NCBI RefSeq assembly: GCF_001465295.1
Contig: NZ_CP011034.1
Location: 1,560,001-1,592,000 of the forward strand
Source: Pseudoalteromonas translucida KMM 520
Lineage (GTDB): Bacteria; Pseudomonadota; Gammaproteobacteria; Enterobacterales; Alteromonadaceae
Length of the DNA stretch: 32,000 bases
Direction: 5' to 3'
Part shown: piece after piece, positions 1 to 32,000 of the stretch
How the letters are laid out: the number at the start of each line of letters is the position of its first letter
Numbering within the stretch: the first letter of the stretch is position 1
Notes under the pieces: model-generated
The model's input: the letters and a program-made list of their open reading frames with translations, nothing else
Database searches by the model: none
What the model was told of the DNA's origin: nothing
Position numbers and translations under genes: made by a program

Positions 1-189
1 CTCATGAAAATGAGGGGGGACTTTAAAAAAACCAATTAAAACAACAGCAAACTCTCACTTTATATTTTGCATAAAATACAGTAATAAATTGAACCAAAAT
101 AGGAACTCGGCTATGGTTTGTTTATTAATAAAAACAAATAAAAAACGAGTTTATTTACAGGCTCGTTATGTGAAAAGGGATTTTTAATA

Positions 190-486
190 ATGGCACTTTT
201 TTATATTTCACTCGGAGCCGTTTTCTTTTTAATTGCTATAGCTTGGTTTGGGTTTGTAGCTTTATATTCCCAAGTAGAGAATTCAGGATTCGGTTTTGGT
301 TTTATTATGGGGGTATTTCCTGCGTTACTTAGCATGTTGCTTATAGTGCCTAGTACGCTGTATAGAACTGTTTTTGTATTTACACAAAAGCCAAAACAAA
401 CAATGAAAGCTAAAGTTACTTTAGTAATTGGGCTGCTAATCACCTTACTTTATAGTGGTGCCATTATTAAGTTAGCTTTCACATAA
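190..486 (+). CDS. hypothetical small integral membrane protein (98 aa)
   Basis: ATG preceded by AAGGGA about 9 nt upstream. The translation is strongly hydrophobic with about 3 TM-like segments. No family recognised. The antisense ORF 201..443 is treated as a shadow. Confidence 0.4.
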   Translation: MALFYISLGAVFFLIAIAWFGFVALYSQVENSGFGFGFIMGVFPALLSMLLIVPSTLYRTVFVFTQKPKQTMKAKVTLVIGLLITLLYSGAIIKLAFT

Positions 487-502
487 CAACATGCAATATT
501 AG

Positions 503-1120
503 TTACTTAGCGGGTTCTAATAAACTAAACACAGGTAAGCGCCATTTAAAGCGTACCGATGCCATACGTATTAAGTACCCTGTAACTAAGCTAACAATAA
601 TGCTTATATTGTCATCAATATTATAGTGATGTAGTGCTAGGTATAAACACGCCACGATAAGTGAAACGCTGGCATACAGCTCGTGGTGTAATACCAATGG
701 CGCTTGACGACATATTAAATCACGTAACAAGCCACCAAATACGCCAGTAACTATGGCTGCAACTACGCAAATGCCATAGTGTAAACCCATGTTTAGCCCA
801 ACTTGGCAGCCAATAATACTAAAAGCAGCTAGGCCAAGGGCATCTAAGCGCATAAATATGCCTTTAAACTTAACTACCCATTTAGCCAACCAAGTGGTGA
901 TAATGCCGGCCATACAGGTAATTAATAAATATTCTGGATGTTGTACCCACGTAAGTGGGTAATTACCTAGTAAAATATCTCGAACGCTACCACCACCTAT
1001 GGCGGTGGCACTGGCTACCAAGCTAACGCCAAACCAGTCCATTTTCATTCGGCCAGCACTTAGCGCTCCGGTCATGGCTTCTGCTGTAATACCAATAATA
1101 TAAACAATAGTTAATAGCAT
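503..1120 (-). CDS. trimeric intracellular cation channel (TRIC) / UPF0126 (YadS/YicG-like) family membrane protein
   Basis: 205-aa polytopic protein with two internal repeats. Each repeat carries the Gly-rich motif typical of UPF0126 domains (AIGGGSVRDILLG and GVFGGLLRDLI). Confidence 0.8.
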   Translation of the reverse strand: MLLTIVYIIGITAEAMTGALSAGRMKMDWFGVSLVASATAIGGGSVRDILLGNYPLTWVQHPEYLLITCMAGIITTWLAKWVVKFKGIFMRLDALGLAAFSIIGCQVGLNMGLHYGICVVAAIVTGVFGGLLRDLICRQAPLVLHHELYASVSLIVACLYLALHHYNIDDNISIIVSLVTGYLIRMASVRFKWRLPVFSLLEPAK

Positions 1121-1413
1121 GAGATAGTCACTTGAAATTTACACATATAATAAAGGCGTGATTGTATAGATAAAACAGTAAAATAACGAGTGAGAAATCA
1201 CGCTAAAAACGCTTACTTCAGATAAGAAAAACTAATACGAAACTTGTGCGTAAATAGGCTGTTAAATTGGGGTGAACCTTTGGGTTGGATGTAAAAGGTG
1301 AAGGACAATAGGCCGGAAATAATAAAATAAGTTACTTTGAATTTTAAGCCGTTTTTGTCCTATAACCACTTTATATAGTAGGGAGTTATTTAAAAGCAAT
1401 GTAATGCAGGCTG

Positions 1414-2436
1414 TTAACTTGAGCCTCGGGCAATTAATATTGGAGGGAGTAGGGTGCTTTGTACTGCTTCGCCTCGAATTAGTTTTAATAGGTTTTCTAC
1501 CAGCATTTGTCCGGCTATAGTGGTGTTTTGCTCTACTGTGGTTAAAGGTGGGTTGGTATAGCTGGCAATGGCGATGTTATCGAAACCTATTACGGCAACA
1601 TCTTTCGGTACGCTAATACCGGCTTCTTTGAGTGCGCGTATTGCACCAATGGCAATTAAATCGCTGGCTGCAAAGAGTGCATTAAATTTTATGTTATTGG
1701 CTATTAGTGAGCGAGTGGCATGATACCCCGACTCTTCAGTCGATATTGCATTTGCTGTTTTACGTTTGTTTAAGGTTACGTTATTGGCGCTTAGTTCATC
1801 TTTAAAACCTTGAAATCGGGCAAAAAACTCAGGGCTATGATCCGATGCGTCGCCTATAAACGCGCAGTCGGTTCTGTTGCGTGCAATTAAATGCGCTGCA
1901 GCTAGTTTTCCGCCACCATAATTGTCGCAGCACACAGTCAGGTCGGGGCGATTGTCGACCGTTGCCCCCCAACAAACAAACTTGGTGTTTTGTTCAAGCA
2001 GGGTGTTAAATTTAGGCTGGTAATCTAAGTAATCACCATAACCGAGTAAAATAATCCCATCGGCGCGATGGCTATCTTCGTAGTCGGCTTGCCAATCGGC
2101 ACTGGCCGATTGAAACGACACCAGTAAATCGTAACCTTCTTTAGCACAAGCGCGGGTAATACTGCCTAGCATGGCTAAAAAAAACGGGTTTATTTGCGAT
2201 TCATCAGAGGTTGGATCTTCAAACAATAATAGCGCTAAGGTGCTACTTTGTTGGGTACGTAAATTACTGGCGTTTTTGTCGACTTTATAGTTGAGCTTTT
2301 TAGCTATATCGAAAACGCGCTTACGGGTTTCTTCGTTTACCAAGGGGCTGTTACGTAAAGCACGAGACACAGTTGATTGCGACACTCCAGCATAATGGGC
2401 TATATCAAATGACGTGGCTTTACCTTTCATGAGCAC
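1414..2436 (-). CDS. LacI-family transcriptional regulator (sugar-binding repressor)
   Basis: N-terminal LacI/PurR HTH (FDIAHYAGVSQSTVSRALRN) and a C-terminal periplasmic-binding-protein-like fold (VAVIGFDNI, TTVEQ). The start may be the ATG at 2430 (MKGK...). It lies divergent from glk. Confidence 0.85.
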   Translation of the reverse strand: MLMKGKATSFDIAHYAGVSQSTVSRALRNSPLVNEETRKRVFDIAKKLNYKVDKNASNLRTQQSSTLALLLFEDPTSDESQINPFFLAMLGSITRACAKEGYDLLVSFQSASADWQADYEDSHRADGIILLGYGDYLDYQPKFNTLLEQNTKFVCWGATVDNRPDLTVCCDNYGGGKLAAAHLIARNRTDCAFIGDASDHSPEFFARFQGFKDELSANNVTLNKRKTANAISTEESGYHATRSLIANNIKFNALFAASDLIAIGAIRALKEAGISVPKDVAVIGFDNIAIASYTNPPLTTVEQNTTIAGQMLVENLLKLIRGEAVQSTLLPPILIARGSS

Positions 2437-2522
2437 TACTTAATTACAAAGAGAATAATACAGCCATTCTCGTTTATTAATGATTTATTTCAAGCTAATT
2501 TATCAATAAAGCACTTTTTTAG

Positions 2523-2552
2523 TTGATCTACCCATGACACCGGTGTCATAAT
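2523..2552 (+). promoter_or_regulatory. putative sigma70 promoter TTGATC-N18-CATAAT with the LacI-type operator in its spacer/-10
   Basis: TTGATC at 2523..2528 and CATAAT at 2547..2552, read directly. AT-rich DNA yields such matches by chance, so confidence is low. Confidence 0.3.
2534..2549. promoter_or_regulatory. 16-bp perfect palindrome ATGACACCGGTGTCAT, candidate LacI-family operator
   Basis: Perfect dyad centred on CCGG, in the divergent intergenic region between the LacI-type gene and glk. The same 14-bp core recurs twice upstream of edd. Confidence 0.65.
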
Positions 2553-2588
2553 GTGGGCGTTTTATCATTTTGTTGTCAAAACGTATTG

Positions 2589-2620
2589 GCTGCCTATATT
2601 TTTATAGGCAGCATTTTTTT
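2589..2620 (+). terminator. orphan Rho-independent terminator-like hairpin
   Basis: 9-bp stem GCTGCCTAT / ATAGGCAGC with a 6-nt loop, followed by A + TTTTTTT (2614..2620). No annotated + strand gene lies upstream of it. Confidence 0.5.
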
Positions 2621-2898
2621 ACTGTGATAGCTGCTTTGGGGTGATAGCCTAAAGTAATAAAAAAGAACAATGGGTTAACCGTTGTAAAATAATAAGCATG
2701 AATCGCTTATACTAATTGTATTAAAGAGTGGACTATTATAAGCGCAAAAAAATAGCGCCAAAAAATGATTTAATCACAAGGCGAAAGTAATTATATAAGT
2801 TGCTTTATATGAATTGTTTTTAACGCAGTGAGTAAATATTTTTAGCTAAAATGTTCGTGTTTTTAATAAGGTTAGTATTATACAAAAGAGATAACACT

Positions 2899-3897
2899 AT
2901 GAGCTTACACTCTTCTGCCCAATTTGATCCTATTTTAGTTGCCGACATTGGTGGTACCAATGCGCGTTTTGCACTAATTACTGCCTTCGATGCAGTAAAA
3001 AACGAATTTGTTATAGAATATAATCATACCTTTCCTAGCGCCGATTTTGGCTCGTTACAAAATGCAACACGCCATTATTTATCAACTGTGCCTCATATTA
3101 AACCTGTGCGCGCGTGTTTGGCGGTGGCAGGCCCTATAAAAGCAGGGCAGGTTCATCTTACTAATTTAGGTTGGCATTTTAGCGTTAGTGAGTTTAAACA
3201 GGCTTTTTCTTTTTCGCAGCTTGAAATTATTAACGACTTTGCTGCATTTGCCTACGCAGCCCCTTATTTAGATAGCAAGCAAAATGTGGTTATTAAAGCA
3301 GGCCAAGCCGATGAAAACTCTAACATTGCTGTTATGGGGCCAGGTACCGGATTTGGTGCAGCTTGCCTAGTTAGAACAGCGCAGTCTAGTGCGGTGCTTA
3401 GCTCTGAAGGCGGGCATATTTCACTGGCTGCCGTTACCGATTTAGATGCAAAGTTACTTATAGAATTACGCAAAGACCATCCACATGTGTCTTTAGAAAC
3501 TGTTTTTTCAGGCCCGGGTATTGCCCATTTGTATAAAGCGATGGCGGCGGTTAATGGTATTACTGCTAAGCATTTGGATGCCGCGCAAATTAGTAATTTA
3601 GCCAATACCGGCGAGTGTGAAGTGTGTGATGCAACGCTAAACCAGTTTTGTGACTGGCTTGGTAGTGCCGCAGGCGATTTAGCATTAGCTTATGGTGCGT
3701 TGGGCGGTTTATTTATTGGCGGTGGTATATTGCCACGCATGCAATCGCGCTTGTTAGAGAGTCGTTTTGTTGAACGTTTTTCACAAAAAGGTATTATGTC
3801 GCAATATAACGGGCAAGTTCCTGTTACGCTAGTAACCCAAGATAATATACCTTTGATTGGCGCTGCGGCGTGTTTGCATAATAGTAAGCAGGAATAA
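2899..3897 (+). CDS. glk: glucokinase
   Basis: Glk-family motifs LVADIGGTNARFAL (ATP binding), MGPGTGFG, SEGGH and GGGI. I moved the start from the track's 2851 to the ATG at 2899 (MSLHSS...), because the 16 upstream residues are an unconserved hydrophobic extension. Confidence 0.9.
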   Translation: MSLHSSAQFDPILVADIGGTNARFALITAFDAVKNEFVIEYNHTFPSADFGSLQNATRHYLSTVPHIKPVRACLAVAGPIKAGQVHLTNLGWHFSVSEFKQAFSFSQLEIINDFAAFAYAAPYLDSKQNVVIKAGQADENSNIAVMGPGTGFGAACLVRTAQSSAVLSSEGGHISLAAVTDLDAKLLIELRKDHPHVSLETVFSGPGIAHLYKAMAAVNGITAKHLDAAQISNLANTGECEVCDATLNQFCDWLGSAAGDLALAYGALGGLFIGGGILPRMQSRLLESRFVERFSQKGIMSQYNGQVPVTLVTQDNIPLIGAAACLHNSKQE

Positions 3898-3923
3898 TGC
3901 TGCTGGTATTTGGAAGTAAATAG

Positions 3924-4937
3924 ATGAAAAAAGTCACCATAAATAGTGTAGCGAGTTATGCGGGGGTTTCTAAAAAAACAGTCTCTCGGGTGTTAAATAA
4001 CGAGCCAAATGTAAGTGCAGCTACCCGCGAAAAGGTACTTAAAGTATTTAAAGAGCTTGATTATACGCCTAATCCTATTGCCCGTGGTCTTGCTCAAAAT
4101 CGCAGTTTTATTATTGGTTGTATTTACGATAATCCAAGTAAAAGTTATATTACCCGCGTGCAAACAGGCGCATTAGCTGCCTGCCAAGAAAACAATTACA
4201 ATTTATTAATACATCCTTGTGAGCTGCGCGGCGAAGCACTAATTAATAATATTGATCAGTTACTGCAGTCATCACGCTTAGATGGCATTGTATTAACGCC
4301 GCCTTTTTCGGACTTTGCTGAACTAGTTGATTTTTTAAAATCGAAACAAATACCTTATGCGCGCGTTGCCTCTGCAGTACTTGAAGATGATTCTATTTCG
4401 GTGCGTAGCAATGACGAGCAAGGAGCATTTGAAATAACCGAGCATTTAATTACACTGGGTCATAAATCAATTGCTTTTATTAAAGGTCATCCCGATCACA
4501 GTGCTACTGAGCAGCGTTTTAAAGGCTACCGACGTGCGTTAGCAAGCCATGGTATTGAATTTGAAGAGCGTTTAGTAGAAGAGGGTAACTTTAGTTATCA
4601 TTCAGGGGTAGACAGCGCCCGTAGTATTTTAGATTTATCGCCACGGCCAACCGCAGTATTTGCTTCAAACGATTACATGGCAGCCGCCGCACTTAAATTA
4701 GCAACTCAACGCAGCTTACGTGTGCCCGATGATATTTCAATTGCTGGTTTTGATAACGCGCCTATAGCACGCCACATTTGGCCTGGGCTAACCACCATAG
4801 CGCAGCCAGTTGAAGAAATGACCAAACAAGCAGTTACTCAGCTTATTGCTCATATTATTCAGCCACAAGAGGTTGCGTATCAGGTGACCTTAGAGGCGCG
4901 TTTAATTACTCGCGAGTCGACGGCGCAGGTTAAATAA
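3924..4937 (+). CDS. LacI-family transcriptional regulator (GntR/PtxS-like)
   Basis: HTH INSVASYAGVSKKTVSRVLNNEPNVS plus a sugar-binding core (ISIAGFDN, LTTIAQP). It sits between glk and edd. Confidence 0.85.
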   Translation: MKKVTINSVASYAGVSKKTVSRVLNNEPNVSAATREKVLKVFKELDYTPNPIARGLAQNRSFIIGCIYDNPSKSYITRVQTGALAACQENNYNLLIHPCELRGEALINNIDQLLQSSRLDGIVLTPPFSDFAELVDFLKSKQIPYARVASAVLEDDSISVRSNDEQGAFEITEHLITLGHKSIAFIKGHPDHSATEQRFKGYRRALASHGIEFEERLVEEGNFSYHSGVDSARSILDLSPRPTAVFASNDYMAAAALKLATQRSLRVPDDISIAGFDNAPIARHIWPGLTTIAQPVEEMTKQAVTQLIAHIIQPQEVAYQVTLEARLITRESTAQVK

Positions 4938-5104
4938 ACTCAATTTAAAACAAATGTTTACAGTAGCCCGAATGTGCACAAAGCATATTCGGGCTTTTTG
5001 TTGGCTGTTGTTAAATATAACGATGCCGTACAACATTATTAAATGACTATTTATAAAAAATAGTTGGCTATGTTAAAAAAAGTGACTATTTTTATTAGAC
5101 AGGG

Positions 5105-5134
5105 TTGACACCGGTGTCATGGTCGTGCGTTAAT
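5105..5134 (+). promoter_or_regulatory. putative edd promoter TTGACA-N18-GTTAAT
   Basis: Perfect -35 hexamer at 5105..5110 and a 4/6 -10 match at 5129..5134. The promoter is overlapped and flanked by the two palindromic operators. Confidence 0.4.
5106..5119. promoter_or_regulatory. operator O1: 14-bp palindrome TGACACCGGTGTCA overlapping the -35
   Basis: Perfect dyad read directly; identical core to 2534..2549. Confidence 0.65.
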
Positions 5135-5138
5135 ACAG

Positions 5139-5152
5139 TGACACCGGTGTCA
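5139..5152. promoter_or_regulatory. operator O2: 14-bp palindrome TGACACCGGTGTCA
   Basis: Perfect dyad with its centre 33 bp (about 3 helical turns) from O1. It lies just downstream of the candidate -10. Confidence 0.65.
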
Positions 5153-5285
5153 GGGTGGTTGTGAGAGGCCCTCTGATAAGGTACCTTTGAACGGGTAAGC
5201 CAAAGATGCTCAGTGCAATTAATTACGTGGAGTCTTTAATTGCCACTGAGCCTTTATCCTCTAACGAATAGAGCTGAGTTTAATT

Positions 5286-7139
5286 ATGTTGCATCCACGA
5301 ATTCAAGAAGTCACCGAACGTATCATTACGCGCAGTAAAGCAACCCGCCAAGCTTATTTAGATCGCATTTCGCACGCAAAAAAACAAACAAGAGTTCGTG
5401 CTGGATTAGGTTGCGGTAATATTGCCCACGTTATGGCTGCGTGTAGCACCGATGATAAAGCGCGTTTAAAAGCCGATGAGCAACCAAACCTTGCAATTAT
5501 CAATTCATATAACGATATGCTTTCGGCACATGTGCCTTATAAAGATTACCCAGATTTAATTAAAAGCATTGCTACTAAATACGACGCTACAGCCCAAGTG
5601 GCAGGCGGCGTACCAGCAATGTGTGATGGCGTTACGCAAGGGCGTGATGGCATGGAATTATCACTTTTTTCACGCGATGTAATTGCTATGTCTACGGCAA
5701 TATCGTTATCGCACGATGTGTTTGATGGCGTTTTTTGTTTAGGCGTATGCGACAAAATAGTCCCAGGGTTATTAATTGGCGCACTGTCGTTTGGCCATTT
5801 ACCGGTGTTCTTTTTACCGGCAGGACCAATGCAGTCAGGCATTCCAAATAAAGAAAAAGCCCGTATTCGTCAAAAGTTTGCGCAAGGTTTAGTAAGCCGC
5901 GAAGACTTGCTAGAAGCCGAAAGCGCGTCTTACCACAGTGCTGGTACCTGTACTTTTTACGGTACTGCTAACTCTAATCAAATGTTAATGGAAATAATGG
6001 GCTTGCACCTTCCGGGTAGCTCGTTTATTAACCCATATACAGAGCTTCGCGATGGTTTAACCGGTAATGCGGTAGAAACCATGCTTAAGCAATTAACCGA
6101 CGATAAAGACAGCCCGTGTTTGGCAGACGTGATCAGCGAAAAAACCATAGTAAATGGTTTAGTTGGTTTGCTATCTACCGGTGGCTCTACTAACCACGCC
6201 ATCCACATTGTGGCTATTGCCAAAGCGGCAGGTATTCAAATAACGTGGAAAGATATGTCTGATTTATCAGCTGAGGTTCCACTATTAACGCGTATTTACC
6301 CTAATGGTTCTGCTGATGTAAATCATTTTCAAGCAGCCGGTGGTATGGGCTTTTTAATGCGTGAACTTGCCAGCGCAGGCTACTTACATATCGACGTTAA
6401 AACTATGCTAGGCGATGGTTTAGCACCCTACATGACCGAGCCTCGTCTTGATAAAGACAATAGCTTAATAATGAGTGATGCAACCGGCCCGAGCAAAATT
6501 AAATGGGTAGCTTGCCCTGATAACTCACACGATGAAGATGTACTTCGCCCAGTGAGTAATCCGTTTAGTAAGCAAGGTGGTTTACAACTGCTTACAGGTA
6601 ACTTAGGCAAAGCGGTTATTAAAGTATCGGCAGTAGCAATTGAACACCAAGTAGTTACCGCCCCAGCTAAAGTATTTAGCTCGCAAGGTGAATTACAAGA
6701 TGCTTATAGCCGCGGCGAACTAAACCAAGACTTTATTGCAGTGCTAAAAGAGCAAGGCCCTAAAGCTAAAGGTATGCCAGAGCTACATAAATTAACGCCT
6801 GTAATGGCAACGCTACAAGATCAAGGCTTTAAAGTGGCTATTGTAACTGACGGTCGTATGTCGGGCGCATCGGGTAAAGTACCTGCGGCGATTCACTTAG
6901 CGCCAGAGGCAGTTGAAGGCGGCATAATTGCTAAAATTCATGAAGGTGATTTAGTTACTTTAGATGCGCCAAACGGCATATTAAAAGTACATGTTAGCGA
7001 TGAAGAGCTTGCTAAACGTGAACTGCAATTAAGCCTACCAAGCTTAACCTTTGGTACAGGCCGAGAGTTATTTACCGGATTTAGAAATATCGTAAGTAGC
7101 GCCGATTTAGGTGCGAGTGCTTTCGGAATTGAAGAATAG
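5286..7139 (+). CDS. edd: phosphogluconate dehydratase (Entner-Doudoroff)
   Basis: 617 aa, colinear with E. coli Edd as I recall it: SYNDMLSAH, GGVPAMCDGVTQG, LGVCDKIVPG, GTCTFYGTANSNQ, TDGRMSGASG. Confidence 0.95.
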   Translation: MLHPRIQEVTERIITRSKATRQAYLDRISHAKKQTRVRAGLGCGNIAHVMAACSTDDKARLKADEQPNLAIINSYNDMLSAHVPYKDYPDLIKSIATKYDATAQVAGGVPAMCDGVTQGRDGMELSLFSRDVIAMSTAISLSHDVFDGVFCLGVCDKIVPGLLIGALSFGHLPVFFLPAGPMQSGIPNKEKARIRQKFAQGLVSREDLLEAESASYHSAGTCTFYGTANSNQMLMEIMGLHLPGSSFINPYTELRDGLTGNAVETMLKQLTDDKDSPCLADVISEKTIVNGLVGLLSTGGSTNHAIHIVAIAKAAGIQITWKDMSDLSAEVPLLTRIYPNGSADVNHFQAAGGMGFLMRELASAGYLHIDVKTMLGDGLAPYMTEPRLDKDNSLIMSDATGPSKIKWVACPDNSHDEDVLRPVSNPFSKQGGLQLLTGNLGKAVIKVSAVAIEHQVVTAPAKVFSSQGELQDAYSRGELNQDFIAVLKEQGPKAKGMPELHKLTPVMATLQDQGFKVAIVTDGRMSGASGKVPAAIHLAPEAVEGGIIAKIHEGDLVTLDAPNGILKVHVSDEELAKRELQLSLPSLTFGTGRELFTGFRNIVSSADLGASAFGIEE

Positions 7140-7169
7140 TCAGCCATTGTGGGTAATGAGGAACACGTA

Positions 7170-7802
7170 ATGAGTATTGAAAAAATATTAGCATCGGCGC
7201 CAGTTGTGCCAGTAGTGGTAATCGAAAAATTAGAAGATGCAGCGCCACTTGCTAGAGCCTTATATAACGGTGGCTTAAAAGCGCTGGAAATTACTTTGCG
7301 CACGCCCATTGCGGCAGAAGCAGTAAAACTAATGAAAGCAGCCGTACCTGAGGCCTATGTAGGCACAGGCACGGTAGTTGATAAAGCCAGCTTTGATGCT
7401 TCACTAGCTGCAGGCGCTGACTTTATGGTAAGCCCAGGGGTTAGTGACGAGCTACTTGAACTGATAAAAACCAGCGACATTCCGTTTTTACCAGGCGCTG
7501 CTACGCCAAGCGAAGTTATGAAACTAGCGTCGCACGGTTTTAAGTATTTAAAGTTTTTTCCGGCAGAAGCAGCAGGCGGAACCGCCATGCTTAAATCAAT
7601 CGGTGGGCCATTACCCGATATTACTTTTTGCCCAACGGGCGGCATAACGCTCGCTACTGCACCTAACTACTTAGCACTAAATAATGTTATTTGTGTTGGT
7701 GGTACGTGGATGTTAGATAAACAACTAATTGAAAATAAAGACTGGCAAGCTATTGAAGCGCTTGCTCGACAAGCTTGTGAAGTAAATAGGAGTCAAAAAT
7801 GA
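7170..7802 (+). CDS. eda: 2-keto-3-deoxy-6-phosphogluconate (KDPG) aldolase
   Basis: Eda motifs [33 protein letters not shown] and FCPTGGI. I prefer the ATG at 7170 (GAGGA RBS upstream) over the track's GTG at 7149. Confidence 0.9.
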
Positions 7803-8803
7803 TTAACGTAGCAATTAATGGCTATGGCCGTATAGGTCGCAATGTATTGCGTGCACTTTACGAGTCGGCACAAAATAATGAGATTAAAATTGTTGCAATT
7901 AACGATTTAGCCCCAGCTAATGTTAATGCTCATCTTACGCAATTTGACTCAGTACATGGACAATTTTCTCATAAAGTAACGCTAGCCGATAACACTATGC
8001 TAATTGGCGACGATGTTATTACTTTAACGCAAGAGCGCGACCCAGCAAATTTACCGTGGAAAGCACTCGATGTTGATATTGTTTTAGAGTGTACCGGTTT
8101 GTTTACTACGCGCGAAGCAGCCGCTAAGCATATTACTGCTGGCGCTAAAAAAGTAATTGTTTCGGCGCCGGGCAAAGATATGGATGCAACCGTAGTGCAT
8201 GGCGTTAACAGCGAAGTACTTAATGCACAAAGCCAAATTATTTCAAACGCTTCGTGTACTACTAACTGTTTAGCACCGATTGCTAAAGCAATTAACGACA
8301 CGGTAGGCATTGAGCAAGGTAGCATGACCACTATTCATGCATATACCAACGATCAAAACTTATCGGATGTATATCATCCTGATCTATACCGTGCACGTAG
8401 TGCAACGCAGTCGATGATCCCAACTAAAACCGGTGCAGCTGCAGCTGTTGGTTTAGTGCTACCAGAACTTGCAGGCAAGTTAGATGGTATGTCGGTACGT
8501 GTGCCTACAATTAACGTATCTTTGGTTGATTTTACGTTTATTGCTAAGCGCGATACCAGCATTGAAGAAATTAATGCAATTATGAAAGAAGCGTCAACGG
8601 GCTCAATGAAAGACATTTTACAATATAATGAGCTGCCACTTGTTTCTATTGATTTTAACCATAACCCAGCGTCTTGTGTGTTTGATTCAACGCAAACCAG
8701 AGCGAATGGTAAATTGGTTAAAGTAATGGCTTGGTACGATAACGAATGGGGTTTTTCAAACCGCATGTTAGATCAAGTTAAAGCGTTAGGTAAGTTTTTT
8801 TAA
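7799..8803 (+). CDS. gap: glyceraldehyde-3-phosphate dehydrogenase
   Basis: [14 protein letters not shown] (NAD binding), [12 protein letters not shown] (catalytic Cys) and [11 protein letters not shown]. Its start overlaps the eda stop (ATGA), which indicates translational coupling. Confidence 0.92.
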
Positions 8804-8831
8804 TCTGTGAGTAAATAACATTATTTACGTT

Positions 8832-8858
8832 AAAAACCACGCATTGCGTGGTTTTTTT
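8832..8858. terminator. bidirectional Rho-independent terminator between convergent gap and the LRR-kinase gene
   Basis: AAAAA-CCACGC-ATT-GCGTGG-TTTTTTT. The A-tract and T-tract flank a GC-rich stem. Confidence 0.75.
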
Positions 8859-8883
8859 GTGCCATTTATAAATTTACGACGTT

Positions 8884-10170
8884 TTATAACTGTGTAGTTA
8901 GCTGTGTGCTTAACTGCGAAAGTGTGGGGCGCTGTATAATATCAGTTGTCATGCATTGCTTAGCTAGTTGCGCAAGCTTCACGGCTATTGCATTATTGTC
9001 GCTGCAAACACTCAGTAAATCATCAATTAAACAACCTAGCGCGCGTACTTCAATTAATTGCATTTGCTGGCGCTGATATTCACTCAACATAGCTAAATTA
9101 GTTGCTGCACCAAAATCGCCAAATAACACATTTGCGTCTTGGTTTACCATAGTGTTATGCGCATACACATCGCCATGGCTTACTTTATTTGCATGCAAAT
9201 GCTGTAGGGTACTGGCCATTTGTTGCACAATTTTATAAATAGCTTGGCTACTATAATTACAGCCATCTGCGAAGGTGTCGCGAGTGCACGTTTGTAAACT
9301 TGGCGGTAATCCTAAATTGCTAAAGCTATTATCTATTAGCTCCATTACTAAACCAAGTTGCTTGTCTTGCTCTATATAGGCAAGTACCTTAATTAAATTG
9401 GCATGTTCATTTGCCTGTAAGCAGCAATTAACTTCATCAAGCGGATAACCATCGCTGGTTATTGCGCCTTTAAACAACTTAATAGCTACCGCTTTATCTG
9501 CTGCTTTTGCAAGGTGAATAACGCCAGAGGCGCCTTGGCCAATAACCTGCTGTAATGTGTAATCACTAAGTGGCTTATTCTCTAAACTACTTTTGGTTAG
9601 GCACTGCGCTTTATTAAAGGTGTTACCAGCAAAGGCGAGCCAAGTAAGTTTTGGTAATTCAAATAACCAGTTATCTAGGTGCGTTAAGTTATTGGCAGAT
9701 AAGCGCACTAATTCTAAGTTTGTACACTGCTGCATACTGCTTGGCAAAGTGTGTAACCGGTTACCCGCTAAAGCAAGTTTGCGCAGCTGTTTAAGCTCGC
9801 CGAATGACTCGGGTAATTGCTCAATACGGTTGTCGGTTAATATTAACCACTGTGTTGTAAGCGGCAGGCTATGCTGGGCAAACTCACTAATTTGATTGCC
9901 TTTAAAAGCGATCATAATAAGTGCTGGGCATTGCGCTAAAACAGCAGGTATATGCTTAAACTGATTAAACGATAAAAACACCCGTTTAAGGCGGGTTAAA
10001 CTGGCAAACTCTGCGGGTAAATCACTCAGGTTATTATTAGATAAGTCGAGTACTTCTAGGGTGTCGGCAAGGGTAAAAATTTCTTTTGGGAAATCAGTGA
10101 GGTCTTCCACCAATTGTAAGCGGCGAGCGCCACTTAAAGCACCGCTGCGTAGTTGTTCAAGGGTATTCAA
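8884..10170 (-). CDS. leucine-rich-repeat protein fused to a eukaryotic-like protein kinase domain
   Basis: The N-terminal half has about 7 tandem ~23-aa LRRs (LDLSNNNLSDLP..., LTDNRIEQLP..., LAGNRLHTLP..., LSANNLTHL...). The C-terminal half has a G-loop IGQGASGV, VAIK lysine, catalytic loop HGDVYAHN and DFG (FGDFGAAT). No signal peptide or TM segment. Confidence 0.8.
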   Translation of the reverse strand: MNTLEQLRSGALSGARRLQLVEDLTDFPKEIFTLADTLEVLDLSNNNLSDLPAEFASLTRLKRVFLSFNQFKHIPAVLAQCPALIMIAFKGNQISEFAQHSLPLTTQWLILTDNRIEQLPESFGELKQLRKLALAGNRLHTLPSSMQQCTNLELVRLSANNLTHLDNWLFELPKLTWLAFAGNTFNKAQCLTKSSLENKPLSDYTLQQVIGQGASGVIHLAKAADKAVAIKLFKGAITSDGYPLDEVNCCLQANEHANLIKVLAYIEQDKQLGLVMELIDNSFSNLGLPPSLQTCTRDTFADGCNYSSQAIYKIVQQMASTLQHLHANKVSHGDVYAHNTMVNQDANVLFGDFGAATNLAMLSEYQRQQMQLIEVRALGCLIDDLLSVCSDNNAIAVKLAQLAKQCMTTDIIQRPTLSQLSTQLTTQL

Positions 10171-10188
10171 AATTAACTAATCCATTTT

Positions 10189-10222
10189 ACAAAAACAAAA
10201 AGGCCAAACTAAGTTGGCCTTT
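10189..10222 (-). terminator. Rho-independent terminator of the YebC-family gene
   Basis: On the - strand: AAAGGCCAA-CTTAGT-TTGGCCTTT followed by TTGTTTTT. Confidence 0.7.
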
Positions 10223-10244
10223 GATCACGTTTTATTTTTAACGC

Positions 10245-10958
10245 TTAAAACTCTGCGTTGTGGTAAACGTTTTGTACGTCGTCGCAATCTTCTAGCATAG
10301 CTAAAAAGCGCTCCATAACCTCAACATCTTCGCCTTCAATAGGCGCTGCTATTTGTGGTACAAACGAAATTAAATCTTCGTCAAATTCAGTAACGCCCAT
10401 TTCTTCAAGTGCTGTGCGAGTATTGTTGTACTCAGTATGTGGTGCAAATACAGTTACCTTGCCGTTTTCAACTTCTACGTCGGTTACATCAACATCAGCC
10501 ATCATTAGTGCTTCAAGTACTGTTTCGTCGTCATCACCGTCAAATACAAAAATTGCAAGGTGATCAAATAAATGCGAAACCGAGTTCTGTGCACCAATTT
10601 TAGCGTTAGCTTTAGTAAAGCAAACACGTACATCAGCAAAGGTACGTTTATTGTTGTCGGTTAAACAGTCAACAATAATCATACAGTTACCCGGGCCGTA
10701 ACCTTCGTAACGTGTGGCTACGTAGTCTTCACCGCCGCCGCCTTTTGCTTTGTCTATTGCGCGGTCAATAACGTGCGCCGGAACTTGGTCTTTTTTAGCG
10801 CGCTCAATTAAACGACGTAGCGATAAGTTACCGTCTGGATCGGTACCGCCATTTTTAGCACAAATATAAATTTCTTTACCGTACTTAGAATAAACTTTAG
10901 TTTTAGCACCCGCAGTTTTAGCCATTGAATCTTTTTTGTTTTGGTAAGCTCTTCCCAT
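10245..10958 (-). CDS. YebC/PmpR-family protein (YeeN-like)
   Basis: [31 protein letters not shown]..., [23 protein letters not shown] moved the start to the internal ATG at 10958 (the family N-terminus begins MGR...) rather than 11006. Confidence 0.88.
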
Positions 10959-11094
10959 CTGCGTTTCGCCTTTAAATATAAGTATTAAAATAATTTTCAG
11001 GGGCATAGTTTAAAGGTAAAAGTGGGGTAGGGCTAGTAACTATTAAATAGGATGAGTTGAGTTTTATACTAAGGGCTATAAAAATAACTGAGCA

Positions 11095-11126
11095 GAAAAA
11101 ATATAACCCGCAATGGCGGGTTATAT
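11095..11126 (-). terminator. Rho-independent terminator of the M13 peptidase gene
   Basis: 11-bp stem ATATAACCCGC / GCGGGTTATAT with a 4-nt loop. On the - strand it is followed by TTTTTTC. Confidence 0.75.
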
Positions 11127-11148
11127 TTAATTGCAATTTAGCGCTCTA

Positions 11149-13227
11149 TTACCAAATGCGTACGCGTTGCTCTTCAGGAAGATACAGCTCATCCCCTGGT
11201 TTTACATCAAATGCTTTGTACCATGCGTCGTGGTTACGCGGGGCTTGTGCTCTAAAGCGACCCGGCGCATGCGTGCCACCGCGCAGCTGATTTAACATGC
11301 TTTGCTCGGTGCGTTTTTCTTTCCATACTTGTGCCCAAGCAAGAAAGAAACGCTGATCGCCAGTAACACCGTCAATAACCGGTGCTTCTTTACCGTTTAG
11401 GCTCAGTTTGTAGGCATGATAAGCCATGGCTAAACCACCCACATCACCAATGTTTTCACCTAGGCTATTACGCCCGTTAACAAAGTTACCTTCGATTGGC
11501 TCATACTTATTGTACTGCGCTGCTAACTGGTCGGCTTTTGCGTCAAAAGCGGCGCGATCAGCATCAGTCCACCAGTTACGTTGGATCCCGTTTTCATCTG
11601 ACTTAGAACCTTGGTCGTCAAAACCATGGCCCATTTCGTGGCCAATTACTGCGCCAATGCCGCCGTAGTTTACTGCTGCGTCGGCATTTGGATCGAAAAA
11701 TGGTGGTTGTAAAATTGCCGCCGGAAATACAATTTCGTTAAATGAACTGTTGTAGTAAGCGTTAACGCGTTGTGGTGTCATACCCCAACGGTTACGATCT
11801 GTTTTTTGCAGCTCTTTTGCAACGCTTTCGGCTTGAAAAAACTCACGCATATTTTTTACGTTGCCGATTAAGTCGTTGTTGCTAATGGTTAAACCCTCGT
11901 ACGACTGCCATACATCGGGGTAACCAATTTTTGGTACAAATGCAGCCAGTTTAGCGCGCGCATTTACTTTGGTTTCTGCGCCCATCCACTCTAGGTTATC
12001 AATACGTTCACCCAATGCGGTACGCAAGTTTTCGACCAGTTCAGACATTTGTTGTTTTGACGACTCAGGAAAATAACGTGCTACGTATATTTTACCAATA
12101 GCAAAACCAAGTGAATTGGTGCTCGACATTTCATCTATAGCGCGTTTCCAACGTGGACGCGGCTCTTGCTGACCATTTAACTCTTTACCAAAAAATGCAA
12201 AATTGGTATTAAAAATATCTTCAGATAGTAAGTTAGCGTTACCACTTATTGCGTGGTAGGTTAAATAATCTTTCCATACCGCTAAGTCTTCTTGATTGAT
12301 TAATTCAATCATGGCTTTTATTGGCTCGGGCTGCGATACATTTAACTGCGGTACTTTGTAGCCTGTTTGAGCAAAATATGCATCCCAATTAAAGTCTGGG
12401 TAGGCAGTGCTTAGCTCGTCGCGTTTAATTTGATTTAATGTAAGGTCGCGGTTACGGCGCTTTTCGCGTGGCCAATGGCCTTGTGCAATTTTGGTTTCTA
12501 GATCTAAAATTGCCTGTGCGCGCTCATTGGCGTTATCTGCATTGGTAAATTTAAGCATGTCGGCAATATGTGCCACATAGGCGCTACGCGTATTAACAAA
12601 ACGCTCAGAGTCTTCAAGGTAGTATGAACGATCTGGTAAGCCTAAACCGCCAGCACCTAACGACATTTCGTATTTATTAGGATCTAAGCGGTTAAACCAC
12701 ATGCCACCACCAAGCGGGGCTTTAACACCGGTTAACCAAGACTGACCAAACATTTTGGCTAAATCGTCGGTTGATGATATTTCACTTATTTGTGTTAAAA
12801 GCGGCTTAATTGGTGTTACGCCTAGCTTATTAAGTGCTGCGGTGTTCATGTAGGCGTTGTAAAAGTCGGCTACTAGTTTTTCATCAGCATCTAAATCTTT
12901 ACGCGCGGCAATTTCTTCAATAATTACTTTAACGCGGTCTTCGCTGCGCTCGGCCAATGCCGAAAATGCGCCATAGCGGGTTTTATCAGCAGGCATGCTG
13001 TAATTGTCATACCAAGTGCCACTGGCGTACATAAAAAAATCGTCGCCTGGTTTAACCGCTTCGTTACGTGCAGCTAAATCAACACCAAAACTACCCAGCT
13101 CTGCTTTTGTTGTTGCGGCTATTGGTGCAGTAGGTGCTGGTTGTACTTGTGTTTTTGTTGTTTGTGGCTCTGAGCAGCCGGTAATAAATGTGGCTGCTAA
13201 TGCAGCTGCAATTAAACTCTTTTTCAT
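11149..13227 (-). CDS. M13-family zinc metallopeptidase (PepO/neprilysin-like), probable lipoprotein
   Basis: HEMGHGFD zinc motif and downstream GENIGDVGG (the third-ligand Glu motif of neprilysins). N-terminal MKKSLIAAALAATFITGC lipobox. I prefer the start at 13227 (AGGGGAA RBS) over 13248. Confidence 0.9.
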   Translation of the reverse strand: MKKSLIAAALAATFITGCSEPQTTKTQVQPAPTAPIAATTKAELGSFGVDLAARNEAVKPGDDFFMYASGTWYDNYSMPADKTRYGAFSALAERSEDRVKVIIEEIAARKDLDADEKLVADFYNAYMNTAALNKLGVTPIKPLLTQISEISSTDDLAKMFGQSWLTGVKAPLGGGMWFNRLDPNKYEMSLGAGGLGLPDRSYYLEDSERFVNTRSAYVAHIADMLKFTNADNANERAQAILDLETKIAQGHWPREKRRNRDLTLNQIKRDELSTAYPDFNWDAYFAQTGYKVPQLNVSQPEPIKAMIELINQEDLAVWKDYLTYHAISGNANLLSEDIFNTNFAFFGKELNGQQEPRPRWKRAIDEMSSTNSLGFAIGKIYVARYFPESSKQQMSELVENLRTALGERIDNLEWMGAETKVNARAKLAAFVPKIGYPDVWQSYEGLTISNNDLIGNVKNMREFFQAESVAKELQKTDRNRWGMTPQRVNAYYNSSFNEIVFPAAILQPPFFDPNADAAVNYGGIGAVIGHEMGHGFDDQGSKSDENGIQRNWWTDADRAAFDAKADQLAAQYNKYEPIEGNFVNGRNSLGENIGDVGGLAMAYHAYKLSLNGKEAPVIDGVTGDQRFFLAWAQVWKEKRTEQSMLNQLRGGTHAPGRFRAQAPRNHDAWYKAFDVKPGDELYLPEEQRVRIW

Positions 13228-13415
13228 TATGTTCCCCTGAGCTTTCACTCTGTTTAATTAATATTTTTGTTATTGTAAATATTATCTTAACCTAGGTTCA
13301 GGTTATTTTAGTAATTGTTGTTTATAAGAGGCTGCTAAACAAACCTTTTGAGGTGAATCACCCTAGAGGTCGATAAAATAGCAAATAAAGCCTTTATACG
13401 AGCAATTTTAATGGT

Positions 13416-15206
13416 TTATGTGTTTTTTGCTTGTTCTTGCTGCAATTGCCACATTTGTGCATATTGGCCGTTAAGGGCTAGCAACTCAGAATGTGTGCCT
13501 TGCTCAAGTAGCTCACCTTTATGCAATACTAAAATATTATCGGCATCAATTATGGTTGATAAGCGATGGGCAATCACTATGCTGGTATGGTTTTGTGTGA
13601 CAGCGCGCATAGCCGTTAAAATAGCTTGCTCGGCATGCGAGTCAAGGGCTGAGGTGGCTTCGTCAAAAATTAAAATAGGCGATTTTTTTAAGATTGCGCG
13701 GGCAATGGCTATGCGTTGTTTTTCGCCGCCCGACACTTTTAAACCACGCTCGCCTACTAAGGTTTTATCGCCTTTATCAAGGCTGTTTATAAACGCTGTT
13801 AAATGCGCCATAGCAATGGCTTGATCTATTTCGGCCTCGCTGGCTGTTGGCCTGCCATAAGCAATGTTTTCGCGTATTGAGGTATTAAATAGCACGGTAT
13901 CTTGCGGCACTATGGCTATAGCTTGGCGTAAACTGTGCAAAGTTACGGTGTTTATAGGTTGCTTATCTATAGTGATATTACCTGACGACACCTCATAAAA
14001 ACGATACAAGAGCCTAGCTAATGAGCTTTTCCCTGCGCCACTTGCTCCGACTATTGCTACTTTAGTACCGGGTTTTACGCTAAAGCTAACATTGTTAAGA
14101 ATAGGGCGGTTAGCATCGTAACTAAAGCTTACATTGTTAAAGCTCACTTCACCTTTAGTGAGGGTAAGTAGCTGTGATGCAGGGGTGTCGGTAATTTGTG
14201 GTTTTTTGTTGAGCAGCCCAAGCATGTTTTCAAGGTCGGTAAGGGCGCGTCTTATTTCGCGATATACAAAGCCTAAAAAGTTAAGCGGTAAAAACAGTTG
14301 GATCATATACGCGTTTATCATTACGAGTTCACCAATGCTAAGTGTACCGGTTACTACTTCGCTTGAGCCTAGCCACATAAGTGCGGTAATGGCGCTGGCT
14401 ATAATTAACGCCTGCCCGGAGTTTAGTGCCAATAACGACATGCGGTTTTTTAATCGGGCTTTTTCCCAGCGCGCTAAAAAGGTGTCGTAGGTGCTGGCTT
14501 CAAACTCTTCATTGTTAAAGTATTTTACTGTTTCGTAGTTTAATAAGCTGTCGATAGCGCGGGTATTACTTAAGTTGTCGGCGGTGTTAGCTTCGCGAAT
14601 AAAGCGATTTCGCCACTGAGTTACGGTTACTGTAAAGGTAATATATATGGCAACGGCAAGTAGGGTTATAAGCGCAAACCAGATAGAAAACAAAGTGCCA
14701 AAAATTAATGCCACGGTAAGAATTTCAAATAGAGTAGGGACAATGTTAAACATTAAAAATCGCATTAAAAAGCTCAAACCGCTGGTGCCACGCTCTATGT
14801 CGCGGCTTATGCCACCGGTTTGCCTATCTAAATGAAAAGCCAGTTCAAGCGAATGCAAATGCTTAAACACTTTTAGGCCTATATCGCGCATGGCATGCTC
14901 GGTAACTCGCGAAAAAACCGCATCGCGTATTTCACCTAAAAATACACTGGCAAAGCGCAGCGCACCGTACATAATAAGCAGTAGGGTAGGTATAAAAAGC
15001 ACAGGGTGAATAGACTTATCAACGCTATCAATAATTTCTTTTAGTGCCCACGGCATAAGTAAAGTAGCGCCTTTAGCGCCTACCAACGCCATAGCTGCAA
15101 TAAAAACTCGCCCTTTAAATTGTGTTATATACGGCCAAAGTGTTTTTATACTTTGGCGCAGGTTCATTGCGTCGGGGCGTTTTACTGAGCTTTGTTTAGA
15201 GCGCAT
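13416..15206 (-). CDS. ABC exporter, fused permease/ATPase (Atm1/HMT1-like)
   Basis: N-terminal 6-TM exporter domain. Walker A GASGAGKSS, signature VSGGEKQRIAIARA, Walker B ILIFDEATSALD, H-loop IVIAHRLST. Confidence 0.9.
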   Translation of the reverse strand: MRSKQSSVKRPDAMNLRQSIKTLWPYITQFKGRVFIAAMALVGAKGATLLMPWALKEIIDSVDKSIHPVLFIPTLLLIMYGALRFASVFLGEIRDAVFSRVTEHAMRDIGLKVFKHLHSLELAFHLDRQTGGISRDIERGTSGLSFLMRFLMFNIVPTLFEILTVALIFGTLFSIWFALITLLAVAIYITFTVTVTQWRNRFIREANTADNLSNTRAIDSLLNYETVKYFNNEEFEASTYDTFLARWEKARLKNRMSLLALNSGQALIIASAITALMWLGSSEVVTGTLSIGELVMINAYMIQLFLPLNFLGFVYREIRRALTDLENMLGLLNKKPQITDTPASQLLTLTKGEVSFNNVSFSYDANRPILNNVSFSVKPGTKVAIVGASGAGKSSLARLLYRFYEVSSGNITIDKQPINTVTLHSLRQAIAIVPQDTVLFNTSIRENIAYGRPTASEAEIDQAIAMAHLTAFINSLDKGDKTLVGERGLKVSGGEKQRIAIARAILKKSPILIFDEATSALDSHAEQAILTAMRAVTQNHTSIVIAHRLSTIIDADNILVLHKGELLEQGTHSELLALNGQYAQMWQLQQEQAKNT

Positions 15207-15343
15207 GAGTGATCTCGGTTTTTATAGTGGGTATAAATTGCTGTGAATTTAATTTTGCGTAAAACTAAATACTTAATTTGACTATTGTATTTTAAATAGC
15301 TGCCCTTATATACTAGTAACCCTTAATTAAAGTTTGAAAATTA

Positions 15344-15850
15344 ATGTTTAAATTTCGTTTGTTTTTAACTGCATTTTTGCTTATTACTGCACTTTTTAGT
15401 GCATGTAGCGAAGCCGCGCCAGTTAAACAAGATTTAAACACTGCAAATTCCACTTTAATATCTACTGCTTTTTCAGCAGAAAATTTCTTATTAGATGCTA
15501 CTTCATTAGGTAATGTTTCATTAGACATAAGTCATCCCTCCATATTAGTTAAAGTATTGCATGCTAAACAACAAACTAAGCCTGATAAAACAGCGTTTGC
15601 GGCACTGCAATCTAGGCTAACTGCCAGTAATTCATCGTTGTTTTTATTTAGTGCGCAAACCGAGCCTGAATACGATGTTATTTATGAGTTTTTTATTCAT
15701 ACGCTTGCAAGGCAGTTTTATTTACAACCTAAAGCTATAAACACAGCACTACCTTGGTACACGGTTGTTTCTAATAGTAAAAAGTCTCGTATTAGTGGCT
15801 GGAAAGAAGCTAATTTACTTTACAGGGCTACCAACACTCACCACGCTTAA
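15344..15850 (+). CDS. vemP: VemP-like secretion-monitoring translation-arrest peptide (168 aa) upstream of secDF
   Basis: N-terminal signal peptide MFKFRLFLTAFLLITALFSAC. The C-terminus SRISGWKEANLLYRATNTHHA resembles the Vibrio VemP arrest motif as I recall it (HRISGWKETNAMYVALNSQFSA). It sits immediately 5' of secD-secF, as vemP does. Confidence 0.6.
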   Translation: MFKFRLFLTAFLLITALFSACSEAAPVKQDLNTANSTLISTAFSAENFLLDATSLGNVSLDISHPSILVKVLHAKQQTKPDKTAFAALQSRLTASNSSLFLFSAQTEPEYDVIYEFFIHTLARQFYLQPKAINTALPWYTVVSNSKKSRISGWKEANLLYRATNTHHA

Positions 15851-15851
15851 T

Positions 15852-15954
15852 TTCCTTATTTAATAATTAATAGGTTTTAACTTTTAAAGTTTTAACTTGC
15901 AGATTAATTGTGCTTTTTAAAAGCGCTTATCAGCTAGTTGCTGATAGTAAGGAA
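15852..15954 (+). promoter_or_regulatory. candidate anti-SD/SD pairing controlling secD translation
   Basis: UUCCUUA (15852..15858, 2 nt after the upstream stop) is the exact complement of UAAGGAA (15948..15954), which contains the secD Shine-Dalgarno. The pairing extends to 9 bp with one G-U. A local hairpin lies at 15927..15947. Confidence 0.4.
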
Positions 15955-15959
15955 TAACA

Positions 15960-17798
15960 ATGTTGAGTTTTAAAAAAAATAAAAAGCCGTTTATGGCTAA
16001 GTTTAAATTAAGCACCTTTGCTATGTTGGTGGTATTACTGCTATTGGCAATAAGTGCGTTACCTAATTTATATCCAAACCAGTCATGGTTGTATGTTAGC
16101 GCAGCCCCACACAGCGAAATACAAACACCCCCGAGCACCAATACCCTAGTTACATTTTTAAATGAGCAAGGCTTAAATGTGGCGCAAGCGTATGAGTCGC
16201 AAGCAACAATAAATGTGCTGCTTAACGAGCCCACAAAAAGTGCCCAGGCACAAGCGGCTATAAAAGCGCAATATGCAAATACTCAGACCAAAATTGTGGA
16301 GCGAGCTACCAGCCCAAACTGGTTACAAAGCTTTGGACTTTCGCCAATAAAATTAGGCCTAGATTTAAACGGTGGGGTGCTATTTGTACTCGATGTAGAT
16401 TTAGATAAAGCCATTGATGAGCAATTAGTGAGTGCGTATCAGCAAGCTAAATCAATCATAATTAAGCAAAAGGTACATGGGGTAAAAGCGCTGCAAACTC
16501 AAACCGGATTTGTAATAAATGCTCTACCTAATGCAGCTGATAAATTACCCTCTGTTATTAAAGAACTACAAAGCCGCTTTGCTAACTTAGCCGTAGTAAC
16601 AAACAATAATGGCACAGTTAAAACGGCGCAATTTAGTTACTCAGAGCAAGGGCGTAGCGCGTTTGATAAAGAAGTAATGAGCCAAACCCTCACAACGCTA
16701 CGTTCGCGAATTGAAGAGCTGGGCATAACCGAAGCGGTAACGCAGCGCCAAGGTAAGCAGCGCATTCGTATAGAATTACCCGGAGTGCAAGATCCTACCG
16801 AGGCGAAACGCATTATTGGCGCAACGGCATCACTGGGGTTTTACCAATTAAAAGCTGTGGGTGGGCAAACCTTTAATTTACAGTCGGGGGGTACTATAAA
16901 ACTTGACCCAGTGCCAATTTTTACTGGTGAGCATATTAATAACGCTCATGCTGGGCGAGACGATTGGAGCAAACCACTAGTGCAGTTAAGCCTTGATAGC
17001 CAAGGCGGCGATGCTATGTCGGCATTTTCTAAAGCTAATATAGGTAAACCTATGGCAACGGTTTATTCAGAGTATTCTCAAAATGCAAAAGGAGAGGTAG
17101 TAAAAAAGAGCGAAGTTATTAATGTAGCCAATATTGCTCAACACTTAAGTTCGCGTTTTAGCATAACCAATATGCAAAGCCCACAAGCCGCGGCCGACTT
17201 AGCGCTACTGCTACGTGCAGGCTCGTTAAGTGCGCCGGTTACTATAGTGCACGAACAAACCATAGGGCCAAGCTTAGGCAGCGAGAATATAAATAACGGC
17301 TTAGCCGCCCTAATGTTAGGTATGGGTATTACTTTGGCATTTATGGCTATGTGGTACAGACGGTTAGGCTTAATTGCAAACGTAGCACTTATTTTAAATT
17401 TAACCTCGTTAGTGGGCTTAATGTCGTTATTGCCAGGGGTAGTGCTTACGCTTCCCGGTATTGCCGGATTGGTGCTAACCATAGGTATGGCAGTAGATAC
17501 CAACGTAATAATATTTGAACGTATAAAAGAAGAGCGCCGTAAAGGCCGCGCGCCTTATCAAGCTATTGAGCAAGGATATAAGCAAGCATTTGGCACTATT
17601 TTTGATGCCAATATTACCACTATGATCACTGCACTTATTTTATACGGTATAGGTTATGGGCCCGTGAAAGGCTTTGCAATTACTTTGGCGCTGGGTTTAG
17701 TAACCAGTATGTTTACTGGCGTGTATGTATCGAAAGTGTTGAGCCAGAGTTTGTATTTAAAATTGGATAAAAAAAGCGGAGTAAGTACAGATGCTTAA
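15960..17798 (+). CDS. secD: protein translocase subunit SecD (probable second paralogue, no yajC upstream)
   Basis: N-terminal TM followed by LPNLYP, a large periplasmic domain, and a C-terminal 5-TM block with GPSLG and GIAGLVLTIGMAVDTNVIIFERIKEE. Confidence 0.9.
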   Translation: MLSFKKNKKPFMAKFKLSTFAMLVVLLLLAISALPNLYPNQSWLYVSAAPHSEIQTPPSTNTLVTFLNEQGLNVAQAYESQATINVLLNEPTKSAQAQAAIKAQYANTQTKIVERATSPNWLQSFGLSPIKLGLDLNGGVLFVLDVDLDKAIDEQLVSAYQQAKSIIIKQKVHGVKALQTQTGFVINALPNAADKLPSVIKELQSRFANLAVVTNNNGTVKTAQFSYSEQGRSAFDKEVMSQTLTTLRSRIEELGITEAVTQRQGKQRIRIELPGVQDPTEAKRIIGATASLGFYQLKAVGGQTFNLQSGGTIKLDPVPIFTGEHINNAHAGRDDWSKPLVQLSLDSQGGDAMSAFSKANIGKPMATVYSEYSQNAKGEVVKKSEVINVANIAQHLSSRFSITNMQSPQAAADLALLLRAGSLSAPVTIVHEQTIGPSLGSENINNGLAALMLGMGITLAFMAMWYRRLGLIANVALILNLTSLVGLMSLLPGVVLTLPGIAGLVLTIGMAVDTNVIIFERIKEERRKGRAPYQAIEQGYKQAFGTIFDANITTMITALILYGIGYGPVKGFAITLALGLVTSMFTGVYVSKVLSQSLYLKLDKKSGVSTDA

Positions 17799-18732
17799 TT
17801 ATTTTTTAAAAGGCGAAACCGGCACACGCATGCGTTTTATGGGCTTGGTTTTAAGTACAGTATTAGTATTGCTATCGGTAGTAACATTGGCGCAAAAAGG
17901 GCTTAATTTTGGCCTAGATTTTACCGGTGGTTACTTAACAGAATTTACGACTAGCCAAAGTATTGAGCTAGAGCAGCTTAAAACTTTTATAGCTAAAAAC
18001 CACAACGGTGAGTTTGAACTAACAGCACAAGGGAATAACCATTTTCAATTAAGAGAAGCGCCGGCTATTAACCAATCTGCGAATAATAACAGCAACGATT
18101 GGCAAAGTGCGGTAACACAAAGCACCGATATAAACGCCACGGTATTATCATCGGCTTACATTGGCTCGCAGGTGGGTGATGAGCTATTTGAGCAAGGCTG
18201 TTTGGCATTATTAGCTGCTATGGTTGCAGTAATGCTGTATTTAGCGATAAGGTTTGAATGGCGTTTAGCAGTAGGCTCTGTGGTTGCCTTAACACACGAC
18301 CTAATATTGGTGCTGGGTTTGTTTTCGCTATTACAGCTTGAGTTTAACTTAACCGTTTTAGCCAGTTTACTAGCAATTATAGGCTACTCACTTAATGACT
18401 CCATAATTGTTGGCGACAGAGTACGTGAGTTATTAAGAGTTAAATTAAATGCCAGTATTAGCGTATCTAGCATTATAAATAGTGCGATTAAAAGCACCCT
18501 AACGCGTACCATAATTACCTCAGGCACTACCTTAGCCACAGTAGCAAGTGTGTGGCTATTAGCTGGTTCACCGCTACAAGGCTTTGCTATTGCGTTATTT
18601 AGTGGCATTGTTGTGGGTACATTTTCATCTATTTGCATTGCAGCCACCTTGCCCGAGCTAATGGGATTAAGTGCTAAAAACTACGAAGTGAAAATAGATA
18701 GCCAAAGCCAAGCGCTCATGGATATGCCATAA
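17791..18732 (+). CDS. secF: protein translocase subunit SecF
   Basis: GLDFTGG and SLNDSIIVGDRVRE motifs and a 6-TM layout. An 8-nt overlap with secD indicates coupling. Confidence 0.9.
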   Translation: MLNYFLKGETGTRMRFMGLVLSTVLVLLSVVTLAQKGLNFGLDFTGGYLTEFTTSQSIELEQLKTFIAKNHNGEFELTAQGNNHFQLREAPAINQSANNNSNDWQSAVTQSTDINATVLSSAYIGSQVGDELFEQGCLALLAAMVAVMLYLAIRFEWRLAVGSVVALTHDLILVLGLFSLLQLEFNLTVLASLLAIIGYSLNDSIIVGDRVRELLRVKLNASISVSSIINSAIKSTLTRTIITSGTTLATVASVWLLAGSPLQGFAIALFSGIVVGTFSSICIAATLPELMGLSAKNYEVKIDSQSQALMDMP

Positions 18733-18764
18733 AGGCTCAAAGCATACAAATAAACAAAGCTTAG

Positions 18765-18788
18765 GGGCTAAACTATTGTGTTTAGCCC
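18765..18788 (+). other. 9-bp GC-containing hairpin after secF (no U-tract)
   Basis: GGGCTAAAC-TATTGT-GTTTAGCCC. No T-run follows, so it is uncertain whether this is a terminator or an mRNA-stabilising element. Confidence 0.3.
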
Positions 18789-18839
18789 TCGTAGCAATGT
18801 TAAACTGCTCGCAATATTTTTACTGTATGTGTAAACCTC

Positions 18840-19316
18840 ATGAACAAAGCCCACGTTATTGAACACCTTAAGTTTGCCCTAGAGGCGCAGCTTACCACCG
18901 CAAAAGTGGCCGCTAAAACAGCACACGACACCGCCACGCACGAAGAAAACATAGCAGAAAATAAATACGATACTCTAGGGTTAGAGGCCGCTTATTTAGC
19001 CCAAGGCCAAGCGCAGCGCGTAAACGATTGCTATAAAAGCATGGAATTATTTAAGCCAATATTTAATCAGCCAGCCAGTAGTAAAATAGCCATTGGCTCG
19101 CTAGTGTGTCTAGAGGATACAAATGAGCAGCAAAAATGGTTTTATTTAGGCCCAAGCGCAGGCGGATTAACCGTAGAGGTTAAAGGTTTAACGATTGCCG
19201 TTGTAACCCCCGGCGCCCCCCTAGGTAAGCTGTTATTAAATAAACAACTCGATGATGGCATAAGTTTAACCATTGCCGATGTAAAGCACGATTATGACAT
19301 TGTAGAAATTTTATAA
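18840..19316 (+). CDS. GreA/GreB-family-like protein (Rnk-like, 158 aa)
   Basis: N-terminal helical region with ENKYDTLGLEAAYLAQGQAQR. The C-terminal beta-rich region (IAIGSLVCLED..., VVTPGAPLGKLLLNKQLDD) resembles the Gre C-terminal domain. This is recognition by recall only. Confidence 0.55.
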   Translation: MNKAHVIEHLKFALEAQLTTAKVAAKTAHDTATHEENIAENKYDTLGLEAAYLAQGQAQRVNDCYKSMELFKPIFNQPASSKIAIGSLVCLEDTNEQQKWFYLGPSAGGLTVEVKGLTIAVVTPGAPLGKLLLNKQLDDGISLTIADVKHDYDIVEIL

Positions 19317-19382
19317 AATATTGGTTGTAAGCAAAGCTCATTTAAAAAACCACAAAACTTATTTATTCCCCCTCATTTTATT

Positions 19383-19418
19383 GTCGGATGGCGTGGCTTC
19401 GTCACTTATCCGACCTAC
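19383..19418 (+). repeat. REP element A (GTCGGATGGCGTGGCTTCGTCACTTATCCGACCTAC)
   Basis: Imperfect palindrome with a terminal CTAC (GTAG on the other strand). The architecture is close to the enterobacterial REP/PU consensus. 35/36 identical to 21946..21981. Confidence 0.85.
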
Positions 19419-19434
19419 TTCAATGTTTTATTGT

Positions 19435-19463
19435 GATTGCTATAAAAGCATGGAATTATTTAA
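19435..19463 (+). repeat. 29-nt exact direct copy of coding sequence 19026..19054 (GATTGCTATAAAAGCATGGAATTATTTAA)
   Basis: Identity read directly. It lies in the 47-nt spacer between REP A and REP B, and it explains the CYKSMELFK peptide shared by two track ORFs. Confidence 0.9.
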
Positions 19464-19465
19464 AC

Positions 19466-19495
19466 GTAGGTCGGATAAGCGAAGCGCCATCCGAC
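19466..19495 (-). repeat. REP element B (GTAGGTCGGATAAGCGAAGCGCCATCCGAC), inverted relative to A
   Basis: Reverse complement of the A-type stem with a shorter loop. With its flank (19453..19494) it is 39/42 identical to 21857..21898. Confidence 0.85.
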
Positions 19496-19892
19496 AAAAA
19501 GCACCATCACGATAATATTTTGCAGGATAATTAAGCAGACACCCATCTTAATATTTGCAATTTCAGCATGCCGGGTTCAAACATGAAGTGGATGTCATGT
19601 TAAAGATTATGTTAAATATTTAAATCCCACATTAAATCTTTAATAAAACATTTATCATCATCGACTCTACTACCGATAAGTTGTATTACACGCTATACCT
19701 ACTACACTTATCAATCGAAAGCATCAATACATACAGGGAGCAACTCTGGTTTACATCGACGTACATCGGCGGTTCAGAATGTGACTGATGTTAAGTTGTA
19801 ACTATCATCGGTAGAGGCTTACATTAAGACTCTGTCGTTATTTATTTTACTGAAGATGCGTCCAACCAGGTACGCATAAAAGGAAAGAGATT

Positions 19893-20333
19893 ATGACCAG
19901 TTCTTATACAGGTGGCTGCGAACACGTTCATATTAAAGCTAAAGCTGAGCCAATCGATAATCATGTTTGTCACTGTAATGTTTGTAAGGGCGTGACAGGC
20001 CAGCAGAGTACGCATGTGGCGTTCTTCAAATACACAGATCTGTCTGCCGATCACCCTGAAAAAATAAAGCGTCAGCCGTTCAATAAGGACAACCCAGAAG
20101 GACCACTTGAGCTTTGTAGCTGTACTGATTGTGGCGCTGCACTAATGCTTGATGATAAACAGAAACGCATTCGTGTTGCCGTGCCAAATGTTATGGGTTA
20201 CAAAGAAGCAACGTTTCCTAAGGCCACATATCACGCATTCTACGACACATCAAAGGGCTACCCCAAACCATCCGACGGTCGTCCGGTTTATGAAGGGTTG
20301 CGTCCTGAATTCGCTTGGCCTGAACCTGCTTAA
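19893..20333 (+). CDS. GFA-family protein (glutathione-dependent formaldehyde-activating / CENP-V-like Zn-binding fold)
   Basis: Diagnostic Cys clusters CHCNVCKGVTG and CSCTDCGAAL. AAAGGAAAGAG RBS upstream of the ATG. Confidence 0.75.
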   Translation: MTSSYTGGCEHVHIKAKAEPIDNHVCHCNVCKGVTGQQSTHVAFFKYTDLSADHPEKIKRQPFNKDNPEGPLELCSCTDCGAALMLDDKQKRIRVAVPNVMGYKEATFPKATYHAFYDTSKGYPKPSDGRPVYEGLRPEFAWPEPA

Positions 20334-20630
20334 TCGGATGCTTTTATACTCGAACAGGAGAGGTTAACCAATCAACCCTACTATTGACCTTGGCATCATT
20401 ATAGCGAACCGTATAACAATTTCACGGCTTGGTATTACAGTTTTCGATACATGAAGGTAGTGGTGCCCGTTTTTTGCAGTAACTGATTTGGTAGGTATTA
20501 CATCAGGGATATACGCGATCTCTTTAAATAACCGAAAAAGGGGGGCCACCCATTAGAAAGTTCCGGTCAAGCAGGCAGCTGCGTTTTCTTGAACTTTTAT
20601 TTAAAAGCTAAGAGTTCTTACTTTTTAAAC

Positions 20631-21063
20631 TCAATTTAAATATGACTGTGCGTTCAGTAATAATAAGTTTTTAGTGGGCTGTTGGACAATATCCATCCGT
20701 TTACGCATTAAGTCACTAACAGCTCTAAGCTTGCGTGGATATATGTAATTTTCAGGGAGTATATTTAAGCGTAACATTTCACCCAACCAGCGGACATCAC
20801 TATGATCGTCAGCATGTTTTAAGCCTGAATATTGTTGGATTGCAGCGAGATTCGCTAAATATATTTTAAACTTTGCATCCATTAATGCATCAACGAGCCT
20901 ATACCAATTAAATGTTGATTCAACAACAATTTCTGTTAGCTTGTCTTTATAGGGGATAAAAAAGACAAAATGACAGACACGTCATTATTTAAACGCGTTG
21001 CTCATTAATGATAGCAATAACATTATTATTTGAATGTAAGTCAATTCCACCATATAGCTTCAT
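20631..21063 (-). pseudogene. IS110-family transposase remnant (N-terminal DEDD/RuvC-like domain only, frameshifted and truncated)
   Basis: The - strand ATG at 21063 reads MKLYGGIDLHSNNNVIAIINEQRV then a stop. A shifted frame resumes PYKDKLTEIVVESTFNWYRLVDALMDAKFKIYLANLAAIQQYSGLKHADDHSD...LRLNILPENYIYP. The gene ends after about 140 of the expected ~340 aa. Confidence 0.75.
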
Positions 21064-21869
21064 ACTAAGCTCCTCGATATACTGTTTATGTTTTGCTCAA
21101 CACAACTGTATTGAAAAACACTAGGAGCTTTCTATATGGTTATAAATATTTAACTTTTGTAAATTAGAGTGTTGAAAGCACACAGACTTTATCTTATCTA
21201 TGAGAAACGTTTAAGGCAGCGAACTCTAATAGCGCATTTTACATTCCTACTCTTATTGGTCAAAAATTAAAATGTCAGAGAGCGTTTTAGATTGGAATAC
21301 ATCAATAAATGAGATCAAGATATAGAAACGGTGCTTTGGGCATCTAGGCTTAATTATAAAATTAGATCAAGTATTATGGGTTGCATCTCATCTGGAGTTC
21401 ATAAATGAAAAGCAGACACCGCGACCTGGATGTGTAGTTTTTGAAGATGATAGTTTATTGGCTGTCACAGCACTAGACGGAATAGTCTGTATACATAAGC
21501 GCTCAATGTTCTCTTTGCCTGTATAATAGAAACTAAGAAACGAGAGATTTGCTAGAGTGAAACTTTGTTATATTGGAACTCGGTCATAATTTTTGTGTTA
21601 AGCTAAAAATTAAATATCTAAAACACAGTCTAATTACTCTTCAAAATAGATGATTAACCGCGTCAATGTCTGGAACCAATTATGTATAGGCATTGTCTAG
21701 TTTTTTGTAGCCTTTAATATATTATTATAAAATTTTAGCAGGTTGTTTTCATTTGGAAACCCGCCCGCCTTTGGTTTTTGTTAATTTTCGAAATTTTCAG
21801 GGCTTAGGTTCAATCGCTTCATAAACATCCTTTAAATTTACACACCGCGATTATCTGAATCGTTTAAAT

Positions 21870-21898
21870 GTAGGTCGGATAAGCGAAGCGCCATCCGA
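21870..21898 (-). repeat. REP element C (same type and orientation as B)
   Basis: GTAGGTCGGATAAGCGAAGCGCCATCCGA, 29/29 identical to B. The similarity extends 13 nt upstream (GAATNNTTTAAAN). Confidence 0.85.
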
Positions 21899-21945
21899 AG
21901 AGCCAAGTTAAGGTTATAAACTCTTACCGTACCCATAAATTATGT

Positions 21946-21981
21946 GTCGGATGGCGTGGCTTCGTCACTTATCCGACCTGC
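21946..21981 (+). repeat. REP element D (same type and orientation as A)
   Basis: GTCGGATGGCGTGGCTTCGTCACTTATCCGACCTGC, with one change (CTGC for CTAC). It is separated from C by 47 nt, the same spacer length as A-B. Confidence 0.85.
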
Positions 21982-22075
21982 ATCAATAATTTTCATCTTC
22001 ACGCTAAAAATATCTCGTTTGTTAGTTTATCAAAAAGGCCTTATAAAGCAGATGTGGTTTAGGATTACCTAAACT

Positions 22076-22140
22076 AAAGCACCCATCTTATTAAGTGACA
22101 CGCGCAATGCACCACTTAGTACGATGGGTGTTTCTATTTT
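22076..22140 (+). terminator. large compound hairpin with T-rich tail (insulating terminator or leader structure)
   Basis: Outer stem CACCCATC (22080..22087) / GATGGGTG (22123..22130), extendable to 11 bp. Inner stem TAAGTG / CACTTA. Followed by TTTCTATTTTT. Confidence 0.4.
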
Positions 22141-22142
22141 TA

Positions 22143-22179
22143 ATGCTTAATTATAAAAAATTAAGCATGCTTTTATAAT
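22143..22179 (+). promoter_or_regulatory. 10-bp inverted repeat ATGCTTAATT-N6-AATTAAGCAT followed by a perfect TATAAT
   Basis: IR arms at 22143..22152 and 22159..22168. TATAAT at 22174..22179, 22 nt upstream of the GTG start at 22201. The IR covers the expected -35/spacer. AGGA RBS at 22191. Confidence 0.35.
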
Positions 22180-22200
22180 TAGACTTAACTAGGAAAAGTC

Positions 22201-23595
22201 GTGTTTAAAACCTTAATTGTGGTTGATAACAACGAGCAAACTCTTGCTCAATCATTCGAAAATGTTATTACGTTTAATACTTACCTACGTGACTATCCAA
22301 AACGTGATGAGCCTAAAACTCGCATTATTAACTTATGTGACTCAAGCCAATACTTGAGCAAAGGTTACTATTGCTCGCTACTCGCTGAGGCGCGTAAGCA
22401 CCAAGTATTACCAAGTGTAAAAACAATAAATGCGCTACGTAGCGGCCAAGCACCTATGCACAATGTTGGCCAAATAGATGGCGCTCTATACTTTGGTAAT
22501 GCCACTAACGATGAGCAAACAAAAGCGGCTAAATCGGTATTTAAACAATACCCAGCGCCTATTTTATTTGTTGATAACCAAGGCTTATTACAACAAGGGT
22601 CGCTATCGTCATTAGATGAGCAACAGTACAGCGATTTTGTAGCTAAGTTGAATAACTTTACCCAAACGCAATGGCGTATTACTGCAGAGCGACGTCGTTT
22701 TCGATGGGATATGGCAATACTTGTTGATCACAATGAAAAGGTGCCACCAAGTGATAAAGACGCAATAGCAAAGTTTATTAAAGCAGCGGCTAAACATGGT
22801 ATTAATGCCCAAGCATTAAGCTTTGACGAAATAGATAATATAGCCCAGTTTGATGCGTTATTTATTCGTCAAACTACAGCAATTGATCATCCAACATATC
22901 GCCTTGCTAGCAAAGCACAAAGCTTAGGCTTAGTGGTTATTGACGATGCGGAGTCTATTTTACGTTGTTGTAATAAAGTGTATTTACACGATGCGTTTAA
23001 CTATCAAAAAGTACCAAGTTTAAAAACAGTGGTTGTGGCTGATCAGTCAAGCGACACCCTTGAGCAGTTAGAAGTCGCGTTTACCTACCCGTTAGTATTG
23101 AAAATGCCAGAAGGCTCGTTTTCAAAAGGGGTATATAAAGTAACAAACCGTGCTGAGCTGGAAGCTAAGTTAACTGAGCTATTTGAATTTAGCGCTTTAG
23201 TACTTGCACAAGAGTATATGTACACCGAATACGATTGGCGAGTAGGGGTATTAAATGGCCGTGCAATTTACGCGTGTCGTTACTTAATGGCGCGTAACCA
23301 TTGGCAAATTTATAACCACGATGCAAAACGATTTTTTTCGGGTGGCTTTGAAACATTGCCTACATTCGAATTACCAAAAGCGGTATTAGATGCAGCATTA
23401 AAAGCATGCAAAACAGTGGGTAAGGGTTTATATGGCGTTGATGTAAAAGAACATCAAGGGCGTGCTTACGTACTTGAAGTAAACGATAACCCTAGTATTG
23501 ATCATAAAGTAGAAGACGGCTATTTAGGCGACGAGCTTTATATGATCATTATGGATGAATTTAAACAACGCCTTGAAGCGAGGGGTCGTGGTTAA
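22201..23595 (+). CDS. RimK-type ATP-grasp amide ligase with N-terminal RLAN-like domain (464 aa)
   Basis: The C-terminal ~290 aa are RimK/ATP-grasp-like (YPLVLKMPEGSFSKGVYKV, LVLAQEYMYTEYDWRVGVLNG, GLYGVDVKEHQGRAYVLEVNDNPSID). They are preceded by a ~150-aa non-catalytic domain, as in RLAN-RimK proteins. GTG start. Confidence 0.85.
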   Translation: MFKTLIVVDNNEQTLAQSFENVITFNTYLRDYPKRDEPKTRIINLCDSSQYLSKGYYCSLLAEARKHQVLPSVKTINALRSGQAPMHNVGQIDGALYFGNATNDEQTKAAKSVFKQYPAPILFVDNQGLLQQGSLSSLDEQQYSDFVAKLNNFTQTQWRITAERRRFRWDMAILVDHNEKVPPSDKDAIAKFIKAAAKHGINAQALSFDEIDNIAQFDALFIRQTTAIDHPTYRLASKAQSLGLVVIDDAESILRCCNKVYLHDAFNYQKVPSLKTVVVADQSSDTLEQLEVAFTYPLVLKMPEGSFSKGVYKVTNRAELEAKLTELFEFSALVLAQEYMYTEYDWRVGVLNGRAIYACRYLMARNHWQIYNHDAKRFFSGGFETLPTFELPKAVLDAALKACKTVGKGLYGVDVKEHQGRAYVLEVNDNPSIDHKVEDGYLGDELYMIIMDEFKQRLEARGRG

Positions 23596-24752
23596 TGGCA
23601 AAAGCCATGGTTGAGAGTGTGGTTAATGAACAGGTTGAGCAAGTGGTTATTCGCCAAGCGCTTATCAGTGATTTAACTGCGCTCACTGCACTTGAAAATG
23701 CCTGCTTCAGTAACGACAAGCTTAGCCCGCGCAGTTTAAAGCGCTGGCTAAGTGCTAAGCACGGTATTTTATTAGTTGCCGAGCAAAATAATGCGTTATG
23801 CGGTTATGGCCTAATTTGGTGCCATAAAGGCACTCGCTTAGCGCGTCTTTATTCGCTTGCGGTGTTACCTACCATGCAAGGCAAAGGCATTGCTAAAATG
23901 CTACTTACAGCACTTGAAAAAGCCACCGCAGAGCGTGGGCGAATTTACCTGCGTTTAGAAGTCGCAGTAAATAACGACAGCGCAATTGGTTTGTATAAAA
24001 GCTTAGGTTATCGAGTGTTTGGTCAGTATAGCGATTATTACGACGATCACAGCGATGCGCTACGGATGCAAAAAAACATTCGTAAAACCAGTGAGCTGAA
24101 GTTAGCACGGTTAACACCCTGGTATCAGCAAACTACTGAGTTTACCTGTGGTCCTGCGGCGTTGCTAATGGCAATGGGGAGCTTAGATGCTAGCACTGAG
24201 CTGACTCAATCGCATGAGTTGTCGTTATGGCGAGAGGGCACTACTATTTTTATGACCTCAGGGCATGGCGGCTGTCATCCATTTGGTTTAGCACTGGCGG
24301 CACATAAACGTGGTTTTAACAGCGAGGTAATTGTTAATACCCTAGAGCCGTTGTTTTTAGATGGCGTGCGCAGTGAAAATAAAAAAGTAGTATTAGCAAC
24401 GGTACATCAGCAGTTTGTAAATGGCATAACCGCTGCCAATATACCGCTTAGTAATAAAGATGTTGAGCTTGAAGACATTGAGCGTTGGCTGAAGCAAAAT
24501 TTTAGCGTGTTGCTCTTAATCAGTACTTATCGGTTTGATGGTAAAAAATCGCCGCATTGGGTGTGCGTTACGCATTTAGATGAGCACTGTGTGTATGTTC
24601 ATGACCCGTTTTGTGAGCCAGGAAGTGATAGTCAATTGGCTATAGATTGCCAATATGTGCCTATTGCTCGCAGCGACTTTAGTAAAATGTCGGCGTTTGG
24701 TAGCCAACGCTTAAGAACAGCAGTGGCTATTGCTAAATCAAAAGATTGTTAA
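23595..24752 (+). CDS. GNAT N-acetyltransferase fused to a papain-like (peptidase C39-like) domain (385 aa)
   Basis: GNAT motif A: LAVLPTMQGKGIAKMLL...YLRLEV..N..AIGLYKSLGY. The C-terminal half carries a Cys/His/Asp set (EFTCGPAALLMAMG, SPHWVCVTH, VHDP). The start shares the A of the upstream TAA (TAATG), indicating coupling. Confidence 0.8.
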   Translation: MAKAMVESVVNEQVEQVVIRQALISDLTALTALENACFSNDKLSPRSLKRWLSAKHGILLVAEQNNALCGYGLIWCHKGTRLARLYSLAVLPTMQGKGIAKMLLTALEKATAERGRIYLRLEVAVNNDSAIGLYKSLGYRVFGQYSDYYDDHSDALRMQKNIRKTSELKLARLTPWYQQTTEFTCGPAALLMAMGSLDASTELTQSHELSLWREGTTIFMTSGHGGCHPFGLALAAHKRGFNSEVIVNTLEPLFLDGVRSENKKVVLATVHQQFVNGITAANIPLSNKDVELEDIERWLKQNFSVLLLISTYRFDGKKSPHWVCVTHLDEHCVYVHDPFCEPGSDSQLAIDCQYVPIARSDFSKMSAFGSQRLRTAVAIAKSKDC

Positions 24753-24794
24753 TATAAAATAAAATTATTCATATATGAATAACGAGGAAATTAC

Positions 24795-25310
24795 GTGTTT
24801 TTACCTGATTTATTTGATGTAGCTCCGTACTCATGGGCTGCAATTGGTACGGCGGCATTTTGTGGCGCTATTATTGGTATTGAGCGCCAATTACGTGGCA
24901 AACCTGTGGGTATTCGTACTTCTGCGTTAATTACTTTAGGTACCTATTTATTTTTATCGACTGCGTTTAATTTACAAGGCGATGTAATTGACCACTCTCG
25001 CGTAGTGGGGCAAATAATTACTGGTATTGGTTTTTTGGGCGCAGGCGTAATGCTAGCTAAAGACGGCGCAGTGGTAGGAGTAACATCGGCAGCAACCATT
25101 TGGGTGTTGGCATCTATTGGTGTAATGATAGCCACCGAAAACTTGGGCGCAGCTATTAAGCTTTCTGTGCTGGTGGTCGGTATTTTATACGGTGTTGATG
25201 TGCTTGAAGCTAAGTTTAAAAGCTTAAGTAAAGGCGTGCACACTAAAGTTAAAATTTATTCAAAACGCTATTATCGCAAAAGCGAAAATGAAACAGAGCG
25301 CCACTTATAA
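24795..25310 (+). CDS. MgtC/SapB-family membrane protein (N-terminal membrane domain type, 171 aa)
   Basis: GIERQLRGKPVGIRT and ITGIGFLGAGVM motifs. GTG start with a GAGGA RBS. It begins 42 nt after the GNAT-peptidase gene and is followed by a terminator. Confidence 0.8.
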   Translation: MFLPDLFDVAPYSWAAIGTAAFCGAIIGIERQLRGKPVGIRTSALITLGTYLFLSTAFNLQGDVIDHSRVVGQIITGIGFLGAGVMLAKDGAVVGVTSAATIWVLASIGVMIATENLGAAIKLSVLVVGILYGVDVLEAKFKSLSKGVHTKVKIYSKRYYRKSENETERHL

Positions 25311-25323
25311 AGTGGCGTTTTTA
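25299..25323 (+). terminator. Rho-independent terminator closing the three-gene operon
   Basis: CGCCACTT-ATA-AAGTGGCG followed by TTTTTAT. It overlaps the stop codon and may also serve the convergent EAL gene. Confidence 0.7.
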
Positions 25324-25338
25324 TAATTAAGTTTATAA

Positions 25339-26574
25339 CTAACTTAAAACTAATTTTTGATGCACTAAAGCATCGCAAAGTGCTTGTGGGCGGCCTAAAT
25401 AATAGCCCTGAACCTTGTCGACATTTAGTGTGCGTAGGGTGTTTATTTCTTCTAGTGTTTCTATGCCTTCGGCAATAATATTACAGCCAATATCTTTAGC
25501 AAATCCGCATAATGCTTTAGCTAATAAATATTTTCGACGATCGCTATTAATGTTTCGGGTAAGGCTAATATCAAGTTTAATAATATCTGCTTGTAGCTCC
25601 AAAATATGCTGAAAAGAAGAATACCCCGCACCAACATCATCTATAGCTAAGCGTATGCCTTTTTTACGCAGCGGCGCGAGTGCCGTTAACATTTCATGGT
25701 AGTTGGCAATAGGAGAGTGTTCGGTTATCTCCAGTACTATATTACTGCAATCAGAAATAGCAGCTAATGCATTAGCAACGGCACCACTTAGTATATGCTC
25801 TGGTGAGGTGTTAATTGACACATACACATCTTTATTAAAATGACTCATATTGCCTAAAACATTGTTAATTGCCAACATTTCTAGGGCTTCACCTAAACCA
25901 AACTGTGCAGCTTCATCAAACCAAATGTTAGGTGTTCTGTAGGGCTCAACAAAAAAGCGAGACAAGGATTCGTAACCCGAAATTTTATTTGTGCTTAAGC
26001 TATATATAGGCTGGTAGTAAATTTCAATATTGTTTGTGTTTATAATATTAAGTACGTTAGATTTAATACGTTGCTTTGCTTCGTTGTTTTGTATTTGCGT
26101 ATCAATAAGCTGCGAAGCCAGATCTGAAATTAAATTTAAAAATGCCAGATCACGTTTGTTTAATGTGTCGTCTTTTTGTTCGTTGTAGCAACAAAATGTG
26201 CCGTAAATATCGCCGTTGGATAAGGTAATTGGCACCCCAATATAAGCACCAATATTAAGCTTTTTAGTAACCGGCATATCGCGGGTTATACTATTTTTAC
26301 TGGTGTCAGGTATTATATTATCTAGTTCATTATTGGCTAATTTATTACAGTAGGTTTCATTTATGGGATCAAAATTACCTACTTTTACAATATCGTTAGG
26401 GCGTTTGGTATCAACTAATTTAAATATACGTTTAGAGTCTGTAAACTCAGAAATAAAAGCAACGTCCATATCAAGGTGCTTACGAATAAGTGCTAGCAAC
26501 CGAGTTAGTCTAGTGTTGAGATCAGTCTCTGTTTCAAGATCTAATAGTAAATTTTCACTAAAATTTACATGCAT
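25339..26574 (-). CDS. GAF-domain / EAL-domain protein (probable c-di-GMP phosphodiesterase)
   Basis: The N-terminal ~160 aa are GAF-like. The EAL domain has ESLSR (EAL-motif variant), INTS, LEITE, AIDDVGAGYSS, IKLD, IAEGIET and VQGYYLGRP, so the catalytic residue set appears complete. Confidence 0.8.
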   Translation of the reverse strand: MHVNFSENLLLDLETETDLNTRLTRLLALIRKHLDMDVAFISEFTDSKRIFKLVDTKRPNDIVKVGNFDPINETYCNKLANNELDNIIPDTSKNSITRDMPVTKKLNIGAYIGVPITLSNGDIYGTFCCYNEQKDDTLNKRDLAFLNLISDLASQLIDTQIQNNEAKQRIKSNVLNIINTNNIEIYYQPIYSLSTNKISGYESLSRFFVEPYRTPNIWFDEAAQFGLGEALEMLAINNVLGNMSHFNKDVYVSINTSPEHILSGAVANALAAISDCSNIVLEITEHSPIANYHEMLTALAPLRKKGIRLAIDDVGAGYSSFQHILELQADIIKLDISLTRNINSDRRKYLLAKALCGFAKDIGCNIIAEGIETLEEINTLRTLNVDKVQGYYLGRPQALCDALVHQKLVLS

Positions 26575-26643
26575 ATTTCCAACTTCCTTGTGTTTTAGTT
26601 AATGGTTTATATTATTATAGTAGGCTGGCTTGTTTTTAAAGTA

Positions 26644-27654
26644 TTAGCCAAACAATTTTTTTCTCACTACTTTACGATACTCACTGGGTGTTTGGTTCAG
26701 TATTTTTCTAAATATTCGCGTTAAATGACCTTGATCGTTATAGCCAACTTCTAACGCTACTTCTTGAATTGATAAATTTGACGAAGCGAGCAGCTCTTTT
26801 GCGCCTTCTACTCGTAACTGTTGCCAATACTCAATAGGGCTTTGGTTGGTAGCTGCTTTAAAGCGCCGTGTAAAAGAGCGATAGCTTAAATTAAACTGCG
26901 CGGCCACATCTTGTAAATTAAGCTCTGTTGCTAAGTTGGTTTTTAACCAAAATTGAATTTGGGCAATTAACTCATCGGGATGGCGGTCAACCGCGCCTTC
27001 AAGATAGCGCTGATCTTCGTAGGGTTTGCGTATTTCGTGGGAAAAATTGCGCTCAACATGCTGCGCTGCAGCTTTGCCATAATACTGGCTAATAATATGC
27101 ACCATTACATCGGCTAGGGCGTTTAGGCTGGCTACGGTATAGAGTCGCTCGGATTGAGTAATAAAAAAGTCAGGCTTTAACAGTACCTTGGGGTAGTCAT
27201 GACTAAATTGTTTAGCGTAATGCCAATGAGTAGTTGCAGGGTGCCCGTCAAGTAACCCAGCCTCTGCTAGTAAACAATTGCCAGTGCCTACGCCTATAAT
27301 ATGGCTGCCATTTGTAAAACTTTGCCCCAGCCAAGTAACTATATTTTGATTAGTGCGTACAACTGGGCGCGGGTTTCGCCAAATACCGGGCACTATTACT
27401 AAATCGCAATTGGGGGTATTGCTGGTGGCGCAATCGGGAAGGATTGCCAAGCCGGTACGATTACTTATTGGTTCATGGTTTTTAGCAACTAAATGAATAG
27501 CGAGTGGCCTAAAGTTTTGTTTATTAATATGGCCTTTTGCAAAAGCTTCGCCCGCTCTCAACATTTCTATAGGAAGGGTTAAACTCGTTATTAATAAGTG
27601 TTGGTAAACAGCAATAGCTATATTTAATGGGGGGTTACTCTGTTTATCAGTCAT
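26644..27654 (-). CDS. GlxA-family (DJ-1/PfpI-like domain + AraC HTH) transcriptional regulator
   Basis: N-terminal class-I amidotransferase-like fold (GVGTGNCLLAEAGLLDGHPATTHW). C-terminal AraC HTH pair (FNLSYRSFTRRFKAATNQSPIEYWQQLR..., VALEVGYNDQGHLTRIFRK). Confidence 0.85.
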   Translation of the reverse strand: MTDKQSNPPLNIAIAVYQHLLITSLTLPIEMLRAGEAFAKGHINKQNFRPLAIHLVAKNHEPISNRTGLAILPDCATSNTPNCDLVIVPGIWRNPRPVVRTNQNIVTWLGQSFTNGSHIIGVGTGNCLLAEAGLLDGHPATTHWHYAKQFSHDYPKVLLKPDFFITQSERLYTVASLNALADVMVHIISQYYGKAAAQHVERNFSHEIRKPYEDQRYLEGAVDRHPDELIAQIQFWLKTNLATELNLQDVAAQFNLSYRSFTRRFKAATNQSPIEYWQQLRVEGAKELLASSNLSIQEVALEVGYNDQGHLTRIFRKILNQTPSEYRKVVRKKLFG

Positions 27655-27782
27655 ATAGATGCTCCGACCAGTTAGGGTTGGCCTTTTATGCTTAATATTT
27701 GGCTATTAAAGCACAAAGCGTGGTGCGTAATCCATTTAAACTAGTGTCATATTCTTATAACACGTTTTTTAAAAGGTAAATT

Positions 27783-29690
27783 ATGACCGCATTACCCGTA
27801 ATTGTAGGCATGGGAGGCATTAATGCCGCTGGCCGTACTTCTTTTCACCAAGGTTACCGCCGTATTGTGTTAGACAGTTTAAATGCACAAGCTCGCCAAG
27901 AAACGTTTTTAGGCCTCGCCACCTTAATGAATTTAGTTAGTGTTGTTGATAATCAACTACAAGACACTCAAGGTAACAATGTTGAGCAAAGCGACATAGA
28001 AGCACGTTTTGGTGAACAAATAATTGCCGGTACGCTTATTCGTAAAATTGAAAACGAACATTTTGATCCAGACGCCACACCATGGCAGCAAAAAATGACG
28101 CTTAATGCATCAGCCGAAAACGCTATTGTGTTTGAAACCCGTGCTCGCGATTTACCACAACCGGTACCTGCAAGCTGGCAGGTAGAGCAGCTGGAAGGTA
28201 AAAAAGTTAAAGTTACTATTGCCGCAGATATAGATGTTAAACACGCTTCAACTCGTGACAACCCGATTAAATCGGCAGGGCAGTTTCCTACAGGGTTTGA
28301 TCCGTCAGTAATGTATAACAGCCGCTATCAGCCACGTGGTCTGCAAGCGACTATTTTTGCTGCTACCGATGCAATAAAATCAACCGGGCTTGATTGGCAA
28401 CATATAATGAATAGCGTAGAGCCAGACAAAATTGGTACTTATTCGGCGTCGGTTATTGGCCAAATGGATGACAAAGGTTTAGGCGGCTTAGTTAAAGCTC
28501 GCCAGCAAGGCGACCGCGTAAGCACTAAGCAATTAGCGCTGGGTTTAAATACTATGTCGACCGACTTTATTAATGCGTATGTAACGGGCAACGTAGGTAC
28601 TACGTTTTCAACATCGGGCGCATGTGCTACGTTTTTATATAACTTACGCGCAGCGGTTAACGATATACAAGCAGGGCGCACCCGCGTTGCTGTGGTAGCA
28701 AGTGTTGAATGTGCTATTACGCCAGAGGTTATAGAAGGCTTTGGTAACATGAGCGCACTGGCAAACGTTGAAGGTTTGCGCCGTTTAGATAACCTAAGTA
28801 ATACAGATGAGCCTGACTATCGTAAAAGTAGCCGCCCATTTGGCGAAAACTGTGGCTTTACGTTAGGTGAAGGTGCACAAGTGGCTATTTTAATGGATGA
28901 TGCTCTAGCACTAGAGTTAGGCGCCGACATTATGGGGTGTGTGCCAGATGTATTTGTAAATGCCGACGGCATTAAAAAGTCGATTACCTCACCAGGGCCT
29001 GGTAACTACATTACTATGGCAAAATCGGCGGCACTGGCAAGTAGCTTATTAGGTAAAGAAGCACTGCAACAGCGCAGCTTTATATTAGCCCATGGTTCAA
29101 GCACGCCATTAAACCGTGTAACCGAGTCATTAATTTATCATAAAGTGGCACAAACCTTTGCTATTGATAACTGGAAAGTAACTGCGCCAAAAGCGTATGT
29201 TGGCCATACTATTGCCCCTGCAAGTGGCGATCAGTTAGCTATAGCACTAGGTGTATTTAGCCACAATATTATGCCTGGTATTACGACTATAGATAAAATA
29301 GCCGACGATGTTTACGCTGATCATTTAGACATTAGAAACAGCCACTATGATTGCGGTGATATGGATATTGCATTTATTAACTCAAAAGGCTTTGGCGGTA
29401 ACAACGCTACCGCTACAGTATTGTCTGCAAAAATAACACTGCAAATGCTTGCCAAGCGCCATGGCAAAAGCGTTATGAATGATTATGCTAATAAAAATGT
29501 GGCTGTAAAAGCAGCGCAGCAAAGCTATCAATCACAAGCTGATTTAGGTCAATACCAACTAATTTATCGTTTTGGTGATGGCTTAATCGATGATAACGAC
29601 ATTGTAATAGATGAGCAAAGCATACACCTTCCTGGCTTTGAAAAAGCGATTGCTTTTAATACAAAAAATCCCTATCAAGACATGTTTTAA
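27783..29690 (+). CDS. fabY: FabY-class beta-ketoacyl-ACP synthase (long KAS I/II-like, 635 aa)
   Basis: The N-terminus MTALPVIVGMGGINAAGRTSFHQGYRR...QARQETF and the length match my recollection of P. aeruginosa FabY (PA5174, 634 aa). Cys-His-His triad context: SGACATFLYN, AHGSSTP, YVGHTIAPASG. FINSKGFGGNNA near the C-terminus. Confidence 0.7.
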   Translation: MTALPVIVGMGGINAAGRTSFHQGYRRIVLDSLNAQARQETFLGLATLMNLVSVVDNQLQDTQGNNVEQSDIEARFGEQIIAGTLIRKIENEHFDPDATPWQQKMTLNASAENAIVFETRARDLPQPVPASWQVEQLEGKKVKVTIAADIDVKHASTRDNPIKSAGQFPTGFDPSVMYNSRYQPRGLQATIFAATDAIKSTGLDWQHIMNSVEPDKIGTYSASVIGQMDDKGLGGLVKARQQGDRVSTKQLALGLNTMSTDFINAYVTGNVGTTFSTSGACATFLYNLRAAVNDIQAGRTRVAVVASVECAITPEVIEGFGNMSALANVEGLRRLDNLSNTDEPDYRKSSRPFGENCGFTLGEGAQVAILMDDALALELGADIMGCVPDVFVNADGIKKSITSPGPGNYITMAKSAALASSLLGKEALQQRSFILAHGSSTPLNRVTESLIYHKVAQTFAIDNWKVTAPKAYVGHTIAPASGDQLAIALGVFSHNIMPGITTIDKIADDVYADHLDIRNSHYDCGDMDIAFINSKGFGGNNATATVLSAKITLQMLAKRHGKSVMNDYANKNVAVKAAQQSYQSQADLGQYQLIYRFGDGLIDDNDIVIDEQSIHLPGFEKAIAFNTKNPYQDMF

Positions 29691-29710
29691 GCACACATTC
29701 TTGTTTGGTA

Positions 29711-29740
29711 AGGCGCTTTTATAGCGCCTTTTTTGTTTTT
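29711..29740 (+). terminator. Rho-independent terminator after the ketosynthase gene
   Basis: AGGCGC-TTTTATA-GCGCCT followed by TTTTTTGTTTTT. Confidence 0.75.
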
Positions 29741-29762
29741 ATGAAGATATAAAATTGAAAAC

Positions 29763-30179
29763 TTATTTAAACTTTTTAATATAGCGCAATGTTATAAAGT
29801 TAATAATGGCTAGTAAAATAGCTATTTCGTAGCGGCTGTAGGCCACCGCAATACCAATTAAACCCATATTCCAAATGCTCGCCGCGGTGGCGGTACCTGA
29901 GGTAGATTGGTTATTTTTTAAAATTGCGCCACCGCCAATAAAGCCGATACCGGTAATGATCCCCTGCAACATTTTTGATTGTGCTTCAGAGGAGTCAAGT
30001 ACAGACAACGCAATTAACGCATAACCACACGATGCCACCGCTACTAGCGGAAAGGTACGCAGCCCCGCCCCATCTTGGCTGCGCTCTCTGTCGTAGGCCA
30101 TTGGCAAAGCAAGTAAATAAGCTATGCCTAAGTGAATCAGGTTATCAACGATTTCGTGCCACTGTAAATCAATTTCCAT
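29763..30179 (-). CDS. MgtC/SapB-family membrane protein (138 aa), paralogue of 24795..25310
   Basis: ITGIGFIGGGAIL and TATAASIWNMGLIGIAVA parallel ITGIGFLGAGVML and TSAATIWVLASIGVMIA in the first copy. Confidence 0.8.
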   Translation of the reverse strand: MEIDLQWHEIVDNLIHLGIAYLLALPMAYDRERSQDGAGLRTFPLVAVASCGYALIALSVLDSSEAQSKMLQGIITGIGFIGGGAILKNNQSTSGTATAASIWNMGLIGIAVAYSRYEIAILLAIINFITLRYIKKFK

Positions 30180-30282
30180 GATCTTGCCTTTTTAGTTAAT
30201 CTTAATAACTAGCTAGCAATCTGTAAGCCATTTATTTAATATTTTAAATTCAGTAATTTAGATTAATCTTAACTTTTATTCT

Positions 30283-31911
30283 GTGAGGCTTGGTAATAGT
30301 TACACTACTATTTTACTTTTTTACCAAAAAGTTAGTTTGATATCGCTTTTAAATATCCGTATTCTTTTACTTATAGTAAAAGATGATTATGTGAACCACT
30401 TGCCTTTAAACAAAGTAATTAATACAGCCACTAAACTTGAAAAAACCGCGTTACTACTGTGCGTTAGCTTATCAGTTGTGGCATTTTTATTTCCGGCATT
30501 ACTTACGGCTCATTTGCAGCCTGTTATTAGCCAACTTTTAAGCTACTTGGGCTCGCCATTTTTTATTTTGGTTAACCTATTACTCTTTATTGTAATTGCC
30601 GTTGCTATAAGCCCGTTAGGGCGGCGTAAAATAGGTGGAGAGCAAGCAAAGGTTGAATTTGCTTTATTTGGCTGGCTCTCTATGCTTTTTGCTGCAGGTA
30701 TGGGCTCGGGCCTCGTTTTTTGGGGAGTAGCAGAGCCTGCACTACACACTATAAACTCACCTTTAAAACAGGGTTTATACCCTAATCCACACACCAGTGG
30801 CTTGGCATTAACTTTAGTTAATTGGGGGGCGCATGCTTGGGCACTTTACGCGGTATTTGGTTTGGTACTTGGCGGGCTTAGCAGTAATAGCGGCAAAGTA
30901 GGCGATATTAGCGCGCCGGTTATAAGTGTGTTTAAAGGTGTTATAAATAAAGACTGGCAAATTAAGCTGGGCTTTGGCATTAAGTTAATTGCTATATTCT
31001 CGATATTTTTTGGGGTGGTTGGCACTATCGCAAACTCTACTTTATTACTGCGTAAAGGCTTGGCGTTAAAGTTAGGTGTTGAATCGGCTTTGTTGTCGGG
31101 GTTTATAATTATTAGTTTAATTGTAGCTTTATATACGTTATCGGCAACTTTGGGGCTTAAAAAAGGGATTCAAACACTCAGTAAGTTTAATATGCTTTTA
31201 GCATTAGCACTTATGGTTTGGCTGCTGTTTTTTGTGCCTATTGAGCCCATTATAAATATAGCTATTGGTGGCACCTGGGATTATTTACAGCTTATTACTA
31301 TAGGAACATGGCAACTTGCCAGCCAGCTAAACGATCCAAAGTGGGCGAATGGCTGGACCTATAATTATTATTTTTGGTGGTTGGCTTGGGGTCCATTTGT
31401 GGGCGTGTTTTTAGCCAAAATAAGTCAGGGTCGCCCGGTGTGGCAATATATTTTAGGTGTTGTTTTAGTACCTACACTGGTTACTATTGTATGGTTTAGC
31501 GTGTTTTCTGGCTCTGCTATAGCCTGGGATGAAGCGCACCAAAGTGGTATTTTACAGGCAATAAAAGCAGATTATACCCAAGGCTTATTTGTATTTTTTG
31601 AGCAATTAGGTTGCCAAGGTGCCGTACTTATTTGGTCTAGCTTATTACTGTTACTTATTTTTGTAGCAACCTCTGCTGATTCTGCCGTTTTGGTTATACG
31701 CCAATTAAGCGGCGCAAATAAAACATATACTTGGAGTTTATACGCTTGGTCGTTTGCATTGGGATTGTGTGCTTACGTATTATTGGTTCAAAATAACGAG
31801 CCTTTAAACCGCAGTGTTGCGATTATTGGTGCATTACCTTTTTTGATTATATTTTTACTGCAATTAATTGGTTTTGTTAAGGAGTTTATAAAAGAGGAAG
31901 TGCATGAGTAA
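30283..31911 (+). CDS. BCCT-family (betaine/carnitine/choline-type) transporter
   Basis: 12-TM-like profile with the BCCT signature region YYFWWLAWGPFVGVFLAKISQGRPV. The true start is uncertain; an in-frame GTG at 30391 (VNHLPLNK...) is an alternative to the track's GTG at 30283. Confidence 0.82.
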   Translation: MRLGNSYTTILLFYQKVSLISLLNIRILLLIVKDDYVNHLPLNKVINTATKLEKTALLLCVSLSVVAFLFPALLTAHLQPVISQLLSYLGSPFFILVNLLLFIVIAVAISPLGRRKIGGEQAKVEFALFGWLSMLFAAGMGSGLVFWGVAEPALHTINSPLKQGLYPNPHTSGLALTLVNWGAHAWALYAVFGLVLGGLSSNSGKVGDISAPVISVFKGVINKDWQIKLGFGIKLIAIFSIFFGVVGTIANSTLLLRKGLALKLGVESALLSGFIIISLIVALYTLSATLGLKKGIQTLSKFNMLLALALMVWLLFFVPIEPIINIAIGGTWDYLQLITIGTWQLASQLNDPKWANGWTYNYYFWWLAWGPFVGVFLAKISQGRPVWQYILGVVLVPTLVTIVWFSVFSGSAIAWDEAHQSGILQAIKADYTQGLFVFFEQLGCQGAVLIWSSLLLLLIFVATSADSAVLVIRQLSGANKTYTWSLYAWSFALGLCAYVLLVQNNEPLNRSVAIIGALPFLIIFLLQLIGFVKEFIKEEVHE

Positions 31912-32000
31912 TGTGCTTTGTTTAACGCCGTATAACGTTAAAATTTAAACTTTGATTTTATTTTACAAGGCCAGCATGCTCTAAATAAGCTTATGAGTAT

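Follow-up and report, generated by a model that had tools for sequence, protein, structure and literature searches.

A predicted VemP-family secretion monitor encoded upstream of secD-secF in Pseudoalteromonas translucida

Described secretion monitors and the P. translucida locus

Vibrio alginolyticus VemP was reportedly presented by Ishii and co-workers in 2015 as the monitoring substrate of the vemP-secD2-secF2 operon. The same role is given to this protein (WP_017819886.1) by Su et al. 2017 and Miyazaki et al. 2020, and its translation halts when Gln156 occupies the P site (Su et al. 2017, PMC5449182). According to cryo-EM, R139, W143, K144, Y150 and N154 contact the ribosome; the experimentally defined arrest motif is HRIxGWKETNAMYVxLNxx, in which L153 and V151 matter for arrest. 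In a VemP system, the regulated target is typically SecDF2, a second and conditionally expressed paralogue next to a constitutive Na+-driven SecDF1. Regulated release of the arrest depends on a short hydrophobic segment and on Arg-85 three residues beyond it, and the role of this translocon-contacting segment is described in PMC11470409. Other leaders act on similar principles, e.g. in Alteromonas naphthalenivorans, where arrest in uDF_RQH opens a stem-loop hiding the Shine-Dalgarno (SD) sequence and thereby induces secDF2 (Fujiwara et al. 2024), and in E. coli SecM-secA, where export-sensitive arrest exposes a downstream SD.

We report that the window, i.e. the whole analysed stretch of 32,000 nucleotides of Pseudoalteromonas translucida KMM 520 (NZ_CP011034.1), carries a comparable ORF directly upstream of, and in the same orientation as, secD-secF (Table 1). 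The ORF is RefSeq PTRA_RS07465 / WP_058373289.1 and matches a hypothetical protein of P. translucida at 100%. The original prediction, a 168-aa ORF with a signal-peptide-like N-terminus acting as a VemP-type monitor with SD sequestration 5' of secDF, was confirmed with respect to its sequence statements, and all computational tests favoured such a monitor, arrest itself being predicted. As with V. alginolyticus VemP, a small (here predicted) secreted protein is encoded directly 5' of secD-secF, its C-terminal core reads R-I-S-G-W-K-E-x-N-x-x-Y-x-A-x-N, and the secD ribosome-binding site is predicted to lie in an mRNA structure beside the arrest site. In contrast to the Vibrio system, the tail is T-H-H-A-stop and not S-Q-F-S-A-stop, making it one residue shorter, the intergenic region is 109 nt and not 164 nt, and the two proteins can be aligned by BLASTP over the last 17 residues only.

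The window also resembles the uDF_RQH_Enterobacterales locus of A. naphthalenivorans, both being marine, GTDB Alteromonadaceae and having a secreted leader 5' of secDF; however, that leader has an R-G-P-P, RAPP-like motif and is not homologous to the helical WK..N..Y class seen here. The RAPP-like (RQH) class, defined by a C-terminal R/Q/H-[AG]-P-P or comparable proline motif where arrest occurs, was rejected for the ORF since its last 30 residues lack proline. The likeness to E. coli SecM extends to the export-sensitive exposure of a downstream SD that we infer here, while SecM differs in its target (secA), its motif (FxxxxWIxxxxGIRAGP) and its lineage.

Observed at this locus are the ORF with its motif, peptide-level selection, the synteny and a pairing that is both predicted and conserved, and we put at roughly 0.8 the probability that the ORF represents the VemP family in P. 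translucida and controls translation of secD-secF in the same operon. This VemP-class assignment is correct and already known: the catalogue of Fujiwara et al. 2024 (Nat Commun 15:2711) lists WP_058373289.1 at 1575344..1575850, which equals the ORF coordinates after an offset of 1,560,000 on NZ_CP011034.1, as class "VemP" with the motif at 153 and an arrest site at 166, the latter assigned as W+13 by alignment. Hence, the suggestion that a VemP switch outside Vibrio would be new does not hold. In that table the ORF shares one MMseqs2 cluster with Vibrio VemP and stands under 'uDF_VemP_Enterobacterales' beside entries from Pseudoalteromonas, Colwellia, Shewanella, Psychromonas and Moritella; of the VemP-class rows in the available part of the table, 86 come from Vibrionaceae and 78, about half, are non-Vibrionaceae. 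VemP mechanism papers still call the operon Vibrio-specific, and in a literature text search for VemP with Pseudoalteromonas, Shewanella or Colwellia, non-Vibrio VemP was absent from the main text of the top-ranked matches.

Table 1. Features of the vemP-like-secD-secF locus (positions in the window)
Feature	Position	Strand	Description
vemP-like ORF	15344..15850	+	168 aa, ATG start, TAA stop; predicted Sec-monitoring arrest peptide
Signal peptide	15344..15403	+	residues 1-20 (MFKFRLFLTAFLLITALFSA); inspection and SignalP-6.0 entry in the table of Fujiwara et al. 2024
Conserved mid-region	15614..15694	+	R91-LTASNSSLFLFSAQTEPEYDVIYEFF; alignment of 18 Pseudoalteromonas homologues
Arrest-motif equivalent	15785..15841	+	S148-H166 (SRISGWKEANLLYRATNTH); predicted P-site codon His166 (CAC), 15839-15841
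His167-Ala168-UAA	15842..15850	+	predicted A-site codon, last codon, stop
Anti-SD arm	15852..15859	+	UUCCUUAU; paired with 15947-15954 in MFE and centroid structures
Three internal multiloop hairpins	15864..15946	+	15864-15906, 15910-15926, 15928-15946; RNA fold
secD Shine-Dalgarno region	15947..15954	+	(G)UAAGGAA, 5 nt before ATG at 15960
secD	15960..17798	+	612 aa, predicted regulated target; Pfam SecD_1st, SecDF_P1_head, SecD_SecF_C; NCBIfam secD
secF	17791..18732	+	313 aa; 8-nt overlap with secD stop; Pfam/NCBIfam

The predicted arrest segment and the remainder of the peptide

Alignment of the ORF with full-length V. alginolyticus VemP by BLASTP, proposed as a check in the original prediction, gave 11/17 identical residues (E 9e-6) over the arrest segment, the only part that aligned. 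The C-terminus is SRISGWKEANLLYRATNTHHA, with the tail reading ...SKKSRISGWKEANLLYRATNTHHA, and the Vibrio arrest segment used for the earlier comparison, HRISGWKETNAMYVALNSQFSA, is printed letter for letter in Su et al. 2017 (PMC5449182). The motif RxxxWKxxNxxY, by which Fujiwara et al. 2024 classify the family, occurs in the ORF as R149-I-S-G-W153-K154-E-A-N157-L-L-Y160 and is invariant among Pseudoalteromonas homologues, and all five Vibrio ribosome-contact residues have their equivalents (R149, W153, K154, Y160 and N164). Among 30 distinct Pseudoalteromonas tails, R149, S151, G152, W153, K154, A156, N157, L158 and Y160 do not vary, while each is encoded by 2-6 synonymous codons; because the residues persist through these codons, selection on the arrest segment acts on the peptide and not on the RNA. 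The family is small and coherent, with 137 representatives at 50% identity, 107 of which have the strict motif at their very C-terminal end, and a profile built from Pseudoalteromonas only recovered Vibrio- and Enterovibrio-type tails (E 1e-4 to 1e-5) in a search of 1.8 billion proteins.

With respect to the Vibrio arrest motif, nine of the 15 specified positions are identical, and H138, T146, A148, M149, V151 and L153 are replaced by S, A, L, L, R and T, respectively. That six arrest-important positions differ, including V151 (Arg here) and L153 (Thr here), counts against a VemP-like monitor, as does the predicted P-site residue: the arrest-aligned His166, which does lie two codons before the stop as had been claimed, is unique to this clade, with Tyr at the position in 29/30 Pseudoalteromonas tails. 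These differences would also suit a decayed, non-arresting VemP relative, with secD-secF expressed through ordinary translational coupling and without secretion sensing. We consider such decay improbable, given that the motif is under strong amino-acid-level purifying selection in the genus and beyond, which can hardly be accounted for unless the nascent peptide has a function, that the signal peptide and a spacer of >30 aa are retained, and that the sampled close strains keep the entire tail despite variation in the spacer repeats.

The very end of the protein bears on the step at which arrest would occur. His167 is present in 27/30 and the UAA stop in 30/30 Pseudoalteromonas tails, an H-[AS]-stop ending is conserved across the non-Vibrio clade, and most non-Vibrio members end T-Y-H-[S/A]-stop, not N-S-Q-F-S-A. 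Moreover, in 96 of the 107 motif-bearing representatives the last residue is W+14 or W+15, with the stop codon accordingly at W+15 or W+16, and most Pseudoalteromonas sequences have not kept the counterpart of Vibrio N154, the residue that silences the peptidyl-transferase centre. All this would agree with a VemP homologue that stalls at another step, with His167 or Ala168 in the P site or during termination at UAA, such that the non-Vibrio clade would have another peptidyl-transferase-centre chemistry and secD-secF would still be regulated by the anti-SD helix. We find this possible but doubtful: the W-to-arrest spacing and the upper-tunnel contacts shared with Vibrio favour the same register, in keeping with the W+13 placement by Fujiwara et al. 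2024, and the fixed tail length is equally explained by the distance of the anti-SD from a W+13 stall. Just as tentatively, the non-Vibrio VemP majority, including this ORF, might constitute a mechanistically distinct subclass; there, the R...WK..N..Y tunnel-constriction module would be kept and the Vibrio module next to the peptidyl-transferase centre (L-N-S-Q/F) replaced by an invariant-length T-Y-H-[S/A]-UAA. If so, the Tyr166-to-His change in P. translucida would be a natural probe of the peptidyl-transferase-proximal module.

At the other end of the protein, inspection identified a basic n-region (K3, R5) followed by a hydrophobic core (residues 6-19), and SignalP-6.0 '1to20' is recorded for WP_058373289.1 by Fujiwara et al. 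2024. Cys21 directly follows, making a lipobox-like LFSA|C possible; in the Pseudoalteromonas homologue alignment this Cys is restricted to the translucida/nigrifaciens clade. The spacer to the arrest site is 146 aa (VemP-family criterion, >30 aa; family median, 133). Outside the last 21 residues and one mid-segment the sequence is variable, to the extent that a 5-aa repeat expansion is tolerated. R91, L101, P108, Y110, E115, F116 and F117 of the mid-region are invariant in 18 Pseudoalteromonas homologues, and in this low-confidence region of the MAFFT alignment SLFLFSAQTEPEY is found opposite Vibrio SVALFNSQRWTSY, with LFLF (99-102) and then S-A-Q opposite (V)ALF-N-S-Q. Judged from these sequences, the mid-region may be the counterpart of the region with the translocon-contacting short hydrophobic segment in Vibrio VemP. 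The same low-confidence alignment places Thr106 at the position of Vibrio Arg-85, which speaks against a VemP-like monitor, and the invariant Arg91 sits upstream instead.

The signal peptide with its possible lipobox would be expected also of an ordinary exported protein or lipoprotein with a periplasmic role of its own, for which the secDF adjacency and the complementarity described below would be incidental, and scans of the ORF against Pfam and NCBIfam assigned no family. To our knowledge, a curated VemP model is absent from both libraries. Such a protein is a highly unlikely explanation: conservation is concentrated in the two segments named above, the anti-SD pairing is conserved, and secD-secF follows at 77 of the 80 related loci, which were drawn from Pseudoalteromonas, Colwellia, Paraglaciecola, Psychromonas, Moritella, Enterovibrio, Vibrio and others.

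Structure of the intergenic RNA and modelled ribosome positions

As originally predicted, UUCCUUA (15852-15858) is exactly complementary to the secD SD UAAGGAA (15948-15954). The element is adjacent to the stop as claimed, with one intervening nucleotide (15851) instead of two. The two arms are the sole occurrences of the 7-mer (TTCCTTA/TAAGGAA) on either strand of the 32-kb window, which also argues against incidental complementarity, and the chance of finding it within 15 nt past the stop is ~1e-3 (from a shuffled frequency of 5.09 per 64 kb). When 15830-15975 was folded, the two arms formed an 8-bp helix closing a multiloop of three hairpins, with an MFE of -35.9 kcal/mol (z = -4.24; 0/200 shuffles as stable); the duplex of the window has -9.1 kcal/mol compared to -4.8 kcal/mol for shuffles (p 0.03).

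The AAGGAA-type SD and the ATG are conserved at Pseudoalteromonas loci, most of which have an equivalent U/C-rich element 3-13 nt past the stop that pairs with the SD. Specifically, the SD is paired with a stop-adjacent element in ~28 of 32 distinct Pseudoalteromonas intergenic regions (73 to 140 nt long), and in 17/31 regions the duplex surpasses its shuffled counterparts in strength (p <= 0.05); the inner hairpins differ in number and sequence between relatives while the closing helix persists. Colwellia-type loci (intergenic regions of 127-522 nt) failed to show stop-adjacent pairing in the direct duplex test, and therefore either the stop-adjacent anti-SD is not family-wide or the secD start calls at these loci are imperfect.

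Rfam had no match anywhere in the window, the intergenic structure thus not being a described RNA family, and a sigma-70 consensus site was not found in 15100-16100. The three intergenic hairpins have no terminator-like U tail. Transcription attenuation in the vemP-secD spacer was dismissed because both terminator-like matches, 15151-15177 (inside the ABC transporter gene) and 15465-15479 (inside the ORF), fall outside this region.

The effect of a stalled ribosome was modelled with its front edge at +12 nt (conservative) or +15 nt. With the +15 nt edge at codon 166, the modelled probability of an unpaired SD rose from 0.02 in free RNA to 0.66, while with the +12 nt edge the SD was barely freed (0.06), which is a point against a VemP-like monitor. 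Coverage of the anti-SD by a ribosome at codon 166, as originally proposed, would hold for the first bases only, the edge reaching ~15851-15854 and the arm spanning 15852-15859. In the P. lipolytica-type group, a 10-bp helix stays shut with a W+13 stall under both edge models (0.00), again in disfavour of the monitor. A ribosome one codon past 166 gave 0.90 and two codons past 0.82-0.90, and the 10-bp helices in the P. lipolytica group respond to such later positions only. These values favour the doubtful alternative of a stall at another step, and a subclass whose stall falls a codon or two further on, or coincides with termination, would be better matched to where the anti-SD helix lies.

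A terminating ribosome is likewise predicted to expose the SD (0.82-0.90), as ordinary coupling would have it: each ribosome terminating at 15848-15850 would briefly melt the anti-SD helix, and secD output would track vemP translation. For another secDF leader, Fujiwara et al. 2024 indeed observed residual induction in non-arresting mutants via transient stem opening.

Proposed mechanism and the secD-secF operon

Returning to a VemP-type monitor as the preferred reading, we infer from homology alone the arrest, its exact codon, the export-driven release and the effect on secD. The N-terminal signal peptide would direct the nascent chain to the Sec translocon, and with residues ~148-166 (RISGWKEANLLY...) in the exit tunnel elongation would pause near codon 166. 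Under efficient export, pull on the chain would lift the pause and the ribosome would terminate at 15848-15850, after which UUCCUUAU would re-pair with the secD SD and codons 165-167 with the secD start region, keeping secD-secF translation low. Under poor export the stall would persist, the ribosome occupying 15836-15845 and the first anti-SD bases, such that the closing helix would open and initiation on secD could follow.

For annotation, the 'hypothetical protein' PTRA_RS07465 can be renamed a predicted VemP-family secretion monitor and secD-secF be treated as putatively regulated at the level of translation. The scientific gain is otherwise small, non-Vibrio VemP being public already (Fujiwara et al. 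2024). As regards VemP, that catalogue is purely bioinformatic, and it leaves aside the structure of the intergenic RNA, the T-Y-H-[S/A]-stop tail and His166; the non-Vibrio tail, the natural His166 variant and comparative evidence for a stop-adjacent anti-SD are undiscussed in the literature searched, and could guide the choice of homologues for toeprinting or cryo-EM.

Finally, secD and secF are likely co-translated, since secF overlaps the secD stop. Compared with the N-terminal 399 aa of V. alginolyticus SecD2, the window SecD is 37% identical, and with vemP-linked SecD from Vibrio loci it shares 46-50% identity.

VemP-type leader upstream of secDF

All available computational evidence favours the original prediction of a VemP-type secretion monitor with a Shine-Dalgarno (SD)-sequestering helix upstream of secDF, and the 168-aa ORF at this locus (the window ORF) is an already catalogued member of a known family. 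Window coordinates plus 1,560,000 give those of the P. translucida chromosome (NZ_CP011034.1), and ORF positions in the window agree exactly with the published 1575344..1575850 and 1575960..1577798. A hypothetical protein of P. translucida shares 100% identity with the product, which matched no Pfam or NCBIfam family. The secF ATG at 17791 lies before the end of secD, and this 8-nt overlap (17791-17798) suggests that the two genes are translationally coupled.

Features of the secDF locus and its surroundings
Feature	Position	Strand	Remarks
ABC transporter gene	13416..15206	-	upstream of window ORF, divergent transcription
vemP-like ORF	15344..15850	+	encodes MFKFRLFLTAFLLITALFSAC...SKKSRISGWKEANLLYRATNTHHA
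secD	15960..17798		strong Pfam/NCBIfam family matches; starts 109 nt after window ORF
secF	17791..18732		strong Pfam/NCBIfam family matches
GreA/GreB-like ORF			after secF
Cys-rich ORF, 146 aa	19893-20333		between REP-like pairs
83-aa fragment	20631-20882	-	transposase-like by eye; between REP-like pairs

Fujiwara et al. 2024 (PMC10987492) take as their VemP class the MMseqs2 cluster that includes V. alginolyticus VemP, after filtering for a localisation signal and a motif like RxxxWKxxNxxY. Their supplementary table lists the window ORF (GCF_001465295.1, PTRA_RS07465, WP_058373289.1, 168 aa) as 'VemP / uDF_VemP_Enterobacterales'. The entry gives residues 1-20 as the SignalP-6.0 signal, WKEAN at 153 as the motif, 166 as the arrest site and 109 as the intergenic distance. 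The table has at least 164 VemP-class rows, of which 86 are Vibrionaceae, 49 Alteromonadaceae, 22 Shewanellaceae, 4 Moritellaceae and 3 Psychromonadaceae. Hence non-Vibrio VemP-like leaders, the window ORF included, are already catalogued; papers on the VemP mechanism still describe the operon as 'specifically conserved among Vibrio species' (PMC11470409).

Cleavage of the signal (1-20) listed there would make Cys21 the first mature residue (LFSA/C, lipobox-like; Ala20-Cys21 at 15401-15406). This Cys is confined to the translucida/nigrifaciens clade, and other Pseudoalteromonas sequences have Gln. Close homologues from P. translucida and P. nigrifaciens strains (P0004-P0043) are 163, 168, 173, 178, 183 or 188 aa long, depending on the copy number of a 5-aa (15-nt) SLDAT/SLDTT repeat (about 15483-15530) between signal peptide and arrest motif; the window has the short form. 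Such variation agrees with a view in the literature that Sec-signal-type monitors are not constrained in spacer length.

Arrest motif in Pseudoalteromonas and Vibrio

According to Su et al. 2017 (PMC5449182), V. alginolyticus VemP arrests with Gln156 of the segment HRISGWKETNAMYVALNSQFSA in the P site, and the Vibrio sequence given in the original prediction agrees letter for letter. When the window ORF was compared by BLASTP with full-length V. alginolyticus VemP (sequence from the supplementary table of Fujiwara et al. 2024), the arrest segment was the only part aligned (RISGWKEANLLYRATNT/RISGWKETNAMYVALNS; 11/17 identical, E 9e-6), in line with the proposed match. The window ORF carries R149...W153-K154..N157..Y160, an RxxxWKxxNxxY-like motif, and has all five residues that contact the ribosome in the cryo-EM structure of Vibrio VemP (R139, W143, K144, Y150, N154). 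By homology, it would undergo arrest at codon 166 (W+13, 13 residues after the motif Trp), with export-dependent release and an effect on secD.

The C-terminus is nearly invariant among 60 close homologues, all from Pseudoalteromonas, and R149, S151, G152, W153, K154, A156, N157, L158 and Y160 are invariant in 30 distinct Pseudoalteromonas tails. These residues use up to six synonymous codons each, and therefore selection at this tail targets the peptide, not the RNA. A profile of the Pseudoalteromonas sequences retrieved only 137 proteins from 1.84 billion representatives (E <= 1e-3), among them Vibrio- and Enterovibrio-type tails (e.g. HRISGWKDGNTLYVFLNTQYA, HRIAGWKESNLLYRFISQADA); the strict motif was present in 107, almost always at the extreme C-terminus. 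A genome scan gave 80 loci from Pseudoalteromonas, Colwellia, Paraglaciecola, Psychromonas, Kangiella, Moritella, Enterovibrio, Vibrio and others, with secD and secF directly downstream in 77. At two loci, L050 (Colwellia MAG) and L064 (Gilvimarinus), the motif ORF is present, with no secD detected in the 4 kb that follow it.

Relative to the experimentally defined Vibrio motif HRIxGWKETNAMYVxLNxx (quoted in PMC7897499), the window ORF keeps 9 of 15 specified positions. The equivalent of Vibrio N154 is unconserved in most Pseudoalteromonas sequences, the functionally important Arg-85 aligns with Thr106, and the translocon-contacting hydrophobic segment plausibly corresponds to a conserved mid-protein block, R91-LTASNSSLFLFSAQTEPEYDVIYEFF. 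Outside Vibrionaceae the typical ending is T-Y-H-[S/A]-stop, and 96 of 107 motif-bearing representatives have their last residue at W+14 or W+15. The predicted P-site residue is Tyr in 29/30 distinct Pseudoalteromonas tails (loci L001-L033); His166, whose codon is CAC and lies at 15839-15841 as predicted, occurs only in P. translucida and close relatives (1/30). A single TAC-to-CAC change accounts for it; His167 is conserved in 27/30 tails and the UAA stop in 30/30. Given these differences from Vibrio VemP, the non-Vibrio clade may have a variant arrest register or mechanism.

Predicted SD sequestration and the stalled ribosome

TTCCTTA (15852-15858) and TAAGGAA (15948-15954) are, as claimed originally, exact complements, and this 7-mer occurs nowhere else on either strand of the 32-kb window. 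The 15830-15975 region folds at -35.9 kcal/mol (z -4.24; 0/200 shuffles equally stable). In the predicted structure an 8-bp helix (15852-15859/15947-15954) closes a three-hairpin multiloop; outside this helix, 15836-15845 (codons 165-167) is paired with the secD start region at 15961-15968. The structure matched no Rfam family, and no terminator-like hairpin was found in the vemP-secD spacer.

Of 32 distinct Pseudoalteromonas intergenic regions, about 28 have the AAGGAA SD paired (MFE) with a U/C-rich element that, counted from the first base of the stop codon, starts 3-13 nt downstream; the spacers are 73-140 nt long, with two or three differing inner hairpins. Arm sequences vary by clade (UUCCUUAU/AUAAGGAA in the window, UUCUUCC/GGAAGAA in a second and GACUUCCUUC/GGAAGGAAGUC in a third), so pairing is maintained despite sequence change outside the SD core. 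In a direct duplex test against mononucleotide shuffles (p <= 0.05), 17/31 Pseudoalteromonas regions were positive, the window included (-9.1 vs -4.8 kcal/mol, p 0.03), as were Paraglaciecola and one Vibrio; Colwellia-type loci (within L038-L063; long spacers, 127-522 nt) had no stop-adjacent anti-SD by this test.

With codon 166 in the P site, the leading edge of the ribosome, at +12 to +15 nt, lies at 15851-15854. The outer helix is then covered entirely, but at most three bases of the 8-nt anti-SD arm are reached. The original prediction that a stalled ribosome would cover the anti-SD thus holds only in part. In constrained partition-function folding the SD was unpaired with a probability of 0.02 in free RNA. 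A ribosome with codon 166 in its P site raised this to between 0.06 (+12) and 0.66 (+15), a ribosome one codon further to 0.66-0.90, and a terminating one to 0.82-0.90. Against the 10-bp helix of the P. lipolytica-type group, a W+13 stall opened nothing in this model. The geometry is just as tight at one Vibrio locus (L079), so it may be typical of the family in general and not an argument against function.

REP-like elements downstream

Two pairs of REP-like palindromic elements (19369-19500 and 21857-21992; core GTAGGTCGGATAAGCGAAGCGCCATCCGAC, arms 89-94% complementary) flank about 2.4 kb of the window. A 29-nt stretch from inside the GreA-like gene (19026-19054) recurs as a perfect copy at 19435-19463, between the arms of the first REP-like pair.

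Follow-up and report, generated by a model that had tools for sequence, protein, structure and literature searches.

Characterised enzymes of the RimK/LysX/MptN/CofF clade of ATP-grasp ligases add Glu or alpha-aminoadipate to carboxylates. RimK glutamylates the C-terminus of ribosomal protein S6 and can polymerise poly-alpha-glutamate in vitro, while LysX acts on LysW, whose gene adjoins lysX. Glutathionylspermidine synthetase/amidase couples an ATP-dependent amide ligase to a papain-like (CHAP) amidase that acts on the same product, giving a switchable pool. Acetyltransferases of the GNAT type are paired with ATP-grasp enzymes in two further settings. Ngg, which carries both a GNAT and an ATP-grasp part and is encoded in an operon with an M42 aminopeptidase, makes the osmoprotectant NAGGN, with AsnO also in the system (PA3459-PA3461; PMC8070244), and in mammals NAT8L and RIMKLA/RIMKLB build NAAG, N-acetyl-Asp-Glu (PMC3872778). 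Closest of all to the locus described here is a gene pair of an RLAN-ATP-grasp ligase and a GNAT-papain-like protein that was catalogued by Iyer, Abhiman, Burroughs & Aravind (2009), as that survey is cited in PMC10318531. An original prediction on the present locus held that this linkage was known only from comparative genomics, with no product identified, and it agrees with the searchable literature, where no experimental work on the ligase/GNAT::peptidase system was found.

The window is a stretch of 32,000 nt from Pseudoalteromonas translucida KMM 520 (NZ_CP011034.1:1560001-1592000), and ORF calling placed three co-directional ORFs at 22201-25310, encoding the ligase, the GNAT::peptidase and an MgtC-family protein (Table 1). 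The layout that had been predicted, with three ORFs, a TAATG overlap and a 42-nt gap with its own ribosome-binding site, can be read directly in the sequence: the ligase stop and GNAT start overlap at 23593-23597, a Shine-Dalgarno GAGGA lies at 24784-24788, 6 nt 5' of the MgtC GTG, and AGGA is found at 22191-22194, 5' of the ligase GTG. Such a tight operon is real in the Pseudoalteromonas clade. The single terminator proposed for the unit is likewise present, as a hairpin followed by TTTTT at its end, and the terminator scan found no + strand terminator-like site inside the unit. The hairpin itself (25298-25318) is GC-rich, with five G-C pairs among its eight, and overlaps the MgtC stop codon; since it sits between convergent genes, it could act in both directions.

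Table 1. Features of the three-gene unit and its upstream region, in window coordinates.
Feature	Position (nt)	Strand	Start, size or residues	Remarks
Promoter-like element	22019-22047	+	17-nt spacer	-35 TTGTTA 22019-22024; -10 TATAAA 22042-22047
Leader stem-loop	22078-22145	+		Two stacked helices and a variable loop, then a U-rich tract; conserved
RLAN + RimK-like ATP-grasp amide ligase	22201-23595	+	GTG, 464 aa	
RLAN domain	22276-22611	+	Ligase residues 26-137	Pfam
RimK-like module	22762-23571	+	Ligase residues 188-457	Pfam, hhalign
GNAT fused to DUF3335 papain-like Cys peptidase (predicted)	23595-24752	+	ATG, 385 aa	
GNAT domain	23649-24077	+	Residues ~19-161	Pfam
DUF3335 papain-like domain	24114-24731	+	Residues 174-379	Pfam
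Intergenic spacer 5' of MgtC gene	24753-24794	+	Exactly 42 nt	Sequence read
Short MgtC/SapB-family integral membrane protein	24795-25310	+	GTG, 171 aa	
Intrinsic terminator	25298-25323	+		GCGCCACTT-ATA-AAGTGGCGT then TTTTT; sequence and scan

The claim of one promoter region could be checked in part. A conserved -35/-10-like pair does lie upstream, and a terminator-like hairpin stands between this pair and the start codon. In 11 Pseudoalteromonas loci with otherwise divergent intergenic DNA, TATAAA and the blocks on either side of it do not vary, and the TTGTTA/TATAAA pair is a putative promoter of the operon. In one subclade the same blocks can also be read as a 27-codon ORF started by TTG; the window version has no start codon. 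The stem-loop element, which ends about 55 nt 5' of the ligase start codon and has its inverted repeat at 22077-22133, belongs to a leader that folds strongly (MFE -50.8 kcal/mol, z = -7.0), and RNAalifold on 13 sequences gave 17 pairs, of which 4 show compensatory double changes. A covariance model (R1) found exactly one + strand copy 5' of the ligase in the window and in loci L001-L015 and L081 (62-85 bits) and no significant match in the other loci searched of L016-L099, and the leader matched no family in Rfam. The stem-loop with its U-rich tract is terminator- or attenuator-like.

The domain calls that had been made from the sequence (RLAN, RimK ATP-grasp, GNAT, papain-like peptidase and MgtC) were all borne out by profile searches. 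In the ligase, Pfam detected RLAN (PF14401; 99.4 bits against a cut-off of 25, E 2e-28) N-terminal to a RimK-like ATP-grasp module (PF08443; 30.5 bits, cut-off 21; Dala_Dala_lig_C also matched), the arrangement of the RLAN class, and full-length RLAN proteins in a library of 1.84 billion proteins have 480-530 aa and the same layout. NCBIfam profiles place the enzyme in the RimK/LysX/MptN/CofF clade, its PDB neighbours are LysX (3vpd) and RimK (5zct/4iwx), and PGAP names its relatives of 88-99% identity 'RimK family protein'. Its own structure prediction is poor (pLDDT 49). Alignment with canonical RimK by hhalign (probability 96.8%, 19% identity) sets ligase residues 188-457 on RimK 14-289 and brings the ATP/Mg2+ residues K301, D414, E426 and N428 to the equivalent RimK positions. 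Across 31 sequences, the most distant of them at 45% identity, these four residues do not vary, and nor do the cysteines C46, C58 and C256. The putative specificity for Glu comes from analogy between families, RimK being 19% identical. Orthology with the S6-modifying RimK would have undercut the original prediction, but the ligase is no such orthologue: it scores 30.1 bits on NF007764 (cut-off 331) and 75.9 on TIGR00768 (143.4), and Pfam detected no Rimk_N (PF18030) in it, compared with 155.7 bits for the canonical RimK found at locus L053.

The second protein, which PGAP names 'GNAT family N-acetyltransferase/peptidase C39 family protein', matches GNAT (PF00583; 62 bits, E 8e-17) and DUF3335 'Peptidase_C39 like' (PF11814; 302.8 bits, E 1.3e-90, profile positions 1-205 of 206). 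Gln179, Cys185, His321 and Asp337 stand in papain order and do not vary among 20 homologues with 57-85% identity to the window protein; the papain-like catalytic set is intact, and the domain is predicted to be a peptidase. The same comparison found G96, G98 and A100 of the acetyl-CoA loop invariant, fitting the Q/R-x-x-G-x-G/A pattern. The AlphaFold model has a mean pLDDT of 77, with low confidence around H321-D337. Its GNAT domain is closest in sequence and fold to the protein N-terminal acetyltransferases RimI and Naa10/Ard1: the best matches are RimI (5isv, target-normalised TM-score 0.86) and the Ard1/Naa enzymes, and scores on RimI and Ard1 run from 0.84 to 0.90. RimI proper was rejected (TIGR01575 78.4 against 86.4 bits, NF007025 38.5 against 173), and so was peptidase C39 proper, the leader peptidase of ABC exporters (PF03412 17.1 against 22 bits). 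PF13529 reached 23.2 bits, with a threshold of 24, and no ABC transporter recurs in the neighbourhoods. In one metagenomic protein fragment, P0359, a single ORF joins DUF3335 to RLAN, which may be an artefact of assembly or gene calling.

The third protein matches MgtC (PF02308; 101.3 bits against 31.4, E 6e-29) and consists of the membrane domain only, without the C-terminal soluble domain. Its scores on the MgtC equivalog models are far under the cut-offs, and it was rejected as the virulence and Mg2+-homeostasis protein MgtC proper (NF011912 73.1 against 255 bits; 171 against ~230 aa). It shares 27% identity with the window's other MgtC gene, against 58-96% with the system-attached MgtC genes of other genera, which recur in four gene orders and form a distinct orthologue group.

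Conservation of the neighbourhood was assessed over 160 loci, comprising 80 species genome loci taken from the GNAT side and 80 metagenome loci taken from the ligase side. In 65 of the 80 species loci, no more than 6 kb separates the ligase from the GNAT::peptidase gene, and a cognate RimI-like GNAT adjoins the ligase in 71 of the 80 metagenome loci, the two genes being co-directional, convergent or divergent. The pair occurs in hundreds of bacterial species, mostly marine, and its clustering is far beyond chance. The recurrence of the ligase/GNAT/peptidase linkage over many genera is as predicted, and the invariant core is the ligase with the RimI-like GNAT. Co-conservation of all three genes held for this core and failed for the rest, as the peptidase domain is optional and MgtC is found beside the pair in a minority of loci (22/160; 18/80 from the GNAT side and 4/80 from the ligase side). 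Because at least 16 loci carry the GNAT without the peptidase domain, ligation and acetylation would be the core chemistry and the peptidase an add-on. The BCCT transporter and the other MgtC gene nearby, which had been offered as an argument for an osmolyte, are not kept with the system outside close relatives and contribute little to that argument.

Other partners recur as well. Either MgtC or DUF155, an unrelated membrane protein, follows the enzyme genes in 38 of the 160 loci and the two never occur together; DUF155 is a mutually exclusive alternative to MgtC as the membrane partner. DUF2817, an M14-like protein with an HxxE zinc motif and weak similarity to AstE/AspA (below threshold, 19.6 against 25 bits) and MpaA, occurs at 17+15 loci, in most cases immediately 5' of the GNAT gene. 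At 9/80 + 3/80 loci an M42-like protein (M42 21.2 against 23.2 bits, no NCBIfam match) is encoded 5' of the ligase, and none was found in the window. The four most frequent accessory clusters of the genome loci are DUF2817, the M42-like protein, DUF155 and dienelactone hydrolase, and most loci have a single hydrolase, or no other than the optional papain domain. Across the 160 loci, the small ORFs (18-85 aa) lying up to 1.5 kb from the genes include none that is kept between genera, and neither a recurrent carrier-protein gene nor a candidate target gene conserved beside the system was found. No AsnO-type amidotransferase is present in or adjoining the operon in the window, nor among the four most frequent annotated accessory clusters. 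The three proteins matched no PADLOC anti-phage defence model, and their C-termini are not acidic.

The reading favoured here, with somewhat less than even confidence, is that the operon serves the synthesis and regulated turnover of a non-ribosomal, N-acetylated acidic di- or oligopeptide. All of the chemistry is inferred: which substrates are used and what compound is formed, which way the peptidase works, and what part MgtC plays. Using ATP, the RimK/LysX-type ligase would attach an acidic amino acid, with L-glutamate the likeliest choice, to an acceptor carboxylate, and the RimI-like GNAT would use acetyl-CoA to acetylate the free alpha-amino group, before or after ligation. The papain-like domain fused to the GNAT may hydrolyse the product so as to trim or recycle it, a task that the M14-like DUF2817 and M42-like proteins would take on in other genomes, so that the pool could be adjusted quickly. 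MgtC here, and DUF155 in other lineages, would be the membrane partner that moves the compound or couples its level to ion status. This model is favoured because the ligase clade adds Glu or alpha-aminoadipate and the motifs are intact; because a RimI-like GNAT is a near-obligate neighbour of the ligase; because the NAGGN and NAAG precedents pair a GNAT with a glutamate-ligase-type ATP-grasp enzyme; and because the accessory genes encode exopeptidase- or amidase-type enzymes. It is also favoured because there is no cross-genus small ORF, as a precursor or target, and no recurrent carrier protein, and because MgtC or DUF155, never both, follows the enzyme genes. The N-acetylated acidic peptide put forward in the original prediction thus gains support from the M14-like DUF2817 and M42-like genes elsewhere and from the two precedents. 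A bolder form of it, in which the ligase-GNAT pair makes a new N-acetylated (oligo)glutamyl compound and the dedicated MgtC-family protein (or DUF155 in other lineages) acts as a transporter or sensor that links a pool of anionic peptide to Mg2+/K+ balance, is improbable; if it is true, the MgtC membrane domain would for the first time have a defined biochemical partner. The invariant RLAN cysteines and the papain domain might further form a carrier-protein-free thiotemplate.

Several points count against an N-acetyl peptide: degradative domains are not usually fused to biosynthetic ones, the proteins do not belong to the Ngg or AsnO families, the ligase model is of low confidence (pLDDT 49), the GNAT is nearest to protein N-terminal acetyltransferases, so that a protein target fits equally, and a protein-modifying canonical rimK sits in a similar operon (L053). 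The last two lend weight to a different account, unlikely but deserving serious attention, in which the ligase adds Glu to the C-terminus of a protein encoded elsewhere, the GNAT acetylates an N-terminus and the hydrolases trim, much as in the tubulin TTLL/CCP cycle, with RLAN recruiting the target. RimK and LysX, the nearest characterised relatives, do act on protein C-termini, the L053 operon shares the layout of ligase, AstE/AspA-like protein and peptidase, and the extra N-terminal domain of the ligase could dock a protein. However, the 160 loci hold no conserved target gene beside the system, unlike lysW and lysX; the proteins fall below the S6-RimK and RimI equivalog models; none of the three encoded C-termini is acidic; and no case is known to us in which an ATP-grasp enzyme that glutamylates proteins has a GNAT as its obligate partner. 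The family-level ligase data would serve equally for an acidic homopolymer, poly-alpha-glutamate or cyanophycin-like, that is capped by the GNAT against aminopeptidases and mobilised by the hydrolases as a store of N, C or cation-buffering capacity. The recurrence of endo-type papain-like, carboxypeptidase-like M14 and aminopeptidase-like M42 enzymes suits the breakdown of a chain better than that of a dipeptide, and a polyanion fits the link with an MgtC-family protein, but the ligase bears no sequence sign of processivity and most loci have a single hydrolase or, the optional papain domain aside, none, which leaves a homopolymer quite unlikely.

Microviridin clusters contain ATP-grasp enzymes (MdnB/C), a GNAT (MdnD) and, as part of the exporter, a peptidase of C39 type, all three being enzyme types that are also encoded here, and a microviridin- or graspetide-like RiPP would have the ATP-grasp enzyme modify a precursor, the peptidase remove its leader and the GNAT acetylate the new N-terminus. 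This is extremely improbable, as no small ORF of suitable size is conserved across genera in the 160 loci, the ligase falls in with RimK/LysX, the NCBIfam matches listed (25 of 26) include no graspetide maturase model, and there is no ABC exporter, with PF03412 below threshold. The papain-like domain could instead be a biosynthetic transacylase, as in CtaG and BtrH, transferring an acyl or peptidyl group that the ATP-grasp enzyme has activated, with the invariant cysteines of RLAN or the ligase (C46, C58, C256) replacing a carrier-protein thiol. CtaG is assigned by HHpred to PF11814 and BtrH-type families and works with an iterative ATP-grasp enzyme (PMC7183216), the three cysteines are constant in 31 ligases, and fragment P0359 joins DUF3335 and RLAN. 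That fusion could be artefactual, though, no conserved carrier protein lies nearby, whereas 95% of CtaD homologues have one, and the loci lacking the papain domain (at least 16) mean that it is not essential to the core chemistry, all of which makes a transacylase decidedly improbable.

Set beside the known systems, the locus resembles that of NAGGN in combining a GNAT with an ATP-grasp ligase, which in NAGGN yield an N-acetyl dipeptide, and in occurring in marine or saline bacteria; the NAGGN operon holds an M42 peptidase. The differences are that GNAT and ligase are separate proteins in the window, that the ligase is RimK-like with RLAN, that the match to TIGR03103 (26.1 against 569 bits) covers the generic GNAT core only, that no AsnO gene lies in or beside the operon, and that a papain-like domain and MgtC are added. 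NAAG synthesis likewise joins an acetyltransferase to a RimK-like glutamate ligase, and its breakdown depends on an AstE/AspA-family zinc hydrolase (aspartoacylase) that DUF2817 weakly resembles, but the enzymes are eukaryotic and unclustered and the relationship is at the family level only. RimK belongs to the same ATP-grasp clade, and at L053 the genes after rimK encode an M14-like AstE/AspA protein and a peptidase, the same operon logic; the window ligase differs in its RLAN extension of 170-185 residues and its obligate GNAT partner. Glutathionylspermidine synthetase/amidase offers a precedent for coupling a degradative domain to a biosynthetic enzyme, although there ligase and amidase are fused to each other, come from another ligase family with other substrates, and have no GNAT. 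In the assembly of closthioamide (CtaD/CtaG) and butirosin (BtrJ/BtrH), both thiotemplated, an ATP-grasp ligase acts together with a PF11814-related papain-fold enzyme, but those pathways depend on a decarboxylase and on carrier proteins; the present loci conserve neither, and part of the family does without the papain domain. From the catalogued gene pair, already represented in Pfam (PF14401, PF11814), PGAP and comparative genomics, the locus shows no difference in kind: domain architectures and adjacency are identical, and the window holds a typical member. To that pair the present analysis adds the optional nature of the papain domain, the DUF2817, M42-like and DUF155 partners, and a dedicated MgtC orthologue group.

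Another side of the operon became clear when its homologues were collected from other organisms. A scan of one genome per species, with the GNAT::peptidase alignment as the query, turned up relatives of this protein in at least 592 species, and the 80 best-matching loci, most of them from marine Gammaproteobacteria, were studied. At 65 of these 80, the gene for the RLAN/ATP-grasp ligase lies no more than 6 kb from the GNAT::peptidase gene, and four arrangements are seen: the ligase gene directly ahead of the GNAT::peptidase gene (44 loci), the same order with a DUF2817 gene between them (8), a convergent pair (9) and a divergent pair (4). In the reciprocal scan of metagenome contigs, which used the ligase alignment as the query and also gave 80 loci, a cognate GNAT gene adjoins the ligase gene in 71. 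The GNAT is fused to the peptidase in 45 of the 71 and was detected alone in 26, and at least 16 of the latter are not truncated by a contig end but are complete stand-alone genes (about 150 aa). Since the papain-like domain is absent from loci with a stand-alone GNAT, the ligase and the GNAT form the invariant core, to which the papain-like domain is often added without being indispensable. The minimal unit for reconstitution is the ligase plus the GNAT.

The original prediction had described the three genes of the operon as one tight unit. The pairing of ligase and GNAT held up, but MgtC accompanies it in only 18 of the 80 genome loci and 4 of the 80 metagenome loci. Four gene orders contain the system-linked MgtC: ligase, GNAT::peptidase, MgtC in Pseudoalteromonas; ligase, DUF2817, GNAT::peptidase, MgtC in an Oleiphilaceae MAG; M42-like peptidase, ligase, MgtC, convergent with GNAT::peptidase (Neptunomonas, L085); and ligase, stand-alone GNAT, MgtC in the metagenome loci L082 and L083, with an M42-like gene ahead in L082. 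These MgtC proteins are 58–96% identical to the operon copy in the window, which consists of the MgtC membrane domain only and scores below the MgtC equivalog cut-offs. A second membrane protein, DUF155 (RMND1/Sif2-type), is present in 12 genome and 4 metagenome loci, generally immediately after the enzyme genes and in the slot otherwise occupied by MgtC (loci L016–L080 and L081–L160). The two were never found together at a locus, which suggests that one membrane partner has been replaced by the other, to which it is not homologous. The link of MgtC to the ligase and GNAT system is thus real but lineage-limited, and MgtC appears to be one of a pair of membrane partners that can stand in for each other.

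A further MgtC-family gene in the window is shorter (138 aa) and divergent from an adjoining BCCT transporter gene; its product is 27% identical to the operon copy and belongs to another MgtC lineage. This pair had been put forward as evidence for an osmolyte and was rejected as such: the genes are about 5 kb away, show no synteny beyond close relatives and lie outside the conserved set.

Hydrolases other than the papain-like domain also recur. DUF2817, an M14-type zinc hydrolase, occurs in 17 genome and 15 metagenome loci, in most cases as the gene immediately upstream of that for the GNAT, and its members carry an HxxE motif with weak similarity to AstE/AspA and MpaA. A divergent M42-like peptidase is encoded upstream of the ligase in 9 and 3 loci, respectively. 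The fullest gene set, in the genome locus L016, runs M42-like peptidase, ligase, DUF2817, GNAT::peptidase, DUF155. No significant match came from PDB sequence searches with MgtC, DUF2817 or the M42-like protein. In the genome locus L053, the genes after a canonical rimK encode a zinc hydrolase of the AstE/AspA family and a DUF785 "Zn_protease". A GNAT::peptidase gene lies 1.4 kb from this group, with no gene for an RLAN ligase in its vicinity.

Within the window, the operon is laid out as had been read from the sequence, with three consecutive plus-strand genes (see the table). The ligase and GNAT::peptidase genes share the A of a TAATG overlap, 42 nt including a GAGGA separate the GNAT::peptidase and MgtC genes, and, ahead of the convergent GAF-EAL gene, the last stop codon is overlapped by a hairpin that is rich in G+C and has a T-run. 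The GTG start of the ligase has AGGA ahead of it. Pfam recovered all the domains named in the prediction, namely RLAN (2e-28), the RimK-like ATP-grasp, GNAT (8e-17), DUF3335 "Peptidase_C39 like" (1e-90) and MgtC (6e-29). The ligase is 99% identical to proteins of P. nigrifaciens and Pseudoalteromonas sp. HL-AS2. The operon is a typical member of a known but unsolved kind, and its local features are the MgtC-linked layout and a clade-specific leader.

Coordinates of features in the window and in three comparison loci
Feature	Position	Strand	Remark
DNA extra relative to sister species	19893-21990		about 2.6 kb
GFA-family gene	19893-20333		in extra DNA
83-aa ORF	20631-20882	-	in extra DNA; transposase remnant-like by eye
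ORF-free stretch			in extra DNA; about 1 kb
Nested REP-like inverted repeat/palindrome	21868-21983		in extra DNA; inner arms 21889-21956
-35-like TTGTTA	22019-22024
-10-like TATAAA	22042-22047
Two-helix stem-loop	22078-22145		long; U-rich tail
Palindrome ATGCTTAATT/AATTAAGCAT	22143-22168
Palindrome TAATTATAAAA/TTTTATAATTA	22148-22181
Ligase	22201-23595	+	464 aa
GNAT::peptidase	23595-24752	+	385 aa
MgtC-family protein	24795-25310	+	171 aa
GAF-EAL protein	25339-26574	-	c-di-GMP phosphodiesterase-type
AraC/DJ-1-PfpI regulator and ketoacyl-synthase-like protein	26644-29690		regulator on -; ketoacyl-synthase-like protein divergent, 635 aa
Second MgtC-family protein	29763-30179	-
BCCT transporter	30283-31911	+
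L016, DUF155	7111-7911
L024, DUF155	7158-7949
L053, rimK group	8474-10942

Conserved blocks upstream of the ligase are common to 11 Pseudoalteromonas loci, while the rest of the intergenic DNA is divergent. They include the promoter-like pair and, downstream of it, the stem-loop. The leader has a fold far stronger than that of shuffled controls (z = -7), and compensatory changes are seen at four base pairs. A covariance model found exactly one plus-strand copy per locus, always just upstream of the ligase; of the loci searched within L001–L099, only those of the Pseudoalteromonas clade that has MgtC gave one. No Rfam class matched the leader at the gathering threshold or at a relaxed E-value, and a known riboswitch was rejected. 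A leader peptide was rejected as well; a 27-codon ORF over the conserved blocks exists in only one subclade, has no start codon in the window and is treated as a shadow of conserved DNA. The leader resembles an attenuator of transcription, or a terminator requiring read-through. The stretch from the hairpin to the start codon contains two perfect short palindromes and is variable or absent in other species of the Pseudoalteromonas upstream alignment; the palindromes may represent an operator or an insertion particular to this strain. The extra DNA is inserted upstream of the conserved blocks, and sister species have a GreA/B-like 158-aa gene directly ahead of the operon.

On the other side of the operon, the GAF-EAL gene has its terminator in common with it. 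A c-di-GMP link of the kind represented by RimA, the EAL protein of Pseudomonas rimABK, was rejected, as the gene was found only in the window and in the genome locus L004, and its position is probably coincidental. The AraC/DJ-1-PfpI regulator and ketoacyl-synthase-like genes are kept in most of the Pseudoalteromonas loci L001–L014 and not in other genera. A defence system was rejected, there being no PADLOC match.

With hhalign, the C-terminal 270 residues of the ligase align to residues 14–289 of canonical RimK at a probability of 96.8% and 19% identity. The Lys, Asp, Glu and Asn residues of the ATP-grasp do not vary in 31 homologues, and the closest solved structures in a PDB sequence search are LysX and RimK (E = 4e-9 to 1e-6). 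The ligase is not an orthologue of the S6-modifying RimK: its score is 30 bits for NF007764 (cut-off 331) and 76 for TIGR00768 (cut-off 143), and Pfam finds no Rimk_N domain in it. For comparison, the genuine RimK met by chance in L053 scores 237 bits for PF08443 and 156 bits for Rimk_N. The RLAN domain occupies the N-terminal 170–185 residues, and used alone as a query, it recovered 479 cluster representatives from a library of 1.84 billion proteins, the full-length ones being 480–530 aa with the same RLAN and ATP-grasp layout. Its most conserved stretch, R-x-x-NLC-x4-YLS-x-GYYCSLLAEAR, includes two invariant cysteines. Cysteines that are invariant or nearly so are unusually numerous in the ligase (C46, C58, C256, C257 and C359), and could serve in metal binding, redox sensing or acyl-group carriage. 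An AlphaFold model from an 11-sequence alignment had a mean pLDDT of 49 and no usable RLAN fold. The metagenomic fragment P0359 (409 aa) has DUF3335 followed by RLAN in one predicted protein, and is either a natural peptidase–ligase fusion or an artefact of gene calling or assembly.

In the GNAT::peptidase, the acetyl-CoA loop is intact, and sequence and predicted fold place the GNAT nearest to the N-terminal acetyltransferases RimI and Ard1/Naa10, followed by PAT, ArsN and YncA, which act on glutamate analogues. The papain-like half keeps Gln179, Cys185, His321 and Asp337 in all homologues examined and scores below threshold for the true C39 families in Pfam; Foldseek with the model matched the GNAT domain only and returned no structural neighbours of the papain domain.

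The clade of RimK, LysX, MptN, CofF and RIMKLA/B characteristically joins Glu or alpha-aminoadipate to carboxylates. By analogy, the best-supported reading is that the ligase and GNAT act as a pathway of two enzymes, the product of which would be an N-acetylated acidic di- or oligopeptide. The built-in hydrolases would trim it or turn it over, and the MgtC-family (or DUF155) protein would be the membrane partner. This is a tentative proposal, somewhat short of an even chance, and it is favoured because the ligase clade and its obligate alpha-amine-type acetyltransferase partner converge on such a product, because the accessory enzymes are exopeptidase- or amidase-type, and because no gene for a protein or peptide substrate accompanies the system. 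The main rival, C-terminal glutamylation of a protein encoded elsewhere, draws on the resemblance of the GNAT to protein N-terminal acetyltransferases and on the rimK operon of L053, which shows the same logic of ligase, M14-like enzyme and peptidase; it is considered rather unlikely. A capped acidic polymer as the product is judged improbable.

The papain domain is absent from at least 16 of the 71 ligase-side loci with a cognate GNAT, which makes hydrolysis of the product a likelier role for it than catalysis of an indispensable step in biosynthesis, and glutathionylspermidine synthetase/amidase is a precedent for a ligase paired with a papain-like amidase. A transacylase role like that of CtaG/BtrH (PMC7183216) is accordingly given little chance. 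A microviridin-like RiPP is very improbable. No small ORF (18–85 aa) near the genes is kept across genera. The genes beside the operon and those recurrent neighbours that were annotated include no carrier protein, no ABC exporter and no amidotransferase of the AsnO type. A RiPP precursor or carrier protein was rejected for want of a conserved candidate.

Names in Pfam and PGAP already cover the ligase–GNAT::peptidase gene pair, and the frequent fusion of DUF3335 to GNAT is noted in a 2023 classification of papain-like peptidases that cites a 2009 amidoligase survey (PMC10318531); literature searches found no experimental study of the ligase–GNAT–peptidase system. The existence of the operon is unsurprising to a specialist, and the system is widespread. 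What the analysis gives is a clear minimal unit with clear predictions for testing. In addition, the repeated association of the system with a separate MgtC orthologue group and with DUF155 opens a concrete experimental route to both membrane families. Should the product be an N-acetylated acidic peptide, it would be a new compatible solute or counter-ion in bacterial osmo- and ion-adaptation, and a bacterial parallel to NAAG metabolism. That reading is also favoured because two known systems pair a GNAT with a ligase to make N-acetyl dipeptides: Ngg, in which both serve the synthesis of NAGGN from an operon that also has an M42 peptidase (PMC8070244), and NAT8L with RIMKLA/B, which make NAAG (PMC3872778).
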